Source of the DNA: an uncultured Actinomycetes bacterium
Lineage (GTDB): Bacteria > Actinomycetota > Acidimicrobiia > IMCC26256 > DASPTH01
NCBI GenBank assembly: GCA_963705625.1
Contig: CAVPKG010000001.1
Location: forward strand, 3,790-67,789
DNA length: 64,000 nucleotides
Direction: 5' to 3'
In this document: positions 1 to 64,000 of the stretch, one piece after another
How positions within the stretch are numbered: position 1 is the stretch's first letter
Layout of the letters: each line of letters starts with the position of its first letter
The notes under the pieces: model-generated
Databases searched by the model: none
Told to the model about the DNA's origin: nothing
The model's input: only the letters and a program-made list of their open reading frames with translations
Position numbers and translations under genes: made by a program

Positions 1-849
1 CTCAAGGAACTCCATGAACTTTGGATCGCTGAACACGTTTTGGAATTGGCTCGAAAGCTTATTCACGATTTCCGGCGGGGTGCTCTTTGGCGCGGCAACG
101 CCCCACCAACCCTGGCCCGGATAGTCACTCCAACCGACCTCAGCGAAGGTCGGCACGTTCGGGAGCACTCGTGATCGCTTGGCAGAGGTCACCGCAAGCG
201 CCTTCACCTTGCCGGCTTCCATAAGCCCGAGGAAATTACCAACCCCGAAGCGCGTAACCTGCACGTCGTTAGCCGCCAGTGCCTGGGCCGCGGGGCCCCC
301 TCCACGGTAGGGGATCCCGACAATTTTGGTTCCCCACTGATTGTTCATCCACTTCAGAAAAAGGTCCGGATATGAGCCTTCGCCCAGGGTGGCATAATTC
401 AATCCGTCGGGCTTGCTCTGCGCGAGCGTCTTCAGCTCCGCCACCTTATTCACGTTGATCGCCGATGAGGCGAACAAACCTTCAACAAGGAAGAACAGCC
501 TTCCCACCGGCACGAAATCAGTGTCGGCATTATAGGGCAGGTTCGCGAACAACAGCGGGTTGAAGGACATGGTCGAATGATAGATGACGCAGATCGTATA
601 ACCATCAGCCGGCGCCTGGGCACATTGCCTAGCTGCGAGTATGCCTGAGGCGCCGCCATTGTTTTCGATCACTAGCGGTTGACCAAGCCAAGTCTGCAAT
701 TCCGCTCCAGCCGCGCGCATGATCACGTCGGTAACGCTGCCGGCTGCGATCGATACGATTACGCGGATCGGCTTTGTCGGATACTGCTGCGCCTGCGCGG
801 TCAAGGTCCAGCCGGCCAGAAGCAGGCCAAGTATAATTCGATGAAGCAT
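1..849 (-). CDS. Bug-family (TctC-like) tripartite tricarboxylate transporter substrate-binding protein; 3' end lies outside the window
   Basis: Reverse translation from ATG 849..847 gives MLHRIILGLLLAGWTLTAQAQQYPTKPIRVIVSIAAGS... It has a signal peptide and Bug/TctC-type segments (PIRVIV, GIPYRGGGPAAQALAANDVQ, GWWGVAAPKSTP). The frame stays open to position 1. It is absent from the ORF track because it is edge-truncated. Confidence 0.8.
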   Translation of the reverse strand, partial: MLHRIILGLLLAGWTLTAQAQQYPTKPIRVIVSIAAGSVTDVIMRAAGAELQTWLGQPLVIENNGGASGILAARQCAQAPADGYTICVIYHSTMSFNPLLFANLPYNADTDFVPVGRLFFLVEGLFASSAINVNKVAELKTLAQSKPDGLNYATLGEGSYPDLFLKWMNNQWGTKIVGIPYRGGGPAAQALAANDVQVTRFGVGNFLGLMEAGKVKALAVTSAKRSRVLPNVPTFAEVGWSDYPGQGWWGVAAPKSTPPEIVNKLSSQFQNVFSDPKFMEFLE

Positions 850-919
850 GTGGTTCCCTCCAAAGACGCTGGCGTGCATTTGATGGTTTTTCCGCTTTAT
901 CTTGTGGTCAGAGTTTCTT

Positions 920-1280
920 GTTAAACGCATCCTGGATGAAGTCGTGCTCGAGGATGTTGCCGCCGCCGAAGCAGAAGCCGACCGCGGCCTTCTTGGTGCT
1001 GTCGCCGATGCCGCGCTTGTCGGCCTCGGCCACCAGCGTGTTGAGCGCCGCGTTGACGCGCTTTCATCCTTCGCCGTACATGCAACCGACGAAGGCGATA
1101 TATTTGTCGCCCGCCATCTTTTGCGCGCACTTGATCGCAAGCTCGGTGACGCCGAGCCAGTTCGGCATCACCAGCATGCAATGGACGTTTGCCGCTGATC
1201 TTCTCGTTCCAAACGAGCGCGCCTTTGCCTTTGACGCTGCCCGCCTGATAGTCAATCCGTTCGACTACCACATTTAGCCT
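920..1280 (-). pseudogene. dienelactone hydrolase-family fragment, frameshifted and truncated
   Basis: Three reverse frames together read IDYQAGSVKGKGALVWNEKISGKRP / LMLVMPNWLGVTELAIKCAQKMAGDKYIAFVGCMYGEG / KKAAVGFCFGGG. This is the N-terminal half of a DLH fold with the GFCFGG nucleophile elbow. It is broken by at least two frame changes and then stops. Confidence 0.5.
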
Positions 1281-1297
1281 CCCGCAATCTTTCTGCG

Positions 1298-2278
1298 CTA
1301 CTTGACGATGACTTCGCCGATCAGGCCGGCGTCCCATTGCGTGAGGAACAGCCGCCCATCCGACATCGGCGCGATGCAGCGCGCGCCGCTTCCCGGTGTC
1401 GGGATGTCGTATTCGCCGAGTACGGTGCCGTCCGGCGCCATGCGGCCGATCTTGTTGGCGAAGTTTGCTGTGTACCAGAGGTCGCCGTCGGCGCCGACCG
1501 TGACGCCGCGCAGCGATGCGTTCGGCGTCGGCACCTTGTGCTCGGTGATCTTTCCGTTGCGGTCGATCCGGCCGAGCGCGTTGGTCGAGGTCTCGACGAA
1601 CCAGATCGAGCCGTCGGGATGGGACACCATCGCACGCGGTTGGCTGTCGTGGCTCGGGATCGGAAACTCGGTGACCTTGCCGTCCATGGTCATACGGCCG
1701 ACGCGGGAGCCGGCCGCCTCGCTAAACCAAAGCGCGCCGTCGCGCACAACGATCGACAGCGGCTTCGAACCTGGCGTGATGCCGTCCTTGAACTCGGTTA
1801 CTTGTCCTTTCGGGGTGATGCGACCGATCTGGCTCACTTCGGTTTCGGAGAACCAGATGTTTCCGTCGGGACCGAGCATCATGGCGTCCGGACCGGCGTT
1901 GGGCGTCGGCAGCGCGAATTCCGTGATTTTGCCCTGCATCGTGATGCGGCCGATCTTGCCGGCCGATTTTTCCGCGAACCACAGATCGCCCTCGGGACCG
2001 ACAACGATCCCGATTGGTGTGGCGTTCGCCGAAGGCAGGTCGAACTCCTTGAACGCGTAAGTCTTGGGATCGAGTCGGCCGATTTTCGAAGTGCCGCTCT
2101 CGCAGAACCAAACAGCTCGTACCTCAGCCAGACCCGATAGGTTTTCACCACGTCCGTCTCGCAGTACTCGGCAATCTGCTTGACCTTGCCCTCGAGGCGC
2201 CTGGCGTGCACCCATGCGCGATAAAAAATCGTGCGTACGGCCGACGCCGTCTCGATGAATATCAAGAAAAAGGTGCAA
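1298..2278 (-). CDS. virginiamycin B lyase (Vgb)-like beta-propeller protein; homology covers ~1298-2100 only, N-terminus replaced
   Basis: ORF 1298..2278(-). From VWFCESGTSKIGRLDP to LIGEVIVK there are tandem ~40-aa blades with the Vgb pattern (G.DG.LWF.E...N.IGRIT..G.ITEF.+P). The first ~60 codons lack this periodicity. Confidence 0.7.
   Translation of the reverse strand: MHLFLDIHRDGVGRTHDFLSRMGARQAPRGQGQADCRVLRDGRGENLSGLAEVRAVWFCESGTSKIGRLDPKTYAFKEFDLPSANATPIGIVVGPEGDLWFAEKSAGKIGRITMQGKITEFALPTPNAGPDAMMLGPDGNIWFSETEVSQIGRITPKGQVTEFKDGITPGSKPLSIVVRDGALWFSEAAGSRVGRMTMDGKVTEFPIPSHDSQPRAMVSHPDGSIWFVETSTNALGRIDRNGKITEHKVPTPNASLRGVTVGADGDLWYTANFANKIGRMAPDGTVLGEYDIPTPGSGARCIAPMSDGRLFLTQWDAGLIGEVIVK
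2105..2265 (-). pseudogene. possible C-terminal fragment of a PolB-exonuclease-like (RNase H fold) 3'-5' exonuclease
   Basis: ORF 1879..2265(-) starts ...RRLEGKVKQIAEYCETDVVKTYRVWLRYELF, resembling the YCE.DV..TY..+LR motif of that family. Only ~50 codons match, and the fragment is then out of frame with the neighbouring gene. Weak call. Confidence 0.3.
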
Positions 2279-2519
2279 TGATTACAGGCTAATGCTGGCT
2301 TGTATGCTGTCCGGGGCTAGCCAAGATCGTCCAGTGATCGTTATCCATTGCCGCAGTGCACGGCACCACCAATTGCGGACCTATGCACCGCAGCAGACAA
2401 CATCTTCACGCGATTTACCTGGTCGCGCGCCACGAGCAAAGGTGATATCGTCAGCCCTACTTACTGGACACCCCCTGGTGCGCGAGTGGTTCGTGTTTCT
2501 CGCCGACTTCCACACGGTT

Positions 2520-2592
2520 CCACTAGATGCGATAGGGCTTTTCACCGTTCGACTGGCGTCCACGGTCTTCTACAGTTCTTGGGACCAGTGTT
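2520..2592. repeat. copy A of a ~72-nt imperfect direct repeat
   Basis: CCACTAGATGCGATAGGGCTTTTCACCGTTCGACTGGCGTCCACGGTCTTCTACAGTTCTTGGGACCAGTGT aligns with 3304..3374. The alignment has roughly 10 mismatches and one 1-nt indel. Confidence 0.7.
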
Positions 2593-2761
2593 TGTTCTGT
2601 TGCGGCGGAACCCCCCTATGGTTTTTGGCATCTGGATAGCGAAATGATTTTATGCGATCCTTGCGGCAGCCGACGCATATCCCAAATATTTCCGCGAGAA
2701 CGTAGCGCCTGAGCTACGTGTCGCCGTCGTCCCCACAAACGACAACGAGAGCGGCTAAGAA

Positions 2762-3139
2762 ATGTCGAAGACTAAGCGCAGGCGCATTCAGCGCGACCCG
2801 CAGATACAAAAGCGTCATCGCGAGCGTTTCCTGGCTGCGTTAGCCAGTGGCAGCTCGCCAACTCGGGCTGCTAAAAAAGCTGGCATTGGGCGCTCCACGC
2901 TGTATGAAACGCGCAGCAAAGACCGAGAGTTCGCCAGGGCTTGGGACGATGCGGTGATGGAAGGCATCGATCGTCTTGAGGACGAGGCACTGAGGAGGGC
3001 GACGGAAGGAGGCAGCGACCGGCTGCTGGAGATGCTGCTGCGACGGAGAAGGCCGGAGGTGTATGCGCGGCATGCGAGTGAGACAAGCCCGCCCGTCAAC
3101 GCAGTTGTGACGCTTGAGGAGGCAAAGAGGAAGGATTAG
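2762..3139 (+). CDS. small HTH protein resembling a phage terminase small subunit / homeodomain-like regulator
   Basis: ORF 2762..3139 reads RERFLAALASGSSPTRAAKKAGIGRSTLYETRSKDREFARAWDDAVMEGIDRLEDEALRRA. This is an HTH followed by the conserved EF...W pattern of terminase small subunits. It is intact and lies between the two repeat copies. Confidence 0.55.
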   Translation: MSKTKRRRIQRDPQIQKRHRERFLAALASGSSPTRAAKKAGIGRSTLYETRSKDREFARAWDDAVMEGIDRLEDEALRRATEGGSDRLLEMLLRRRRPEVYARHASETSPPVNAVVTLEEAKRKD

Positions 3140-3303
3140 GGAATTAGGCTTGCCGATGCTTGAGCTGGAAAGCGACTACGAGGATGCTGACAAGGCCGGA
3201 GATTGAGTTTAATTCTCCCGAGGCAATGGAGGCTTCGTATGGCGGGTATTTATCTATCCCTAACTCGACAGCGACTCCGCACGGAATCCAGGTTGTTTTT
3301 CGT

Positions 3304-3374
3304 CCACTAGCTGCGATAGGGGTTTTCAGCGTTCCAGTGGAGTCCACGGGCTCTACAGTTCTTGCGACCAGTGT
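3304..3374. repeat. copy B of the ~72-nt imperfect direct repeat
   Basis: CCACTAGCTGCGATAGGGGTTTTCAGCGTTCCAGTGGAGTCCACGGGCTCTACAGTTCTTGCGACCAGTGT is in the same orientation as copy A. Confidence 0.7.
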
Positions 3375-3404
3375 GGTGTCCAGTAAGTCCACACTTCAGC
3401 CGGA

Positions 3405-3600
3405 GCTGCGGTTGCCCCGATCGCGCAGGAAGCGCTCACGCGGATTGCTGCTCTCTATGCGATGAGAAGACGATTCGCTGGCGCCCGCAGCGCCGCTGAA
3501 GCGGCTGCGACCCGAGCACATAACGCCGAAAAACCTCAATGCCTGGGAGTGCATCGTTGGCAAGGACCGGTGCATCACGCACCCAATCGGGCAACGATGT
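3405..3600 (+). mobile_element. IS66-family transposase remnant (internal fragment, several frame changes)
   Basis: Frames together read VAPIAQEALTRIAALYA / DEKTIR / AAPLKRLRPEHITPKNLNAWECIVGKDRCITHPIGQ. This matches the ...ALKRIxALYxIExxIRG..AeERLxxRQe.S.Pl...L.aW... block of IS66 transposases. No ends and no intact ORF were found. Confidence 0.45.
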
Positions 3601-3764
3601 ACGGACGACCAGCCCACCACGATTAAGGGGCGAACTTCGGCTAATTTTGGATACTCTAAGCCACTATTCGCCTGTGTTCATCGCACCTTTGGCGATCAAT
3701 TCATTGCGTCGGCGCGTGCAATTTTTTTCTGAACGCAGCGGTCGGGTGAGGCATCGACGAGAGG

Positions 3765-4775
3765 GTGCCTAGGATCGGCGATGAGGAAACCACCATCGTG
3801 CTGACAATGACGCCGTGGTCCAAGGGCTCAGGCGAGGTTCTCTACATACAGGACATTCAACGCTGGGGCATATTGACCATCGGTACGGCCTCGGAAATTC
3901 GCGGTTCACCAATCGTGAGGATACCGGGTTCAACCGTCGGACAGCCATCATCCGTCCGCCCGCTGCGCGTGCAATATACCCGCGAACAAGCGACTGGCTG
4001 GGACCCCAAGGGGCCTGCCTCCATTCACCGCGCGCGTGCGGCAATCGATGCGTCGGGCAACGTTATTGCGTATGAGTTCACCAGCAAGGGTTTTTCCCGC
4101 ATCGACGTGAACACGAACGGCGGTGCGCCGTGGGATACGCTTGCGGGACAGGTGCGCGATGTCGCGCTCAAGTCCGGCGACGGCTTTGGCGTACCGGCAA
4201 AATCGTACGAGTTCGCCAACAAGCGGCTCGCGTGGGAAACCATTCCGCCACTTCTTGATCGCGCCTCGCCGTTGCGCAGCGCTCATCTGCGCGATCCGGT
4301 CGGACCACAGATCCATTTTGCGGGCGAGTTCTTCATGGACGAGCTGGCGGCAGCGCTCAATCTTGATGCCGTTGAGTTTCGCCTTCGGCATATGAAAGAG
4401 CCGCGCGACGTTGCAGTGATCAATGCCGCCGCGGAGAAGGCGGGCTGGCAAACGCGGCCTTCACCACGACGCGATCAGACCGGCAACAAAGTCAGCGGCC
4501 GCGGCATCGCCTATGCACAACGCAATGGCACGCGCGTTGCGGTCGTGGCAGAGGTCGATATCGACCGTTCGAGCGGCAAGATCTGGGCGCGCAAGTTCGC
4601 GGTCGCCCATGATTGCGGTCAGATCATCAACCCTGATGGGCTCAGGCATACTATCGAGGGCAACATCGTTCAGGGGGTGAGCCGCACGCTATGGGAAGAG
4701 GCGCCCGGGAACAGGACCTCGTCGCTCTGTTGCGGCGGGCGTAGGGCGCGCGGCACGCTCGCGAAATCTCGTTGA
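3765..4775 (+). pseudogene. internal fragment of a molybdopterin-binding oxidoreductase beta subunit (IorB / aldehyde oxidase-xanthine dehydrogenase family)
   Basis: ORF 3765..4775 reads ...VQYTREQATGWDPKGPA...AHLRDPVGPQIHFAGEFFMDELAAALNLDAVEFRLRH...AVAHDCGQIINPDGLRHTIEGNIVQGVSRTLWEE. The N-terminal domains are missing. Homology stops at ~4692 and the rest is read-through. Confidence 0.7.
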
Positions 4776-4841
4776 TCCGCTCGAACCCGCGTTGCCAGAT
4801 TGCGCCGGTGACGATTTCGCCACCGGCATAACCTCGAGCAC

Positions 4842-5387
4842 ATGCCCGTGCAGGAGGGTCCGGTCGGCCCGTTCCCCCATGGCAAGGATCCCGACGAGTA
4901 CGACCGCTTGCGCCGCCGCGTGCTCTGGACGATGCCGAGCGGGCTCTACGTGCTGGGCAGCACCGACAAGGGCGAGCGTCGGAACGGCATGACGCTGAAC
5001 TGGGTGACGCAGGTGTCGTTCGCCCCCAAGATGCTCGCGGTGGCGATCGAGCTCGGCGCGTACACGCACGAGCTCGTGTCCGACGGCCGCGTCTTCAGCG
5101 TGAACATCGTCGATCGTGAGGACCGCGCCATCGTGCGCAAGTTCACCAAGCCGGTCGAGGTCGACCTCGCGGCACAGACGCTGAACGGCGTTCCGTTCCA
5201 CGACGGCCTGTCCGGCGCGCCGATCCTCGACCAGGCCGCGGCCTACCTCGACTGCGAGGTGCGCGAGTCGGTGTCAGTGGGTGAGCACACGCTGTTCCTG
5301 GGCGAGATCGTGGACGCCGGCTTCCAGAAGCCCGAGGACACCCCTGTCCTCAGGATGGAGGACACCCGCATGAACTACGGCGGGTGA
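4842..5387 (+). CDS. flavin reductase family protein (FMN-binding split barrel)
   Basis: ORF 4842..5387 reads SGLYVLGSTDKGERRNGMTLNWVTQVSFAPKMLAVAIE...HTLFLGEIVDAG, typical of the flavin reductase-like domain. Its last 10 codons and stop are part of the tandem repeat. Confidence 0.85.
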   Translation: MPVQEGPVGPFPHGKDPDEYDRLRRRVLWTMPSGLYVLGSTDKGERRNGMTLNWVTQVSFAPKMLAVAIELGAYTHELVSDGRVFSVNIVDREDRAIVRKFTKPVEVDLAAQTLNGVPFHDGLSGAPILDQAAAYLDCEVRESVSVGEHTLFLGEIVDAGFQKPEDTPVLRMEDTRMNYGG

Positions 5388-5591
5388 TGTCGGCTGCGGA
5401 TGCGGGTGTCCGACCCGTGGTGTTGGAGGACACCCGCATGAACTACGGCGGGTGATGTCGGCTGCGGATGCGGGTGTCCGACCCGTGGTGTTGGAGGACA
5501 CCCGCATGAACTACGGCGGGTGATGTCGGCTGCGGATGCGGGTGTCCGACCCGTGGTGTTGGAGGACACCCGCATGAACGACGGCGGGTGA
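5357..5591. repeat. 68-bp tandem repeat, 3 full copies plus a diverged 31-nt partial copy
   Basis: The unit is GGAGGACACCCGCATGAACTACGGCGGGTGATGTCGGCTGCGGATGCGGGTGTCCGACCCGTGGTGTT. Copies start at 5357, 5425 and 5493, and a partial copy at 5561 has AACGAC instead of AACTAC. Each unit contains a 12-bp inverted repeat GGACACCCGCAT/ATGCGGGTGTCC. ORFs 5274..5507(-) and 5375..5575(-) are offset by exactly 68. Confidence 0.9.
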
Positions 5592-5652
5592 CGGGCAAAC
5601 GGGGTCCCGGGTACGCTCCGGCCGTCCGTCCGAGTCGCCCGTGGAGGCCTCG

Positions 5653-7285
5653 ATGCTGTCGACGATGCAAGACTTCCCCCTCACCGTCGGGATGATCTTC
5701 CGCCACGGCCGAACGGTCTTCGGCGACAGCGAGGTCGTGACGTTCGAGGACGACTCGAGCCGGCGGGCGTCGTTCGCCGACGTCGCGAACCGGGTCGACC
5801 AGCTCTCGGCGGCGCTCCGTCGCCTCGGCATGGACTCGGGCGACCGGGTCGGCACCTTCGGATGGAACACCCAGGAGCATCTCGAAGCGTATTTCGCGAT
5901 CCCCTGCATGGGCGGGGTGCTCCACACGCTCAACATCCGGCTGTTCCCCGATCAGCTCGTGTACATCGTGAACCACGCCGAGGATCGCATCGTCATCGTC
6001 GACGGCTCCCTTCTACCGGTGCTCGCGAAGCTCGCGCCCGAGCTGCCGAGCGTCGAGTACTACCTCGTGGTGGGCGACGCCGACACCGCCCCACTCGAGG
6101 GCAACCGCGCGCAGGTGCTCCGCTACGACGAGCTCCTCGCCGCCGAGCGACCCGGCATCGCGTACCCCGAGATCGACGAGCGGGCTGCGGCCGCGATGTG
6201 TTACACGAGCGGCACCACCGGCAATCCGAAGGGGGTCGTCTACTCGCACCGTTCCACCTTCCTGCACTCCATCGGTGTCCTCCAGGCCGGCGCGGTCTCG
6301 TACACCGATCGCGACCGCGTGCTGCCCGTGGTCCCGATGTTCCACGCGAACGCATGGGGAATGCCGTACGCGGCGTGGATGGCCGGGGCCGACCTGATCA
6401 TGCCCAACCGCTACCTCCAGGCAGAGCCGCTCGCGCGTCTCATCCAACAGGAGAAGCCCACCTGCGCGGGCGCGGTGCCCACGATCTGGACCGAGCTCCT
6501 GCACTACGGAGAGGCGAACCCCGTCGACCTCTCGTCGCTGCAGAAGGTTCTCTGCGGCGGCTCGGCGGTGCCGCGCTCGCTCATCGAGGGGTTCGAGGCG
6601 CAGTTCGGCGTCCGCATCGTGCAGGGCTGGGGCATGACCGAGACGAGCCCGCTTGCCGCGATGTCATGGCCGCCGAAGGGCGTCGAGCTCGGTACCGCCC
6701 AGGAGATGGACTGGCGCGGCGAAGTCGGGACGCGTCATCGCCGGCGTCGAGCTGCGCATCGTCGACGACGACGGCACCGTGCTCCCGTGGGACGGCGAAG
6801 CGGTTGGCGAGGTTCAGGTGCGCGGGCCGTGGGTCACCGGCGCGTACTACCGCGACCCCGACCCGCAGAAATTCGACGACGGCTGGCTCCGCACCGGCGA
6901 CATCGCGAGCGTCACGCCGAACGGCTACATCCAGATCACCGACCGCGCGAAGGACGTCATCAAGTCCGGCGGGGAATGGATCTCGTCGGTCGAGCTCGAA
7001 GTGCTGCTCATGGCGCATCCGGCGGTGGCGGAGGCCGCGGTGATCGCGGTACCCGATCCGCGTTGGGCGGAGCGACCGCTTGCATGCATCGTGGTGAAGA
7101 ACGGTGCCGAGGTGACGGCGAGCGAGCTGCGCGACTTCCTCGGTGATCGCGTCGCGAAGTGGCAACTTCCCGAGCGTTGGACCTTCATCGCCGAGGTCCC
7201 GAAGACGAGCGTCGGCAAGTTCGACAAGAAGGCGCTGCGGTCTCGTCACGCCGACGGCGCTCTCGTCGTCGAGGAGCTCGCGTGA
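5653..7285 (+). CDS. AMP-dependent synthetase/ligase (long-chain fatty acid-CoA ligase type), one apparent frameshift near 6716
   Basis: ORF 5641..7146 carries [18 protein letters not shown] and GWGMTETSP. The C-terminal half ([16 protein letters not shown]...LRTGDIA...[16 protein letters not shown]...[11 protein letters not shown]) is in ORF 6653..7285. Confidence 0.85.
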
Positions 7286-7307
7286 ACCGCGGGCAGCCTT
7301 GGCCGCG

Positions 7308-9308
7308 ATGACCCCGACGCTCGCCGAATCGGTCCTCGACCGGCTCGGCAGCGATCTCTGGCTCCTCATTCCCGCGTTCGTGTTCTCGGTGCTCGCGGGC
7401 GTCTTCGTCGGCCGGGTGCTCGGGGTCCGGCGGTCGTTTGCGGCGAGCGTGCTCTCCGGGTTCGTCGGCTTCGCGGTGGGCGTGGCGGTCTCGCTGCTGA
7501 TCGCGAACGAACGCGGCAACGCGTCCGAAGGCTTCGCCCGGAACCTGTTCCTGTTCGCGCTGTTCGGCGCGATGGCGGCGGCGGTATGGATCGAGTTCCT
7601 CTCGCGGCCCGGAATGATGGCCCGCGCGCAAACCGGCCTCGCATCGGTCCCGCACCCGGTGCGGTCCCTCCGTCGCCGCGGTCGCCGGATGGCGCGGTAC
7701 GCCGAGATCACGCGGATCGCAGTACGCAACGGCCTCGGCCCGTCGCTCGGTCTCGGCCGCCACGAAGATGTCTCCCAGAACGGCGCCAAACCGCCCACTG
7801 TGCGTCGACTCCGGCTGTCGCTCGAGCAGTGCGGCGGCATGTTCGTGAAGCTCGGCCAGATCGCTTCGACGCGCTCCGACATGCTCTCCCCCGACGCGGT
7901 CAAGGAGCTGTCGTTGCTCCAGGATCGTGTGCAGCCGGCCGCCCGCGACGATGTCGCGGCCTTGCTCGAGTCCGAGCTCGACGCGCCGCTCGAGGACATG
8001 TTCGCCACCTTCGACTGGCAGCCGCTCGCGGCGGCGTCCATCGGTCAGGTGTACCGAGCCGCCCTACCCGACGGCTCACCGGTGGTGGTGAAGGTGATCA
8101 GGCCCGGCATCGAGGAGTCGGTGGCGGTCGACCTCTCGGTGCTCGAAGAGCTCGGGCACGTCGTGGAGACGCGTACGTCGTGGGGCGCCGACTACCACGT
8201 GATGGATCTCGTCGACGAGTTCAGTTCCCGACTGCGCGAAGAGCTCGACTTCCGAATCGAAGCGCGCAATGCGCGCGCGATCGCGTCCAGCCTGCCGAGC
8301 GGATCGCGGATCTCGATCCCCGAGGTCTACGAGGAGCTGAGCACGTCGCGGGTGCTCGTGATGGAGTGGCTCGACGGCGCGAGCGTGCGCGACGTCGCCT
8401 GGGGGGATGCGCGCGCCGCGGAGCGAACCAAGATCGCCGACCTCCTGCTCCGCACGTTCCTCGAGCAGATGCTCCAGGACGGCGTGTTCCACGCCGACCC
8501 GCACCCGGGAAACGTGATGCTGCTCACCGATGGTCGCCTCGCACTGATCGACTTCGGCGCGGCGGGCCGTCTCGACTCCGTCCAGCAGGCCGCGCTCCGA
8601 GATCTCATGGCCGGTGTGAGCCGACGCGACGCCGACGCGGTGGCGCAGGCGGTGCTGCAGGTCGCGAGCCTGCGACGCGGCGTCGACATCGCCGACTTCG
8701 AGCGCGCGCTGGCGCGGTTCATGGCCCAACATCTCGCGCCCGGTGCGCGTGCCGACGCCGCGATGTTCAATGCGATGCTCCGGCTGTTCTTCGAGTTCGG
8801 CATCACGCTCCCCGCGGAGTGGAGCACGTTCTTCCGCGCGTTGATCGTGCTCGAGGGCACGCTCACGACGATCGCTCCCGGCTATTCGGTGATCGACGCG
8901 GCCGAGGCCATCGCCGCGCAGTGGGTCCGCGGGCAGATCACACCGGGATCCGTGCAACAGGCGGTGCGCGACGAGATCCTGCGCACGGTGCCGATGCTGC
9001 GGCGGCTGCCGCGTCACGTCGACCGCGCGTTCAGCATGCTCGAGCGCGAGGGGATCCGCGTGCGGGTGAGCCATTTCCAGGACGCCGACGACACCAGGTT
9101 CGTGACGACGCTCGTGAACCGCTCGATCCTCGCGTTCCTGTCGGGGACCATCGGCTTGCTGTCCGTCGGGCTGATCGCGATCGAGGGCGGTCCACCGTTC
9201 AGCGGCAATACGTCGCTCTTCCAGGTGTTCGGCTACTTCGGACTGTTCTGCTCGACCGTCCTCGCCATGCGCGTCATCGTCGCCGTCCTCCGCGACCGCC
9301 TGAACTAG
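7308..9308 (+). CDS. ABC1/UbiB (AarF) atypical kinase family protein with N- and C-terminal transmembrane segments
   Basis: ORF 7143..9308; internal ATG at 7308 lies after the upstream stop. Motifs: LEQCGGMFVKLGQIASTRSD, AAASIGQVYRA, VVVKVIRPGI, FHADPHPGNVML, LIDFGAAG. Confidence 0.85.
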   Translation: MTPTLAESVLDRLGSDLWLLIPAFVFSVLAGVFVGRVLGVRRSFAASVLSGFVGFAVGVAVSLLIANERGNASEGFARNLFLFALFGAMAAAVWIEFLSRPGMMARAQTGLASVPHPVRSLRRRGRRMARYAEITRIAVRNGLGPSLGLGRHEDVSQNGAKPPTVRRLRLSLEQCGGMFVKLGQIASTRSDMLSPDAVKELSLLQDRVQPAARDDVAALLESELDAPLEDMFATFDWQPLAAASIGQVYRAALPDGSPVVVKVIRPGIEESVAVDLSVLEELGHVVETRTSWGADYHVMDLVDEFSSRLREELDFRIEARNARAIASSLPSGSRISIPEVYEELSTSRVLVMEWLDGASVRDVAWGDARAAERTKIADLLLRTFLEQMLQDGVFHADPHPGNVMLLTDGRLALIDFGAAGRLDSVQQAALRDLMAGVSRRDADAVAQAVLQVASLRRGVDIADFERALARFMAQHLAPGARADAAMFNAMLRLFFEFGITLPAEWSTFFRALIVLEGTLTTIAPGYSVIDAAEAIAAQWVRGQITPGSVQQAVRDEILRTVPMLRRLPRHVDRAFSMLEREGIRVRVSHFQDADDTRFVTTLVNRSILAFLSGTIGLLSVGLIAIEGGPPFSGNTSLFQVFGYFGLFCSTVLAMRVIVAVLRDRLN

Positions 9309-9320
9309 TGCCGGTGCGCG

Positions 9321-10268
9321 CTATTTGGCGGTGCGATCGCGGAAGTCGCGGAGGTTGTAGCCGGTGAGGACACTGGGCTCGAGCGCGCGGGCGCCGGCAG
9401 AGCGACGCAGCCCGAACATCGGCGCGAGCTCGCCGAAGTAGCCCCCGGCGTCGATCTCGGTCACGCGTTCGTCGGCGCCGTCGGCTTGGACGCGGAAGAT
9501 CTCGATCCGGCCCGACTCGACGTAGTACACGAGGTCGCCGGGATCGCCCTGCTCGAAGAGCACCTCGCCCGGCGCGAGTTCGACGGTCTCGGGCGGCCTC
9601 GCCTCACCTGCGGCCCGGGGGGTGAGCTCGACGACGCGATCCGCGAGTGGCAGGAGCCGCTCGTCGTGCGTCGCCACGATGACGACCCGTCCGGGCTGCG
9701 CGAGGTCGCGCAGGAGCCGGAGCACGCCGTCGACCTGGATGTAGTCCAGGTGCGCGGTGGGCTCGTCGGCGAGCACCAGCGGCGGATCGTGCGCGAGCGC
9801 CCGTGCGATTGCGACGCGCTGTTGTTGCCCACCCGACATGTCGGCCGGGCGGTGCGTCATGCGGTCCTCGAGCCCCACCTGCCGGAGCAGCTCCTCCGCC
9901 CGCGCCTTCGCTTCGCGCTTCGGGACCTTTCCCGCCTGCGCCGCGATCTGCACGTTCTCGCGCGCGGTGAGGCTCGGGATCAGGTTGAAGGCCTGGAAGA
10001 CGATGCCCACGGTCGTGCGGCGGTAGTCGACCAGTGCCTGGCCGGACAGACCGGTGACGTCGATGTCGCCGAACGTGATACTGCCGCTCGTGGGCGTCAG
10101 CAGTCGTGCGAGCATCGAGAGCAGGGTGGTCTTGCCGCAGCCGCTCGCGCCCAGCAGCAGTACGAGCTCACCCGTGCTCACGTCGAGATCGAGCGAGTCG
10201 ATCGGCCGCACCTTGTAGCCGCCGCTCGCGAACTCCATCGTGAGGTCCTGGACACGGAGCTCGGGCAT
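9321..10268 (-). CDS. ABC transporter ATP-binding protein (MacB/LolD-type) fused to a C-terminal cyclic-nucleotide-binding domain
   Basis: Starts at MPELRVQDL (ATG 10268). It has Walker A GASGCGKTT, signature MSGGQQQRVAIARAL and Walker B LVLADEPTAHLD. The C-terminal ~110 aa read GEVLFEQGDPGDLVYYVESGRIEIF...GGYFGELAPMFG, a cNMP-binding fold. Confidence 0.85.
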   Translation of the reverse strand: MPELRVQDLTMEFASGGYKVRPIDSLDLDVSTGELVLLLGASGCGKTTLLSMLARLLTPTSGSITFGDIDVTGLSGQALVDYRRTTVGIVFQAFNLIPSLTARENVQIAAQAGKVPKREAKARAEELLRQVGLEDRMTHRPADMSGGQQQRVAIARALAHDPPLVLADEPTAHLDYIQVDGVLRLLRDLAQPGRVVIVATHDERLLPLADRVVELTPRAAGEARPPETVELAPGEVLFEQGDPGDLVYYVESGRIEIFRVQADGADERVTEIDAGGYFGELAPMFGLRRSAGARALEPSVLTGYNLRDFRDRTAK

Positions 10269-11314
10269 CACGCACCCCCGAACGCGATCGCCGGATCCAC
10301 GCCGATGGCGCGCCGGAGTCCGGCGAGGCTCGCGACCAGCCCCACGACTACCGCGACCACCGCGAGCAGCAGGTAGGCAGAGGTGGCGATCACGATCTGG
10401 AACGGGAAGAACGGTGCGAGCGCGAGCGCGATCGCGATGGCCAACACGGCGGAGACGAGTGACAGCACCACGGCCTGGAGCGCAAGCGCTCCGAAGAGCG
10501 TCGCGTTCGAAGTTCCGGTGGCCTTCAACACCGCGAAGTCGCGCACTCGCTCGAGCGCGGTGAGGTACACGATCAGAGCGATGATTCCCGCGGCGACGAT
10601 CCACAGCAGCACCTGGATGAAGTCGATCGACTGCTTGCCACTCTCGGTCGGTCGCTGGAGGTCGGCCTTGACCTGCGCGTTGGTCAGCACGGTCAACCCG
10701 GCCAGGTTTTCACGCGGGACACCCTTGGTGACCACCGCGCTGGCGAGGGGTTGTCCTGCGAACGAGAGGCCCTGCGCGTCATTCAGCGTCATGAAGACGG
10801 TATGGACACCGAAGTTGTACCGGAGGTCGCCGACCTTGCCCACGACGCGCTCCGGCTTTCCGCTGATCACGAGGACACTGCCGACGTCGGCATCGAGTTT
10901 GTCGTCGACGAGGATCTCACCGCTCCGCTTCGGCGCGCGACCCTCCGTGACCCGGGGTGCGCCCACCCCGCGCGGGACGTAGCCGAGGAGGTTCACGTCG
11001 GTGAGCGACGTGGTGCCGATCGTCGCCCGTGCCGTGATCATGGGCGACGCCGCCTGAACCCCCTGCGCGTCCTTCACCGCCGCGACGTCCTCGTCGACCA
11101 CGAACTTGGTGGCGGTGAACGGGCCGGACGCCCCGCGCGCCACCGCCCAGGAGTCGGCGTGGAACGAATCGACGAGCCGGTCGATCTCGGCGTCGAGCCC
11201 GTTGCTCATTCCCGCCATGATCAGGGTCATCGCGAAGACGACCGAGGTGGCGAGCGCCGCGATCATGAAGCGTCGGCGGCGGAACTGCAGATCACGTACC
11301 CCCACCAGCCACAT
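10268..11314 (-). CDS. ABC transporter permease, FtsX-like (MacB-type, periplasmic domain plus C-terminal TM bundle)
   Basis: ORF 10268..11314(-) reads FRRRRFMIAALATSVVFAMTLIMAG...ERVRDFAVLKATGTSNATLFGALALQAVVLSL. Its stop overlaps the ATPase start (TGATG). Confidence 0.8.
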   Translation of the reverse strand: MWLVGVRDLQFRRRRFMIAALATSVVFAMTLIMAGMSNGLDAEIDRLVDSFHADSWAVARGASGPFTATKFVVDEDVAAVKDAQGVQAASPMITARATIGTTSLTDVNLLGYVPRGVGAPRVTEGRAPKRSGEILVDDKLDADVGSVLVISGKPERVVGKVGDLRYNFGVHTVFMTLNDAQGLSFAGQPLASAVVTKGVPRENLAGLTVLTNAQVKADLQRPTESGKQSIDFIQVLLWIVAAGIIALIVYLTALERVRDFAVLKATGTSNATLFGALALQAVVLSLVSAVLAIAIALALAPFFPFQIVIATSAYLLLAVVAVVVGLVASLAGLRRAIGVDPAIAFGGA

Positions 11315-11416
11315 TGCAGAGGGTGTCTAGCCGGAGCCCGAGCACCGCTCCAAGTCGCCTGGAAGAGAGGAGCTGTTCCCGGCGCGACGCGGGGCGACCC
11401 GATACGCTGAGCGCTC

Positions 11417-12480
11417 GTGCGTCGGAGCATCTTGATCGTCTCCGCGTCCATGGGCGCGGGTCATGATGGCGCGGCCAAGGAGCTTCGCAAGCGGCTCGAG
11501 GACCGCGGCAATCGGGTGGAGGTCATCGACTTCCTCGACGCGGTCGCGTTCCACATCGGGCCCTTCCTCCGATGGTTCTACCAAGTGCAGCTCCGCCTCT
11601 TCCCGTGGAGCTACGAGTTGTCGCTACCGCATGTCGCCGCTGCTCCGCGCGCCGGCGGTGATGGTCGACACCTGGCTCACCCGCCGGAAGCTGCGCAAGG
11701 CGATCAAGGCGTTCCGCCCCGACACGATCGTGTCGGTGTACCCGCTCGCGTCGCTCGTGCTCGGCCGCATGCGACGCACGAAGTTGCTCCGCGTTCCCGT
11801 CGTCACCTACCTCACCGACTTCGCGGTGCACTCGCTGTGGGTCCACCCCGGCATCGACCGTCATCTGGCCGTCAGTGAGCTGTCGGCGCAGGCGGCGGCG
11901 GCTCGCGGCGGCAAGGACGCGCGTGTCCACGGGCCCCTGGTCGCCGATCGGTTCCGCGAGGCCCGCATCGACCGCGCCGCGGTGCGGAGCGCGCTCGGCC
12001 TCGAACCCGACGATCGCGCGGTGCTCGTCGTCGCCGGGTCGTGGGGCGTCGGTGACGTCGTCGCCACCGTCGAGGCGATCGGGCGCACCGGCGAGTTCCA
12101 CCCGATCACGGTGTGCGGGCGAGACGAGAAGCTGCGCGCCGACCTCGAGAGCCGTGGCTTCGGCACGGTGATCGGCTGGACCGACGAGATGCCCACGCTC
12201 ATGACCGCCGCCGACGCGCTGGTCGAGAACGCGGGCGGCCTCACGTGCATGGAGGCGTTCGCGGTCGGGCCTCCCGGTGATCACGTACCTGCCGATCGCC
12301 GGCCACGGCAAGGACAACGCCGAGATGATGGCGCGCTCCGGCGTCAACTGCTACGCGCACGACGAGGAGGAGCTGCACGACGCGCCTGCGCGAGGTCACC
12401 ACTCCCGGTCCCGCGCGCGACGCAACTGGTCGAGAACGGGCGGCGGCTGTTCGTCGGCGACCCCGCCGACCGACGTCGCC
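11417..12480 (+). pseudogene. GT28-type glycosyltransferase (MGDG synthase / UgtP-like), readable only with >=5 frame switches
   Basis: MRRSILIVSASMGAGHDGAAKELRKRLEDRG is in ORF 11417. ...PDTIVSVYPLASLVLG...VVTYLTDFAVHSLWVHP...VLVVAGSWGVGD...MTAADALVENAGGLTCMEAFAVG is in ORF 11463. LPVITYLPIAGHGKDNAEMMARSG is in ORF 12277. Confidence 0.6.
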
Positions 12481-13200
12481 GAGCTCGCGGCTGCCAACGA
12501 CTCCGTCGACCGCAAGGGGCGGGTGGTCGCGCTCCGCACACCCAAAGGGCGACGCTCGGTCACGATCGTGGCCGCGAGCGTCGTCGTGCTGTACATCGGG
12601 CTCACCGTCGGCGCCCAGGCGGTCTCGGCGATCGGCGTCGGGGTGGCCAAGCCGCCCGCGAGCGTCCGAGCACGCCGCTTACGTCGGTGTGCGCCTCGAC
12701 GATCACCAGCTCCGACGACCGGGTGCTGCTCGCTGCGATCAACGACCTCGGCGTGTCGGTGGTGGTCGACGCGCAGACCGCGGGCCATCGCTCGCCCGAG
12801 CTCGAGTGGCTGGCCGACCGCAACGTCGACATCGCGAACGGGGGATGGGGTAAGGGAACGCTGCTCCCGTGGAACCAGGCCCGGAACGACCTCGACAGGG
12901 CCGGCAAGCTCATCGCCCGTGAGGTCGGCGAGCCAACCCACGAGTTCGTCCCGGCCGGCGGCTCGACGCGTTCGACCAGTTCTACTCACGGCGCGCGAAG
13001 CAGACGTCTCGTCGTGCCCGACCACACGTTCGGGCCCGAGAGCCTGCCGTCGACGGTCGAAGCGCGGAAGGTGTACCTGCTCGACGGTCGCGACCGCGAT
13101 CGCGAAGGCGATGGAGATCGCGGTGTCCGACCTCGAGGCGCGGCTCGACGCACGCCGGTCTGCACGCGCACCCGCTCGGGGAGCTCCGCTGAAGCACCGC
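12480..13200 (+). pseudogene. membrane-anchored deacetylase-like middle module (possibly the same polypeptide as the flanking GT and NodB modules)
   Basis: A TM segment RRSVTIVAASVVVLYIGLTVGAQAV is followed by ...DDRVLLAAINDLGVSVVVDAQTAG...NVDIANGGWGKG...THEFVP...RLVVPDHTF...KVYLLDG, spread over three frames. No in-frame stop can be placed. Weak call. Confidence 0.3.
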
Positions 13201-13203
13201 GGC

Positions 13204-13957
13204 ATGAAGCTCGCTGCCGTTGCGGGCGCGGCGGGTCTCGGTGCGGCCACGGTGCACGCGGCACCCGCGCTCGCCGGTGTGTCGCCGATCGGGGTGCGCA
13301 TCACGCCGCGCCTCGTCGGTGTCGGCCGGCCCGGTCACGTCGCGCTGACGTTCGACGACGGCCCCGACCCGGTGTCGACGCCCGAGGTCCTCTCGCGTGC
13401 TCGACGACCTCGGCTGGCAGCGCCACGTTCTTCATGCTCGGTGACATGGTCCGTCGATCGCCAACGCATCGCTCAGGACGTCGCGGCTGCCGGGCACGAG
13501 GTCGCGGTCCACGGTGACCTGCACCGCAACATGCTGCGACGCACGCCACCGCAGCATCGAGCGACGACATCACGCACGCGTATCGACACCGTCGCGACGG
13601 CCACCGGCGTCGAGCCGCGCTGGTTCCGGCCGCCGTTCGGCATCCTGTCGTTCTCGCGTCGCTGCGCGCCGGCACGACGCCTCGGCATGACGCACGGTCC
13701 TCTGGACCACGTGGGGCCGCGACTGGCGACGCGAGGCCACGCCCGAGTCCGTGGTCGCCGACGTGACGCGCCGCTACGTCGACGGCGGGACCGTGCTGCT
13801 CCACGACTCCGACTGCACGTCGTACCCCGGGTCGTGGAAGGCCACAGTGGGTGCACTTCCCCGGCTCGCGGACGAGCTCGCGGCGCGCCGTCTCACCGTC
13901 GGTGCGGTCGGCGACCACGGGATCGAGTCCGCCAAGGCGTTCACGTACCCTCGCTGA
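13204..13957 (+). pseudogene. polysaccharide deacetylase (NodB homology domain), >=3 frame switches
   Basis: MKLAAVAGAAGLGAATVHAAPALA (signal) ...HVALTFDDGPDP / LDDLGWQATFFMLGDMV / AAGHEVAVHGDLH...WFRPPFG / VLWTTWGRDW...TVLLHDSD...LTVGAV. The stop is at 13955..13957. Confidence 0.65.
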
Positions 13958-13958
13958 C

Positions 13959-14828
13959 ATGGCCGTCGCGCTCGCGCTCCTCGCGGGCCTCAGCTATGCG
14001 GGTGCGTCCGTGCTCCAACAGCGGGTTGCCGCCGAGCAACCGCCGGAGCTGTCGCTGCGACCGGCCCTCCTGCTCGCGCTCGTGCGGCGACCGGTGTGGC
14101 TGCTCGGCATCGCCCTCGACATCGGCGCGTACGGATTCGAGGCGGGCGCGCTCGCGACCGGGACCGTGGTCACCGTCGCGCCGCTGCTCGTGAGCGGGCT
14201 CTTGTTCGCGCTGCCGTTGTCGACGATCGGTCACGGGCGACGCGTCACGCGCCACGAATGGATCCCCGCGATCGCCGTCACGGGCGGGCTGGCGTTGTTC
14301 GTGGCCGTCGGCTCGCCGGCGGGCGATCGCTCCACCGCGTCGCTCGCCGCGTGGGTCGTGGCGGGAGCGGTCGTCGCGGTGATCACCGGCACGCTGGTCG
14401 CGCTCGCGGTGAAGACGATTGGATCGCGGCGCGCGCTCTATCTCGGCGTCGCGACGGGCACGGTGTACGGCTTCACCGCGATCCTCACCAAAGCCACCGT
14501 CGACCTGGTCGACGGCGGGGTGGTCCAGCTCCTGGGACACTGGCAGTTGTACGCGTTGCTCGCGGTGTCGGCCGTCGGACTCCTGCTGAACCAGAGCGCG
14601 TTCCAGGCCGGCCACGTCGCCGCGTCGTTGCCCGCGATCGCCGTGACGAACCCCGTGCTGAGCTGCATCTTCGCGGTGACGATGTTCGGTGAGCATCTCG
14701 GTGCGCACGGTCCGCTCGAGGTGTCGGTGACGTCAGCGGCGATCGTCGCGATGGCCGTGGGCACGATCGCGCTGGCGCGCTCGCCGCTGGTCACGCACGA
14801 GGACTCGGAGGTCCCCGCAACCGCTTGA
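13959..14828 (+). CDS. multi-pass membrane protein (DMT/EamA-like)
   Basis: Internal ATG 13959 of ORF 13851..14828. About nine hydrophobic helices are visible (LLAGLSYAGASVL, VWLLGIALDIGAYGF, VAPLLVSGLLFALPL ...). The gene is intact. Confidence 0.6.
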   Translation: MAVALALLAGLSYAGASVLQQRVAAEQPPELSLRPALLLALVRRPVWLLGIALDIGAYGFEAGALATGTVVTVAPLLVSGLLFALPLSTIGHGRRVTRHEWIPAIAVTGGLALFVAVGSPAGDRSTASLAAWVVAGAVVAVITGTLVALAVKTIGSRRALYLGVATGTVYGFTAILTKATVDLVDGGVVQLLGHWQLYALLAVSAVGLLLNQSAFQAGHVAASLPAIAVTNPVLSCIFAVTMFGEHLGAHGPLEVSVTSAAIVAMAVGTIALARSPLVTHEDSEVPATA

Positions 14829-14832
14829 GCAC

Positions 14833-15745
14833 CTACGGCGCCGACGCTCGGCTCTGCTGGAGGTCGAGGACGGCCTCGGCGAGGGAGTCGAGCTCCTCGT
14901 CCCACGACTCGACCGGCTGCAGCGGTACCGGCACGAGCTTGGAGAAGCCGACGGCGATGAACTCCTCGAGCCGCGTCCGGAGCGCGTCGAGGCCGACGAC
15001 GATCACCTCGTCGGGGTCGACGCCGCGCCGTTCCGCGAGCGCACGCGCGTACGCGCTCGGCATCTCGGTGCGGGTGTAGAAGACCATCGCGCCGAAGTGC
15101 TCGGGGTCGATCGCACGCCCCGAGTCGGCCGCCGCCTTCTCGACGACCACCCGGCCCTCGGCGACCACGACGGGGGTGCAGAAGCTCGGAAGCCACCCGT
15201 CGCCCAAGCGCCCGACGCGGCGGAGCTCCGCCGGCGCGCGGCCGCCGAGCCACACGTCGAGCGGTTGCTGGATCGGCAGCATGCCGATCGACACGCCTTC
15301 GTAGTGGAAGCGCGGGCCGTCGTGGTCGACCGTCTCCTCGGTCCACAGGCGACGGAGCAGCGGGAGCGCCTCGTCGAACAGCGGCGCGCGATCTTCCCGC
15401 GTGACGCCGAACGCCTGCTGCTCCATCGGCTCGACGACGCCGAGCCCGAACGCCGGGAGCGCGCGCCCGCCCGACAGCACGGTCGAGGGCCGCCCACTGC
15501 TTCGCGAGGAGCACCGGATTGCGCCCGGGCAGCACCTGCACCGACGTGCCGAGCTTCAGCTTGCGCGTGCGCCCGGCAGCGAACGAGAGCGCGACCAACG
15601 GGTCGGGCGTCGGTCCGGTCGCGCGCTCCGAGCACCAGATCGAGTCGAAGCCGTTGCGCTCGAGCGCGTCGACGAGCTCGCCGAACCGAGTGCCGCCGTC
15701 CGCGAGCCCCGCGGTCCCGGCACCGAAGCCGATGCGAACCTTCAC
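14833..15745 (-). CDS. LLM-class (luciferase-like) F420-dependent oxidoreductase, one frameshift near 15485
   Basis: MKVRIGFGAGTAG...FDSIWCSERATGPTPDPLVALSFAAGRTRKLKLGTSVQVLPGRNPVLLAKQWAALD (ORF 14438..15745) continues as LSGGRALPAFGLGVVEP...DGWLPSF (ORF 14833..15480). Confidence 0.8.
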
Positions 15746-15775
15746 TCTGCGCTCGCTCCGGTGCGTATGAGCATT

Positions 15776-16991
15776 TCAGACCCGCAGGGACTCGTACTGT
15801 CGCAGCTCGCGGCGGGCGATCTGCTGGAGGTGCACCTCGTCGGGGCCGTCGACGAGGTGGAGGGTGCGCGCGTGCGCGTACATCTCGGCGAGCGGCCAGT
15901 CGTCGGTGACGCCGGCGCCGCCGAACATCTGGATGGCCCGGTCGATCACCGTGGTGGCGAGCCGGGCGGCGACCACCTTGATCGCGCCGATCTCGAAGCG
16001 CGCGCTCTTCTTGCCGACGGTGTCGATCAGCCACGCCGCCTTCGAGCGTGAGGAGCCGTGCCTGCTCGATCGCGATGCGTGACTCGGCGATGCGCTCCTG
16101 GATCACGCCCTGGTCGGCGAGGTGCTTGCCGAACGTGACCCGGCTCTGGGCGCGTGTGCACATCAGCTCGAGGGCGAGCTCGGCCATGCCGATCGCGCGC
16201 ATGCAGTGATGGATGCGCCCGGGACCGAGCCGCGCCTGCGCGATCGCGAACCCGCCGCCCTCCTCACCGAGGATGTACTCCTTTGGCACCCGGACGTTCT
16301 CGTAGAGCGTCTCGCAATGGCCCATGCCGTGATCACGACCGAACACCGGGAGCGACCGCACGATCGTGACGCCGGCTGTGTCGAGCGGGACGAGCACCAT
16401 GCTGTGGCGCCGGTGCGCGTCGCCATTCGGGTCGGACACGCCCATGAGGATCGCGAAGGTGCACCGCTTCGAGGCCGCACCGCTCGTGAACCACTTGTGC
16501 GCGTTGATCACGTAGTGGTCACCGTCGCGCTCGATGCGGCTCTGGATGTTGGTGGCGTCGGAGCTGGCCACGAACGGTTCGGTCATCGCGAAGCAGGAGC
16601 GCGTCTCGCCGTCGAGCAGCGGCTGGAGGAACTGCTCTCGCTGCAGGGGTGTGCCGAACTCCGCCAGGATCTCCATGTTGCCGGTGTCGGGCGCGCTGCA
16701 GTTGGTCGCTTCCTGGGAGAGCGGAGAACGTCCCATCAGCTCGCACAGCGGCGCGTAGTCGAGGTTGCCGAGCCCGGCGCCGTACGTGACGTCGGGCATG
16801 AAGAGGTTCCACAGACCGCGTGCTCGCGCCTCCGCCTTCAGCTCCTCCATCACCGGGGGATGGAAGTGCGGATCGCCCGACTCCTCGACCTGCTTCCGAG
16901 CGACGGGAATGGCCGGTTCGACGAACATGTCGATGAACTCGGCGAGTTCCCGCCTGAGCTCCTCGGCGCGTGGGCTGGGCGCGAAGTCCAT
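15776..16991 (-). CDS. acyl-CoA dehydrogenase family protein, one frameshift near 16040
   Basis: [19 protein letters not shown]...[16 protein letters not shown]...[16 protein letters not shown] is in ORF 15003..17171. The C-terminus [49 protein letters not shown] is in ORF 15776..15976. The junction is restored by removing one G in GAAGGCG. Confidence 0.85.
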
Positions 16992-17164
16992 GGGTCGCAT
17001 CCTCGTCCTCAGCGAACCGGCGTCGGCAAACGGGGTATCACCCCACCAGCTGACGCCAGTTCGTCTCAGCGGGGTCGTGACCTGGACCCTACCGCTCAGC
17101 AGGCGCTCGATCCCCTTGCCGTGCACCGAATCGACGCACCGGTGTCGGCTCGGGTTGCCTCGGG

Positions 17165-17803
17165 ATGCCACCTAGCCTGGCATGGGTGGCCACGCCCCCG
17201 TTGCGCGAGGACGACGTCGACCCCCATCCGATCGTGCAGTTCGGCCGCTGGTACGACGATGCCGAGGCCCGAGGCGTGCTGCAGCCCGATGCGATGATCG
17301 TGGCGAGCGCCACGCCCGACGCCCGACCGTCGGCGCGAGCCGTGCTGCTGCGCGGCTTCGACGAACGCGGCTTCTGCTTCTTCACCAACTACGGGAGCCG
17401 AAAGGGCCGCGAGCTCGACGCGAACCCGCACGCGGCCGTGCTCTTTCACTGGCCTGCGGTGCAGCGACAGGTGCGCGCGACCGGTCGCGTCGAACGTGTG
17501 GCACCGCAGGAATCGGAGGCCTACTGGCGCAACCGGCCGCGCCCGAGCCGCGTGAGCGCGTGGGCGTCGGCGCAGAGCGCGCCCATCGGATCGCGCGAGG
17601 AGCTCGAGGCGCGCGCGGCCGCGGCCGAAGCGAGGTTTGCCACGGGCGACGGCGACGTTCCCCTCCCGCCGTTCTGGGGTGGCTACCGGCTCGTCCCCGA
17701 CGAGCTCGAGCTCTGGGAACACCGTGCGGATCGACTGCACGACCGGTTGCGCTACACGCGTGCGGACAACGACACGTGGGTGATCGACCGTCTCCAGCCG
17801 TGA
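17165..17803 (+). CDS. pdxH: pyridoxamine 5'-phosphate oxidase
   Basis: ORF 17165..17803 reads PIVQFGRWYDDA...MIVASATPDARPSARAVLLRGFDERGFCFFTNYGSRKGRELDANPHAAVLFHW...QVR..G.VERV...YW..RPR.S...AWAS.QS...WGGYRL.P...E.W. The gene is full length. Confidence 0.9.
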   Translation: MPPSLAWVATPPLREDDVDPHPIVQFGRWYDDAEARGVLQPDAMIVASATPDARPSARAVLLRGFDERGFCFFTNYGSRKGRELDANPHAAVLFHWPAVQRQVRATGRVERVAPQESEAYWRNRPRPSRVSAWASAQSAPIGSREELEARAAAAEARFATGDGDVPLPPFWGGYRLVPDELELWEHRADRLHDRLRYTRADNDTWVIDRLQP

Positions 17804-17835
17804 GCCGAACGATCGACGCTCGTAGGGTGTCTCAC

Positions 17836-18093
17836 ATGCGCCGTTCCATCGATGATGCTCTCGACGACCACCCTGCCGACGACGACGAGCGACCACCCGT
17901 CTCGTGGGCGGTCGCGCTCACCGACGACTGCGACGCGTGCGGCGAGGGCGAACTGCGTATCGTGCTCACTGTCGAGGAAGCCGGGCGTGCCGGTCTCGGG
18001 ATCGCCGCGCACCTCGCGCCGGATACTGCACGCCGCCTCCGCGTCGCGATCGCCGCGGCACTGCGCGAGATCGGCGAAGACCCGGGAGCCTGA
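17836..18093 (+). CDS. hypothetical small acidic protein
   Basis: Internal ATG 17836 of ORF 17182..18093 gives MRRSIDDALDDHP...CDACGEGELRIVLTVEEAGRAGLG. Codon usage is GC3-rich like the neighbours. I recognise no family. Confidence 0.35.
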   Translation: MRRSIDDALDDHPADDDERPPVSWAVALTDDCDACGEGELRIVLTVEEAGRAGLGIAAHLAPDTARRLRVAIAAALREIGEDPGA

Positions 18094-18122
18094 GCGACCC
18101 ATGAGATAGGACATACAGTGAC

Positions 18123-18380
18123 GTGGTGAGCTCGACCGAGTGGGAACGTCCCGTCGACAAGTTCAAGCGTTCCGCCGCCGGTTCCGTTGTGGCCGCGGGG
18201 CTGCTCGGTCTCCGCGACGCACTCGAAGGACGCCCCGAGAAGGAGGAGCCGGCGATCGTCTCCGAAGCGCCCACCGCGCCTCCTCCCGACAACATCGAGG
18301 TGGTCCTCGACTTCGAGCACCCGGAGCGTTCGGTCGTGTACCTGTACGAGCCCACCGAGCCGCCGACGCCCGATGACTGA
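18123..18380 (+). CDS. hypothetical small protein
   Basis: ORF 18123..18380. Its stop overlaps the next start (ATGACTGA). I recognise no family. Confidence 0.35.
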   Translation: MVSSTEWERPVDKFKRSAAGSVVAAGLLGLRDALEGRPEKEEPAIVSEAPTAPPPDNIEVVLDFEHPERSVVYLYEPTEPPTPDD

Positions 18381-18771
18381 GCCGTTCGACCTGCACACGA
18401 CGCACGTCCACCTCGGCCTCGGCGCGCGCGTGGAGCCGTTGCCCGACTTCCAGTGGAGCTCCGAGTATCTCGACGCGTACACGGCGCGCACCGCGCCCGA
18501 CGGCAACGAAGGTCGGCTCGTCGTGCTGATGGAGCAGAACGCGTCCTGGGAGTCGTGGGAACGACACCCGGCCGGTGACGAGCTGGTGGTGTTGCTCTCC
18601 GGTCGCGCCGACCTCATCCAGGAGGTCGACGGCGAGCACCGCGTGGTCGAGCTGCGTCCCGGCATGGCGGTGATCAACCCTCCGGGCGTGTGGCACACCG
18701 CCGACGTGCACGAACCCGGCGAGGCGCTCTTCATCACCGCCGGCCGCGGCACCGAGACCCGCCCGCGCTGA
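18373..18771 (+). CDS. cupin domain protein
   Basis: MTEPFDLHTTHVHLG...WERHPAGDELVVLLSGRADLIQEV...GMAVINPPGVWHTADV is a cupin two-motif pattern. ATG 18373 lies inside ORF 18187..18771. Confidence 0.6.
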   Translation: MTEPFDLHTTHVHLGLGARVEPLPDFQWSSEYLDAYTARTAPDGNEGRLVVLMEQNASWESWERHPAGDELVVLLSGRADLIQEVDGEHRVVELRPGMAVINPPGVWHTADVHEPGEALFITAGRGTETRPR

Positions 18772-18777
18772 TCGCGC

Positions 18778-19713
18778 GTGTCGCGCGACCACACGTTCCG
18801 CGTCCCTGCGGCGCTCCACGACAGCTTTGCCGGTACCACCGAGGGTGATCCGTGGCTCGCTGCCCTCCCGGGCCTCGTCGAGGAGTTGGAACGGCATTGG
18901 GATGTCCGTATCGGCGAGCCGTTCGAAGGCGGTATGGCCTCGTGGAGCGCGCCGGCGTCTCGCGCCGATGGCACGGACGTTGTGGTCAAGCTCGCGTTTC
19001 CGCATCGAGAAGCGCGTGAGGAGGGGACGGCGCTGCAGTTGTGGGGCGGCGAAGGCGCGGTGCTCCTCCTCGACGAGGATCGTGAGCGCCGTGCGCTGCT
19101 GATCGAACGTTGTCAACCGGGCACGACGTTGCGCGACACGGGCCTTCCCGTCGAGGACGCGCTGAGCATCGGCGCCGAGCTGCTCAGGCGATTGTGGCGC
19201 GAGCCCGGGAACCCGTCGGCGTACGAGCGCGTCGCCGACGTGACCGCCGAATGGGCCGTCGATGTCCGCCGGCGTGTCGAGCGACAGTCACCACCGTTCG
19301 ACGTGGGACTCGTGGAGCTCGGCGCGAGCCTGCTCGAATCGCTCCCCGCGAGCGCGGCGCGCGACACCGTCGTCGTGCACGGTGACTTCAACCCCGGCAA
19401 CGTCCTCGCGGCGACGCGTGAGCCATGGCTCGCGATCGATCCTCATCCGATGGTGGGAGACCCTGCGTACGACCCGTCGCAGTTCCTCCTCCAGGTCGAC
19501 GATCCGTTCGAGCACGCGTATCCGCCCGCGGTGCTCGTTCATCGCTTCGAGTTCTTCGGGGACCTCGTTGGTGAAGATCCGCGACGAATGTTTGCGTGGG
19601 CCGTCGCCCGCGAGGTCGAGTACGCGATGTGGGAGTGGTCACGCGGCCAAGCTGCGAGGGCGCAGGCGGCGATGGATCAGGTCGCGGTGCTCGCGCAACT
19701 CGCAGGGCTCTGA
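18778..19713 (+). CDS. aminoglycoside phosphotransferase family protein (APH(6)/streptomycin-hydroxyurea kinase-like)
   Basis: ORF 18778..19713 reads VVVKLAFPHREAREEGTALQLWGGEGAVLLLD...VVVHGDFNPGNVLAA...WLAIDPHPMVGDPAYD, a Brenner-type kinase motif. Confidence 0.75.
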   Translation: MSRDHTFRVPAALHDSFAGTTEGDPWLAALPGLVEELERHWDVRIGEPFEGGMASWSAPASRADGTDVVVKLAFPHREAREEGTALQLWGGEGAVLLLDEDRERRALLIERCQPGTTLRDTGLPVEDALSIGAELLRRLWREPGNPSAYERVADVTAEWAVDVRRRVERQSPPFDVGLVELGASLLESLPASAARDTVVVHGDFNPGNVLAATREPWLAIDPHPMVGDPAYDPSQFLLQVDDPFEHAYPPAVLVHRFEFFGDLVGEDPRRMFAWAVAREVEYAMWEWSRGQAARAQAAMDQVAVLAQLAGL

Positions 19714-19720
19714 CGATCGG

Positions 19721-20370
19721 CTACAGCAGCAGAGGAGTGCGCAGCCCGTAGGTGTCGGTGTCGTCGAGCGTGAGCCGGTGCTCGGCGATCTGGTCGACCG
19801 ACACCATGGCGATCCGGTGCTCGGTCGCGAAGCCGCTCGAGGTACGGACAGCCGCGCGGGCGAGCCGTCCTCGTGCAGCACCTCGCAGATCGCCGCGACC
19901 GGCGGGAGCCCGGCGAGCCGGGCGAGGTCGACGGCGGCCTCGGTGTGGCCGCGGCGCTCGAGCACGCCGCCCGGCGCGGGCGCGCAGCGGGAACACGTGG
20001 CCGGGTCGCTGGAAGTCGCGACGGGCGCGCGTCCGGGTCGAGGACCTTGCGGATGGTCGTGGCGCGATCGGCCGCGCCGATGCCGCTCCCCGCGGTGACG
20101 TGGTCGATCGACACCGTGAACGCGGTGTCGCACCCCGCACGGTCCGACGGCACCATCGGCCACATGTCGAGCGCGTCGAGCACGCGCGTCGCACGGCATG
20201 CACACGAGCCCGCGACCCCACCGCAGCATGAAGTTGACGGCTTCGGGGGTGACCCAGCTCGCTGCCATCGTGAGGTCGCCCTCGTTCTCGCGGTCTTCGT
20301 CGTCGACGACGAGGACCATCTCGCCGCGGCGGATGCGCTTCAGTGCGTCGTCGATGGTGGCCAGTGGCAT
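19721..20370 (-). pseudogene. ribB: 3,4-dihydroxy-2-butanone 4-phosphate synthase, >=4 frame switches
   Basis: The gene is spread over three reverse frames. Segments: MPLATIDDALKRIRRGEMVLVVDDEDRENEGDLTMAASWVTPEAVNFMLRWGRGLVCMPC / LDALDMWPMV...TAFTVSIDH...GIGAADRATTIRKVLD / RDFQRPGHVFPL / GGVLERRGHTEAAVDLARLAGLPPVAAICEVL / FATEHRIAMVSVDQIAEHR. Confidence 0.7.
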
Positions 20371-21406
20371 TGGGGGCTCCTCGTGGTCGAGTTGTCGGGG
20401 CAGGGTGACGACCATGCGGCAGCCGTGCGGCTCCCGTCGTTCGGGATGGATGTCGCCGCCGTGGAGGTCGACGATCCACTGGGCGATCGCGAGGCCGAGC
20501 CCCGCGCCGCCGTCGCTCGACGCGCGCGCGGTGTCGGCGCGGTAGAAGCGCTCGAAGATCCGCGTCTGCTCCGACTCGGGGATGCCCGGGCCTTCGTCGA
20601 CCACCTCGATGACGACGCCGTCGTGGGTGCGGTGCGCGCACACCTCGACGACACCGCCTCGCGGCGTGTGGCGCACCGCGTTCTCGAGCAGGTTCGCGAC
20701 CACCTGGTGCACGCGCTCGGGATCGCCGTCGGCGGTGAGGTCGGGCGAGTCGACCACGATCGAAACGTCGATCTCGGGCGCGTGCAGCCGCTGCTCGCGC
20801 ACCGCGTGCGCGAGCAGCGGCTCCACCCGGAACTCGGTGCGCTCGAGCGGCACCGCGCCCGACTCGAGGCGCGAGAGGTCGAGGAGCTGCTTGACCAGCC
20901 GGCCGAGCCGCTCGACCTGCGCGAGCATCGTGCGGAAGGTCTCGGGGTCGGGCTCGGCCACGCCGTCGACGAGGTTCTCGAGCAGCAGCCTGCAGCGCGG
21001 TGATCGGCGTGCGCAGCTCGTGCGACACGTTCGCGACCAGGTCGCGCCGCACGCGGTCGGTCTCGGCGAGCTCGGCGGCCATCTGGTTGAACGCCCGCGC
21101 CAGGGCGCCGACCTCGTCGCGCGACGACGAACGTACGCGTCGCTCGTAGTTGCCCTTGGCCATCTCGGACGCAGCGGCGGCCATCTCGCGCAGCGGCGAC
21201 GTCATCCCGCGCGCGAGGAACCACACCATCGTCATCGCGACCGCGGCGGCGATGACGCCGCTCACCGACGGCCACAGCCCGATCTTGAGACCGACCCAGA
21301 ACACGAACACCGTGATCGCGACCGCCGCCGCGATCACGAAGCCGAGCTTGAGCTTGATCGACGGGACGTCGTCGAGCGGGTGGGCGAGGCGCTCGCGGCG
21401 GTTCAC
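20371..21406 (-). CDS. two-component sensor histidine kinase (2 TM, HAMP, HisKA, HATPase), frameshift near 20990; 3' end undefined
   Basis: GTG 21406 (VNRRERLAHPL) overlaps the regulator stop (GTGA). Motifs: HAMP ...SPLREMAAAASEMAKGNYERRV, SHELRTPITALQ, NLLENAVRHTP, VVDEGPGIP, GGAGLGLAIAQ. The frame runs into ribB with no stop. Confidence 0.8.
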
Positions 21407-22083
21407 GCGGGCGTTTCCCCGCGGCGTAGCCGACACCGTGCACCGTGCGGACCACGTCGTTACCCAGCTTGCGGCGGAGCGCGCGCACGTGCGAGTCGAC
21501 CGTGCGCGCGCCCGCACCGTCGTGGTAACCCCACACCTGCGCCAGCAGCTGTTCGCGAGTGAAGACGCGCGCCGGTCGTTCGGCGAGATGCACGAGCAGG
21601 TCGAACTCGGTGGGGGTGAGGTGCACCGACTCGTCGCCGTTCCGGACCCGGCGGGTGGCGGGCTCGAGGGTGACCTGCCCCGACCTGGAGCGTGGCGGTG
21701 GGCACGGCAGGCCTGCGCTCGACCCGCCGCAGCAGCGCGTGCACCCGGGCGACGAGCTCACGGGCGCTGAACGGCTTGGTGAGGTAGTCGTCGGCGCCGA
21801 CTTCGAGCCCGACCACGAGGTCGGTCTCCGAGTCACGGGCCGTGAGCATGAGGACCGGAACCGGCCGGTCGCGCTGGATCCTCCGGCAGACGTCGAGGCC
21901 GTCGAGCCCGGGAAGCATGAGGTCGAGCACGACGAGGTCGGGCTGGAGGCGTTCGCAGAGCTCGACGCCCGCGTGCCCGTCGGCGGCGATCGCCACCTCG
22001 AAGCCCTCGCTGCGGAGCCGGGTGGCGACGGCGTCGGCGATCGGCGGTTCGTCCTCCACGACGAGGATCGTGCGCGTGAGCAT
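21403..22083 (-). CDS. OmpR/PhoB-family response regulator, frame switches near 21700 and near the 3' end
   Basis: MLTRTILVVEDEPPIADAV...DLVVLDLMLPGLDG...DYLTKPFSARELVARV is in ORF 21460..22233. LTPTEFDLLVHLAERPARVFTREQLLAQVWGY...VDSHVRALRRKL...TVHGVGY is in ORF 20340..21836. An alternative start lies at 22101. Confidence 0.8.
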
Positions 22084-22170
22084 CGGGGCCGGAAGGGACA
22101 TCGCCGGTCCAGGATAAGGACACGCTCTGAAGGTGTCCCGCTGGAGTTGTGGAGATTCGAAGGAGATCAC

Positions 22171-22223
22171 GAGCGAGCGACTGCGGGCCGGGTATCCCGG
22201 CTCGCAGCGAGCGACCCATGTGC
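22171..22223. repeat. REP/MITE-like palindromic element, solo copy 1, flanked by 10-bp direct repeats
   Basis: The element is GAGCGAGCGACT-GCGGGCCGGG-TAT-CCCGGCTCGC-A-GCGAGCGACCC. AGGAGATCAC occurs at 22161..22170 and again at 22224..22233. The right copy contains the thiQ stop codon. Confidence 0.75.
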
Positions 22224-22229
22224 AGGAGA

Positions 22230-23180
22230 TCACCCGAGCTCGACGGCCGCTCCGGGCGCCATCTCGACGCCGACGCCGGCGCCGACCTCGGGAACCAAGC
22301 CGTCGACCGCGACCGCGACCTCGAGGCGCTCACCGTTCCCCACCTCGATCTCGAGGAGATAGTGGTCTCGGCGGAACGTTCGGCCGGTGACGACGGCCGT
22401 CCTGGCCGACGACGGTGCGAGCTGCAGCCCTTCGGGACGCACGGCGACCAGGCCGTTGCCGAAGGCGCGGGTCACGTTCCAGCCGAGGAACCGGGCGACG
22501 AACACGTTCGCCGGGTGATCCCACACGTCGGCCGGCGTGCCGGACTGCTCGACGCGGCCCCCTTCCATCACGACGACCCGATCGGCGAGCGCGAACGCCT
22601 CGTCGTGGTCGTGGGTCACGAAGATGATCGTGAGCCCGAGACGCACGAACAGCGCGCGGAGCTCGGCGACGAGCCGGTCGCGGCAGCGCGCGGTCGAGCG
22701 CACCGAGAGGTTCGTCGAGCATGAGCAGTCGTGGCGCAGGCGCGAGCGCGCGGCGAGCGCGACCCGTTGCTGCTCGCCGCCGGACAGTTCCGCGACTCGA
22801 CGATGGTCGAACCCGACGAGGCCGACGAGCGCGAGCGCCTCGCGGGCGCGCGCTTCGGCCTCGGCGCGGGGACGGCGCTGCATGCGAAGCCCGAAGACCA
22901 CGTTGCCGAGCACGTCACGGTGCGGGAAGAGGGCGTGATCCTGGAACATCAGGCCGAACCCGCGACGGTGCGGCGGTACGTCGGCGAGGTCGACGCCGTT
23001 CCACCGAACGAACCCGGTCGCCTCGGGCGCGAGTCCCGCGACCGCCCGGAGCAGCGTGCTCTTGCCGCTGCCGCTCGGACCCAGCACGCTCACGATCTCG
23101 CGGTCGCCGATCACGAGGTCTACGCCGTCGAGCGCGGTGACCTCCCCGTAGCGCACCGCGAGCTGTTCGATCTCGAGCAT
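22230..23180 (-). CDS. thiQ: thiamine/Fe3+-type ABC importer ATP-binding protein with C-terminal TOBE-like domain; compensated pair of frame switches
   Basis: MLEIEQLAVRYGEV...GPSGSGKSTLLR...LSGGEQQRVALA, then LLMLDEPLGALD only in ORF 22330..22722, then IIFVTHDHDEAF back in the main frame. ATG 23180 overlaps the thiP stop (ATGA). Confidence 0.8.
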   Translation of the reverse strand: MLEIEQLAVRYGEVTALDGVDLVIGDREIVSVLGPSGSGKSTLLRAVAGLAPEATGFVRWNGVDLADVPPHRRGFGLMFQDHALFPHRDVLGNVVFGLRMQRRPRAEAEARAREALALVGLVGFDHRRVAELSGGEQQRVALAARSRLRHDCSCSTNLSVRSTARCRDRLVAELRALFVRLGLTIIFVTHDHDEAFALADRVVVMEGGRVEQSGTPADVWDHPANVFVARFLGWNVTRAFGNGLVAVRPEGLQLAPSSARTAVVTGRTFRRDHYLLEIEVGNGERLEVAVAVDGLVPEVGAGVGVEMAPGAAVELG

Positions 23181-24837
23181 CAGAACTCGCCGACCGATCC
23201 CACGCGGAACCGCTCGATGCCGAGGATCGCGAGGGCGGTGATGGCCATGAGGATCACGCTCGCCGCCATCGCCGCGCCGAAGTTGAGCGGCCCCGGCTGC
23301 CCGAGCAGCCGGTAGACGAGGACCGGCAAGGTCGGCGAGGTCGGTCGCACGATGAACAACGTGGCTCCGAACTCGCCGAGCGAGATCGCGAAGGCGAAGC
23401 CGGCGGCCACGAGCGCGGCGCGGGCGACGATCGGCAGGTCGACCTCCCGCCAGACCCGGGACGGCGGAGCGCCGAGGGTCGCGGCGACCTCCCGGAGTCG
23501 CGGGTCGATGGCCCGCAGCACGGGCGTCATCACCCGAATGACGAACGGGGTGGCGATCAGCGCTTGCGCGATCGGGACGAGGAGCCACGACGTGCGGAGG
23601 TCGATCGGGGGCTCGTCGAGCGCGATGAGGAACCCGAAGCCCACGGTCACCGCCGACACGCCGAGCGGCAGCGACACGAGCGCATCGAGCGCACGCCCGC
23701 GCCGCCGGGCGAGCACGATCGCGCCGCAACCGCCGACGACGACCGCGATGACCGTGGCGATCGCGGCATACCGCAACGACGTGGCCGTCGCGCTGGCCGG
23801 TGACACGAACAAGGTGCTGCCGCGGTGGAGCTCGTCGAGCGCGCGGTAGGAGTCGAACCCGTAGCCGGACGGCGTGTGCAGCGAACGCTCGACGAGCACC
23901 GCGATCGGACCGCCGAGCAGCAACGCCATCACCGCGAGGTTCACTCCCACCACGGCCCGCTCGCCGCGTGGTGCGCGGACGGTGCGCGGTCTCCGCGGCG
24001 GCCCGCAGTCGCAATGCCACGCGCTCGCGTCCCTGGATGCGCGCGGTGACCGCGAGGAGGACGCCGACGGCCACGAGCTGCACGAACGTGAGCGCGGCGG
24101 CGAGCGGCAGGTTCAGGAGTTGCGCAGTCTGCCGGTAGATCTCGGTTTCGAGCGTCGCGTACCGCGGGCCACCGAGGATCAGGATGACGCCGAACGACGT
24201 GAAGGTGAAGAGGAACACGATCGCGCTCGCGGTCGCGATTGCCGGGCGCAGCGCGGGGAGGGTGACGGCCCGGAACGCCCGCCACGTGCTCGCCCCGAGC
24301 ATCCGCGCCGCTTCTTCCTGATGGGGGTCGAGGTGCGACCAGAGGCCACCCACGGTGCGCACGACCACCGCGTAGTTGAAGAAGACGTGCGCGATGAGGA
24401 TCGCCCACACCGTCTGGTCGAGGCCGAGGCTCCCGAGCGGGCCGCCCGGGCCGAGCAACGCCGCGAACGCGGTTCCGACCACCACGGTGGGCAGCACGAA
24501 CGGCACGGTCACCAGCGCGCGCACGACCGCGTCGTCCGGGGAACTCGTAGCGCGTGAGCATGTACGCGCCGGGCAGCGCGATCGCCACGGTGAGCACCGT
24601 CGACACGGTGGCCTGCCACACCGTGAACCAGATCACGTGACGGAGTGCCGGGTCGGTCACGACCTCGCGGAGCGGATCGAGGTCGAGGGTGCCGTCCGGC
24701 GCGAGGCCGCGTCCGACGATCTTCGCGACCGGGTACACGAAGAACACGGCGAAGAAGGCGAGCGGGACGAGCGTGAGCAGAGCGCTCGCGCCGCGCCGGT
24801 GCGCGACGACCGCTACCGGAGCACTGTGCTGGTCCAC
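23180..24837 (-). CDS. thiP: thiamine ABC transporter permease (duplicated 6-TM fold), frame switches near 24525 and 23960
   Basis: Three reverse frames are needed. Segments: ALLTLVPLAFFAVFFVYPV...VWQATVSTVLTV / VPFVLPTVVVGTAFAALLGP...EEAARMLGASTWRAFRAVTLP / LPLGVSAVTVGFGFLIAL...REVAATLGAPPSRVWREVDLP. Confidence 0.75.
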
Positions 24838-25853
24838 TGCTCGATCCACTGGTCGCGGTTGCGAGCGATCTCGGGCGCCGGCAGCGAGAGCGGGTTCGGT
24901 GCCACATCGGCGAACTTCGTGAACACCGACGGCAACGGCGTACCCTCGCGGACGGGGAACACGAACATCTGGAGCGGGACGTCCGCCTGGAAGCGCGACG
25001 ACAGCATGAAGTCGACGAGCTTGCGCGCGGCCGCCCGGTGCTCGGTTCCCTTCAGCACGCCCGCGAACTCCACCTGGCGGAAGCACGAATCGAGCATCGT
25101 GCCCACCGGCGAGGTCTTCGGATGGGGCTTCGCGTAGTACACGGCGGCCGGAGGACTCGACGCGTACGACACCACGAGCGGGTACGTGCCCTGGTTGCCG
25201 CCCTGGGTGAAGTCGCCCTCGTACGCGGTCTCCCACCCGTCGTCGACCTTCACGCCGTTCGACCGGAGCTTCTCCCAGTAGGCGCGCCAGCCGCGGTCGC
25301 CGTAGCGGGCGATCGTCGCGAGCACGAATGCGAGACCCGGAGACGAGGTGGCCGGGTTCTCGACCACGAGCTTGCCGTCGTACTCGGACTTCGTGAGGTC
25401 GTCGAGCGTCCGCGGTACCGCGAGCTTCTCCTTCGCGAACCACTGCTTGTCGAAGTTGATGCACACGTCGCCGTGATCGATCGGCGTGAGGTGGTGCGTC
25501 GGATCGAGCTGGAACTCGGCGGGGACCTTCGACAGCGCCGAAGGGGAATATGTCTCGAAGATCCCCTCGTCGAGCGCGCGCCCGAGGAACGTGTTGTCGA
25601 CTCCGAAGAGCACGTCGCCGACGGGATGGTCCTTCGTCAGAACGGCCTGGTTCAGCACCTCCCCGGCGTCGCCCGATTGCAGCAGCTTCACCTTCACGCC
25701 GGTCTGTTTGGTGAACGCGGCAAGTACCGGTTTCGACACCGCGAACGAGTCGTGGGCGACGAGCGTGATCGTCGTGGTGCTTGCCGCGCCCGCGTGCGCC
25801 GGCGCTATCGAGAGCAGTGCGATCGGCAGCAGCAGGGCGAGCGCGCGCTTCAT
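24813..25853 (-). CDS. thiB: thiamine ABC transporter substrate-binding protein
   Basis: MKRALALLLPIALLSIAPAHA (signal) ...ITLVAHDSFAVSKPVLAAFTKQTGVKVKLLQSGDAGE...VCINFDKQWF...SSPGLAFVLATI, a ThiB/TbpA-type family 1 SBP. The gene is intact. Confidence 0.85.
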   Translation of the reverse strand: MKRALALLLPIALLSIAPAHAGAASTTTITLVAHDSFAVSKPVLAAFTKQTGVKVKLLQSGDAGEVLNQAVLTKDHPVGDVLFGVDNTFLGRALDEGIFETYSPSALSKVPAEFQLDPTHHLTPIDHGDVCINFDKQWFAKEKLAVPRTLDDLTKSEYDGKLVVENPATSSPGLAFVLATIARYGDRGWRAYWEKLRSNGVKVDDGWETAYEGDFTQGGNQGTYPLVVSYASSPPAAVYYAKPHPKTSPVGTMLDSCFRQVEFAGVLKGTEHRAAARKLVDFMLSSRFQADVPLQMFVFPVREGTPLPSVFTKFADVAPNPLSLPAPEIARNRDQWIEQWTSTVLR

Positions 25854-26503
25854 GAGAGTGCCTTCCGTGCGTCGGGGAGTACGACGAGCAGCACGCCGTC
25901 GTCGAGCGATACCTGCGCGACCGGCTCGAGCAGCTCGTTGCTCAACCCGCGCGTCGATCCCGGCAACAGGGTCTCGCCGTGGAGCGGGAACCGGAGGCCC
26001 GTGGTGTGCACACCACGCGCCGGTCCACCGAGTGCGAACAGCGAGCACAGGTCGCCCGGCTGCCCCCTGAGCTCGCGAGCGGCGCGGACGACGAACACGT
26101 CGGCGTCGCCCACCCGCGCCTCGACGTCGAGCCCGACGAACTCGTGCGACGCGAGGAGGAGAAGGTTGGCGAGCGAGTGGTCGACGCGTCCGCCCGCGCC
26201 GCCGATCACCACCACACGCGTGCACCCGCGGTCGCGTGCCACCTGCAACGAGAGCTCGAGGTCGGTGAAGTCCTTCGCGCGGGGGTGCACGTCGACCGTC
26301 GTACCGGTGGCGGTCGCGGCGTCGAGCGCCGCAGGATCGACCGAGTCGAGATCGCCGACGACGAGCCCGACGTCGAAGCCGAGCGCGACGGCGTGGTGGA
26401 GCCCGGAGTCGGCCGCAACCACGAGGTCGGCTTCGGGCAGATCCTCGATGGCGCTCGTGGGCGGTGGATCGCCTCCTGCGAACACGAGCGCGACGCTTCC
26501 CAT
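25850..26503 (-). CDS. thiN: thiamine pyrophosphokinase
   Basis: MGSVALVFAGGDPP...DLVVAADSGLHHA...VGDLDS...KDFTDLELSL...VVIGGAGGRVDHSLANL. The ATG at 26503 is preferred over 26521 because 26521 lies inside the riboswitch aptamer. GGAGGGA sits 5 nt upstream of 26503. Confidence 0.85.
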   Translation of the reverse strand: MGSVALVFAGGDPPPTSAIEDLPEADLVVAADSGLHHAVALGFDVGLVVGDLDSVDPAALDAATATGTTVDVHPRAKDFTDLELSLQVARDRGCTRVVVIGGAGGRVDHSLANLLLLASHEFVGLDVEARVGDADVFVVRAARELRGQPGDLCSLFALGGPARGVHTTGLRFPLHGETLLPGSTRGLSNELLEPVAQVSLDDGVLLVVLPDARKALS

Positions 26504-26504
26504 C

Positions 26505-26600
26505 AGTCCCTCCGCCGGCATTACCCGGTTCAGGTTCGAGGGGTCGGCGACGCATGACGGTCGCCCTCTCAGCCCGGCTGTCCCGAGCTCCCCGGGGATT
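26505..26600 (-). ncRNA. TPP (THI-box) riboswitch
   Basis: The reverse strand reads CGGGGAGCUCGGGACAGCCGGGCUGAGAGGGCGACCGUCAUGCGUCGCCGACCCCUCGAACCUGAACCGGGUAAUGCCGGCGGAGGGA. The conserved cores CUGAGA, ACCC, GAACCUGA.CGGGUAAUGCCGGCG.AGGGA are all present and in order. It lies directly 5' of thiN. Confidence 0.8.
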
Positions 26601-26674
26601 CGGTTGTCACGTCATCGTACGCGTTGACGAGCCTGTGCCAGTGTGCGTTCTGCATCGTGGGGAATGGAGGACGG

Positions 26675-27250
26675 ATGGCGGTCGAGCCCGAGATCGTGCT
26701 CGTACGACACGGCGAAACGGAGTGGAGCAGCGCCGGCAAGCACACGTCGTACAGCGACATCGCGCTCACTGAACGCGGGCAGGAGCAAGCGGCCGAGCTC
26801 GCGCCACGACTCATGGGCCGGGGGTTCGGGCTGGTGCTCACCAGCCCGCGTACGCGGGCCATCGACACCTGTGCCTTCGCGGGCCTCGGCGACCACGCGG
26901 AGGTGACCGATGACCTCGCGGAGTGGAACTACGGCGGGTACGAGGGCCGCACCATCACCGAGATCCGGAACGAGGTGCCCGACTGGACGCTCTTTTCGCA
27001 CGGCGTTCCCGGGGGTGAGACGCTTGCTCAGGTCGGCGCGCGGGCTGACCGCGTGCTCGCGCGCGCGGCCGCCGCCGCGGCGCGGGGTCCCGCCGCGTTC
27101 TTCTCGCACGGCCACTTTCTTCGCGTCCTCGGCGCCCGCTGGGTGGGTCTCGCGCCCGAAGCCGGAGGTCTCCTCGGGCTCGACGTCGCGACGATCAGCG
27201 TCCTGGGCCACGAGCACGAGCAGCGTGTGCTGCGCGTGTGGAATTCGTGA
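26675..27250 (+). CDS. histidine phosphatase (phosphoglycerate mutase) family protein
   Basis: MAVEPEIVLVRHGETEWS...LTERG..QA...VLTSPRTRAIDT...ETLAQV...FFSHGHFLRVL carries the RHG and H catalytic motifs. Confidence 0.8.
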   Translation: MAVEPEIVLVRHGETEWSSAGKHTSYSDIALTERGQEQAAELAPRLMGRGFGLVLTSPRTRAIDTCAFAGLGDHAEVTDDLAEWNYGGYEGRTITEIRNEVPDWTLFSHGVPGGETLAQVGARADRVLARAAAAAARGPAAFFSHGHFLRVLGARWVGLAPEAGGLLGLDVATISVLGHEHEQRVLRVWNS

Positions 27251-27271
27251 GCGGCAAATAGGCTCGGGCGA

Positions 27272-28198
27272 ATGGCCGGACTGAGGGTGGGCATCGTGGG
27301 CACCGGCGGTGTCGGTATCGCGAGCGCGGGCGCGGTCATCTTCCAAGGTCTCGCCGGCTGTGTCACGCTCTACGGGCGCGCGGGTGATCGAGCGCGGGGT
27401 GAGGCGCTCGACTACCTGCACGCGATGCCGCTCCTCCCGCGCACCGACATCCGAGGCCGGTCGTTCGAGGAGATCGAGCCCGAAGACGTGCTCGTCATCA
27501 CGGTCGGCGCGCACACGAAGAGCGGGCAGTCGCGCCTCGACATGTTGCAGGGAAATCTCGATGTGATGGCGGCGACGGCCGAAGCGATCGAGCGGGGTGG
27601 ACTGCCACGTATTGCAATCGTCGTGAGCAGTCCGCTCGACGTCCTCACCGAGTACCTGACGCGACGATGGGCGGACGAGCCGGTCTCGGTGATGGGCACC
27701 GGCACGTCGCTCGACACGCTCCGCTTCGCCGAACTGCTCGCTCGGGAGTGCGGCGTCCACGCTCGGAGCGTGCACGCGTGGGTCGTCGGCGAGCACGGCG
27801 ATTCCGCGGTGTTCTTGTTCAGCGGCGCGTGCATCGGCGCGATGTCGCTCGTCGACTACGCCGCGCAGCGCGACCTCGACATCACCCCCGAGTGGCACGC
27901 GGGCATCGAGCAGGAAGTGCGCAGCGCGGCGTACCGCGTCCGCGAGCTCGCCGGTGCATCGCGGCACGGGATCGGCCTCGCGGTGAGCGGGCTGATCCGT
28001 TGCATTGCACGAGAAGCCGGAACGATCATCCCGGTCTCGGTACGTGTCGACGACGGCGTCTGCGCCAGCCTCCCGTGCGCGCTCGGACCTGATGGACCGA
28101 GCGAACCGCTCATGCCCGCAATGAATTCCGACGAGCAGGCCGCGTGGGAACACTCGCTCGACGTGCTGCGCAAGGCCAACACCGCGCTGCCCTTCTGA
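27272..28198 (+). CDS. L-lactate/malate dehydrogenase family protein (LDH-like)
   Basis: VGIVGTGGVGIA, VITVGAHTKSGQSRLDMLQGN, GTGTSLDTLRF and VVGEHGDSAV are present. The gene is intact. Confidence 0.8.
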   Translation: MAGLRVGIVGTGGVGIASAGAVIFQGLAGCVTLYGRAGDRARGEALDYLHAMPLLPRTDIRGRSFEEIEPEDVLVITVGAHTKSGQSRLDMLQGNLDVMAATAEAIERGGLPRIAIVVSSPLDVLTEYLTRRWADEPVSVMGTGTSLDTLRFAELLARECGVHARSVHAWVVGEHGDSAVFLFSGACIGAMSLVDYAAQRDLDITPEWHAGIEQEVRSAAYRVRELAGASRHGIGLAVSGLIRCIAREAGTIIPVSVRVDDGVCASLPCALGPDGPSEPLMPAMNSDEQAAWEHSLDVLRKANTALPF

Positions 28199-28211
28199 AA
28201 CCGGGCCCGCG

Positions 28212-29443
28212 ATGCCGCTGCTCCAGAGTGCGACCGTGACCTCGCTCATGGCCGCCGCGGGTCATGAGCAACTCGTGTTCGTCGCCGACCGCGCGGTCGG
28301 GTTGCGCGGGGTCATCGCGATCCATTCGACCGCGCTGGGTCCCGCCCTCGGCGGGGTCCGGTTCTGGCGGTACGCGAGCGAGCACGACGCGGTGATCGAC
28401 GCGCTCCGGCTCTCGGAGGCGATGACGCTCAAGGCCGCGATCGCGGGCCTGCACCAGGGTGGGGGCAAGGCGGTCGTCATGTGGGACGACCCGGACCACG
28501 CGCGTCCCCCGCACTGCTCCATGCGCTCGGGCGTGCCATCGACGAGCTCGGTGGCCGCTATCTCGCGGCCGAGGACGTGGGCGCGACCACTGCCGACATG
28601 AACGGGCTCGCCGACGTCACGCCCTGGGTGACCGGTGTCGACGAGGCAAAGGGTGGGTCGGGTGATCCTTCGCCCGTCACCGCCCTCGGTGTGCTGCACG
28701 CGATGCGCGCAGTGCGCACGGCGCTCGACGGAGACGCCTCGCTCCGCGGCTGTCGCGTCGTCGTCCAGGGATCCGGTCATGTGGGCTCGCAGCTCGCGCG
28801 GCGGCTCGTCACCGCGGGCGCCGAGGTGGTGGTGTCCGACCTCTTCGAGTCGCGCGCCGAAGGACTCGCCCGCGAGCTGGGCGCCACGATGGTCGATGCC
28901 GACGACGCACTTGTCACACCCTGCGACATCCTCGCTCCGTGCGCGCTCGGCGACGTGTTCGATGACGAGACCATCCCCCGCCTCCGGTGCCGTGCGATCG
29001 TCGGCGCCGCGAACAACCAACTCGGTGTGATCGGCGCCGACCGCATGCTCGCCGCGCGCGGGATTCTCTACGCCCCGGACTTCGTCGCCAACGCCGGCGG
29101 AATCATCAACATCGCCGAAGAGTTCGTGGGCTATGACCGCGAGCGCGCACTGGCGCGGGCGGCGGAGATCGAGGGCACCACCGCGCGGGTGCTCGCGCTC
29201 GCCGACGAGCAAGACATCACGCCATCGCGCGCTGCCGAGAGAATCGCGCGCCGGCGCATCGCAGAAGAAGGAGCGAATCGCCGGTGGCTGCCCGGCGACC
29301 CCGCCGCGTGGACGAACGGCGCGCCGCTCCGTTCCCTGCGGGGCGCCCGCGGCGACGAGGGCGAGCGAAGCGAGCTGAGTCGCTCGCCAGCGAACGAACG
29401 GCCGCGAGCCGGGTATCCCGGCTCGCAGAGAGCGAGCGAATAG
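28212..29443 (+). CDS. Leu/Phe/Val (Glu/Leu/Phe/Val family) amino-acid dehydrogenase, frameshift near 28500; C-terminal ~25 codons come from a REP element
   Basis: VIAIHSTALGPALGGVRFW...AMTLKAAIAGLHQGGGKAVV is in ORF 28212. LLHALGRAIDELGGRYLAAEDVG...VVVQGSGHVGSQLA...GAANNQL...APDFVANAGG is in ORF 28481..29443. Confidence 0.8.
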
Positions 29444-29448
29444 TCAGG
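29388..29448. repeat. REP/MITE-like palindromic element, solo copy 2 (perfect 10-bp stem)
   Basis: CGAACGAACGGCC-GCGAGCCGGG-TAT-CCCGGCTCGC-AGAGA-GCGAGCGAA-TAGTCAGG. The stem is 29404..29413/29417..29426. It lies between the convergent stops TAG 29441 and CTA 29450. Confidence 0.8.
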
Positions 29449-29449
29449 A

Positions 29450-30787
29450 CTACCGCATGTTGCCCGTGTGGCCGAGCGAGTAGCGCCCGGGCTGTGGCCA
29501 CACGGCGAGCCCATGAGGCTCCGTACCCACTGCGATCTTCGTGATCTCACCGGTGATCGTGTTGATGGCGTAGACGACGTCGTCGTAGCGACCACTGAGC
29601 CAGAGCGTGCCGCCGTCGACGCTCACGTTGCCCATGTCCGGGCTGCCGCCTCCAGGAATGTCCCACGTGACGACGACCGCGTTCGTCGCGAAGTCGATGA
29701 CCGACACAGTCCCCGGGCCGTTCTTGGTGTTGTTGCCGACGTGGTCCTGCCCACGGTTCGCGACGTATAGCTTGGTGCCGTCGCGGTTCGGGTAGAGCCC
29801 GTGCGTGCCGATTCCGGTTGTGATGAAGCCGGTCTCGGTGAAGGTGTACGGGTCGATGGTGTACACACCTCCACGCATCATCTCGGCGACGTAGAAGGTC
29901 TTGCCGTCGGGTGCGACGCGGATGTCCTGCGGCATGCCTCCACCGCTGAGCGTCAGGTAACCCATCACGGTGTGATTCACCGTGTCGACCTTGACCAGGC
30001 TGCCGTTGAACTCGCAGGTGAAGATCGCGAACTTGCCGTCGATCGAGAAGTCGGCGTGGTTCACGCCCGCGCAGTCGGGCACAGCGAGCGACTCCCGCAG
30101 TTGCATCGTGTGTGGATCGCGGAAGTCGAGGCGCTTGAGCGCCTCGGCCACGACGATGGCCGACTTGCCGTCCGGGGTGAAGTACATGTTGTAGGGATCG
30201 TCCACCGGGATCGAGGCGCCCGGCCTGCCGGTGTTCGGATCGATCGGTGTCAGGGTGCCGTCGGTGCGTCCTTCGGCGTTGTTGGTGACCCAGAGCGTCT
30301 TCAGGTCCCACGAGGGGACGACGTGCTGCGGGTTGACGCCCACCTTGAAGGTATCGACCACCTGCATGGTCGCGGGATCGATCACCGAAACGTCGTTCGA
30401 GCGGCGGTTGGGCACGTAGACGCGCGAGAGCGCGCCCTCCACCGCCGGACTCAACTTGCCGGCACCCGCGTCGGAGTACAGGTTGTTCGGATCGGTCACC
30501 GCGGGCATGCCGGGGATCGTGTCGATCTTCTTGGGGCTCGTCGACGACGGCGGGGTGGTCGTCCCACCCGACGTGGTCGTCCCGCCCGACGTGGTCGTCC
30601 CTGCGGTCGCCGTCGTCGTGGTGGACTGCGCTTGCGTACCGCCGTTCCCACCGCTGCATGCGACCGCGACGAGGCCGAGGATCGTGGCCGCCACGATCAG
30701 CCGTCGTGCCCACCGCAGATCGGCGCTCGCCAGCAAGCGACGCACCCTACGCGGCGCGGTCCGCCACGCGGTGGCGCGAAGGCACAC
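29450..30787 (-). CDS. YncE/YVTN-type beta-propeller lipoprotein with Thr/Gly-rich linker
   Basis: A lipobox LVAVACSGG and linker TTTTATAGTTTSGGTTTSGGTTT are followed by repeated ...YV.N..SN.VSVID... blades (YVPNRRSNDVSVIDPAT, LYVANRG...VSVIDFAT). The gene is intact; the true start may be internal. Confidence 0.75.
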   Translation of the reverse strand: MCLRATAWRTAPRRVRRLLASADLRWARRLIVAATILGLVAVACSGGNGGTQAQSTTTTATAGTTTSGGTTTSGGTTTPPSSTSPKKIDTIPGMPAVTDPNNLYSDAGAGKLSPAVEGALSRVYVPNRRSNDVSVIDPATMQVVDTFKVGVNPQHVVPSWDLKTLWVTNNAEGRTDGTLTPIDPNTGRPGASIPVDDPYNMYFTPDGKSAIVVAEALKRLDFRDPHTMQLRESLAVPDCAGVNHADFSIDGKFAIFTCEFNGSLVKVDTVNHTVMGYLTLSGGGMPQDIRVAPDGKTFYVAEMMRGGVYTIDPYTFTETGFITTGIGTHGLYPNRDGTKLYVANRGQDHVGNNTKNGPGTVSVIDFATNAVVVTWDIPGGGSPDMGNVSVDGGTLWLSGRYDDVVYAINTITGEITKIAVGTEPHGLAVWPQPGRYSLGHTGNMR

Positions 30788-30916
30788 TTGCGAACCGGGC
30801 GGGGGACGCAGCCGTGGCGGGGACCGACTTCCGGGCGAGCAAACGCGCGCGCGTGGGTGCGGAAGCCGCTCCCGAACGCGTGCTTTTGGACGTCGAGAGC
30901 GCCGCGACGCCGCAGA

Positions 30917-31621
30917 TCACACGTCGCGTTCGAGTCGCCAGCCGGTTTCGTCCATCAGGAGGCGATGGCGCGGTCCCGGCTTCTCCGCGTCGCCGTCGCC
31001 GTAGCCGGCGTCGCCCGCCCACATGGAAACGCCGACTCCGTCGACGCGACCCATGCGCGTGACGTACACGTCAGGCTCGGCCGCGCCCAGTCGCGCGAGA
31101 AGGTTGTCGACCGACTCCGCGCTTGCAAGCGTGTGCAAGGTCACCCAGGTTGGCGGGATGATCAAGATCTCGCCCGCATCGCGACGACGCATCGCGTCAG
31201 CCGGCCTGATCCAGACATGGTCGCGGATCTCACCGTCATCCACGACAACCATGCCGCTCGGCGCGCGCGCGGCGAAGAACCAGGTCGCGAACCGTCGTCG
31301 GGTGCCGGCACCGTGCGGTGGCGTCCAGTGCGCGAACCACACCAGCCCGTCGGGGTCGACCGTGAGCCCGGCCTCTTCCATCGCCTCGCGGGCGGCGGCG
31401 TTGCGGGCGGCCTCGAACACCGCGTCGGGATCGTCGGCGGCCGCGCCGTTGGGGTAGTCCTCGGGGTCGATCCGCCCGCCGGGGAAGACCCACGCGCCGC
31501 CGGCGAACGCGAGCTGGGTGTCGCGCCGGAGCATGAGCGTCTCGATGCCCTCGGGCGTGTCGCGCAGCAGCACGACCGTGGCCGCAGGCACCGCCGGCTC
31601 TGGCGCGCCCTCGTCGCTCAC
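30917..31621 (-). CDS. NUDIX hydrolase
   Basis: GTG 31621 (VSDEGAPEP). The NUDIX box reads GGAWVFPGGRIDPED...AREAMEEAGL. It is part of ORF 30917..31819. Confidence 0.75.
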   Translation of the reverse strand: MSDEGAPEPAVPAATVVLLRDTPEGIETLMLRRDTQLAFAGGAWVFPGGRIDPEDYPNGAAADDPDAVFEAARNAAAREAMEEAGLTVDPDGLVWFAHWTPPHGAGTRRRFATWFFAARAPSGMVVVDDGEIRDHVWIRPADAMRRRDAGEILIIPPTWVTLHTLASAESVDNLLARLGAAEPDVYVTRMGRVDGVGVSMWAGDAGYGDGDAEKPGPRHRLLMDETGWRLERDV

Positions 31622-31734
31622 GGGTCCATTCCCATCGAGCCCGACAGTATCGGCCCCTGACCCATGGGTCGGGAGTGCGTGAGTTCGCGGCCTCGCGCTA
31701 GGTTCGGGCGCCGCACAGCACTTGGGAGTCGTCG

Positions 31735-32607
31735 ATGAAACCCGCTGCGTTCGAATACCACGCCCCCGAGACGGTCGCCGATGTCGCTTCACTGCTCGCC
31801 GAGCACGGCGACGACGCAAAGGTCCTCGCCGGTGGCCAGAGCCTCGTGCCGTTGCTGGCCATGCGGCTCACACGGTTCCCACACATCGTCGACCTCAACC
31901 GGGTGGCCGAGCTGAGCGGCGTCGAGAGCCAGAACGGCACGCTCACGATCAAGGCGATGACACGGCAGTCGGCGGCCGAGCACGACGCAACCGTCGCGGC
32001 TTCGGCCCCGCTGATCGCACAAGCGCTCCCGATGATCGGGCACTTCCAGATCAGGAACCGCGGAACGATCGGAGGATCGATCGCGCACGCCGATCCTGCG
32101 TCCGAGCTCCCGGCCGTCGCGCTGGCGCTCGACGCCGAGCTCGAAGCCGCGCGAACGGGATCAACCCGTCGCATCCCTGCGGCCGAGTTCTTCGAAGGGA
32201 CCTGGACCACCACGCTCGAGCCCGAGGAGCTGCTCACTGCGGTTCACGTTCCGGTCTGGGAAGGCAGGTGCGGCTTCGTGGTCGATGAGATCGCGCGCCG
32301 GAGCGGCGACTTCGCGCTCGCCGGCGTGGTCTGTGCGGTCGAATTGGACGACTCGGGCGCGGTGAGCCGTTCTGCGATCGGGTTGTTCGGCATGGGCCCC
32401 ACGCCCGTACACGCCCGCGACGCGGAGGCCGCGCTGAACGGCAGCACGCCCACCGCGACCGAGCTTGCCGAAGTGGCGCGTCTCGCGTCCGCTGCTTGTA
32501 GTCCAACCGACGACGTGCACGCGTCGGCCGAGTACCGAACACATGTGAGCGCGCATCTCGTGCAGCGCGCGCTCGATCGAGCACTGGGAGACGCGCGGAG
32601 TGGCTGA
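31735..32607 (+). CDS. xanthine dehydrogenase/CO dehydrogenase family FAD-binding medium subunit (CoxM/CutM-like)
   Basis: AKVLAGGQSLVPLLAMRL and FQIRNRGTIGGSIAHADPASELP are present. The gene is intact. Confidence 0.85.
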   Translation: MKPAAFEYHAPETVADVASLLAEHGDDAKVLAGGQSLVPLLAMRLTRFPHIVDLNRVAELSGVESQNGTLTIKAMTRQSAAEHDATVAASAPLIAQALPMIGHFQIRNRGTIGGSIAHADPASELPAVALALDAELEAARTGSTRRIPAAEFFEGTWTTTLEPEELLTAVHVPVWEGRCGFVVDEIARRSGDFALAGVVCAVELDDSGAVSRSAIGLFGMGPTPVHARDAEAALNGSTPTATELAEVARLASAACSPTDDVHASAEYRTHVSAHLVQRALDRALGDARSG

Positions 32608-33082
32608 GCACGCGATCACGCTGACGGTCAACGGGGAGCAACGCCGCGGTCGCGCCGAGGCGCGCAAGACGCTGGCCGACTTCCTGCGAGAAGACCTCGC
32701 GCTGACCGGCACACACCTCGGGTGCGAGCACGGAGTGTGTGGCGCCTGCACCGTGCTCGTCGATGGTGCTGCGGTCCGCTCGTGCCTGATGTTCGCCGTG
32801 CAGGCCGAGGGCGCTGACGTCGTGACGATCGAGGGCATCGGTCCGCCCGACGGCACGCTCGGTCCCGTGCAGGAGGCGTTCCGTCAGGCGCACGGCCTGC
32901 AGTGCGGGTTCTGCACTCCCGGCTTCGTCGTCTCGGTACACGCCTTCCTGCAGCAGAACCCGAACCCTACGCTCGACGAGATCCGCGAGGGGCTCTCGGG
33001 CAACTTGTGCCGCTGCACCGGCTACCAGGGAATCATCAAGGCGGTGCAGATCGCCGCGGAGTCGATGAGTGCCAAGTCGTGA
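32600..33082 (+). CDS. (2Fe-2S)-binding small subunit (CoxS/CutS-like)
   Basis: GCEHGVCGACTVLVDG and QCGFCTPGF...NLCRCTGY are present. It overlaps the medium-subunit stop by 8 nt. Confidence 0.9.
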   Translation: MAEHAITLTVNGEQRRGRAEARKTLADFLREDLALTGTHLGCEHGVCGACTVLVDGAAVRSCLMFAVQAEGADVVTIEGIGPPDGTLGPVQEAFRQAHGLQCGFCTPGFVVSVHAFLQQNPNPTLDEIREGLSGNLCRCTGYQGIIKAVQIAAESMSAKS

Positions 33083-33107
33083 GCCGATTCGCAGGGAGAG
33101 GGTGCAC

Positions 33108-33827
33108 ATGTTGACGCAGACGATCGAGTTGTCGACGGCCGACGGTCCGATGGCGGTGTTCGAAGCAGTGCCGGACGAGAAGGCTCGCGGCGCCGTCGTC
33201 GTGATCCAGGAGGCGTTCGGCGTGAACAGCCATATCGAAGACGTCGCGCGCCGATTCGCCGAGGAGGGCTACCACGCGGTTGCGCCTGCGATCTTCCACC
33301 GTGCCGGAGGCGGCACCGCGCCATACGACGACTTCAGCAAGGTGATGCCGCTCTTCGAGGGGTTGACCGACGACGGTGTGCTCATGGACGTCGACGCCAC
33401 GATCGACCACCTGCACGAGGCGGGCTTCGCCGACGCCGGCATCGGGATCGTCGGCTTCTGCTTCGGTGGCCGGGTGACGTTCCTGATCGCGGCGCGGCGA
33501 AAGATCGGCGCGGGAGTGGGTTTCTACGGCGGCGGGATCACCCACAACAGCCAGGGAATGGCGGCGCCGCTCGCCAGCGAAGCGGGATCTCTCCAAACCC
33601 CGTGGCTCGGATTGTTCGGCGACGAAGACGTGATGATCCCCGTCGACGGCGTCGAAGACCTGCGGGCGAACCTCGGCGACGCGTCGGTGAAGACCGAGGT
33701 CGTGCGCTACCCCGGCGCCGGGCACGGCTTCCACTGCGACGAGCGTGAGAGCTACCACGAAGAGTCGGCGAAGGACGGCTGGCGCCGGGCTCTGGACTGG
33801 TTCTCGGGCAACCTCGCTGCTGCCTGA
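33108..33827 (+). CDS. dienelactone hydrolase family protein
   Basis: MLTQTIELSTADGPM...GAVVVIQEAFGVN.HIEDVARRFAEEGY.AVAP...IGIVGFCFGG...GAGHGFHCD. Confidence 0.85.
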   Translation: MLTQTIELSTADGPMAVFEAVPDEKARGAVVVIQEAFGVNSHIEDVARRFAEEGYHAVAPAIFHRAGGGTAPYDDFSKVMPLFEGLTDDGVLMDVDATIDHLHEAGFADAGIGIVGFCFGGRVTFLIAARRKIGAGVGFYGGGITHNSQGMAAPLASEAGSLQTPWLGLFGDEDVMIPVDGVEDLRANLGDASVKTEVVRYPGAGHGFHCDERESYHEESAKDGWRRALDWFSGNLAAA

Positions 33828-33943
33828 CATCCACCCCCGACTGCGATCTTTCCCGAGTCTTTGCCGGAGCCGGGGGGTTTGCACGACCGCCGGCGGGCAG
33901 ACTGCGCGGCGGGCGCAGAGAGAGCGGAAGAGCGGAGGCAGGC

Positions 33944-34822
33944 GTGGCCGGCAACCTCGTGCAAGCCGAGCAGCACCGTTCGGCCGCTGAACCTCGCGCC
34001 TCGGCGAGCGGCTGGACCTGGCACTGGGTGGGCTGGGCCTCCTGGCCGGTGACTCCGGCAGTTCTCGTCGTCGCGTTCGTGGTGGTCGCCCTCGACGTCG
34101 GATCTGCGTGGTCGGGCCGGCCGTCGTGGGCGATCGGAACCGTGCTCGTGTCGCCCGCGTTGCCCGCGGCCGCGTTGTTGGTGTTGCTCGTCGGATGGAC
34201 GCGCGCAGGCGGCTCGCGTCGTTCGTTGTCCGCGTGGCGGGAGTACCTCGTCGGCGGCTCGCTCACCGTGCTCGTCGCCGCGTTCGCATACGCACAGACG
34301 GTCGCAGGATGGCGCGAGGTCGAGGGTGTCACGCTCGCGGCCACCGGTGAGGAGATCGTCTACCGGCTCGCGGCCGTGCTCCTGATCGGCGCGGTGTGTG
34401 CGCGGATCTGCGGCCGGGATTGGCGTGACACCGCGCGGTGGGGTACCGGTCCGATCGTCGTTGCACTCGTCGGCGGCGCGCTGGTGTTCAGCGTGCTGCC
34501 CGGGCACGTCGAGCAGATGACCGGCGCGACGAGCATCGTCCCGTTCGCGAGCCTCGCCATGCTGCTCGGCTATGTCGCGTTGCGCACGGGTTCGCTCCTG
34601 CCGGGGATCGTGGTGCACGTGCTCCTCGACATCATCACGCTCGCGTACTTCGCCGGTGAGCTCTCGACCTCAGAACGTGTCGCGGGCGCGGCGACGGCAC
34701 TCACTGCGTTGGTTCTCGGTCTCATGGTTGCGGGTCGGCGCTTGGGGCTCCGCCGTCGGGTGCCTTCGGTGATCGACCTGCGCGATCCCGCGCCTGTCGC
34801 GATTCCGCCAGCAATCGGCTGA
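33944..34822 (+). CDS. CPBP family intramembrane glutamic endopeptidase (CAAX protease/Abi-like)
   Basis: The protein is multi-TM. Motif 1 is TGEEIVYRLAAV and motif 2 is LPGIVVHVLLDI. Confidence 0.65.
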   Translation: MAGNLVQAEQHRSAAEPRASASGWTWHWVGWASWPVTPAVLVVAFVVVALDVGSAWSGRPSWAIGTVLVSPALPAAALLVLLVGWTRAGGSRRSLSAWREYLVGGSLTVLVAAFAYAQTVAGWREVEGVTLAATGEEIVYRLAAVLLIGAVCARICGRDWRDTARWGTGPIVVALVGGALVFSVLPGHVEQMTGATSIVPFASLAMLLGYVALRTGSLLPGIVVHVLLDIITLAYFAGELSTSERVAGAATALTALVLGLMVAGRRLGLRRRVPSVIDLRDPAPVAIPPAIG

Positions 34823-34830
34823 CCTCCGCG

Positions 34831-35340
34831 TCAGTGGTCTGGCGAAAGTCTTGGTACCACTGGCCGATCGCGACGAACGGCCGAGGGCTCGCAACGCAGA
34901 TCACCGCGTCGGCGATTGGCGCGAGCTCGGCGAGGGTGTCGGTCGGCGCCACCGGAACTGCGAGCACGACTCGGCGAGCACCGTGTGCGCGGGCGACCTG
35001 CATCGCCGCGCGCGCGGTTCGGCGCATCGCCGCGGAACTGACGCGCGCGCCGTTGCAGTTCGGCACGTTCGCGGGCTTCCACCGCTTGCACCGCGCGTTC
35101 CGAGATGCGGAGATGCCGGATCACCTCGGGGTTGAGGACGCGGATACCGTCCTCGCCGATCGCGCCCATCGCGAGCTCGGGTTGCGAGGGTACGCCGAGC
35201 TTGCGCACGACTCGAGCAGCATGTACGCCGTGATGTCGCCTCGGCGAAGAAACGACGGCGACGCGGGCACGCAGCCCGCGCCGCTCGTCGCTATGCCGGG
35301 AGGGGCCGGCACGACCCCATTGTCACCCCCGTCCATGGCA
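34831..35340 (-). pseudogene. type I phosphoribosyltransferase-like gene (COG1926-type), frameshifted and lacking the PRPP-binding loop
   Basis: VRKLGVPSQPELAMGAIGEDGIRVLNPEV...VEARERAELQRRARQFRG is in ORF 34831..35208. TARAAMQVARAHGARRVVLAVPVAP...ICVASPRPFVAIGQWYQDFRQTTDAEV is in ORF 34722..35066. Only ~6 codons join them where homologues carry ...GRTVVVVDDGIATGST. Confidence 0.55.
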
Positions 35341-35402
35341 CACGTAAACCTGGGGAGTCCCTCGATGTACCGGTACGCCCGGTCGGGGCTCGAGCCGGGC
35401 CG

Positions 35403-36014
35403 TCAGTCCTCGGCTCGGACTCCTCGCAGACCGAACCAGGCGAGCTCGGCGACCCAGTGCGCAAGCTGCTCGGGATTGTGGGGCCCGTCGGGATCGGTGA
35501 GTGCGTGGCGGCTGATGCCCTCGGCCATCCCGACGATGGCGTGTGCCAGCACGAGCCGGTGCTCCGGCGAGCCCGGGATCTCGATCAGGGTGCTCACCGC
35601 CGCCGCCGCGCGCGCGAGCACGTTGTCGACGACGTCGGCGAACTCGGCGTCGTTGCGCGCCGACGCGCCGAACAAGAGGCGGAACGCCGCGCGGTCGCCC
35701 TCGACGAATCGGAAGTAGGCGGCGAAACCCTGTTCCACGCGCGCTCGTCCGGTCTCGACGCTGCTCGTGGCGTCGACCAACACCGAGAGCAGGCGCTCGC
35801 CCACGTTCTCGAGGACGGCGACGAACAGCGCGCGCTTCGACGGAAAGTGTTGGTAGAAGACGGGCTTGGTGACTCCGGCTGCCTGCGCGAGGTCGTCCAT
35901 CGCAGTTGCGTAGAAGCCGCGCTCCGCGAATTCGACGCACGCGACGTCGAGGAGCTGGCGCCGCCGTTCTTCGGGCGCGAGCCGCAGGGGGGCCGAGCGG
36001 CGCGCGGTGGTCAC
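35403..36014 (-). CDS. TetR/AcrR family transcriptional regulator
   Basis: GTG 36014 overlaps the AKR stop (GTGA). The HTH reads RRRQLLDVACVEFAERGFYATAMDDLAQAAGVTKPVFYQHFPSKRALF. Confidence 0.8.
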   Translation of the reverse strand: MTTARRSAPLRLAPEERRRQLLDVACVEFAERGFYATAMDDLAQAAGVTKPVFYQHFPSKRALFVAVLENVGERLLSVLVDATSSVETGRARVEQGFAAYFRFVEGDRAAFRLLFGASARNDAEFADVVDNVLARAAAAVSTLIEIPGSPEHRLVLAHAIVGMAEGISRHALTDPDGPHNPEQLAHWVAELAWFGLRGVRAED

Positions 36015-37042
36015 CCGCGGGTGCTCGACTTCAGCGGCATCTCGTAGCGGTTGGTGACGCCGAAGTTGTCGCGCCAACGCTCGTCGAGCTGCGCACGCTC
36101 GTCGTCGGTGAGCGGAAGATCGGACGCGGCGGCGTACTCGCGCACGTCGTCGATCGACAGGCAGGTGGGGAGCACGGTGGTGAAGGCGGGGTTCGCGAGG
36201 ATCCCGACGATGGCAGCCTGCCCGATCGTGCGCCCGGTGTCCTCCCAGAGGAAGGTGAGCGTCTCGGCCTTGTCGAAGTTGTCGAGCATGTTGTCGCGGT
36301 TGCGATGTGCCCGATGGTCGCCCGGCGGAAACTCCGTGTCGCGCGTGATCTTGCCCGAGAGCGTGTCGGACGCGTGCGGGACTCGGGCGATGAGGCCGAC
36401 CTTGCCTTCGACCACGTTGGGCTCGGCGGCGAAGGTGAGGCCCGGTTCCTGCTCGAGGATGTTGAAGACCGTCTGGAGCGACACGATCGGACGTTCGCGA
36501 ACCGAGTCGAGGCCTTCATCGACCCATCCGATCGCCGGACCGAGTGCGACGCCGAGCTCGCGTACCTTGCCTTCCACGCGGAACTGCTCGAGCTCCTCCC
36601 AGAGCGCGTCGTCGTGGATCGGGTCGATGCGCGTGTTGTGCAGTTGGTAGAGGTCGATGTGGTCGGTGCCGAGCCGGCGCAGCGACGCTTCGAGCTGCGC
36701 GCGGATCGACGCGGGCTGCCAATCCTGCGGCCGTTCCGACTGGCCGGGGTACGTGCGTGGCGCCTCGATGTCGTAACCACACTTGGTCGTGAGGACGATC
36801 TCGTCGCGGTTCGACTTCAGCAGATCGGCGAGCAGGGATTCGCCGACACCGTCGTCGCCGTAGACGGGCGCGGTGTCGATGAAGTTGATGCCGGCATCGA
36901 GCGCGGCGTGCAACATGCCCCGCGGGTCGTCGACGCGACCCCACCAGTCGCTTGCGAGCGTCCATACGCCGAAACCGACCTCGGACACCTCGAGATCGCT
37001 TCGGCCGAAGCGTCGGTAGCGCACGGTGACTCCTTCGCCCAA
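36011..37042 (-). CDS. aldo/keto reductase
   Basis: YRRFGRSDLEVSEVGFGVW, GINFIDTAPVYG, IVLTTKCG and DHIDLYQLHN are present. The gene is intact. Confidence 0.85.
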   Translation of the reverse strand: MGEGVTVRYRRFGRSDLEVSEVGFGVWTLASDWWGRVDDPRGMLHAALDAGINFIDTAPVYGDDGVGESLLADLLKSNRDEIVLTTKCGYDIEAPRTYPGQSERPQDWQPASIRAQLEASLRRLGTDHIDLYQLHNTRIDPIHDDALWEELEQFRVEGKVRELGVALGPAIGWVDEGLDSVRERPIVSLQTVFNILEQEPGLTFAAEPNVVEGKVGLIARVPHASDTLSGKITRDTEFPPGDHRAHRNRDNMLDNFDKAETLTFLWEDTGRTIGQAAIVGILANPAFTTVLPTCLSIDDVREYAAASDLPLTDDERAQLDERWRDNFGVTNRYEMPLKSSTRG

Positions 37043-37063
37043 ACAGTGTTCGGCGCGCGCAAT

Positions 37064-37363
37064 CTACTGCCGTCCGGCACCGGGATTCCCACCCTGACCT
37101 TGTTCTCGGTCCTCTCGCTCGGCCGCGCGCAGTCCGTACCCGAGCACGATGGGTACCGGGAGCACGACGCATGCCCCAACGAGCGCGACGACGGTGACGG
37201 TGACGGCCCAGTCAGGAAATCCAGCGACCGCGGCGGCCAAGAATGCGACCATTGCGGCGAGCAGCAGCAGATAGCCAACTCGCTTCGCGAGCGTGACCGC
37301 GCGTGCGATTCGAGCCCGACGCTCGACGACGGGATCGGAGTTCGGCCCTACCACGCTTCCCAT
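37064..37363 (-). CDS. small two-TM membrane protein, hypothetical
   Basis: ORF 37064..37363(-) reads VGYLLLLAAMVAFLAAAVAGF / VTVTVVALVGACVVLPVPIVLGYG. It overlaps the upstream GT4 stop by 16 nt. Confidence 0.4.
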   Translation of the reverse strand: MGSVVGPNSDPVVERRARIARAVTLAKRVGYLLLLAAMVAFLAAAVAGFPDWAVTVTVVALVGACVVLPVPIVLGYGLRAAEREDREQGQGGNPGAGRQ

Positions 37364-38427
37364 CCGGCTCGCGTGAAGGCCGCCGCGAGACGGTCAGGGA
37401 GGTCGGTGATCGAGCAGTGTGGCCGCACACGGTCGACATTCGCCTCGAGCACTTCGGGTCGGGGATCGAGGAGCCACTCCCGGGCACCCCGAGGGTCGTC
37501 GACCGACAGGAGCTCGACGCCGAACGCGCGCAGCTCGTCGAGTACTGGATAGCTCCCGATGGCGATCGGTCGTCGGTGTGCGATCGACTCGATGACAGGA
37601 TTGCCGAATCCCTCCCATGTCGACGGGTAGACGACGAGGTCGGCCGCGGCGTACGCGTCCGCGGCCGACGCCGCGCGACCGACTTCGATGGGAACCGTCG
37701 CGTCCTCGAGGATCCGCGCGAACACGAGGTCGTACCCGTCTTCGGCGGGTCCGGTGATCCAGAGCCGCACCGGCCGCGTCTCGAGGGCCGCGAGCTCGGT
37801 GGCGAACTCGACTGCCGCCGGGACGTTCTTGCGAGGGATGGCACGCGCCGGTAGGAGCAGAACGAGATCGTCGAGTGCAAATCCGAATGCTTCGCGGGTC
37901 GCGACGCGATCGCCGCGCGGAGGATCGAGATCGAACGTGTTCCGGATGGTTACGGCTTCGAAGCCACGATGTTCGAGTTGGACGCGCGAGTAGTCGTTGA
38001 CTGTCACGTGCAGCGAGTTTGGTCGGTGCGGCGGGAGACCCTCAGGCGTCGAGAGCCCCGCGCGTTGCCAGGGCAGGTCGTGATGATGGAAGGTCACCGC
38101 GCCGTTGTGCTCGGCGAGGACCTCGGCGGCCAGCGTCGAGGCGTCGGGATTGATCGGGAGCGAGCACAAGTTCTCGACCACCACGAGATCGGCGCCGGCG
38201 AGCGCGGCCGCGAGCGCGACGGGATCCGGTGCGCTTGCTTCAGCCGGATCGATGGCAAGGAACGGGAGCCAGGCGTCGTCGGGACGCAATCCGTCGTCGA
38301 GCTCACCTGCGACCCGTCGGACACGAAAACCGAGCTCGTGCAACGCCCACTCCCACTTGCGAGCTTCAACGGCAACACCGTCGGCGCCACCGAGTCGATA
38401 AGAGACCATCACCGCGACGGGCTTCAT
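37348..38427 (-). CDS. glycosyltransferase family 4-like (GT-B fold)
   Basis: ORF 37348..38427(-) has an EX7E-type C-terminal motif region: ADLVVYPSTWEGFGNPVIESIAHRRP. The gene is intact. Confidence 0.75.
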   Translation of the reverse strand: MKPVAVMVSYRLGGADGVAVEARKWEWALHELGFRVRRVAGELDDGLRPDDAWLPFLAIDPAEASAPDPVALAAALAGADLVVVENLCSLPINPDASTLAAEVLAEHNGAVTFHHHDLPWQRAGLSTPEGLPPHRPNSLHVTVNDYSRVQLEHRGFEAVTIRNTFDLDPPRGDRVATREAFGFALDDLVLLLPARAIPRKNVPAAVEFATELAALETRPVRLWITGPAEDGYDLVFARILEDATVPIEVGRAASAADAYAAADLVVYPSTWEGFGNPVIESIAHRRPIAIGSYPVLDELRAFGVELLSVDDPRGAREWLLDPRPEVLEANVDRVRPHCSITDLPDRLAAAFTRAGWEAW

Positions 38428-38466
38428 CGGACGGGAAGGTTCGCGCGAGTCGAAGGGCCGCGCGTG

Positions 38467-39189
38467 TCAGCGTGCGACGCGACCTGTTTCCAAACGGGAG
38501 ATGCGGCGGTTGGTGGCGTCGAGCAACGCCCGCGCTATGGCGTCGTCGCGGTCACGGCGTACAACCGCCGAACCCGACACTGGTAACTCGAGCGGCGGTT
38601 CGACCCATACGACGGTTACCAATGCGATGCGGTTCTTCCCGACACGCGTGACGTCTGCACCCGCGAGATGGACGGCCTCCGCGGCAGGCTCCAGTTGACG
38701 CAGCGCGTCGAGCGCCGCGGCGGCCACGAGTTGGGGACGCCCGATTGCCGCAACGGAGCCTTCGGCATAGCCGGCCTGTTCGCGCTCGCCGGCGGCGAGG
38801 ACGACCTGGGCCGTTGCGCGGACTCCCTCGGTGTCGAACCTGACGCTTCCAACACGCACTCTGGTTTCGGTGCGCACGGGCGCGCCGTGTGCGTGCTCCT
38901 CGCTGTCGCTCGCGTCGAACTGCGCTACCGACACGATGCGATGATCGAGTTCGAGTCCGAACACGGTTTGCGCAACCGCTCGTACGTCGCGCACGGTCTG
39001 CTTCGCAGGCTTGCTGTTGTCGGCGAGGACGTGCACCTCGGTCGGCCGGCCGAGGCGGTCTCCGACCACGCGCACGGCCAGCACACCGCCGAGCCGACAG
39101 AGCTCTTCCTCGAGCTCCTGAAGCTCGAGGACCCCCTCCGGCTGTGCCTCGTCCGAAGCTGATTCGCCGTTCGCCCGGTCACTCGGCAT
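38467..39189 (-). CDS. hypothetical protein (acidic N-terminus, two beta-rich halves)
   Basis: ATG 39189 has GGGAGAAA 8 nt upstream. The sequence reads ...GGVLAVRVVGDRLGRPTEVHVLADNSKPAKQTVRDVRAVAQTVFGLELDHRIVSVAQ... I recognise no family. Confidence 0.5.
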   Translation of the reverse strand: MPSDRANGESASDEAQPEGVLELQELEEELCRLGGVLAVRVVGDRLGRPTEVHVLADNSKPAKQTVRDVRAVAQTVFGLELDHRIVSVAQFDASDSEEHAHGAPVRTETRVRVGSVRFDTEGVRATAQVVLAAGEREQAGYAEGSVAAIGRPQLVAAAALDALRQLEPAAEAVHLAGADVTRVGKNRIALVTVVWVEPPLELPVSGSAVVRRDRDDAIARALLDATNRRISRLETGRVAR

Positions 39190-39406
39190 GTAGTTCCGTT
39201 TCTCCCTGAGGGCCCCGTCCCCCCGCATGGTTGCACAGGATACGGCTGCCCAACCACCCTCCGTGGGGATCATGCGTTGCAAATGTGACTCATGGGGCTT
39301 GCGTTGGGAGTCGACTACACGTGAAACTTAGGTCCCCCGATTTGAGTGGGGCTCATTCGCGGAAGCCGGGAGGGGAAGGGGACTCAAGAGTCGTCGGGGT
39401 GGAGAC

Positions 39407-39618
39407 GGCAAGGCCTCGGCCTTCACACACGAACACCTGAAGCGAAGCGACTTATCCCCAGGGCGCGCAGCGTTGCCCAGGCGGGAGATCGAGGTTTCAG
39501 GGGGTCTTGTGAAGAAGACCGTGTACCGCGTTGCGGCCAGCGCGTCAGCACTGGTCGCAGTGCTGCTCGCCGGTGGCGCTTCACGTGGAGGTAGTCCCGA
39601 TGCGGCCGAGGCCTTGCC
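39407..39618. repeat. 15-nt perfect inverted repeat bracketing the leader of the HD-GYP-like gene
   Basis: GGCAAGGCCTCGGCC at 39407..39421 and GGCCGAGGCCTTGCC at 39604..39618 are exact reverse complements, 182 nt apart. Confidence 0.7.
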
Positions 39619-39638
39619 TTGTCTACCCCAGGTCCTCA

Positions 39639-40960
39639 ATGGAAACCGAACGAGATACCCAGCGAACGATTCGTGTAGCCGTGCTTGTGTTGTGCGGCAT
39701 CGCAGTCGCGCTCGTAGCGTGCGTTTCGGTTATCGCGGTCGAGAACTGGAGCACAGATGTCGCCGTCGCCATAGCGGTACTTGGCCTGCTGGCCATCGCC
39801 GCAATGAACTTTGACGTCCCAACCAGCGACAGCGTGGGCATGAGCGGTACCGCGATGATCTTCATTGGTTCGCTCGTGGTCTTTCGAGCACAGAACTTCG
39901 CAATCGGACCTGCGATCGTTGGAATCTGTGCGGCGATCGACTTTCGCCACATTCGCGAAGCGGGCATGGCTCAAGATTGCGTTCAACGCGTCCGCAGCCA
40001 CGATCTCGCTGCTTGGGGCCTCTGCGTTGTTCTGGATCATGACTGACGAGCCAAGACCTAGTGCCCAGGCGACCCTTGCTCTAGCGGTCGCTGTCAGCGC
40101 AATGGCGTATTTGTGTGTCAATGCCGCTCTCGTCAGTGTTCCGGTGTCGCTGAGTGATCGGGAGCCGTACGCCAAGGTCCTTCGTCAGATCGCCGCATTC
40201 GACCTCAGTTCGTACCCGTACGCGGTTCTCGGACTGGGACTCGGTTGGGTGTACCTCGAGCTGGGAGCGGCGGTCGTGCCGCTGCTCGTCGTGCCGATCT
40301 TCATCGCCCGAGGCACGTTTGCGAGCTACCTCGAGTTGAAGGCGGCGCAGGAGCAGACGATCGAGACGCTTGATCCTGGCGCTCGAGGCGAAGGACCGGT
40401 ACACGGCCGGCCACGCGCAACGCGTCGCGACGTTCTCCGAGTACGTGGGCGAGGAACTTCGGTTCAGCCCGCGTCGCATGGAGCGGCTGCGCTACGCGGC
40501 GCTCATGCACGACATCGGCAAGCTCATCGTGCCGAACCAGCTCCTCAACAAGCCCGGCCGTCTCACCGAGGCCGAGTTCGAGCGGGTCAAGCGTCACGAG
40601 TCCGTGTCGGTCGAGCTGCTCCGCCGCATCGACTTCCTCGCTCCGGTCGCCGGCGACACGACGACCGAGGCCGCTACTGCGGCCGTCGACGGCACCGGGC
40701 TGGTCGAGCCCGCGATCATCCACGTGGCCGACGCCTTCGACGCCATGACCTCGACCCGCTCGTACCGCACGGCGCTCAGCCCAGGAGACGGCATTCGACG
40801 AGCTCCGCGAACGGCGCGGGCACGCAGTTCAACGACGGCGTGCGTCGACGCGCTGATCGCGCGCGATCGAGCGCCGCGGCGAGCAGTACGGCGCCGGCCA
40901 CGAGGTCGACGACCACGACTGGGAGGTCGCGCCGCCCGAGGCCGGGACCGGCTCGGCGGG
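39639..40960 (+). pseudogene. membrane-anchored HD-GYP-like phosphohydrolase, module A (>=4 frame switches; GYP motif not seen)
   Basis: The TM region starts at METERDTQRTIRVAVLVLCGIAV (ORF 39531) and continues in ORF 39865. The HD domain LALEAKDRYTAGHAQRVATFSEYVGEEL...LRYAALMHDIGKLIVP...IIHVADAFDAMTSTRSYR is in ORF 40370. The tail ETAFDELRERAGTQFND is in ORF 39865. Confidence 0.65.
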
Positions 40961-41029
40961 CCTCGGGCGACCTCGATCGCCGAGGAGCCGGGCCGAGGAT
41001 CGGGCAGGCAAGCGTGGGCGGCTCCTCCA

Positions 41030-42203
41030 GGTCGGTGTCCTCTGGCAGGCGGCGCGGTCGTGGCATTGGGAACGGAGCTCTCCGACCCGGGCACCACGTG
41101 GGCCGCGCTCGCGCTCATCGGCGGCGCGATCGCGGCGGGCGAGCTGATCGAGCTGCCGACCGCCCCTCCGGGCTCGCGCCTCCCGATCTCGTTCGCGTTC
41201 ATGGTCGTGCTCGCCGAGCACGCGTCGGTCGAGGACGCCGCGCTCGTGCTGCTCGTCGCGCTGCTCGCGAGCTTCCTCGTCCGCTCCGAGCCGACCACGG
41301 TCGAAGGTCGCCTCGCGCTGTTCGCTGGAGCGACTCGCCGAAGGCCTGGCCACCGTGCTCGTGTACCACGCGGCATGGCCGATGCTGGGCACGCCGACCG
41401 ACCGGGCCAGCGTGCTGTTCGCGCTCGCGGTCGCGTCGATCGCGCCGATCGTCGTCGCCGAGATCGCTCGCATGGTGCGTGAGCGGAGCCTGGGCATCAC
41501 GTGCACGGTCGCATCGCCGATCGTCGCGCTGTCACGAGCGCGATGCTCATGGCGATCAGCGACCAGGGCGTCGATGGCACGGTGGCATGGGCCTGTGGGG
41601 TCCCGTCGTGCTTCACGATCCCGTTGCTCGCGGCCTGGTACTCCTACGAGCACCTCGACGTGATCCGCCGCACCTACGACCAGACGATCCGCGCGCTCGG
41701 CGCCGCGCCCGAGCTCGGCGGCATGGTGCGCGACGGGCATGCCGAACGCGTGGCTCGCATCTGACGGTCGCGATCGCGCAGCGAGCTGGGCTTCTCGCGT
41801 CACGAGCTCGAACACCTCGAGACCGCTGCGCTGCTGCACCACCTCGGTCAGGTGTGCCTCGACGAGCCGGAGGACGGCCGCCCACCGGAATCGGTCGCGG
41901 TCGCGCAAGCGGGCGCGGAGATCCTGCGCAGCACGCCAGCTGCTCGCGCCGGCGGGCGACATCATCGCGGCCGAATCGATGGCGTAGCGCGACAAGGTCG
42001 CGTCGCGTCCGTCGGTGATGTCGGGGCAGATGCTGAAGATCGCGAGCGCGTTCGACGAGCTGTCGCGGGGCCGTCCCGACTGCGCGGCCGCTGCGCTCGA
42101 GGCGCTCTACTCGGCGCCGGCGTTCGTCTACGACGCGCGGGTGCTGGGGGCGCTCGAGGTCGCGCTCGATCGGGCCGGTCTGCTCCCCTCGGTCACGTCG
42201 TAG
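41030..42203 (+). pseudogene. second membrane-anchored HD-domain module B (paralogous; >=5 frame switches; may be fused to module A)
   Basis: The module is spread over three frames. Segments: TWAALALIGGAIAAGELIELP...ISFAFMVVLAEH / LATVLVYHAAWPMLG...VAEIARMV / YDQTIRALGAAPELGGMVRDGHAERVA / ELEHLETAALLHHLGQVCL / MLKIASAFDELSRG (ORF 42015..42203). Confidence 0.5.
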
Positions 42204-42773
42204 CCGACCGGTCCGCTTCGGGCAGATAGGTACCGCGGCGGCGAGGCCGCCGGCTCGCCTCGAAGCAGATGTCGATCGATGCCGATTCCGATCACGATGT
42301 CGCCGATCGAGAACTGCTGGTTCGGCACACCGGGGGCGGTGATCACATCGCCGAGGAACGGGAGCTTGTCGTCGCTCTCGCGGGGCTGGTGCTTCACCGT
42401 TCGCTCGATCGGTACGTGCACCTCGCGGCCGTTGCGCTCCTTCACGTCGTCCTTGGTTGGCATGCCCGCCGTTCAGCGCGATCACGAGCACGTTCAGCCC
42501 TACTCCGATCGCGACGATGTACATCCCACTCATGCGCCGGTTCAGGAAGCAGAAGGCGAGGATGAGGACGTAGGACGTCAGCAGGATCGCGAGGCCGAGG
42601 TCGTCGATCCGTGCCTTCGGGAAGTCGACCAGCTCGAGCGCAACCTGGATGATCAGAGCGACGAGCAACAGCCAGAGCGCGTGCAAGTGGATGCGGCCGA
42701 TCCGCTGGAAGCTCCCCTTGGTGACGACCACGACCAGTACGGCCACGACGATCGTCGCCACGAAGAACACCAC
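42128..42773 (-). CDS. DUF5317-family membrane protein, frameshift near 42465; both ends uncertain
   Basis: VVFFVATIVVAVLVVVVTKGSFQRIGRIHLHALWLLLVALIIQVA...MYIVAIGVGLNVLVIALNGG is in ORF 41613..43046. MP...LPFLGDVITAPG...FSIGDIVIGIG is in ORF 42128..42463. Confidence 0.6.
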
Positions 42774-42815
42774 GGCGATACGGTACCGATCCGGGTACTT
42801 CGGACAGGAGCAAAC

Positions 42816-43034
42816 GTGTACGACGTGCGCACTCCCGTGAGCGGAACCGTCGTCCGGGTCGTCGTCGACGAAGGTCAGATGATCGCCGAGGAGGACCCAG
42901 TCGCGGCCATCGATGACGACGGTGTCGAAACGGTCGTCGTCACCCAGGTGCCCGGCGTCGTCCGCGAGCTCTACATCGAAGGGGGCCGGCCAGTGAGCGC
43001 GGGCGATGTGATCGCGCGCATCGACGAATCGTGA
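42816..43034 (+). CDS. 72-aa biotinyl/lipoyl-like barrel protein lacking the modifiable lysine
   Basis: GTG 42816 has AGGAG 7 nt upstream. VYDVRTPVSGTVVRVVVDEGQMIAEEDPVAAIDDDGVETVVVTQVPGVVRELYIEGGRPVSAGDVIARIDES matches the P.G.V..V.V.EGD.V...L..+EAMKME..+.AP..G.V....V..GD.V..G..L fold. DDDG replaces the AMKM motif. Confidence 0.55.
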   Translation: MYDVRTPVSGTVVRVVVDEGQMIAEEDPVAAIDDDGVETVVVTQVPGVVRELYIEGGRPVSAGDVIARIDES

Positions 43035-43076
43035 CTCACGACCCACGATCAGGCAGCCGGACCTACGCGCTCCGCG

Positions 43077-43988
43077 CTAGTAGTTCGACGGGAGCATGCG
43101 CTCGAGGTACGTGTAGAACACGAAGAGCGCGGCGAGGAACGGGATCACGCCGACGAACCAGGTTGTCCAGCGCGGGTAACGGTGGAAGAGCCACCACCAG
43201 AGCAGCCCGATCGTCGCGACGACGATTCCCCAGAGCAGCGCCGGCAGTCGCGACGAACGCTCACCCGAAAGCCCGCTGATCGCGCTCGGCGCGGGGTTCT
43301 TGCCGCGGCTCGGAGGGAGCGGAGTCGCACCCGTGGGCATCACGAGCGACGCCTCCACGATGAGTCGCTGTGCGGCGGAGTACTTCGGGTTGCACGTGGT
43401 GAGCGTGAGCGTCGCGAGCTGTGACCGACGGCGGATCGGGGAGCAGCACGTCGCCGTCGTTGGGATCCACCGCGAACGGGTCCTGATCCACCTTGTACAT
43501 GAAGGTGCCCTGGACGGTTTGCACGGTGATCTCGTCGCCCGCCGCGAGCTGATCGAGGTCGCCGAACGGTGCGCCGTAGGTCGTGCGGTGGCCGGCGATG
43601 GCCGCGTTGCCCTCGCTGACCGGGCAACGGCGTGCCGGGGTAGTGGCCGGGGCCCTTGCGGAGGTCGTCGCACGTCGACGCCTTCGACGACGTAGGCGTT
43701 CGACGCCGATCTTCGGGATGTCGATACGACCGACCGCGTCGCCGTTCGGGGGAACCTCGACCGGGCCGACCGTCGTGGTCGGCAGCGTGGTGGCCGTCGG
43801 GTCGGGCTGTCGTCGTGGTCGACGGTGTCTTGCTGTGTCCGGAGGTGCTCCTGGAACTGGTCCTTCAGGCGGTTCTGGGCCTGGGCCTCGTAGATGCCGG
43901 TGCCCCAGAGCTGGTACGCGACGAAGAGCAGCAGGAGGATGCCGACCGTGATGAGGACGCGGCCGATCGCGCCGAGGACGCGCCGCAT
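43077..43988 (-). pseudogene. class E sortase with C-terminal membrane extension, >=5 frame switches
   Basis: Segments: [30 protein letters not shown] / GDAVGRIDIPKIGV / EGNAAIAGHRTTYGAPFGDLDQLAAGDEITVQT / LTLTTCNPKYSAAQRLIV (TLxTC). They are followed by ALLWGIVVATIGLLWWWLF...VIPFLAALFVFY. Confidence 0.7.
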
Positions 43989-44085
43989 CGCGAGCAGGGT
44001 AACGGAGCGCACGCACCGGCGCCGGTTCGACCCACCGGGCGGACCGTTCGTACACTCGGTTGCCATCCACCGCCCGGAGGCGAGT

Positions 44086-44761
44086 GTGCCCACCGTCGTC
44101 CGTCTCCGCTCCGCCGTCTGCCTGCTCGATCGCTTTCCCGCCCTCGCCGGGGTCGATCTCGACCTCGCCGCGGGTGAGATCGTGCTGCTCTCGGGCGCGA
44201 ACGGCGCCGGCAAGACCACGCTGCTGCGCCTCCTCGCGGGTCTCGTGCCGCTGCTACTCGGGTGAAGCGGTGGTCCTCGACTGCGATCTCGCGCGCGATC
44301 GGAGGAGCGCCCGCCGCGAGCTCGCGCTCGTCGGGCACGAGACGTTTTGCTACGACGACCTCACCGTGCGCGAGAACCTGCGGTTCGCGGCACGCGCCGC
44401 GGGACGGGATGCTGCCGCGGCGGACGACGCGCTCGAACGGGTCGGGCTCGCGGGCGCACGCGACGTGCAGCACCGCAAGCTGTCGGCCGGGCAGCGCCGA
44501 CGGCTGTCGCTCGCGGTGGCGTGGTCACGTGCCCCGAAACTGCTGCTGCTCGACGAACCGCATGCCGGGCTCGACGCCGAGGGCCGCGCAGTGCTCGACG
44601 AGATCGTGAAGGCCGCGCCGAGCGAGGGCCGCAGCGTGCTCATCGCGTCGCACGAACTCGACCGCACCCGCGCCCTCGCGAACCGCGAAGTCGTACTGAC
44701 CGCCGGCCAGGCGGCGGGCGGGGTATCCCCGGACGCAACGAGCGAGCGAGTAGTCAGGTGA
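44086..44761 (+). CDS. ccmA: heme exporter ATP-binding protein CcmA, frameshift near 44255
   Basis: GTG 44086 gives [51 protein letters not shown] (ORF 43894..44265). [12 protein letters not shown]...[12 protein letters not shown]...VLIASHE follows in ORF 44060..44761. Confidence 0.8.
44717..44757. repeat. REP/MITE-like element, partial solo copy 3, inside the ccmA 3' end
   Basis: GCGGGCGGGG-TAT-CCCCGGACGC-AAC-GAGCGAGCGAG-TAGTCAGG. It shares the right half (GAGCGAGCGA.TAGTCAGG) with copy 2. The stem has 2 mismatches. Coordinates are +/-2. Confidence 0.55.
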
Positions 44762-45434
44762 ACCTCTGGCAAGAGGTGCGGCTGGTCGCGGGGAAGGACC
44801 TCCGTATCGAGGCCCGCTCACGTGTCACGATTCAGCAGATCGCTGCCGTTCGGCCTGATCGTGCTCCTCCTGTTCGCGTTCGCGCTCGATCCCGACCGTG
44901 GCGTGTTGAAACGAGTCGCGCCCGGCCTGTTCTGGGTGACGGTGCTCCTCGCGTCGCTCCTCGCGGTGTCGCGTGCGTACGCCATCGAAGCCGACAACGG
45001 CGCGCGCGACGGCCTCCGGCTCTCGGGTCTCGACGGGCCCGCGCTGTTCCTCGGAAAGGCGGCGGCCATCGCGGTGCAGCTGGTCGTGCTGGAAGTGGTG
45101 CTCGCGGTCGTGCGTGGTCGTGCTCTACGGGATCGAGCTGAACACCCTCGTGCCGCTCGTGCTCGCCACGCTGGCCGCGACCGTCGGCGTGGCCGCCACC
45201 GGTACCTTGTACGGCGTGCTCGCAGCGGGGCTGCGGGTACGCGAGACCCTCGTGCCGGTCTTGCTGCTGCCGGTGGTGGCGCCGGTGTTGCTCGGGGCCA
45301 CCCGATCCTGGGAGGCCGCCATCGACGGCGTCCCGTCGGACGCGTGGCCGTGGGTGGGCCTGCTCGGGGTCTTCGCCGTGTTGTTCACCGCGATCGGGAT
45401 GCTCGCCTTCGGGCCGCTCCTGGAGGAAGCATGA
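44758..45434 (+). CDS. ccmB: heme exporter permease CcmB, frame switches near 44825 and 45110
   Basis: GTG 44758 overlaps the ccmA stop (GTGA). Segments: [23 protein letters not shown] / LPFGLIVLLLFAFALD...FWVTVLLASLLAVSRAY..E / LYGIELNTLVPLVLATLAATVGVAATGTLYG...LLLPVVAP. Confidence 0.75.
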
Positions 45435-46189
45435 GACTGCTGAAGCCGCAGGTGGCGACGGTGCTGGGGTGGCTCTCGCTCGTCGCGCTCGTGGTCCTCG
45501 CACTCTTCGGCCTCTGGGGAGCGCCGCCCGACCGCGTGCAGAGCGACGCGCAGCGCCTCATGTATCTCCACGTTCCCTGCGCGTGGGTGGCGTACCTCGC
45601 GTTCGGCGTCACCGCGATCTCGTCGGCGCTGTGGTTGTGGCCGCGGACTCGGGCGGTCGTCTGGGACCGCGTTGCTGCCTCGTCGGCAGAACTCGGTGTG
45701 ATCTTCACCGCGCTCACCCTCGTGCTCGGGTCCCTCTGGGGACGACCGGTCTGGGGTGTGTGGTGGGCATGGGACGCTCGGCTCGTCACCACCGCCGTCC
45801 TGTTCTTCCTCTACCTCGGGTACCTCGCGCTGCGGCACATCCCGAGCCCGCCCGATGCCCGCGCGAAACGCTGTGCGATCGCCGCGCTGATCGCATTCGC
45901 CGACGTGCCGATCGTCCATTTCTCGGTCACATGGTGGCGCACCCTGCACCAGCAGGGAACGGTGTTCAACTCCGAGCTCGACGCGCACATTCACGGCGTG
46001 ATGGCCTTCACGCTCTGGTTCGGGGTGCTCGCGTTCACCTTGCTGTACCTGTACCTCCTCGATCGGCGCTACCGCCTGCTCGCGCTCGACGAGTCGCGTG
46101 AAGAGCGCGAAGTCGCGCAGGCGATCGCCGAGCGTGTCGCGCCACCCGCGCCGCCGGGGCCACCGGTCGAAGTAGGGGCGCCCCGATGA
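45431..46189 (+). CDS. ccmC: heme exporter / heme lyase component CcmC
   Basis: MRLLKPQV...MYLHVPCAWVAYLAF...WGRPVWGVWWAWDARL (WWD motif) ...HFSVTWWRTLHQ. The gene is intact. Its ATGA overlaps the ccmB stop. Confidence 0.9.
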   Translation: MRLLKPQVATVLGWLSLVALVVLALFGLWGAPPDRVQSDAQRLMYLHVPCAWVAYLAFGVTAISSALWLWPRTRAVVWDRVAASSAELGVIFTALTLVLGSLWGRPVWGVWWAWDARLVTTAVLFFLYLGYLALRHIPSPPDARAKRCAIAALIAFADVPIVHFSVTWWRTLHQQGTVFNSELDAHIHGVMAFTLWFGVLAFTLLYLYLLDRRYRLLALDESREEREVAQAIAERVAPPAPPGPPVEVGAPR

Positions 46190-46314
46190 GATTCGCCGAG
46201 TATGTGATCACGGGTTGGGTGCTCACGGGGGTGACCCTCGGCGCGTATTGGTTCTGGATCGTGCGCCGCACGAAGCGCGCGGAGCAGTCGTTGCCCAACA
46301 GCGAGGTCGAGTGA
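46186..46314 (+). CDS. ccmD: heme exporter protein CcmD (42 aa, single TM)
   Basis: MRFAEYVITGWVLTGVTLGAYWFWIVRRTKRAEQSLPNSEVE. It is too short for the ORF track. ATGA overlaps the ccmC stop and GTGA overlaps the ccmE start. Confidence 0.6.
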   Translation: MRFAEYVITGWVLTGVTLGAYWFWIVRRTKRAEQSLPNSEVE

Positions 46315-46784
46315 CGACAGTCGCGTCGCCCCCCGCTCCACCGTCCGAGCCGCGGCGTCGCCCGAACCGCACGCGATACGTCGTCGCGGTGGGCGGGTGC
46401 GTGTTTGCCGTGATCGCGATCGTGGTGCTCGCGATCGTGCTCTCGAACAACGTCGTCTACTTCCGCACCGTGTCGGAGGCGGTGCACAACCGCGCCGACG
46501 AAGGCACCTCGCGGTTCCGCCTCGCCGGCGCGGTGGTCGACGGATCGGTGCACGAAACCGGGCGCGGGGTGCGCTTCGAGGTCACCGACGGCAAGCACAC
46601 CGTCGCCGTCGACCACACCGGCGATCCGCCCGATCTGTTCAAGGAGGGCGCACCGGTCGTGTGCGAGGGCCATTGGGCGAGCACGGCGAAGAACGCCGCG
46701 TTCGACTCGGACCGGATCCTCATCAAGCACGGCGCCGACTACGAGCCACCGAAGGTCGACACGAGCAAGCGCAGTCGGCAGTGA
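46311..46784 (+). CDS. ccmE: cytochrome c maturation heme chaperone CcmE
   Basis: A TM anchor is followed by NNVVYFRTVSE...FRLAGAVVDGSV...VRFEVTDG...FKEGAPVVCEG...RILIKHGADYEP, which holds the heme-binding His. Confidence 0.85.
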   Translation: MTTVASPPAPPSEPRRRPNRTRYVVAVGGCVFAVIAIVVLAIVLSNNVVYFRTVSEAVHNRADEGTSRFRLAGAVVDGSVHETGRGVRFEVTDGKHTVAVDHTGDPPDLFKEGAPVVCEGHWASTAKNAAFDSDRILIKHGADYEPPKVDTSKRSRQ

Positions 46785-48803
46785 AGGCCGCGCTCGGTTA
46801 CGCGGCGATCGCCGTGGGCGCCGGCGCGTCCGTGGTCGGGATCAGCGCGCTGATCGCAGGGCTGCGCCTGCACGACGCGATGTTGCTGCGCGTCGGGCGC
46901 CGCTGCGTGTTCGTGGTGCTGCTCGCCGCGCTCGCGGCGGCCGGGATCATGGAGTGGGCCCTGATCAGCCACGACTTCGCGATCCAGTACGTCGCGGAGA
47001 ACAACGCACGCGGTACGCCGCTGCTCTTCACGATCACGGGGCTGTGGGCCGCGCTCGCACGGCTCGATCCTGTTGTGGGCGGTGATTCTCGGCGGGTACC
47101 TCGCGTTCGTCGCGCACAAGTTCCGTCACCGCGCGGCCGACCCGCTCGTAGCTGTCGCCACGATCACCGGGCTCGTCGTCGCGCTGTTCTTCTTCGCGCT
47201 GATGCTCGGCCCGGCGAATCCCTTCAAGACGCTGGCGGCCGCGCCGCTCGATGGCCGTGGCCCCAACCCACTGCTCCAGGACCACATCCTCATGGCCTTC
47301 CACCCGCCGATGCTGTACCTCGGCCTCGTCGGATTCACGGTGCCGTTCATGTTCGCGATCGGCGCGCTCGTCACCGGCCGCTTCGGCGAAGGCTGGCTCG
47401 CCGACACACGCCGCGCCACGTTGGTGGCATGGGGCTTTCTCACGATCGGGATCATCCTCGGGGCGTGGTGGAGCTACGAGGTGCTCGGATGGGGCGGCTT
47501 CTGGGCGTGGGACCCGGTGGAGAACGCGTCGCTCCTGCCGTGGATCACCGGCACCGCGTTCATCCACTCGGTGATGGTGCAGGAGCGCCGCGGGATGCTC
47601 CGCGTGTGGAACCTGTCGCTCATCGTCGCCACCTTCTGTCTCACGATCCTGGGAACGTTCCTCACCCGCTCGGGCGTGATCGACTCGGTGCACGCGTTCT
47701 CGGAGTCGAACATCGGCCCCTGGCTCCTCACGTTCCTCGGGGTCGTCGCGGCCGCGGGCATCGGCCTGCTCGCGTGGCGTGGCGACCGCTTGCGGGCGCC
47801 CGGCCGCATCGACTCTGCGGTGTCGCGCGAGTCGGCGTTCCTCGCCAACAACCTTCTCTTCGCGGGTCTCGCGTTCGTCGTGCTGCTCGGCACCGTGTTC
47901 CCGCTGATCGCGGAGGCGCTGCGGGGGAGCCGGCTGTCGGTCGGGGAGCCCTACTTCGACCGGATGACCACACCGATCGGCCTCGCGCTGCTGTTCCTGA
48001 TGGCGGTCGCTCCCGCGCTGCCCTGGCGCGCCACGAGCGGCGACGTCCTCCGTCAACGGCTGCTCGTCCCCGCCTGGATCGGTGCGCTCACGATGGTGGG
48101 CGCCGTCGCGTTCGGCGCACGCGGCGTTGCCGAGGTGATCGCCTACGGGCTCGGCGCGTTCGCCACTGCAGGGATCGTCCGTCAGTTCGTGCTCGGCGTT
48201 CGCGGTCGACGGCGAGCACTCGGTGAGCCACGGGCCGTCGCGCTGGGGCACGCCACGCGGTCGAACCCGCGGCTGTACGGCGGGCTCATCGTGCACTTCG
48301 GAGTCGTGCTCATCGCCGTGGTGTTGGCGGTGTCGTCGTCGTACGGCGCGAACCGTGAGGTTCGACTGAAGCGCGGCCAGTCGGCTGTGGTCTCCGGGTA
48401 CACGCTCACGTATCTCGGTTCGAAGGTGGAACGGTCCGCCCAGAAGACCACCGTGTCGGCCGGCGTGCGCGTGCAACGCGGCGATCACGTGCTGGGCGTG
48501 TACGCCCCGGCGATCTCCACGTTCCCCAACAGCACCGAAGGCATTGGTACGCCGTCTGTGCACACCGGCCCCATCGAAGACGTGTATCTCACGCTCGTGT
48601 CGTCGCCGAGAAGCGGCGGCCGGATCACGCTCGGCGTCCGCGTCAACCCGATGATCGTGTGGCTGTGGATCGCCGGCGGCGTGATGGCGCTCGGCACGAT
48701 TCTGGCGCTGTCGCCGCGGTTGCGGCGCCGGCCGCGCACCCCCGTGCCCACCGGTTCCCCGGCCGAATCCGAGGATCCGGCGCTCGAAGAGGTGCCGGCA
48801 TGA
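46781..48803 (+). CDS. ccmF: cytochrome c heme lyase CcmF, frameshift near 47060
   Basis: VKAALGYAAIAVG...FAIQYVAENNARGTPLLFTITGLWAAL is in ORF 46397. WAVILGGY...WWSYEVLGWGGFWAWDPVENASLLPW (WWD) ... is in ORF 47073..48803. Confidence 0.85.
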
Positions 48804-49348
48804 GGCATCCGGCTCGTTGGATCGCGCTCACCGCGGCCGCAGTTGTCGTCGTCTTCGGTGTCGTACTGGCGCTCAACGTCGGGAACGACCCGCAGATCGA
48901 ATCGCAAGCCAATCCGCTCGTGGGTCGCGACGCGCCCAAGTTCAGCCTGCCGACTCTCACCGGCGAGCGCGTCACACGCGACGGCCTCGCGGGCAAGGCA
49001 GTGATCGTGAATTTCTGGAACACCTGGTGCATCCCCTGCCAGCGAGAGCTGCCCTCGCTCAAAGCCTTCTATCAGGCGCACGCCAACGATCCGGATTTCG
49101 CGATGGTGGGCATCGTGCGTGACGCGCAGCAGGGCAGGACCGGCATCGAGGACTACGTGCGCAAGCAGGGCATGGGTTGGACGATCGCGCTCGATCCGGG
49201 ATCGACGGCGGCGCTCGACTTCGCGACGCGAGGTCAACCGGAGACGTTCGCGATCACCCCCGCTGGGCAGATCGTCGGCTTCCAGCTCGCCGACGTGAGT
49301 GTGTCGAACCTCGAGGAGCTGCTCGCTGCCGCGCGCGGGCAACAGTGA
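48800..49348 (+). CDS. ccmG: thiol:disulfide oxidoreductase CcmG/DsbE (TlpA family)
   Basis: A TM anchor is followed by FSLPTLTGERV...GKAVIVNFWNTWCIPCQRELP...GQPETFAI. ATGA overlaps the ccmF stop. Confidence 0.85.
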   Translation: MRHPARWIALTAAAVVVVFGVVLALNVGNDPQIESQANPLVGRDAPKFSLPTLTGERVTRDGLAGKAVIVNFWNTWCIPCQRELPSLKAFYQAHANDPDFAMVGIVRDAQQGRTGIEDYVRKQGMGWTIALDPGSTAALDFATRGQPETFAITPAGQIVGFQLADVSVSNLEELLAAARGQQ

Positions 49349-49803
49349 TGCGCCGCTGGTGGCCCTGGCTCGCGCTCGGCGTGGTGGTGGCAGTTGTGCT
49401 CGCCATCCTGCTCTGGCCGAGTGGCAACCGGAGCGCCGCGACGCGGGCTCACGACCTGGCCACCGAGCTGCGGTGCCCGGAGTGCGAGGGTCTGTCGGTT
49501 GCCGACAGCAACGCCCCCACCTCGAAGGCGATCCGCGCCGACATCAAGCGGCGCATCGCCGCCGGGCAGAGTGACGAGGCGATCCGGCAGGTCTACGTCG
49601 ACGACTACGGCGAAGACATCTTGCTCTCCCCACAGAGCTCCGGCATCGGCTTGATCGTGTGGGTGCTCCCGGTCCTCGTGCTCGCGCTCGGGGCCGCCGG
49701 GATCTGGTTCGGCCTCGCGCGAGCCCGCCGCGAGCCGCGCCTGCACGCAACCGAGGCCGACGCAGCGCTCGTCGACCGGGAACGTGGCGTCGACGATGAC
49801 TGA
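49348..49803 (+). CDS. ccmH: cytochrome c-type biogenesis protein CcmH
   Basis: MRRWWPWLALGVVVAV...ELRCPECEGLSVADSNAP.S.AIRADI...G.SD.EI...YVDDYGE.IL. A second TM follows. The gene overlaps the ccmG stop. Confidence 0.8.
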   Translation: MRRWWPWLALGVVVAVVLAILLWPSGNRSAATRAHDLATELRCPECEGLSVADSNAPTSKAIRADIKRRIAAGQSDEAIRQVYVDDYGEDILLSPQSSGIGLIVWVLPVLVLALGAAGIWFGLARARREPRLHATEADAALVDRERGVDDD

Positions 49804-50629
49804 CCACGAAGAGCTGGAGGCCGAACGTGACTTCCTGCTGAAGTCGCTCGATGATCTCGAGGCCGAGCACGAGACCGGCGGGATCGACGACGAGTCGTAC
49901 CGGGAGCTACACGACGACTACACCGCCCGCGCGGCCGCAACGATCCGTGCGCTCCGCGACGGCGTCGACGCTCGCCCGGTGCCCCCGCCCGCGGTTCCGG
50001 CGCGCCGCCGTTTCACGATCATCGCGGTGATCGTGGTCTTCGCCCTTGTCGCGGGGGTCGCGCTCGCCTCTGCGCTGGGCGCTCGGCTCCCAGGACAAAC
50101 TGCGTCCGGAAACTCGCAGTCCGCGCAGCAGCAAGCCGTCGCGAAACGGCTCGGCGCGACGATCAAGGCGCTCGAAGCGAAGGTGAACGCCAACCCCGAC
50201 GACTACGACGCGCGCCTCGCGCTCGCGCATGCGTACGAGGCGAACGGCGACCTTCGCAACGCCCTCGCGCAGTCCGACAACGCGATCACCATCGACCCGA
50301 ATCGACCCCAAGCTCACGCGAATGCCGGTCGATTGCTGTACATCGCGTCCGAGTCGATCAAGGACAGCGCCACTCGAGTGCAGTTCGTCACCGAGGCGAG
50401 CTCCGCGTTCAACACTGCGATCGAGAAGGACCCGGAGTACGCCGACGCCTACTACTTCCGCGCCGTCCTCGAGTCCGCGACCTCGCAGCTCGACCGTGCT
50501 CAGGCCGACCTCCAGACCTACCTCGTGAAGGCGCCGAATGGCCCGTATGCCGGCAACGCGCGCGATCTGCTCGCGAGCGTCACGAAAGCGCTCGAGTCGC
50601 CGTCGACTACCGTGCCCAAGTCCCGATAG
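49796..50629 (+). CDS. TM-anchored TPR protein, CcmI/CycH-like
   Basis: MTDHEELEAERDFLLKSLDDLE... is followed by TM FTIIAVIVVFALVAGVALA and TPR-like repeats (NPDDYDARLALAHAYEANGDLRNALAQSDNAITIDPN...). It overlaps the ccmH stop. Confidence 0.65.
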   Translation: MTDHEELEAERDFLLKSLDDLEAEHETGGIDDESYRELHDDYTARAAATIRALRDGVDARPVPPPAVPARRRFTIIAVIVVFALVAGVALASALGARLPGQTASGNSQSAQQQAVAKRLGATIKALEAKVNANPDDYDARLALAHAYEANGDLRNALAQSDNAITIDPNRPQAHANAGRLLYIASESIKDSATRVQFVTEASSAFNTAIEKDPEYADAYYFRAVLESATSQLDRAQADLQTYLVKAPNGPYAGNARDLLASVTKALESPSTTVPKSR

Positions 50630-50640
50630 AGGAGCAGGAG

Positions 50641-50686
50641 CGAACGTCCGCGAATCGGGGTATCCCCGATTCGCAGTGAGCGACCC
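50641..50686. repeat. REP/MITE-like palindromic element, solo copy 4 (perfect 11-bp stem), flanked by 9-bp direct repeats
   Basis: CGAACGTCC-GCGAATCGGGG-TAT-CCCCGATTCGC-AGT-GAGCGACCC. GAGCAGGAG occurs at 50632..50640 and again at 50690..50698. Confidence 0.8.
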
Positions 50687-50706
50687 GGAGAGCAGGAGTC
50701 CGTCAC

Positions 50707-51174
50707 ATGGCACAACAGCCCACGTTCGAGATCGACGAGACCAAGACCTACCGCGCGACGATCACCACGGATCGCGGCACGATGGTGCTCGACCTCGACC
50801 CGAAGCTCGCACCGAAGACCGTCAACAACTTCGTGGTCCTCGCGCGCCAGGGCTACTACGACGGTCTCACGTTCCACCGTGTCGTGCCCGACTTCGTGAT
50901 CCAGGGTGGCTGTCCCCAAGGAACCGGCACGGGCGGTCCCGGTTACAAGTTCGAGGACGAGCCCGTGAAGAGCGAGTACACGCTCGGCGCGGTCGCGATG
51001 GCCAACTCCGGGAAGAACACGAACGGCTCGCAGTTCTTCGTGTGCATCGACGACTGCACCCGCAAGCTCGACAAGGCCTACAACCTGTTCGGCTACGTCA
51101 CCGATGGGATGGACGTCGCGCTGGACACCAAGGTCGGCGACGTCATGCAGACCGTCGTCATCGAGGAGCGCTGA
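50707..51174 (+). CDS. peptidylprolyl isomerase, cyclophilin type
   Basis: NNFVVLARQGYYDGLTFHRVVPDFVIQGGCPQGTGTGGPGYKFEDE...GAVAMANSGKNTNGSQFF. The gene is intact. Confidence 0.9.
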   Translation: MAQQPTFEIDETKTYRATITTDRGTMVLDLDPKLAPKTVNNFVVLARQGYYDGLTFHRVVPDFVIQGGCPQGTGTGGPGYKFEDEPVKSEYTLGAVAMANSGKNTNGSQFFVCIDDCTRKLDKAYNLFGYVTDGMDVALDTKVGDVMQTVVIEER

Positions 51175-51451
51175 CCGGACCGTCGCTCGACCCGAACGGC
51201 CGGCCCCTCGGCGCGGCACCCGTATACGTGATCGGTGCCGACGAACCTGGGATCGCCCAACGCAACCAGGCCCGCGGATCACGATCGACGACATACCGGG
51301 AAGCCCACGCCGGTACGGCCAATCACTCGACCCCGACCACGCGATCAGGGCCCTGCTCTCCCTGCGCGACCCCTGCTTCGCCAGCTACGAACTCGCCGCC
51401 GGGTGCGGCTCCCGTGCCTCCGCCGTGATCGGGGCCGCGTACGGTGCACGG

Positions 51452-52237
51452 ATGGGTGACACCGGGTTGTTCGGGCCCGACAGTGTGGCGTGGCACATTC
51501 ACGCCGATCCCGTGATGCTCATCGGCGGGATGCGCGCCCTGCTCGTGCAGGCGCTCGAACCGCGCGCGATGGCGGCGGTCGACCAGCACAGCAAGTTCCG
51601 CGAAGATCCGTGGGGTCGGCTCGAGCGCACCACGAGCTTCGTCATGAACACGATCTACGGCGACACCGCCGCCGCCGAAGCCGCGTGCGAACGCGTGCGC
51701 AAGGTGCATTCACGCATTCACGGCATCGACCCGGTCACGGGTCGCGCGTACGCCGGTAACGACCCCGACCTCCTGCTGTGGATCCACGCGGTCGAGCTCG
51801 AGTCGTTCGTCCTCGTGTACCGCACGTACGCGGGACGGCTGTCGGAGGAAGACGCCGACCGCTACGTGGTCGAGATGGCGCGCGTCGCCGAGATGGTCGA
51901 GTTGCCCGCGCAGTTGGCACCGCAGTCGATGGGTGAGGTGCGCGAGTACCTGAGGTCGGTGCGCCCCACGTTGCAGGCCACGCCGGCCGCGTTCGACGGC
52001 CTGCGCGTCGTCCTGTTCCCGCCGATGCAACTCGCGTACCGCCCGTTGTGGGTCATCCCCACGACGGCTGCGGTCGCGATCCTCCCGCGGTACGCACGCC
52101 GCATGTACCGGCTGCCGTGGATCCCGGGCGCGGGGCTGCCGGTGAGGGCGGCGATGTATCCGCTCAGTCGGGCGCTGAACTGGGTGACGCCGACTCCGCC
52201 GATCGTGCGCGCGGCCTACGAACGCGTCGCCGCCTGA
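51452..52237 (+). CDS. oxygenase MpaB family / DUF2236 protein
   Basis: MGDTGLFGPDSVAWHIHADPVMLIGGMRALLVQALEPRAMAAV..HS.F..DPWGRL.RT. It is the last 261 codons of ORF 51104..52237. Confidence 0.7.
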   Translation: MGDTGLFGPDSVAWHIHADPVMLIGGMRALLVQALEPRAMAAVDQHSKFREDPWGRLERTTSFVMNTIYGDTAAAEAACERVRKVHSRIHGIDPVTGRAYAGNDPDLLLWIHAVELESFVLVYRTYAGRLSEEDADRYVVEMARVAEMVELPAQLAPQSMGEVREYLRSVRPTLQATPAAFDGLRVVLFPPMQLAYRPLWVIPTTAAVAILPRYARRMYRLPWIPGAGLPVRAAMYPLSRALNWVTPTPPIVRAAYERVAA

Positions 52238-53078
52238 CGAACCACGCGACGGCGCCCCCGATCAGCGCGAGCACGAGGATCACGCCGAGCACGTCGTTCG
52301 GCACGTCGAGCAGCTTGAGCCCGGAGAGCACGAGCACGAGCGCGAGCACGGGACGGATGAGGTCGTCGGGCGCGCGGGACGACACGTGCGCGCCGAGGAT
52401 CACTCCCGGGATGCTTCCGAGCAGGAGCGAGGTCGTGATATCGAGCTCGAAGTCGCCCCAGAGAAGGTGACCGACGGCGGCTGCGGTCACGAGCGGGACG
52501 GCCTGCACGAGGTCGGTGCCGACGAGCTCCCTCGCCGAGAGCATCGGGTACAGCAGCATCATCGCGACGATCATCAACGAGCCGGATCCCACCGACGTCA
52601 TCCCGACCACGAAGCCGCCGACCAGGCCGACGGTGAGCGTCGCGACCCGTCGTACGGGGACCCGTTCGGCGGCGTCACCTTCGAGGATGCCGATGTGGCG
52701 GCTGCCGATGTACCAGCGCACGATCATCGCCGCCGCGGCGATCAACAGCACGACACCGAGGATCACCTTGATCGTGTCGCCGACGTCGTCGCCCATGTGC
52801 GAGATCACGTATGAGCCGATCAACGCGCCCGGCACCGAGCCGAGCATGAGCCAGCGCACGAGACCCATGTGCACCGTGCCGCGGCGGAAGTGGATGCCGC
52901 CGCCGATCGGCTTCATCACCACCGCGGCCACGAGGTCGCTCGACACCGCGGTAAGCGGCTCGATGCCGAAACCGATGACGAGGACCGGCGTCATGAGCGC
53001 GCCCCCACCCATGCCGGTGAGGCCGACCACGAAGCCGACGATCAGGCCGGCGAGCGCGATGCCGGGATCGATGTTCAC
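52164..53078 (-). CDS. sulfite exporter TauE/SafE family membrane protein
   Basis: GLIVGFVVGLTGMGGGALMTPVL and VGLVGGFVVGMTSVGSGSLM show the duplicated TauE motif. The 3' end overlaps the convergent MpaB gene by ~74 nt. Confidence 0.8.
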   Translation of the reverse strand: MNIDPGIALAGLIVGFVVGLTGMGGGALMTPVLVIGFGIEPLTAVSSDLVAAVVMKPIGGGIHFRRGTVHMGLVRWLMLGSVPGALIGSYVISHMGDDVGDTIKVILGVVLLIAAAAMIVRWYIGSRHIGILEGDAAERVPVRRVATLTVGLVGGFVVGMTSVGSGSLMIVAMMLLYPMLSARELVGTDLVQAVPLVTAAAVGHLLWGDFELDITTSLLLGSIPGVILGAHVSSRAPDDLIRPVLALVLVLSGLKLLDVPNDVLGVILVLALIGGAVAWFVRRRRVRRPRARSAESASPSSAPD

Positions 53079-53148
53079 GAACCTGCGGCCTCCACCTCAT
53101 CAAGCTGACCGACGAAGTGAACAATGTAGGGTTCGCGCGCCACAGAAT

Positions 53149-53535
53149 GGGTCGCTCACGGCTCGCCGGGATACCCCGCTCGCTCGCGTTCGCTCCCGTG
53201 TGCTGGGTCGCTCACGGCTCGCCGGGATACCCCGCTCGCTCGCGTTCGCTCCCGTGTGCTGGGTCGCTCACGGCTCGCCGGGATACCCGGCTCGCTAGCG
53301 TTCGCTCCCGTGTGCTGGGTCGCTCACGGCTCGCCGGGATACCCGGCTCGCTGGCGTTCGCTCCCGTGTGCTGGGTCGCTCACGGCTCGCCGGGATACCC
53401 GGCTCGCTCGTCGTGTTCGCTCCCGTGTGCTGGGTCGCTCACGGCTCGCCGGGATACCCCGCTCGCTAGCGTTCGCTCCCGTGTGCTGGGTCGCTCACGG
53501 CTCGCCGGGATACCCGGCTCGCTAGCGTTCGCTCC
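53149..53535. repeat. tandem array of 7 REP/MITE-like units (period 56 bp, one of 59)
   Basis: The unit is GGGTCGCTCACGGCTCGCCGGGATACCCCGCTCGCTCGCGTTCGCTCCC plus linker GTGTGCT. Unit starts are 53149, 53205, 53261, 53317, 53373, 53432 and 53488. The units are in reverse orientation relative to solo copy 4. The array ends at the rrf2 GTG. Confidence 0.9.
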
Positions 53536-53991
53536 GTGAACGTCACGGCCAAGACCGACTATGCGGTGCGGGCGGTAGCCGAGCTCGGTGCGGCCGAGGG
53601 CGCGCTGGTGAAGGCCGACCGCATCGCCGAGGCGCAGGGCATCCCACGCCACTTCCTCGACAACATCCTCAACGACTTGCGCCGTGCCGGAATCGTGAGC
53701 ACGCAGCGCGGCGCCGAGGGCGGCTCGCGGCTCGCGCGTCCGGCGAAGGACATCACGCTGGCCGACGTGATGCGCGCGATGGAAGGTCCGCTCGCGGCGG
53801 TGCGCGACGTGCGACCCGAGAACCTCGCCTACGACGGCGCGGCCGAGTCACTGCCCCAGGTATGGATCGCGGTGCGCGCCGCGTTGCGCAACGTGCTCGA
53901 GCATGTCACCGTCGCCGACGTCGTGGCGGGCAAGCTGCCACGTTCGGTCGAGCGACTCCTCGACGACCCCGAGGCTTGGAAGCCACACTGA
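53536..53991 (+). CDS. Rrf2 family transcriptional regulator
   Basis: MNVTAKTDYAVRAVAELG...ADRIAEAQGIPRHFLDNILNDLRRAGIVSTQRGAEGGSRLARP. Confidence 0.85.
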   Translation: MNVTAKTDYAVRAVAELGAAEGALVKADRIAEAQGIPRHFLDNILNDLRRAGIVSTQRGAEGGSRLARPAKDITLADVMRAMEGPLAAVRDVRPENLAYDGAAESLPQVWIAVRAALRNVLEHVTVADVVAGKLPRSVERLLDDPEAWKPH

Positions 53992-54008
53992 ACGGCGGCA
54001 GCTGACGC

Positions 54009-54609
54009 ATGGACCGGAACGAGTGGAACGAGCGGTACCGATCGACTGAGCTGGTCTGGTCGGCCGAACCCAACCGGTTCGTCGTCGCCGAGGTCGCCGA
54101 CCTCGAGCCCGGGCGTGTGCTCGATCTGGCCGCGGGGGAGGGACGCAACGCGATCTGGCTCGCCGAGCAGGGCTGGCGCGCAACCGCCGTCGACTATTCG
54201 GACGTCGCGCTCGACAAGGCGCGGGAACTGGCGGCCCGGCGGGGCGTCGAGCTCGTCACCGCGCTCGAGGACGTGACCACATTCAGTCCGAGCCCCGGCG
54301 CCTACGAGCTCGTGCTCGTCGCGTACCTGCAGCTCCCCGAGCCCGATCGTTCGGCCGCACTGGGGCGCGCGGTCGACGCCGTCGCCCCCGGCGGCACGCT
54401 GCTCGTCATCGCGCACGACGAAGCGAACATCGAACGGCGGGTACGGCGGCCCGAAGGATCCGGCGGTGCTCGCGTCGCCGGACCAGGTTGCGGCAATCGT
54501 GTCCGAGCTGGAGGTCGTCAAGGCCGAGCGGGTCGAGCGCTCGGTTGACACGCCCGACGGTCCGCGTGTCGCGATCGACCATGTCGTCCGCGCCCACCGA
54601 CCCCACTGA
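54009..54609 (+). CDS. class I SAM-dependent methyltransferase, frameshift near 54430
   Basis: RVLDLAAGEGRNAIWLAEQGWRATAVDYS...GGTLLVIAHD is in ORF 54009. GGPKDPAVLASPDQVAAIVSELEVVKAERVER... follows in the third frame, ending at TGA 54607. Confidence 0.7.
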
Positions 54610-54623
54610 CGCGGAAGCAACGA

Positions 54624-55238
54624 GTGAGCACGATCGAGGTGTTCGCCGACGTGTGTTGCCCGTTCACTCATGTCGGGCTGCGCCGCGTGGTTCGCCGTCG
54701 GACCGACGTCGGGCGAGACGACGTGGCGCTCGTCGTGCGAGCGTGGCCGCTCGAGCTGGTGAACGGCGTCCCACTCGATCCCGACTCGATCGCGACACAC
54801 GTGGCGGAGCTGCGGGAGAGCGTCGCGCCCGACCTCTTCGTTGGATTCGATCGTGCCAAGTTCCCTGCGTCGTCGTTGCCCGCGCTCGAGCTCGCGGCGG
54901 CGGCGTACGCGACCAGTACCGCCGTCGGGGAACGCATCAGTTTGTCGCTGCGGACCGCGCTCTTCGAGGAAGGCCGCGACCTCGGCGACGCCGGTGTGCT
55001 CGATGCGATCGCCGCCGAGCACGGGGTGCAGGTGCAACGCCCGGTCGCGCGCGACGCGGTGCTGGCCGACTGGCGGGAAGGTGTGCGTCGCGGCGTCCGC
55101 GGGTCGCCGGAGTTCTTCGTGGAGGGTCATGGCTACTTCTGTCCGGCTCTCGACATCACGAGCTACGACGGAGAGCTGACGATCGCCTACGACGCCGCGG
55201 GATTCGAGTCGTTCCTCGCCGCCTGTTTCGCGTCGTGA
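54624..55238 (+). CDS. DsbA-like thioredoxin-fold protein
   Basis: IEVFADVCCPFTHVGL...VRGSPEFFVEG. This is ORF 54624..55238 and it is intact. Confidence 0.6.
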   Translation: MSTIEVFADVCCPFTHVGLRRVVRRRTDVGRDDVALVVRAWPLELVNGVPLDPDSIATHVAELRESVAPDLFVGFDRAKFPASSLPALELAAAAYATSTAVGERISLSLRTALFEEGRDLGDAGVLDAIAAEHGVQVQRPVARDAVLADWREGVRRGVRGSPEFFVEGHGYFCPALDITSYDGELTIAYDAAGFESFLAACFAS

Positions 55239-55256
55239 ACCAGGCTGACGAGATCG

Positions 55257-55544
55257 TTACTCGGGCGGCGGTTCGATCATCACGCGTGTCGCGACGTCGG
55301 GGTGACGTTCCAGCCACTGCCGCGCGAACGGGCAGCGCGGTACGAGAGTGAGGCCGTGCTCGGCTGCGAAGTCCACAGCCGCGGTGACGAGCGCGCCGCC
55401 GACTCCCTGACCCTCGAGCTCGTCGGGCACTCCGGTGTGCACGAGCACGAGCCGGTCGCCGTGACGCCGGTAGGTGAGCTCGGCGGTGTGACCGTCGGCG
55501 GTCGTCTCGAAGCGTCGAGCAGCCTCGTTGTTCGTGATCGCCAT
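55257..55544 (-). CDS. small GNAT family N-acetyltransferase (YjdJ-type)
   Basis: RRFETTADGHTAELTYRRHGDRLVLVHTGVPDELEGQGVGGALVTAAVDFAAEHGLTLVPRCPF. Confidence 0.8.
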   Translation of the reverse strand: MAITNNEAARRFETTADGHTAELTYRRHGDRLVLVHTGVPDELEGQGVGGALVTAAVDFAAEHGLTLVPRCPFARQWLERHPDVATRVMIEPPPE

Positions 55545-55633
55545 GAGGCGTCACGATATGCACCCGCCGGCGGGTACGCCGGCCCGGTCGGTAGCGATCG
55601 CGCGGCAAGGAGATCGGGCGCGGAGGGGCCGAC

Positions 55634-56335
55634 ATGGGCGGAACGAAGGCCCTCGGGAGTCGCCTCGCGGCGGCTTCGCTCGTCATGACCGCGTTGGTGC
55701 TCGGCGCGGGAGCGTCGTCGGCATCGGCAGCCGCGCTTGTCGTGAAGGGCACGCTGCACGTCGAGTACGACGCCAATGGCACCTTCAACCAGGTCGATCA
55801 GGCGGGGAGCAACAAGACGACATCGCAGGCGAACGTCAACTGGGAGACGAGCTCCGACATCCCACTCCCAGGAAACGGTCAGTACCGCTACTCGAAGAAG
55901 AAGACGGGAACCATCACTGCATCCGCAACGCTCACGGCGGCCGGCGTCAACTGCACGGGTGACCTGTCGATCGCAAGCGCCAACGGGATCGAAAACGTCG
56001 GACAGTTCGAATTCGATTACGGCAAGAAGGGCCAGACCCTCACCAACCAGGGCACGTTGAAAGGTGTGAGCCCAGTGCCCGTCAACACCGGCTTCGTCGG
56101 TCAGTTCACCGACGCGAACGGTACGGGGTGCTCGGGCTACGAACCGGTCGTCAGCGTCGGCTCGTCGCCGGAGGAGACCGAGGGCACGATCGTGCTGAAG
56201 GTCGATCTCGACAAGCTCAACAAGAGCAAGTCGAAGTCGAAGACGTACACGGTGGGACTCACCAAGACCTACGACGCGTCCTACAAGACCGACGTGAGCT
56301 GGAACGGCACGGTCGTTGTCACCCTGAAGAAGTAG
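55634..56335 (+). CDS. secreted hypothetical protein, Lys/Thr/Asn-rich, compositionally atypical
   Basis: The signal peptide is ...LVMTALVLGAGASSASAAALV. The mature part is rich in K, T, N and S (KKKTGTITASATL, KLNKSKSKSKTYTV) and has many A/T-ending codons, unlike the neighbours. Confidence 0.6.
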   Translation: MGGTKALGSRLAAASLVMTALVLGAGASSASAAALVVKGTLHVEYDANGTFNQVDQAGSNKTTSQANVNWETSSDIPLPGNGQYRYSKKKTGTITASATLTAAGVNCTGDLSIASANGIENVGQFEFDYGKKGQTLTNQGTLKGVSPVPVNTGFVGQFTDANGTGCSGYEPVVSVGSSPEETEGTIVLKVDLDKLNKSKSKSKTYTVGLTKTYDASYKTDVSWNGTVVVTLKK

Positions 56336-57587
56336 GGCGCGACTCGGGCGGGATGATGATGCGGTTGCCGCGGTCCCACGTGAGGTAGTTCCACACCCAG
56401 TTCACGAACACCACGAGACGGTTGCGGAACCCCACGAGGAACACCAGGTGCAGGCCGAGCCAGCTCAACCACCCGAGCGTGCCACCGAGCCGGATCCCGA
56501 GTGGTAGCTCGGCGACGGCAGAACGTCGCCCGATCGTGGCCATCGTTCCCTTGTCGACGTAGCGGAAGCGCCGAGTCTTCCGACCCCGGATGCGTCTCGT
56601 GATCGTCCGCGCCACGTGCCGTGCCTGCTGCATCGCCACGGGCGCGAGCTGCGGATACCGACGGCCCCTTCGGTCGGTCGCGCCGGCCAGGTCGCCGATC
56701 ACGAAGACCTCGGGACGGGTCGGAACGCTGAGATCGTCGCCCACTTCGATCTCGCCGCGCCGGGTCTGCGGCAGTCCCAGCTGGTTCGCGAGCGGGTTGG
56801 CCTTCACGCCCGCGCACCAGATCACCACGCAACTGGCGATCCGCGTGCCGTCGGCGAGCGTGACCCCGTCGGAATCGACGGACGCGATCGGCGTGTCGAG
56901 CCGGATCTGCACGCCGCGCGCTTCCAGCTCGCGCACTGCCTCGGCCTGTGATCGCGCCGAGAAGGTGTTGAGGAGCGTGCCGGAGGCCTCGACGAGGACG
57001 ACCTCGGCACGATCGATGCCGAATGTGACGAAATCCTTGGCGAGCACCTTGGTGAACAATTCAGCGAGCGCGCCGCTGAGCTCCACTCCGGTTGGGCCGC
57101 CTCCCGCGACGACGACGCGGAGGATCCCGCGATCGATGAGCGCCGGATTCCGGTCGGCCGCTTCGAACTGGCGCAACACCGTGATACGTACGTGGATCGC
57201 GTCTGCGAGGGATTTCAGTGGCAGCGCGTGCTCGCGGACGCCCGGCACGCCGAAGTCGCCGCTGACCGCGCCGGCCGCGAGGACCAGGTAGTCGTACGCG
57301 ATCGGATCGCCGTCGGCGAGGACCACGCGACGGGCGTCGAAGTCGATACCGGTGACGCGACCCATGTGGAACTCGGCGTTGCGCTCTCGTCGGACGACGC
57401 CGCGCACGCTGGGCGCGATGTCGTCGGGCGCCACTCCCGCGGTCGCGACCTGGTAGAGCAAGGGCGAGAAGGTGTGGAAGTTGTGCTGGTCGATCAAGGT
57501 GACGTCCACCGGCTCGGCCCCGAGCGAGCGAACGGCGGTGAGCCCGCCGAACCCGGCACCGATGACCACGACGTGAGGCCGATCCAT
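56319..57587 (-). CDS. ndh: type II NADH dehydrogenase (NAD(P)/FAD-dependent oxidoreductase)
   Basis: MDRPHVVVIGAGFGGL, VVVAGGGPTGVELSG and VFVIGDLA are present, with a C-terminal membrane-anchoring helix. This is the last 422 codons of ORF 56319..58289. Confidence 0.85.
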   Translation of the reverse strand: MDRPHVVVIGAGFGGLTAVRSLGAEPVDVTLIDQHNFHTFSPLLYQVATAGVAPDDIAPSVRGVVRRERNAEFHMGRVTGIDFDARRVVLADGDPIAYDYLVLAAGAVSGDFGVPGVREHALPLKSLADAIHVRITVLRQFEAADRNPALIDRGILRVVVAGGGPTGVELSGALAELFTKVLAKDFVTFGIDRAEVVLVEASGTLLNTFSARSQAEAVRELEARGVQIRLDTPIASVDSDGVTLADGTRIASCVVIWCAGVKANPLANQLGLPQTRRGEIEVGDDLSVPTRPEVFVIGDLAGATDRRGRRYPQLAPVAMQQARHVARTITRRIRGRKTRRFRYVDKGTMATIGRRSAVAELPLGIRLGGTLGWLSWLGLHLVFLVGFRNRLVVFVNWVWNYLTWDRGNRIIIPPESRPTSSG

Positions 57588-57641
57588 AGCCGAAGTATTC
57601 CCCGCGTCGGTACACGGAATAGCCTTCGAGAAAAGGTGACG

Positions 57642-59942
57642 ATGAACGATCGCAAGGAGCGCGTCATGGCGGAGAGCGTCGGGCCCACCACGCCCACCGA
57701 GCTCGTCGAGGCGGTGTACGCACGGTTTCCCAAGGCGTTGGGCGACGCCCGCCGGCGCCTCGGGCGTCCGCTGACCTTTGCCGAAAAGGTGTTGTTCGCC
57801 CACGCCGACGACCCTGCAACCGTCGGCATCGAACGTGGCGTCGACTACGCCGACTACCGCCCCGACCGGGTGGCGATGCAAGACGCCACCGCGCAGATGA
57901 CGATGCTCCAGTTCATGACCGCGGGGCTGCCACGCGTGCAAGTGCCCACCACGATCCATTGCGACCACCTCATCCAGGCTCGCGTGGGCGCCGACATCGA
58001 TCTCCGCAGCGCGCTCGACGTGAACTCCGAGGTCTACGAGTTCCTCCGTACGGTGTCGGCGAAGTACGGCGCCGGGTTCTGGAAGCCGGGCTCCGGCATC
58101 ATCCACCAGGTCGTGCTCGAGCAATACGCGTTCCCGGGCGGGATGATGATCGGCGCCGACAGCCACACGCCCAACGCCGGTGGCCTCGGCATGGTCGCCA
58201 TCGGTGTAGGCGGCGCCGATGTGGTCGACGTGATGGCCGGCTGGCCGTTCAACACGCGCGTCCCGCGGGTCATCGGCGTACATCTCCACGGGGAGCTGTC
58301 AGGCTGGGCCGCGTCGAAGGACATCATCCTCAAGGTCGCCGGCATCCTCACCGTGAAGGGCGGTACCGGCGCGATCGTCGAGTACTTCGGCGAGGGGGCG
58401 GAGTCGATCTCGGCGACGGGCAAGGCCACCATCTGCAACATGGGCGCGGAGATCGGAGCGACCTGCTCGCTGTTCGGCTACGACGCGCAGTCGGCCGCGT
58501 ACCTGAAGGCCACTGGACGCGAGGCGATCGCCGATCTGGCCGACACGCACGCCGAGCACCTCCGCATCGACAAAGAAGTGGTCGCCGATCCCGAGCGGTT
58601 CTTCGACCGCGTGATCGACATCGACCTCGACGAGCTCGGGCCTCACCTCGTGGGTCCGCACACGCCGGACCTCGATCGTCCGATCGCCGACGTCGGCAAG
58701 GCCGCGCACGAGGAGGACTACCCGGTCAACATCCGGTACACGCTCGTCGGTTCGTGCACGAACTCTTCGTACGAAGACATCGGACGCGCCGCCCACGTTG
58801 CCCGGCAGGCGCACGCGGCGGGACTCACCGTGAAGGCGCCGCTCCTCATCACGCCGGGATCGGAGCAGGTGCGCGCGACGATTCAGCGCGACGGCCTCCT
58901 CGACGACCTCGAAGCGATCGGCGCCACCGTGCTCGCGAACGCGTGTGGCCCCTGCATCGGCCAGTGGCAGCGCGACGACATCGAAAAGGGTGAACGCAAC
59001 ACGATTGTGTCGTCGTTCAACCGCAATTTCCCCGCGCGGAACGACGGCAACGCCGCGACACTGTCGTTCATCGGCTCGCCCGAGACCGTCACCGCGATGG
59101 CGTTGACGGGACGGCTCGATGTCGACTTCGTGCACGAGCCGCTGGAGGCGCCCGACGGTACGAAGGTGCTGCTCGAGCCGCCGGTAGCCGACCAGCTGCC
59201 GACGAAGGGATTCGACCCCGGCGAGTCCGGCTTCGTCGCACCCGCCGACGACCCCACCACCGTCGAGGTGATCGTCGAACCCGATTCCGAACGGCTCGAG
59301 CTGCTCGAACCGTTCCCCGCGTGGAACGGGCGTGATCTCACCGGTGTGCGAGTGCTGGCGAAGACGGTCGGCAAGACCACCACCGACCACATCTCGCCGG
59401 CCGGCCCCTGGCTGCGATACCGGGGCCACCTCACCAACATCTCCGGCAACCTGTTCAGCGGGGTGAACAACGCGTTCGCGCTCGATGCGCCCGGCATGGG
59501 CATCGACGCGCGCGACGGATCCGTGAAGCCGTTGCCCGACCTTGCCCGCGAGTACAAGAAGGCCGGCATCCAGTGGATCGTCGTCGGCGACGAGAACTAC
59601 GGCGAGGGATCGTCGCGTGAGCACGCAGCGATGGAGCCGCGCTTCATGAACGGCGTGGCCACCATCGCACGGTCGTTCGCCCGCATCGCGGAAGTGAACC
59701 TCAAGAAGCAGGGCATGCTCGCGCTCACGTTCACGAACGCCGACGACTACGAGCGCGTGCTCGTCGACGACGTCGTCGACATCGTCGGCCTCACCGACCT
59801 CGCGCCGGGCAAGTCGGTGAAGGTCGTGCTCCACCACGCCAACGGCACCACCGACCAGATCACGACCGCGCACACCATGTCCGACGAGCACATCGCCTGG
59901 TTCCGCGCCGGCTCGTCACTCAACGTGCTCCGCGGAGGTTGA
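57642..59942 (+). CDS. acn: aconitate hydratase, mitochondrial-type (~766 aa)
   Basis: LTFAEKVLFAHADDP..., DRVAMQDATAQMTMLQF, GSGIIHQVVLEQYAFPGGMMIGADSHTPNAGGLG, GSCTNSSYEDIGRAA, ANACGPCIGQW and GDENYGEGSSREHAA are present. The gene is intact. ORF 57192 upstream of 57642 is antisense to ndh. Confidence 0.9.
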   Translation: MNDRKERVMAESVGPTTPTELVEAVYARFPKALGDARRRLGRPLTFAEKVLFAHADDPATVGIERGVDYADYRPDRVAMQDATAQMTMLQFMTAGLPRVQVPTTIHCDHLIQARVGADIDLRSALDVNSEVYEFLRTVSAKYGAGFWKPGSGIIHQVVLEQYAFPGGMMIGADSHTPNAGGLGMVAIGVGGADVVDVMAGWPFNTRVPRVIGVHLHGELSGWAASKDIILKVAGILTVKGGTGAIVEYFGEGAESISATGKATICNMGAEIGATCSLFGYDAQSAAYLKATGREAIADLADTHAEHLRIDKEVVADPERFFDRVIDIDLDELGPHLVGPHTPDLDRPIADVGKAAHEEDYPVNIRYTLVGSCTNSSYEDIGRAAHVARQAHAAGLTVKAPLLITPGSEQVRATIQRDGLLDDLEAIGATVLANACGPCIGQWQRDDIEKGERNTIVSSFNRNFPARNDGNAATLSFIGSPETVTAMALTGRLDVDFVHEPLEAPDGTKVLLEPPVADQLPTKGFDPGESGFVAPADDPTTVEVIVEPDSERLELLEPFPAWNGRDLTGVRVLAKTVGKTTTDHISPAGPWLRYRGHLTNISGNLFSGVNNAFALDAPGMGIDARDGSVKPLPDLAREYKKAGIQWIVVGDENYGEGSSREHAAMEPRFMNGVATIARSFARIAEVNLKKQGMLALTFTNADDYERVLVDDVVDIVGLTDLAPGKSVKVVLHHANGTTDQITTAHTMSDEHIAWFRAGSSLNVLRGG

Positions 59943-59996
59943 GCACGTCGACGTCGTAGGGCTCGAAGGCTCCTGAGTCCGATGAACTAGGGTGAA

Positions 59997-60560
59997 ATGG
60001 TACATATCGTACTCTTCGACCTCGACGGGGTGGTCCGCCGGTTCCCGGGAAGCGCAGGCTGGCCGGAGGTACCGCCGGTTGCCTTCGCGCCGGGGCTCCT
60101 CGACGAGGCCGTCACCGGGAGGATCACCGACGAGGAGTGGCGGGCCGAGGTGTTGCGACGGCTCGGGAAGGAGTCGGCCGCGGCGGTGGCGGCGTGGTCG
60201 GAGTCGTGCGGTGAGGTGAACGACGCGGTGCTGCAGCTCGCACGGGAGGTTCGAGCGCGGACACCGGTCGGGCTCTTGACGAACGGAACGACGCGCCTGG
60301 GGGCCGACCTCGCTCGGCTGGGCATCGGCGACGAGTTCGACGTGATCTTCAACTCGGCCGACCTCGGGGTCGCGAAGCCCGATCCCGGGGTGTACGAGCT
60401 CGTGTGCGCGAGGCTCGACGTCCCACCGCACTCGGTGTTCTTCGTCGACGACTCACCCGGGCACGTGGACACCGCGCGTGAAGTGGGGCTCCGGGCGGTG
60501 CTGTTCGTCGACGCCGTGCTACTTGCCGACTCGCTGCGCGCCGAGGGTCTTCTCGCCTAG
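59997..60560 (+). CDS. HAD family hydrolase
   Basis: IVLFDLDGVV, LLTNGT, and KPDPGVYE...FFVDDS are present. Confidence 0.8.
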   Translation: MVHIVLFDLDGVVRRFPGSAGWPEVPPVAFAPGLLDEAVTGRITDEEWRAEVLRRLGKESAAAVAAWSESCGEVNDAVLQLAREVRARTPVGLLTNGTTRLGADLARLGIGDEFDVIFNSADLGVAKPDPGVYELVCARLDVPPHSVFFVDDSPGHVDTAREVGLRAVLFVDAVLLADSLRAEGLLA

Positions 60561-60644
60561 CCGCCGGCCTCGTTTGGGATGGTGGGTACGGCGGCTCCCG
60601 GAGTGAAGCACCGGTCGTACCGCGTGCGCAGAACGGCCGGCCGG

Positions 60645-61062
60645 CTACTTCTTCCCGACGCGCTCGAGCTCGATCACCGGGATCTTGCGCGTCGTCTTCG
60701 TCTGGTATTCGCCGAACTGGGGGAACCGCTCTGCGATGCGCGCGTACAGCTCGTCGTGTGCGTCGTCGGGCACGACGGAAGCCGTGGCGTCGTAGCGCTC
60801 ACCGCTGTGCTCGACGGTGACGGTCGGGTTGGCGACGAGGTTGTGGAACCACGCCGGATGCGAGGGCGCGCCGCCCTTGGACAGCGATCACATAGATGCG
60901 ACCGTCGTCGTCGAACACGGCGAGGGGCGTGGTGTGCTTGCGCCCCGTCTTCGCCCCGGTGGTCGTGAGCAGGAGGAGCGACGCCGGCCCGAAGTCGAGC
61001 CGGCCGCCGTTCGCGCGGAACTGCTCGATCATCTGTTGGTTGAAGTCGTTGGTTTGGGTCAT
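60645..61062 (-). CDS. deazaflavin (F420H2)-dependent oxidoreductase, DDN/nitroreductase family; frameshift near 60885
   Basis: MTQTNDFNQQMIEQFRANGGRL...LLLLTTTGAKTGRKHTTPLAVFDDDGRIYVIA is in ORF 60799..61629. SKGGAPSHPAWFHNLVANPTVTVE...ARIAERFPQFGEYQTKTTRKIPVIEL ends at TAG 60647..60645. ATG 61062 overlaps the radical SAM stop (ATGA). Confidence 0.75.
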
Positions 61063-62393
61063 CTGGTGACTGCCCTCAGCTGATTGTCGGTTGGTTCCGC
61101 GCAGCAGAACCAGCTTTCGGTGAGACGGGGCCGATCGGTGTTGCAGCGCGCGAGGTCGACGGGCGCGATGCCGGCCGCGGCCCGCACGCGCGCGTACGTC
61201 GCGGTGATCGCCTCGCCCCGCTCGACATTCTCTTCGACGAGTAGCGCGAGCTCGCGCTGGAGCCCGTCCATCCGGGGATCCGCGGACGTCCACTCGTAGG
61301 TGAGTCGCGCCGGATCCCACGGGCCGAGGTGCGGCGCGAGATCGGGGTGCCCCAGAAGGAGCGAGTCCGCGGGCAGCAGCAGCCGGATCGTGTACTGCAC
61401 GGGATCGACGCTGCCCACCAGATCGTTGTGGTACACGAAGTCGAGCAGCGCGGCGATGTCGGCGCGGGTGGTCCACGGCGTGAACGGCAGGAACGACGGC
61501 CGCACGTCGATGCCGTGCGCGCGCAGCAACGTGACCGCTTCCGTCTCGTCGGCTGCGGTGTGACCCTTGTCGAGGCGTTCGAGCGTTGCGTCGTTCAACG
61601 ACTCGAACGCGGAGACCAAGAAGATGCATCCCAACTCGTGGAGCTCGCCGAGGAGATCCCGGTGCTGGAGCACGTGCTCGACCTTGACCGTGCAGTCGAA
61701 CGTCAACATCGGGAACCGGTCGTGCAGGGCGCGCACGACGCGCATCGAATGCTGCGGCGCGTTGAGGAAGTCAGGATCGCCGAAGGTGATGTGCTGCGCC
61801 CCGGCGTGAACGAGCTGCTCGACGTCGGCCAGCACCGCGGGCTCGTCGGCGACGCGTACCCGGCCGTCGTAGACGACGGGAACCGGGCAGTGCCGGCATC
61901 GGTGGGTGCAACCACGGCTCGCTTCGACCGAACCCACCAGCCGCAGCTCGCTACCGATCGCGAGTTGCACGTAGCGGTCGAGGGCCGGGAGCAGATACCG
62001 CGCGGGGATCCGGCTGATCGGCGTTGGCGTGGGCCGCCCCAACTGCACCGGTTCGGCGATGGGCTCGCCTTCTACCCACCCAACGAGTGCGTCTTCGTAT
62101 TCTCCCGCGATCACGGCGTCGGCCACATCGGCGCACATACCGGCGTAGAGCCCGTAGCAGCACACCGGCCGGTCGACGGTGGTCGCGAGCTCCCGCGCCA
62201 ACCTCGTGGCGGTATGCATCGGCACGGAGAACGCCACCTGCTCGGCCCACTCGGCGAGCGCAGGATCCCACGGGTCGATCGACGTGTCGAGGACGCGGAC
62301 GTCGTGCCCTCGTTCGAGCAGGCGCGCGGCCGGGCCGGCGAGGTTGCCGGGTTGCTGGCCCAGCTCGTAGGTGGCGACGAGAAGCACGCGCAC
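61059..62393 (-). CDS. CUAEP/CCAEP-tail radical SAM protein (B12-binding-like N-domain + radical SAM core)
   Basis: ORF 61059..62393(-) is intact. The radical SAM cluster reads SRGCTHRCRHCPV. The C-terminal tail is ESWFCCAEPTDNQL, the Cys version of the CUAEP motif. Confidence 0.85.
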   Translation of the reverse strand: MRVLLVATYELGQQPGNLAGPAARLLERGHDVRVLDTSIDPWDPALAEWAEQVAFSVPMHTATRLARELATTVDRPVCCYGLYAGMCADVADAVIAGEYEDALVGWVEGEPIAEPVQLGRPTPTPISRIPARYLLPALDRYVQLAIGSELRLVGSVEASRGCTHRCRHCPVPVVYDGRVRVADEPAVLADVEQLVHAGAQHITFGDPDFLNAPQHSMRVVRALHDRFPMLTFDCTVKVEHVLQHRDLLGELHELGCIFLVSAFESLNDATLERLDKGHTAADETEAVTLLRAHGIDVRPSFLPFTPWTTRADIAALLDFVYHNDLVGSVDPVQYTIRLLLPADSLLLGHPDLAPHLGPWDPARLTYEWTSADPRMDGLQRELALLVEENVERGEAITATYARVRAAAGIAPVDLARCNTDRPRLTESWFCCAEPTDNQLRAVTR

Positions 62394-62399
62394 GATGAC

Positions 62400-63048
62400 T
62401 CAGGCTCCGCGCGGGCGGATGTGATAGGCGCAGCGCCGGCCTTCTGTGAGGAGGTGTTCGGTTCGCTCGACGGTGACGTCGTCACCGAGCGCATCGCCGA
62501 ACAACCGCAACTCTGCGCTGCAGAACCCGAGGCACGACTTCGCCGCGTCGCAGATCGGGCAGTGGTGTTCGATCAGGAGGTATCCGTCGTCGTCGGCGAC
62601 GATCTCGGCCATGTAGCCCTCCGCCGTGCGCTGCGCGGCGAGCGCGTCGACGCCGCGTCCGCAGCGACGATCCCGAGCCGCGGAGGACGTCGCGGTACGC
62701 GCGGAGCTGCTCGTCGGTCCGTGCGTCGATCACCAGCGTGAGCCCGTCCTCGCCGAGTGCCTCGCGGATCGCGTCGACGAGCTGCACGGTGAGCTCGCCG
62801 TGGCGATCGGGGAACAGGCGATGACCGACGTCGGTGAGGGACCAGCGCGCCGCCGGCCGCCCCGGTCGTTCCGCCGCGGTCGCGTTGGCGGCGACGACGC
62901 CCTCGGCCTCCAGCGCGGCGAGGTGCTGGCGCACGGCGGCTTCGGTGAGGCCGAGCTCGACCGCCAGGCCGGCCGCGGTGGCAGGTTCCTCGAGCTTGAG
63001 GATCTCGAGCACCCGTTGGCGCGCCGGGGTGATGCGGACGTCGGTCAC
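62400..63048 (-). CDS. SufR-like HTH regulator with C-terminal Cys-rich (Fe-S type) sensor domain; frameshift near 62655
   Basis: The winged HTH ARQRVLEILKLEEPATAAGLAVELGLTEAAVRQHLAALEAEGVV is in ORF 62482..63048. The C-terminus VDALAAQRTAEGYMAEIVADDDGYLLIEHHCPICDAAKSCLGFCSAELRLF...RCAYHI is in ORF 62400..62612. Confidence 0.7.
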
Positions 63049-63161
63049 GGCACGGAGGGTATCGCGTTTCGCAAGGATTCCCTTGACAAACTCGGTTCGA
63101 CGGGGGCAGAGTATCGCAAGTACTGGCTTCCGTTATTTGACCGTCCCGGCATGGAGGCAGC

Positions 63162-64000
63162 ATGAGCGTGCACGCGGGATCGTTGGAGGAGCTGCCGGAA
63201 GACCGGGCAGCTCCTCACCAAGGTCGGCTCGCTGCCGGTCGTGGTGTTCTGGGACGACGATCGCGCGTACGCGATCGAGGACCGGTGCCCGCACATGGGC
63301 TTCCCGCTGCACCAGGGCACGGTCGAATGCGGGCTCGTCACGTGTCACTGGCACAACGCGCGCTTCGATCTCGCGAGCGGCTGCACGCTCGATCCGTTCG
63401 CGGACGACGCACGCGGCTTCGACGTCACCATCGACGGTGACGACGTCCTCGTCGACGCGCGCGACACCGGCGATCCCGTGCCGCACCTTCGCCGCCGACT
63501 GGAGCAGGGACTCGAAGACGGCCTCACGCTGGTGATGGCGAAGTCGGTTCTCGGTCTCCTCGAAGCCGGCGTTCCGCCGTCCGACATCGTGCGTGTCGGG
63601 CTCGACTTCGGCACGCGCTACCGGGAGGGTGGTTGGGGCGCCGGGCTCACGGTGCTCGTGGCGATGGCCAACCTGCTTCCGCACCTCGACGATGCCGACC
63701 GCGCGCTCGCGCTCACGCACGGCCTCGTGTTCGTGGCGCGCGACACGCAGCAACCAGCCGCCGCGCTTCCCGCTCGACCCGCTCGACGACGGCGTCGATG
63801 CGGCGCGTCTCGGCGAGTGGTACCGCCGGTTCGTGGAGACCCGATCGTCCGACGCGGCGGAGCGCTCGCTCGCCACCGCGATCGCGTCCGGGCGCGGCGC
63901 GACGAGGTCGAGAGATGATGTTCGCGGCGGTCACCGACCACGTGTTCATCGACGGCGGGCACACCATCGACTTCACGAACAAGGCGTTCGAGGCGCTCGG
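63162..64000 (+). CDS. Rieske (2Fe-2S) domain protein fused to an uncharacterised helical domain; >=3 frame switches; 3' end outside the window
   Basis: MSVHAGSLEELPEDRA is in ORF 63162. VVFWDDDRAYAIEDRCPHMGFPLHQGTVECGLVTCHWHNARFDLASG (CxH...CxxH) is in ORF 63241..63918. Later segments PRFPLDPLDDGVDAARLGEWYRRFVE and MMFAAVTDHVFIDGGHTIDFTNKAFEAL are in other frames. Confidence 0.65.

What the first reader, a model, noticed from the sequence alone, without database searches (positions are those of the whole stretch)
22161..22233. REP/MITE-like palindromic element family; copy 1 sits in a 10-bp target-site-like duplication containing the thiQ stop codon
A ~50-nt element recurs at 22171, 29388, 44717 and 50641, and seven times at 53149-53535. 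Its architecture is GAGCGA(A/G)CG - 10/11-bp stem - TAT loop - stem - A(G)N - GAGCGACCC. The stems differ between copies but stay complementary (GCGAGCCGGG/CCCGGCTCGC vs GCGAATCGGGG/CCCCGATTCGC). This compensatory variation argues for selection on the hairpin. Copy 1 is bracketed by the exact repeat AGGAGATCAC (22161-22170 and 22224-22233). The right repeat includes the thiQ stop, as expected for insertion with target duplication just after a gene end. No transposase is present, so the elements would be non-autonomous. Whether this family has already been described in this lineage cannot be decided from the window.
Basis: seen in the sequence. Interest (0 to 1): 0.65.

Follow-up and report, generated by a model that had tools for sequence, protein, structure and literature searches.

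The report
Mobile hairpin repeat family of Acidimicrobiia
The finding is real: it is a previously undescribed family of about 50-base hairpin repeats that has spread through uncultured Acidimicrobiia genomes, lands next to ribosome-binding sites and gene junctions while duplicating about 9-10 bases of target, and is then carried inside the messenger RNA.

Summary
All 11 copies exist: four single-copy sites plus a 7-unit array. None is expected by chance, and a covariance model finds no others. The same element, GAGCGA(A/G)CG-stem-GGGTATCCC-stem-AGnGAGCGA, occurs in more than 101 stretches from at least 37 assemblies, nearly all Acidimicrobiia MAGs. Across 98 distinct copies the stem is 94.6% paired, and all 7 variable pairs show two-sided changes. 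G·T wobbles outnumber A·C mismatches 25:5, which points to a constraint on one strand, probably RNA. Relatives have empty sites at three window loci. Copy 1 is 53 nt plus the 10-nt repeat AGGAGATCAC. Copy 4 is 49 nt plus a 9-nt repeat, GAGCAGGAG, which is the PPIase Shine-Dalgarno. The whole array is absent from a relative at 95% aa identity. In 51 of 96 sites a gene start lies within 40 nt downstream in sense orientation, against 9 of 96 in antisense. Many sites are operon junctions (rplN, rpsJ, tuf, atpC). The family is not a strict REP/RAYT element (no GTAG tag, no inverted doublets, target duplications present). It is not a classical MITE (no terminal inverted repeats). The closest analogue is the mycobacterial MIRU. 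No mobilising gene was found.

The parts
22161..22170 (.). Left copy of the 10-nt direct repeat AGGAGATCAC. This is the copy next to the response-regulator leader and is homologous to the conserved sequence in relatives.
   Evidence: Relatives carry a single TGATCTGCAC / TGATTCTCCAC at this place.
22171..22223 (+). Copy 1: 53-nt element (GAGCGAGCG, 12-bp hairpin with TAT loop, GAGCGA, tail CCCATGTGC). It is antisense to both flanking genes.
   Evidence: 73 bits. RNA fold -30.9 kcal/mol, z -3.4. Absent from L185, L186, L187, L102-L104. The occupied junction is seen in an independent run, X1 contig 22114-22264.
22224..22233 (.). Right copy of AGGAGATCAC. It contains the TGA stop (22230-22232, minus strand) of the thiamine-importer ATPase.
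29349..29448 (+). Copy 2: long form. An upstream module (GCGGCGAC..GGCGAGCGA-loop-TCGCTCGCC-AGC) is followed by the core 29389-29440 and the tail ATAGTCAGG. It lies between convergent genes. The GDH-like ORF 28481-29443 reads through it to the TAG in the tail.
   Evidence: two hairpins, -51.7 kcal/mol; 73.6 bits.
44710..44757 (+). Copy 3: degenerate right part of an element. It lies inside the 3' end of ccmA and ends 0-1 nt before the ccmB GTG (GTGA overlap at 44758-44761).
   Evidence: 32 bits, model positions 12-52. L074 has a full long form at the same junction. L190, L191 and L192 have none.
50632..50640 (.). Left copy of the 9-nt direct repeat GAGCAGGAG. Its last 3 nt double as the element's first GAG.
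50641..50689 (+). Copy 4: element with an 11-bp stem GCGAATCGGGG/CCCCGATTCGC, in sense orientation 17 nt upstream of the PPIase ATG (50707).
   Evidence: 59 bits. Empty in L188 (gap of 21 nt against 77 nt here) and in L191-L193.
50690..50698 (.). Right copy of GAGCAGGAG, which is the PPIase Shine-Dalgarno. It is present once in L188 (AGCAGGAG-CATCAG-ATG).
53148..53535 (-). Head-to-tail array of 6.9 units of 56 nt (one unit is 59 nt). It is sense to TauE (52164-53078, minus strand) and antisense to Rrf2, and sits exactly between the Rrf2 upstream region and the Rrf2 start codon (GTG 53536).
   Evidence: L188 and L189 have a 62-nt gap with no element, and L190 and L191 also lack it.

Best explanation
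This is a family of short, non-autonomous, mobile (or recently mobile) intergenic repeats specific to Acidimicrobiia.

Anatomy. The unit is a GC-rich 10-12-bp hairpin with a conserved GGG-TAT-CCC top. It is flanked by the direct repeats GAGCGA(A/G)CG and AGnGAGCGA(G/C)C, plus a short variable tail. A long form adds a second hairpin module upstream. The core plus tail can amplify into head-to-tail arrays.

Shown.
- New copies appear at sites that are empty in close relatives.
- In the best-resolved cases, 9-10 nt of purine-rich target (AGGAG-containing, Shine-Dalgarno-like) are duplicated.
- At operon junctions the ATGA/GTGA stop-start overlap is duplicated. The upstream stop and the downstream ribosome-binding site or start therefore both survive.
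- The family sits overwhelmingly in sense orientation just upstream of start codons.
- The stem stays complementary through many two-sided changes.

Inferred.
- Insertion is catalysed in trans by an enzyme that makes staggered cuts, or by a recombinase or template switch that uses short homology. This enzyme has not been identified.
- The element is co-transcribed, and the hairpin is constrained on the sense RNA (G·U is tolerated, A·C is not). There it most plausibly acts as an mRNA stability or processing barrier, or as a modulator of translation at the junction.
- Arrays grow by unequal recombination or slippage between unit boundaries.
For: - Family reality and spread.
- Gain at orthologous sites: copy 1 against L185/L186/L187/L102-104. 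Copy 4 and the whole array against L188/L189/L190/L191-193. All outgroups are empty, so gain in the window lineage is the parsimonious reading.
- Other occupied/empty pairs: rplN (L071 against L006), atpC (L098 against L037/L101), L010 against L046, L093 against L056, L074 against L190.
- Flanking repeats: 10 nt (copy 1), 9 nt (copy 4), 9 nt (L023). Repeats of 8 nt or more occur in 11 of 65 solitary short copies against about 1.4 expected.
- Orientation and position: 51/96 against 9/96, Fisher p = 4e-11. 36 starts lie within 14 nt.
- Stem: 94.6% of cells paired against 82.9% when shuffled; 92 two-sided cells against 22.5; 0 of 500 shuffles reach the observed value; slid controls give 35-53%.
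- Strand-specific constraint: G·T 25 against A·C 5, p = 3e-4. Loop orientation is kept in 95+ copies against 1 flipped.
- Subfamily copied as such: the imperfect-stem unit of the window array is about 92% identical to the L077 copy in a related MAG.
- No transposase in the window. Essentially absent from viral contigs.
Against: - No mobilising enzyme was identified, and no whole genome could be scanned.
- The TSD-defined ends differ between copies. The tails are 6, 9 and 13 nt, and there are no terminal inverted repeats, which is odd for a DDE transposase.
- Most copies show no clear duplication. 6-7 of the long flanking repeats are remnants of a preceding tandem unit.
- At three sites the native target resembles the element's own 3' part: GTGCAG at copy 1, GAGAGGCAGCGA at rplN, and CCGGATTCCCCGTGA at copy 4. 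The junctions can therefore be aligned in another way and may reflect homology-guided insertion rather than staggered cleavage.
- Loci were selected with an exact pattern (GAGCGA..GGGTATCCC..GAGCGA), so conservation of those parts is partly circular.
- There are no RNA data.
- The window has many frame breaks, so single-base details of array units may be assembly errors.
Confidence: 0.7

Rival explanations
1. The element is primarily a host cis-regulatory RNA module, such as an intercistronic or 5'-UTR hairpin bound by a global RNA-binding protein or RNase. On this view selection for regulation, not selfish mobility, explains its spread and conservation.
For: - Sense-orientation bias and near-fixed spacing to start codons.
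- It sits in front of housekeeping genes: rplN, rpsJ, tuf, atpC, truB, glnA-like.
- G·U is tolerated but A·C is not.
- The loop and GAGCGA flanks are invariant and the loop orientation is conserved.
- Orthologous copies in different species keep the hairpin with different stems: L017, L040, L046, L062, L070.
Against: - It is dispensable at every site tested. Relatives at 95% aa identity lack it upstream of the same genes.
- It also occurs antisense (copy 1), between convergent genes (copy 2), between tRNA genes (L082), inside ORF ends (copies 2 and 3), and as 2-7-unit arrays.
- The downstream genes share no function.
- There is no Rfam family.
Confidence: 0.2
2. It is a true REP/REPIN family mobilised by a RAYT (IS200/IS605-like HUH tyrosine transposase) encoded elsewhere in the genome.
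For: It is a short GC-rich extragenic palindrome, present in many copies per genome and in clusters. The conserved motif 5' of the hairpin could serve as a guide or cleavage motif.
Against: - There is no GTAG/CGTC tag at the stem foot.
- Clusters are head-to-tail, not inverted doublets.
- The insertions carry 9-10-nt duplications, which HUH single-strand transposition does not make.
- No Y1_Tnp domain was found in the window ORFs scanned.
Confidence: 0.06
3. It is a double-stranded DNA binding-site or cruciform motif for a nucleoid or regulatory protein. On this view the stem complementarity is kept by palindrome self-correction rather than by selection.
For: The flanks and loop are invariant while the stem is variable. 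Quasipalindrome correction is an established mutational mechanism (general knowledge).
Against: - The G·T against A·C asymmetry (25:5) and the orientation bias relative to genes are not expected for a symmetric dsDNA site.
- An operator would conserve the arm sequence, not just the pairing.
- Insertion polymorphism with target duplication.
Confidence: 0.04

Closest known systems
MIRU (mycobacterial interspersed repetitive units; Supply et al. 1997, as summarised in Delihas 2011, PMC3184786)
   Same: - The host is an actinobacterium.
- Units are 40-100 bp and often form tandem arrays of variable number.
- They sit in intergenic regions within operons and are co-transcribed.
- Filled and empty sites differ by short direct repeats.
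- They have GC-rich internal inverted repeats.
- The unit ends overlap the stop and start of flanking genes (compared).
   Different: - The sequence family is unrelated (GAGCGA flanks, GGGTATCCC top).
- The hairpin is much stronger and dominates the unit.
- Array periods are 54-59 nt, not multiples of 3, so there is no consistent small ORF.
- Target duplication is 9-10 nt in the best cases rather than 4 nt.
- The host class is Acidimicrobiia.
- Sequence comparison with the MIRU consensus was not run.
REP / BIME / REPIN elements of Proteobacteria, mobilised by RAYTs
   Same: Short GC-rich imperfect palindromes. Hundreds of extragenic copies. They form clusters, are transcribed within mRNAs, and have known roles as mRNA-stabilising hairpins.
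   Different: There is no GTAG tag. Arrays are direct rather than inverted doublets. Target duplications are present. There is a strong sense bias and placement next to start codons rather than in 3' UTRs. No RAYT was found.
MITEs (e.g. Correia/NEMIS of Neisseria, RUP of pneumococcus)
   Same: Non-autonomous and under 150 bp. Flanked by target duplications. Empty sites exist in relatives. They fold into a stem-loop in RNA and can supply or disturb expression signals of the adjacent gene.
   Different: The termini are direct repeats (GAGCGA...GAGCGA), not terminal inverted repeats. The TSD-defined ends are not constant. No cognate IS is known.
BOX elements of Streptococcus pneumoniae; Neisseria REP2 / Borrelia upstream repeats (PMC3184786)
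   Same: Like BOX, it is modular: an optional upstream module plus a core that can be repeated in tandem. Like REP2, it lies immediately upstream of genes and overlaps the RBS and start region.
   Different: There is no sequence relation. No promoter-like motif was detected in the element. The phylum is different.

Membership tests
REP/REPIN (RAYT-mobilised) | Short imperfect extragenic palindrome in many copies | tested here: met
REP/REPIN (RAYT-mobilised) | Conserved GTAG (or CGTC) tetranucleotide at the 5' foot of the hairpin | tested here: not met
   In alignment A1 the columns before the stem read GAGCGA(A/G)CGnCC. There is no GTAG or CGTC.
REP/REPIN (RAYT-mobilised) | Copies organised as inverted doublets (REPINs) | tested here: not met
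   All clusters are head-to-tail: the window array, L004, L044, L048, L050, L064, L079, L091.
REP/REPIN (RAYT-mobilised) | Transposition without target-site duplication | tested here: not met
   9-10-nt duplications at copy 1, copy 4 and L023, with empty sites in relatives.
REP/REPIN (RAYT-mobilised) | Cognate RAYT gene in the genome, flanked by the repeats | not testable with these tools
   None among about 66 window ORFs.
MITE | Terminal inverted repeats at the element ends | tested here: not met
   The ends defined by the duplications are GAGCGAGCGAC... and ...CCCATGTGC (copy 1). These are not inverted repeats of each other. The flanks are direct repeats.
MITE | Target-site duplication flanking the insertion, with empty sites in relatives | tested here: met
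   Met at 3 sites (10, 9 and 9 nt). Only 3-6 nt (ATGA-type) at operon junctions. Not detectable at most copies.
MITE | Small, without a transposase ORF | tested here: met
   About 50-105 nt. No Pfam hit for the ORF that spans the array.
MITE | Parent IS with the same ends | not tested
   No search was possible without whole genomes.
MIRU-like intercistronic VNTR | 40-100-bp units in tandem arrays whose copy number differs between relatives | tested here: met
   Window: 7 units, against 0 in L188/L189. Arrays of 2-3 units in other MAGs. 'Go-back' joints in metagenome contigs.
MIRU-like intercistronic VNTR | Located between genes of operons, in the same orientation as the genes | tested here: met
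   51/96 sense against 9/96 antisense. Examples: the rplN, rpsJ, atpC and ccmB junctions.
MIRU-like intercistronic VNTR | Unit encodes a small ORF whose ends overlap the flanking genes' stop and start | tested here: inconclusive
   ATGA/GTGA overlaps are duplicated at the junctions, and upstream ORFs read into copies 2 and 3. However, the periods (54, 56, 57, 58, 59 nt) are not consistently multiples of 3.
MIRU-like intercistronic VNTR | Sequence homology to the Mycobacterium MIRU consensus | not tested
   No MIRU sequence was at hand. The hosts belong to a different class.
Any described structured RNA (Rfam 15) | Match to a curated covariance model | tested here: not met
   Only the TPP riboswitch passes in the window. 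The best hit on the element has E about 1 (sucA, 15.6 bits against a gathering score of 40).

The most novel reading that the evidence does not exclude
The element is a mobile RNA module that homes to Shine-Dalgarno or stop-start junctions. It targets AGGAG-type sequences in a fixed orientation and regenerates the ribosome-binding site by target duplication. Its sense-strand hairpin, possibly bound by a dedicated protein that recognises the GGGUAUCCC top and the GAGCGA repeats, then sets mRNA stability, processing or translational coupling of the downstream cistron. A selfish repeat would thus have become a genome-wide layer of post-transcriptional control in a whole bacterial class.
Probability: 0.18. 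Interest if true: 0.75.

Novelty: new variant of a known kind. Interest (0 to 1): 0.5.

Why it matters
Acidimicrobiia are abundant in soil, peat, freshwater and marine habitats, but almost none are cultured. No interspersed repeat family was found described for them, either in Rfam or in the literature searched.

This family is frequent: 5 sites in 64 kb here. It is polymorphic between close relatives, and it sits at the most expression-sensitive position of a gene, between the stop codon or RBS and the start codon, including ribosomal-protein, EF-Tu and ATP-synthase operons.

Practical consequences:
- It is a ready-made strain-typing (VNTR) marker.
- It is a likely cause of MAG assembly breaks and of gene-start miscalls. 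ORFs read through it.

Biological consequences:
- It is a natural experiment on how hairpins inserted at cistron junctions affect operon expression.
- It is a lead to an unidentified insertion machinery that duplicates 9-10 nt yet needs no terminal inverted repeats.

Tried and rejected
- Rfam at gathering and at permissive thresholds gave no family.
- Literature searches for Acidimicrobiia plus REP, and for the loop motif, found nothing relevant.
- The look-up of encoding contigs with window proteins: the window itself is not in that collection.
- Read laying on peat and sediment metagenome contigs was noisy. It confirmed the occupied copy-1 junction in one run and showed tandem 'go-back' joints, but no empty site.
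- No RNA runs are indexed for this stretch.
- Sigma-70 promoter and intrinsic-terminator scans found no hit in any element. A promoter or canonical terminator role was dropped.
- The viral contig scan gave a single hit, so the element is not phage-borne.
- A protein-coding reading of the repeat was rejected: the periods are not multiples of 3, the array ORF has no Pfam hit, and the stems covary.
- A CRISPR reading was rejected because there are no spacers.
- The first TSD test, with flanks cut at the GAGCGA boundary, missed copy 4 because the repeat overlaps the first GAG. It was redone.
Full report
**1. The observation**

The window (68.5% G+C) carries the described element at all the stated places.
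- Copy 1 is at 22171-22223 and is bracketed by exact AGGAGATCAC repeats at 22161-22170 and 22224-22233.
- Copy 2 has its core at 29389-29440.
- Copy 3 is degenerate, at 44710-44757.
- Copy 4 is at 50638-50689.
- A head-to-tail array lies at 53148-53535 on the minus strand (period 56, 6.9 units, 96% matches).

Pattern searches give 11 and 8 matches with zero expected in shuffles. A covariance model built later from 98 family members, run with filters off, finds exactly these 11 copies. The next best score is 16 bits.

Single copies fold into very stable hairpins: -30.9 kcal/mol with z -3.4 for copy 1, and -22.7 kcal/mol for copy 4. The array units carry a variant 3' arm (GGCGAGC) that is not complementary to the 5' arm, and they fold less distinctively (z -1.9).

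**2. Gene context in the window**

- Copy 1 lies between the stop of the ATPase of a thiamine ABC importer and an OmpR-type response regulator.
  - The importer has a TPP riboswitch at 26490-26604 and a thiamine SBP above the NCBIfam cutoff.
  - The regulator's real start, by comparison with relatives, is ATG 22101.
  - The element is antisense to both genes.
- Copy 2 is a long form between convergent genes. The GDH-like ORF reads through it.
- Copy 3 lies inside the last codons of ccmA and abuts the ccmB start (GTGA overlap).
- Copy 4 lies between a TPR protein and a cyclophilin, in sense orientation, 17 nt before the ATG.
- The array fills the divergent TauE/Rrf2 spacer.

No transposase, integrase or HUH domain was seen in about 66 ORFs.

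The window has several frame breaks. For example, the response regulator's receiver and DNA-binding domains are in different frames. Single-base details should therefore be read with care. An independent metagenome contig does confirm the occupied copy-1 junction without gaps.

**3. The family outside the window**

Among the 80 listed there are at least 37 assemblies.
- Almost all are labelled Acidimicrobiia, Actinomycetota or 'Actinomycetes' MAGs. A few carry labels that look wrong.
- Several genomes contribute many loci. Tandem arrays of 2-3 units recur.
- Only one hit exists in 2.9 million viral contigs.
- Rfam has no matching family. Two literature searches found nothing.

From 133 copies (116 sites) the core consensus is GAGCGA(A/G)CG-n-CC-GCGGGCC-GGGTATCCC-GGCCCGC-AG-n-GAGCGA(G/C)C(C/G)A, with almost fixed spacings.

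About a third of copies are a long form with a further ~45-nt upstream module. That module contains more GAGCGA repeats and a second hairpin (GGCGAGCG-loop-CGCTCGCC).

**4. The hairpin**

These counts come from 98 distinct copies. The pattern used to collect them did not constrain the seven variable stem pairs.
- 94.6% of cells are standard pairs, against 82.9% after shuffling.
- All seven variable pairs show two-sided changes.
- There are 92 two-sided cells, against 22.5 expected.
- None of 500 shuffles reaches the observed values.
- Sliding the partner by 1-3 columns drops pairing to 35-53%.
- There are 36 different 5' arms.

Compensation in a DNA palindrome could in principle arise by templated self-correction, but two observations argue for a strand-specific constraint.
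- Non-Watson-Crick cells on the element's sense strand are G·T 25 times and A·C only 5 times (p = 3e-4).
- The asymmetric loop keeps its orientation relative to the flanks in 95+ copies against one.

Because the elements are mostly sense to the neighbouring genes, the simplest reading is that the hairpin matters in the transcript. This is an inference. No RNA data could be found.

**5. Placement**

- In 51 of 96 sites, a well-supported ORF (by length and GC3) starts within 40 nt downstream of the right GAGCGA in sense orientation. 36 of these start within 14 nt, with modes at 4 and 10 nt.
- In antisense orientation the figure is 9 of 96 (Fisher p = 4e-11).
- Where an upstream gene lies on the same strand, its stop tends to sit at the left end of the short or the long form. 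The element is then essentially the whole intercistronic spacer.
- The downstream genes are unrelated housekeeping genes: rplN, rpsJ, tuf, atpC, truB, ccmB, a glnA-like gene and a leuA-like gene (read from the N-termini).
- No sigma-70-like promoter or T-tract terminator lies in the elements.

**6. Mobility and the duplication**

*Copy 1.* Homologues of the response regulator led to contigs of relatives. In L185, L186 and L187 the ATPase gene is directly followed by the regulator, as in the window. The junction there reads ...TGATCTGCAC(C/G)GAATCTCCACA..., without any element.
- More distant relatives (L102-L104) have other genes in between but keep the same conserved leader, preceded by a single GTGATCT-like motif.
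- Removing the 53-nt element and one 10-mer from the window gives TGATCTCCTTCGAATCTCC. This has the same length as the relatives' sequence, and 7 of 10 positions in the 10-mer are identical.

*Copy 4.* Homologues of the MpaB-like protein gave L188 (95% aa identity), L189, L190 and L191-L193.
- In L188 the TPR-cyclophilin spacer is 21 nt (CACCCCG-AGCAGGAG-CATCAG-ATG), against 77 nt in the window.
- In the window, GAGCAGGAG occurs on both sides of the element (50632-50640 and 50690-50698).
- The duplicated target is therefore the cyclophilin Shine-Dalgarno.

*The array.* The entire 7-unit array is missing in L188 and L189 (62-nt spacer) and in L190 and L191. It sits exactly between the Rrf2 upstream region and the Rrf2 start codon.

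*Direction of change.* All outgroups are empty at all three sites, so gain in the window lineage is the parsimonious reading.

*Other loci.* Further filled and empty pairs exist among the genome loci:
- rplN: L071 and L034 filled, L006 empty
- atpC: L098 filled, L037 and L101 empty
- L010 against L046
- L093 against L056
- L074 against L190

At these operon junctions, the ATGA/GTGA stop-start overlap (or CCATGA) is present on both sides of the insert.

*Family-wide test.* Flanking repeats of 8 nt or more occur in 11 of 65 solitary short copies, against about 1.4 expected.
- Most of these are remnants of a preceding tandem unit.
- Clean cases are copy 1 (10 nt), copy 4 (9 nt) and L023 (9 nt).
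- Most copies show nothing recognisable.

**7. What does not fit a simple transposon**

- The ends defined by the duplications are not constant: the tails after the right GAGCGA are 6, 9 and 13 nt.
- The ends are not inverted repeats of each other.
- At three sites the native target resembles the element's own 3' part:
  - GTGCAG at copy 1
  - GAGAGGCAGCGA at the S17 end
  - CCGGATTCCCCGTGA at the TPR end
- The junctions can therefore be drawn in more than one way. Insertion guided by short homology (site-specific recombination or template switching from another copy) cannot be excluded.
- On the other side, a subfamily with an imperfect stem (the window array unit) is found almost unchanged in a related MAG (L077). 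This shows that variants are propagated as copies rather than re-evolved.

**8. Comparison with known families**

*Strict REP/REPIN membership* fails on three tested features: no GTAG/CGTC tag, no inverted doublets, and target duplications present. A RAYT gene could not be searched for genome-wide.

*Classical MITE membership* fails on terminal inverted repeats. It is met for small size, lack of a transposase, and duplication with empty sites.

*The closest functional analogue is the mycobacterial MIRU.* As summarised by Delihas 2011 (PMC3184786), MIRUs:
- are 40-100 bp and often tandem
- lie in intergenic regions within operons and are co-transcribed
- differ between filled and empty sites by short direct repeats
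- have GC-rich internal inverted repeats
- have ends that overlap the flanking genes

The present family shares these traits but differs in four ways:
- It is unrelated in sequence.
- It has a dominant hairpin.
- Its periods are not multiples of three.
- It has longer duplications, and it lives in a different class.

BOX (modularity) and Neisseria REP2 (placement at the RBS and start) are looser parallels.

**9. Verdict**

I classify the finding as a new variant of a known kind (small non-autonomous intergenic repeats).

The interesting twists are its homing to, or retention at, Shine-Dalgarno and stop-start junctions in sense orientation, and the evidence for an RNA-level structural constraint.

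The mobilising machinery and any physiological role remain unknown.

Confidence:
- 0.7 that it is a mobile repeat family that inserts with target duplication
- about 0.4 that the hairpin has a selected role in the transcript
- about 0.18 for the stronger 'RBS-homing regulatory module' reading

Noticed in passing
window 5356-5591: A second, unrelated tandem repeat: 3.5 copies of a 68-nt unit at 99% identity. It starts inside the last ~32 nt of the flavin reductase gene (4842-5387) and carries its own hairpin GGACACCCGCAT...ATGCGGGTGTCC. It looks like a very recent tandem duplication of a gene end plus its downstream hairpin.
   Followed up: partly
window 19639-22233 (also 22230-24524 and 44762-46189): Frame breaks. 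The response regulator's receiver domain and its Trans_reg_C domain are in different frames. The histidine kinase is split, and its HATPase domain is fused in frame with DHBP synthase. Permease+ATPase and ccmB+ccmC each form one ORF. The cause is either indel errors of a long-read MAG or pseudogenes.
   Followed up: partly
window 22102-22160 (minus strand); L103, L104, L185: A conserved leader lies upstream of the response regulator: GAATCTCCACAACTCC, then hairpin GGACACC-N8-GGTGTCC, then TTATCC. It is shared by relatives at 70-93% protein identity and may be an autoregulatory site or leader. The element was inserted at its distal edge.
   Followed up: no
window 28481-29443 and 44060-44761: Two upstream ORFs (GDH-like and ccmA) run into element copies 2 and 3. 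About 33 and about 14 C-terminal codons are therefore element-encoded. In the shared frame these read ...SPANERPRAGYPGSQRASE*. This is reminiscent of Rickettsia palindromic elements inside genes.
   Followed up: partly
L082 5682-5728 (minus) versus L035 ~7708-7742: One element copy sits between two tRNA genes. The orthologous spacer in another MAG has a plain hairpin (GGGGCGGGCC-TTCG-GGCCCGCTCC) whose stem resembles the family's consensus stem.
   Followed up: no
window 26490-26604 (minus): A TPP riboswitch (59.6 bits) lies upstream of the thiamine SBP/permease/ATPase operon. The ATPase is PotA/PhnT-like with a long C-terminal (TOBE-type in relatives) extension, so it is not a canonical ThiQ.
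   Followed up: yes
loci, e.g. L007, L008, L051, L065: Contigs carrying this Acidimicrobiia-type element are deposited under Bifidobacteriaceae, Bifidobacterium breve and Verrucomicrobiae MAG names. These are probably mislabelled or mis-binned records.
   Followed up: no
L190 ~9480-9520: The 3' end of the TPR gene (GTGCCGAGTTCTCCCTGA) is followed by a near-duplicate (GTGCCGAATTCCCCCTGA) just before the cyclophilin start. This is a small local duplication at the same junction that is hit by the element in the window.
   Followed up: no
window 53536 versus L188 8353: Rrf2 starts with ATG right after a TAGGGT motif (-10-like) in relatives, which suggests a leaderless or short-leader gene. In the window the start is GTG and is separated from that motif by about 400 nt of antisense repeat array. 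Rrf2 expression is therefore probably altered.
   Followed up: no

Follow-up and report, generated by a model that had tools for sequence, protein, structure and literature searches.

Minisatellite-forming interspersed repeats at gene starts are well known in mycobacteria, where they are used mainly as typing markers. Another familiar type of bacterial repeat occurs in REP/RAYT systems, in which the 5' end of the palindrome is marked by a conserved tetranucleotide of the GT[A/G]G type. MIRU-type units measure 40-100 bp (PMC3184786), and the number of copies at a MIRU locus changes at a rate of about 2.7e-3 per year (PMC3635867). MIRUs have been described as inserting at start codons, which couples an ORF within the MIRU to the gene at a −4 spacing (PMC12548453). 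In mycobacteria, a 5'-terminal ATG or GTG is enough for leaderless translation, and leaderless genes are preceded by a −10 box instead of a Shine-Dalgarno (SD) sequence (PMC4633059).

The locus described here is a tandem array that lies between two divergent genes, tauE and rrf2, in a window of 64,000 nucleotides (the whole stretch of DNA that was analysed). We favor, with a probability of about 0.72, the reading that this array is a lineage-specific, MIRU-like minisatellite derived from a dispersed Acidimicrobiia hairpin family of about 48 nt and positioned at the rrf2 start codon. The main features of the locus are the following.

52164-53078, minus strand: tauE/safE-family exporter gene (PF01925, E = 9e-48), with a GTG start and GGAGG upstream.
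53079-53148, no strand assigned: unique 70 bp that make up the entire ancestral tauE-rrf2 spacer, as judged by alignment with the spacers of relatives.
53149-53535, plus strand: array of seven head-to-tail units, identified by Tandem Repeats Finder, exact splitting, and covariance model R1.
53149-53204, 53205-53260, 53261-53316, and 53317-53372, plus strand: array units 1-4, split at GGGTCGCTCACGG.
53373-53431 (59 nt) and 53432-53487, plus strand: array units 5 and 6, split at GGGTCGCTCACGG.
53488-53535, plus strand: array unit 7, truncated, whose CC-GTG continues into the rrf2 start codon.
53147-53539, plus strand: array ORF from the ORF list, running from ATG 53147 for 130 codons to TGA 53537-53539.
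53536-53991, plus strand: rrf2, intact, 151 aa (PF02082, E = 2.9e-35), with a GTG start.

Tandem Repeats Finder reports the array at 53148-53535 with a period of 56, 6.9 copies, 96% matches, and a score of 700. When unit borders are set by exact splitting at GGGTCGCTCACGG, every unit is 56 nt long except unit 5, which has 59 nt, and the truncated unit 7; the copy number of seven is that of a single assembly. The first 28 nt of the consensus unit, GGGTCGCTCACGGCTCGCCGGGATACCCGGCTCGCTAGCGTTCGCTCCCGTGTGCT, match seven times in the 64-kb window versus zero times expected from 100 shuffles, and covariance model R1 scores each array unit at 55-72 bits. Units differ at three places, namely CCCGG versus CCCCG, T[C/A/G]GCG, and the 3-nt insertion in unit 5. 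A sequence-only reading of the same DNA had already reported seven units at these positions with a period of 56 and one unit of 59, a minus-strand TauE gene and a plus-strand Rrf2 gene as flanks, and a last unit that reaches the GTG start codon; the repeat analysis, the Pfam matches, and the sequence itself bear out each of these points. It had also argued that the array is no trivial assembly stutter because the units differ, and that it is not a CRISPR array, and we concur: the units do vary, and they abut with an identical linker of 7-8 nt throughout and no unique spacers, so the CRISPR possibility was rejected. Elsewhere in the 64-kb window, at 5356-5591, there is a second near-perfect tandem array.

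Other parts of that reading require revision, beginning with the 49-nt palindromic element of which the units were said to consist. Pairing within array units is limited to GCCGGG-ATA-CCCGGC, a 6-bp hairpin, and units 1, 2, and 6 have a C·C mismatch even there. Single units fold with z-scores of −0.8 to −2.6. For the sense RNA of the whole array, folding is on a par with that of shuffled sequence (z = −0.10), and the minus-strand (antisense) RNA folds better than its shuffles (z = −4.4). Because of the sense-strand value, the suggestion that a stack of hairpins insulates the two genes, or acts on the rrf2 transcript in some similar way, is unsupported.

The array was also believed to fill the whole divergent promoter region, which would require the two promoters, and an Rrf2 operator if there is one, to be located inside the repeats or to have been replaced by them. 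In fact it covers 387 of the 457 intergenic bp, and the remaining 70 bp correspond to the full spacer of relatives: 53079-53148 can be aligned with the spacers of L001, L003, L005, L038, and L039, each 62-64 bp long. This segment contains the conserved motif ...GACGAAGTGAACAATGTAGGGT, and the alignment reveals a conserved block, CGAC(T/C)GACGAAGTNAACAATGTAGGGT, that also survives upstream of the array and is followed in relatives by 9 nt and then the rrf2 ATG. The spacer motif, with its overlapping −10-like hexamers, is identical in all six of the tauE-linked spacers aligned. Thus, the ancestral control region has been kept upstream of the array rather than replaced. As for an Rrf2 operator inside the units, no resemblance was seen between the unit and the conserved spacer motif, and the idea was rejected.

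The insertion point can be specified quite precisely. BLAST homology to L001 ends at 53137 and picks up again at 53537. The junction in relatives reads ...TAGGGT-N9-ATG AAC GTC, and that of the window reads ...TAGGGT-N14-ATG|GGTCGC...[array]...GCTCC|GTG AAC GTC. Therefore, the array lies between the old start-codon position and rrf2 codon 2. The Rrf2 reading frame is untouched from codon 2 onward, and the present GTG is formed by the end of the last, truncated unit (...CTCC(C)GTG). All rrf2 orthologues start with ATG and the rrf2 gene of the window starts with GTG; a comparison of start contexts found no SD sequence upstream of rrf2 in either the window or the relatives. The ATG at 53147 may be element-derived, and thus possibly not the ancestral start codon, because family copies often carry ATG|GGTCGC at their 5' end. 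A scan for direct repeats found only TG to be common to both flanks of the array.

None of the relatives examined carries a repeat at this locus. Rrf2 orthologues are 151 aa long and align over their full length with up to 97% identity, and the closest come from Acidimicrobiia MAGs. In L001, L002, L005, L038, L039, and L041, tauE and rrf2 are divergent and 62-64 bp apart; L001 and L002, with 97% Rrf2 protein identity and 88-91% DNA identity, are among them. The tauE gene is absent from L004 and from the P0005 contig, where the spacer is about 46 bp, and short contigs encoding Rrf2 proteins with 92-94% identity have spacers of 46-63 bp. Over all relatives examined, the spacer ranges from 46 to 64 bp without the repeat, and the closest genome found, at 88-91% nucleotide identity, is no array carrier. 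A scan of one genome per species yielded no locus with seven matches to the unit pattern, a search of metagenomes with the left junction gave only one chance match (L037, low-GC, with no tandem repeat), and two array units had no match among plasmids and phages. The array insertion is lineage-specific.

The unit itself is not peculiar to this locus. An exact pattern that covers both the array units and the solo copies of the window matched 31 loci in the one-genome-per-species scan, nearly all of them in Acidimicrobiia, Actinomycetes, or Actinomycetota MAGs; 14 of the 31 come from a single MAG, and one (L009) is a chance match. The core of the family spans about 48 nt and has the form GGGTCGCTCRCTGC-[stem]-GGGATACCC-[stem]-GCGGCCGYTCGCTCC, followed by a variable tail of 6-9 nt. 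In the family alignment the GGGATACCC loop is invariant and the flanks are conserved. The stem is paired in 88% of cells, compared to 36-50% for slid controls, and it covaries: six of 13 pairs have changed on both sides (29 cells), giving a score reached by none of 500 shuffles. Two subtypes can be distinguished. Type A has a perfect stem of 10-11 bp and includes the solo copies of the window, and type B has a CT/TC internal loop (2x2) at pairs 8-9 and includes the array, as well as copies at L003, L004, L007, L008, L011, L012, L022, L023, L027, L030, and L035. Short head-to-tail arrays recur in the family, with three units at L006, L010, and L017 and two units at L022, L027, L028, and L034; the seven units at rrf2 form the largest array seen.

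Within the window, nhmmer and covariance model R1 found three good solo copies and one weak one.

22169-22217, minus strand: solo copy whose stem has one mismatch (R1 72.1 bits), flanked by an exact 10-bp direct repeat, AGGAGATCAC (plus strand).
29390-29438, minus strand: solo copy with a perfect 10-bp stem (R1 65.7 bits).
44702-44748, minus strand: degenerate copy (R1 25.9 bits, E = 0.003).
50636-50686, minus strand: solo copy with an 11-bp stem that includes compensatory changes (R1 66.3 bits), flanked by a 9-bp direct repeat, GAGCAGGAG.

The copy at 29390-29438 lies about 11-14 nt downstream of the stop codon of a minus-strand gene (29450-30787). The copy at 50636-50686 occupies the interval between a TPR gene and ppiA and is 20 nt upstream of the ATG of the latter. 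The window and L004 have the element at this site, and in L005 and L003 the site is empty. Solo copies had been correctly anticipated, and all four are on the minus strand, but the proposal that the array was the source of these copies is unsupported: the solos have intact 10-11 bp stems near the family consensus, the array units represent a derived and decayed subtype, and the family is spread over many MAGs that have no such array.

Exact direct repeats of 8-10 bp flank four of 41 family loci versus three of 238 controls; the four are the window copies at 22.2 kb and 50.6 kb, L008, and L033. Target-site duplication was therefore rejected as a rule for the family. A tblastn search for an IS200-like Y1 transposase with an IS200 TnpA query, which is a weak test, gave a best E value of 0.34 in 360 kb of family loci. 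Rfam models returned nothing relevant at E ≤ 1 in 52000-55000, and in the whole window only a TPP riboswitch reached its gathering score. One copy, at L008, lies 8 nt downstream of tRNA-Thr. An association of the family with tRNAs was dropped, as the window contains no tRNA genes and none adjoins any of the other copies checked.

Family copies found 0-22 nt from a gene start almost all point in the reverse orientation. Fourteen lie 0-22 nt upstream of gene starts in this way, and the rrf2 array, which has the opposite orientation, is the exception; a strict orientation rule was rejected, since both orientations occur relative to neighbouring genes. The adjoining genes, such as tatD, tsaD, ppiA, and those for sigma factors, are unrelated. 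For two of them, Pfam matches indicate that the adjoining start is the true N-terminus (TatD, 1 nt away, at L036; TsaD, 4 nt away, at L032). Three further copies reside in frame within coding sequences, with domain matches on both sides of the element.

L012: NarL-type response regulator, residues 96-112.
L014: GHMP kinase, residues 183-199.
L020: ECF sigma factor linker, residues 113-128.

Read on its forward strand, the consensus core is free of stop codons, and at L013 and L032 a frame stays open across the element and terminates by overlapping the start of the downstream gene as ATGA or GTGA. From these sequences, the family appears to tolerate translation. Coupling of an ORF to the downstream gene was rejected as a family-wide rule because L010 and L033 do not fit: the gene downstream of the L010 array has its own SD sequence 55 nt after the array, and at L033 the real YajQ start is 50 codons downstream of the element.

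At the rrf2 locus, the frame through the array is likewise open. The full ORF spans 53117-53539, with residue Met 11 at 53147, and its stop codon overlaps the rrf2 GTG at 53536 by 4 nt as GTGA. This is the sole open frame of the three forward frames. According to frame arithmetic on the TAG-bearing units, which depends on the unit splitting, the other two are closed by TAG variants in units 3, 6, and 7, and units 2 and 5, where a TAG would fall in frame, carry TCG. The array ORF has no Pfam family. Its openness could be due to chance, with a probability of roughly 0.1 without selection, which is one in three for the frame multiplied by about 0.29, the chance that all three units with a TAG are out of frame.

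How rrf2 and tauE might now be expressed can be considered in light of four promoter-like sequences.

53127-53132, plus strand: −10-like hexamer TAGGGT facing rrf2, in the conserved spacer motif.
53123-53128, minus strand (reverse complement): −10-like hexamer TACATT facing tauE, which overlaps TAGGGT in the conserved spacer motif.
53523-53528, plus strand: −10-like hexamer TAGCGT (TANNNT) in the last unit, 7 nt upstream of GTG 53536, read from the sequence.
53541-53546, minus strand: GTGACG, the counterpart of the −35-like TTGACG of L001 and the reverse complement of CGTCAC in rrf2 codons 2-4.

The hexamers at 53123-53132 may serve as promoter elements for the two genes. Because a conserved −10-like box is followed by 9 nt and no SD sequence, rrf2 is probably near-leaderless in relatives. 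For tauE, a scan of L001 revealed one promoter-like sequence, TTGACG-18-TACATT on the minus strand, compared to 0.0 expected, and its −35-like hexamer falls inside rrf2 codons 2-4. Since this hexamer sits within rrf2 codons, its counterpart in the window is about 400 bp from TACATT, instead of the 18 bp found in L001, and a sigma-70 consensus scan that needs both hexamers found no promoter-like site in the window. The tauE gene has kept its −10-like box and SD sequence and has lost its ancestral −35 region, and its expression might have changed as a result.

Two routes to rrf2 expression can be envisioned, each of which, taken singly, we regard as doubtful. The old promoter could transcribe the array, and the ORF beginning at ATG 53147 and ending in GTGA would allow termination-reinitiation at rrf2. 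Initiation of the array ORF is questionable because ATG 53147 is 14 nt past TAGGGT and has no SD sequence; this codon is probably neither at the 5' end of the transcript (lying 6-8 nt inside) nor SD-led. Alternatively, a new leaderless transcript could arise from the TAGCGT that precedes the GTG by 7 nt in the last unit. Units 3 and 6 share this variant, and units 1, 2, 4, and 5 have TCGCGT, TGGCGT, or TCGTCG. As a putative promoter, TAGCGT would have to function as a single TANNNT hexamer with no −35 element and no TG extension.

Overall, we consider the array most likely to be a tolerated selfish insertion, a passenger rather than a device or a binding platform. One copy of the family would have landed exactly at the rrf2 start codon, and that copy would then have been amplified head-to-tail to seven units, with slippage or unequal exchange as the presumed mechanism, leaving the ancestral divergent promoter and spacer of 70 bp intact on the tauE side. 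There is a smaller, real chance that the insertion cripples rrf2, and perhaps tauE, by parting the start codon from its near-leaderless promoter and leaving a GTG that is used inefficiently, and that it is a mildly harmful or neutral lesion, either fixed in the lineage or carried by part of the population. Such damage would be in keeping with the lack of an SD sequence before GTG 53536, with the ATG that every relative keeps 9 nt after TAGGGT, with the displaced −35-like box of tauE, and with the dispensability of tauE in some relatives (L004 and the P0005 contig, which lack it). However, Rrf2 retains an intact ORF of full length that shares 97% identity with the nearest orthologue. Furthermore, codon 2 onward is preserved and a legitimate start codon and GTGA overlap are supplied, as is expected of insertions that survive selection. 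We see only a slim prospect that the true locus has fewer units, or just one, and that a short repeat was inflated during assembly. The DNA seems to come from an uncultured member of the Acidimicrobiia, 56-bp units that add up to 387 bp make the array longer than a short read, and the near-perfect array at 5356-5591 shares the window; yet four variant combinations and a 3-nt insertion in fixed order across seven units are unlike collapse or stutter, and family arrays of two or three units exist in independent assemblies, several of which have names like those of long-read bins.

It is quite improbable that the array is a contingency (phase-variable) locus in which copy number switches the Rrf2/TauE pair. 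The 56-nt period is 2 modulo 3, so the gain or loss of a unit would take the array ORF out of its GTGA frame, and it would also alter the spacing between the −10 and −35 elements of tauE. One frame is open, the others are stopped at the polymorphic TAG position, and variation on the scale of 2.7e-3 per locus per year is known for MIRU loci (PMC3635867). Against this stands the failure to find a second genome with the array, and hence to observe any variation, along with the doubtful translation of the array ORF and the differences at 2-3 positions among units, which are signs that the array is not freshly homogenised. A selected platform, whether its units act as operator-like sites (bound by Rrf2, by a nucleoid protein, or by a RAYT-like enzyme) or as insulating hairpins, is highly unlikely. 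The GGGATACCC loop and its flanks do not vary from genome to genome and the stem shows covariation, which suggests recognition by some factor, and the folding of the minus-strand array RNA (z = −4.4) is also on its side. But no relative needs a platform at the rrf2 locus, and the multi-site binding role for Rrf2 offered by the sequence-only reading is difficult to reconcile with a generic element that also occurs beside unrelated genes and inside coding sequences. Moreover, the array hairpin is decaying, with three units carrying a C·C mismatch and every unit an internal loop, the sense RNA is unstructured (z = −0.10), and tblastn with the IS200 TnpA query found no Y1 transposase in the 360 kb of family loci.

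The array is one more instance of an already familiar type of selfish repeat and not a new regulatory device. At the rrf2 locus, both the regulator gene and the control region upstream of it remain intact, and the array is probably a passenger. The main interest lies in the parallel with MIRUs at the level of the family. An unrelated-looking family in another actinobacterial class shares the habits of MIRUs (start-codon overlap, short arrays, and in-frame copies), and it provides a second system for asking how such repeats move and why start-codon insertions are tolerated. There is also a warning for annotation, because arrays of this type can shift start codons and create spurious ORFs of 130-140 aa in Acidimicrobiia MAGs. 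A bolder proposal, which we consider unlikely, is that the family is an Acidimicrobiia counterpart of MIRUs that tolerates translation by landing at start codons or in frame and by permitting read-through and re-initiation, and that unit gain or loss at rrf2 would toggle GTGA coupling and hence the level of Rrf2/TauE. If true, this would constitute a minisatellite-driven phase switch, and a second independent MIRU-like family would allow a comparative hunt for the mobilising machinery.

Comparisons with other known repeats help to define the family. The units had been called REP units, and this holds to the extent that they belong to an interspersed family of short, GC-rich, extragenic hairpin repeats with many copies and a stem kept by compensatory changes. 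The label itself is not sustained. The family consensus starts with GGGTCGCTCRCTGC, and no GTAG-type tetranucleotide adjoins the stem; the clusters are all head to tail, unlike the inverted doublets of REPINs and BIMEs; and the conserved flanks lie outside the palindrome, with TCGCTC on either side as a direct repeat. Some family copies lie in frame within coding sequences, where they occupy loops or linkers of the encoded proteins; the RPEs of Rickettsia are likewise found fused in frame with genes (PMC3184786). However, RPEs are 100-150 bp long and not reported as tandem arrays, and the array ORF is not fused to Rrf2 and instead stops at its start codon. Like the MITEs Correia/NEMIS and ERIC, the elements are small, non-coding, and dispersed, and some copies have direct repeats of 8-10 bp. 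Nonetheless, the family ends match as inverted repeats at only five of nine positions, most copies lack a target duplication, and no parent IS was identified for the family. The MITE label was not adopted, given direct repeats at just four of 41 loci and no clear MITE ends.

The closest resemblance is to MIRUs. Units of 56 or 59 bp, within the 40-100 bp of MIRUs (PMC3184786), form head-to-tail arrays, and copies with internal GC-rich inverted repeats are dispersed between the genes of a high-GC actinobacterial genome, with four further loci in the 64-kb window. Orthologous sites are filled or empty among relatives, as at the rrf2 and ppiA sites, and insertion at a start codon is accompanied by a repeat ORF with a 4-nt overlap in the window, at L013, and at L032, though not at L010. 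The host class, judged from the source of the closest proteins and loci, is Acidimicrobiia rather than Mycobacterium, and the array of the window separates divergent genes, whereas MIRUs are found inside co-directional operons with polycistronic mRNA. For these reasons, the family is at most an analogue of MIRUs rather than a MIRU in the strict sense, and the likeness drawn here is one of behaviour.

Some copies of the dispersed hairpin family are located inside genes or within longer repeats. Three copies in loci from other genomes reside in frame within protein-coding sequence that has Pfam domain matches on either side of the insertion, and each is in reverse orientation relative to its gene:

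L012:2012-2059, reverse relative to the gene, in a NarL-type response regulator
L014:7324-7372, reverse relative to the gene, in a GHMP kinase
L020:1161-1208, reverse relative to the gene, in the linker of an ECF sigma factor

In the MAG GB_EKS_MAG_00042 (L007, L011, L023, L030, L031 and L035), a longer conserved repeat encloses a type-B core, the subtype carrying a CT/TC internal loop, in the layout ...CGACTCCGCTCCGCCGTCCCGCTCGTCCGGAT.. core ..GTGCACGGCTCCGCTTCGTCTCCT... Because the core is embedded in this manner, some family copies may be modules of a larger element. Four other loci with family copies (L015, L019, L021 and L029) come from MAGs whose record titles read 'uncultured Bifidobacteriaceae'. 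Their GC content of 71-73% looks odd for this label, and thus the taxonomic assignment of these MAGs may be unreliable.

At L008:4767-4898, a tRNA-Thr(TGT) gene is positioned 8 nt upstream of a family copy. The sequence CTCCTGCAC(C)AT occurs just before this copy, and likewise before the copies in L026 and at window position 22217; ARAGORN detects no tRNA at either of the latter two locations.

The tauE gene is cleanly missing from L004 (9941-10001 versus L003:9096-10001) and from the short JGI contig encoding the Rrf2 orthologue P0005, and in both instances an mpaB-like gene adjoins the rrf2 spacer of about 46 bp. The near-identical locus L003 retains tauE, albeit without a gene call there. 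At the TPR-ppiA site, L003 carries a tandem duplication of approximately 21 bp (7790-7830; GTGCCGAGTTCTCCCTGA / GTGCCGAATTCCCCCTGA), whereas L004 has the family element instead. About 3 kb of the window (54612-57654), between the rrf2-linked methyltransferase and aconitase, is absent from L001. This region includes genes for a DsbA-like protein and a GNAT acetyltransferase, a 233-aa ORF whose first-position GC is low, and a stretch that matches the region of the NDH-2-like gene in L003 and L004.

Two additional features are present in the window:

5356-5591, second tandem array, near-perfect, period 68, 3.5 copies, 99% matches
26490-26604, minus strand, TPP riboswitch (RF00059), 59.6 bits

The riboswitch is the sole Rfam family at or above the gathering score in the window. 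The repeat unit of the second array is composed of the final ~27 nt of the gene at 4842-5387 (...EDTRMNYGG*) plus the next 41 nt downstream, and contains a 12-bp inverted repeat (GGACACCCGCAT/ATGCGGGTGTCC), with the stop codon spanned by the repeat. The sequences of this array and the rrf2 array are unrelated. GC content is 63% at window positions 1-8000, compared to 68-71% over the remainder.
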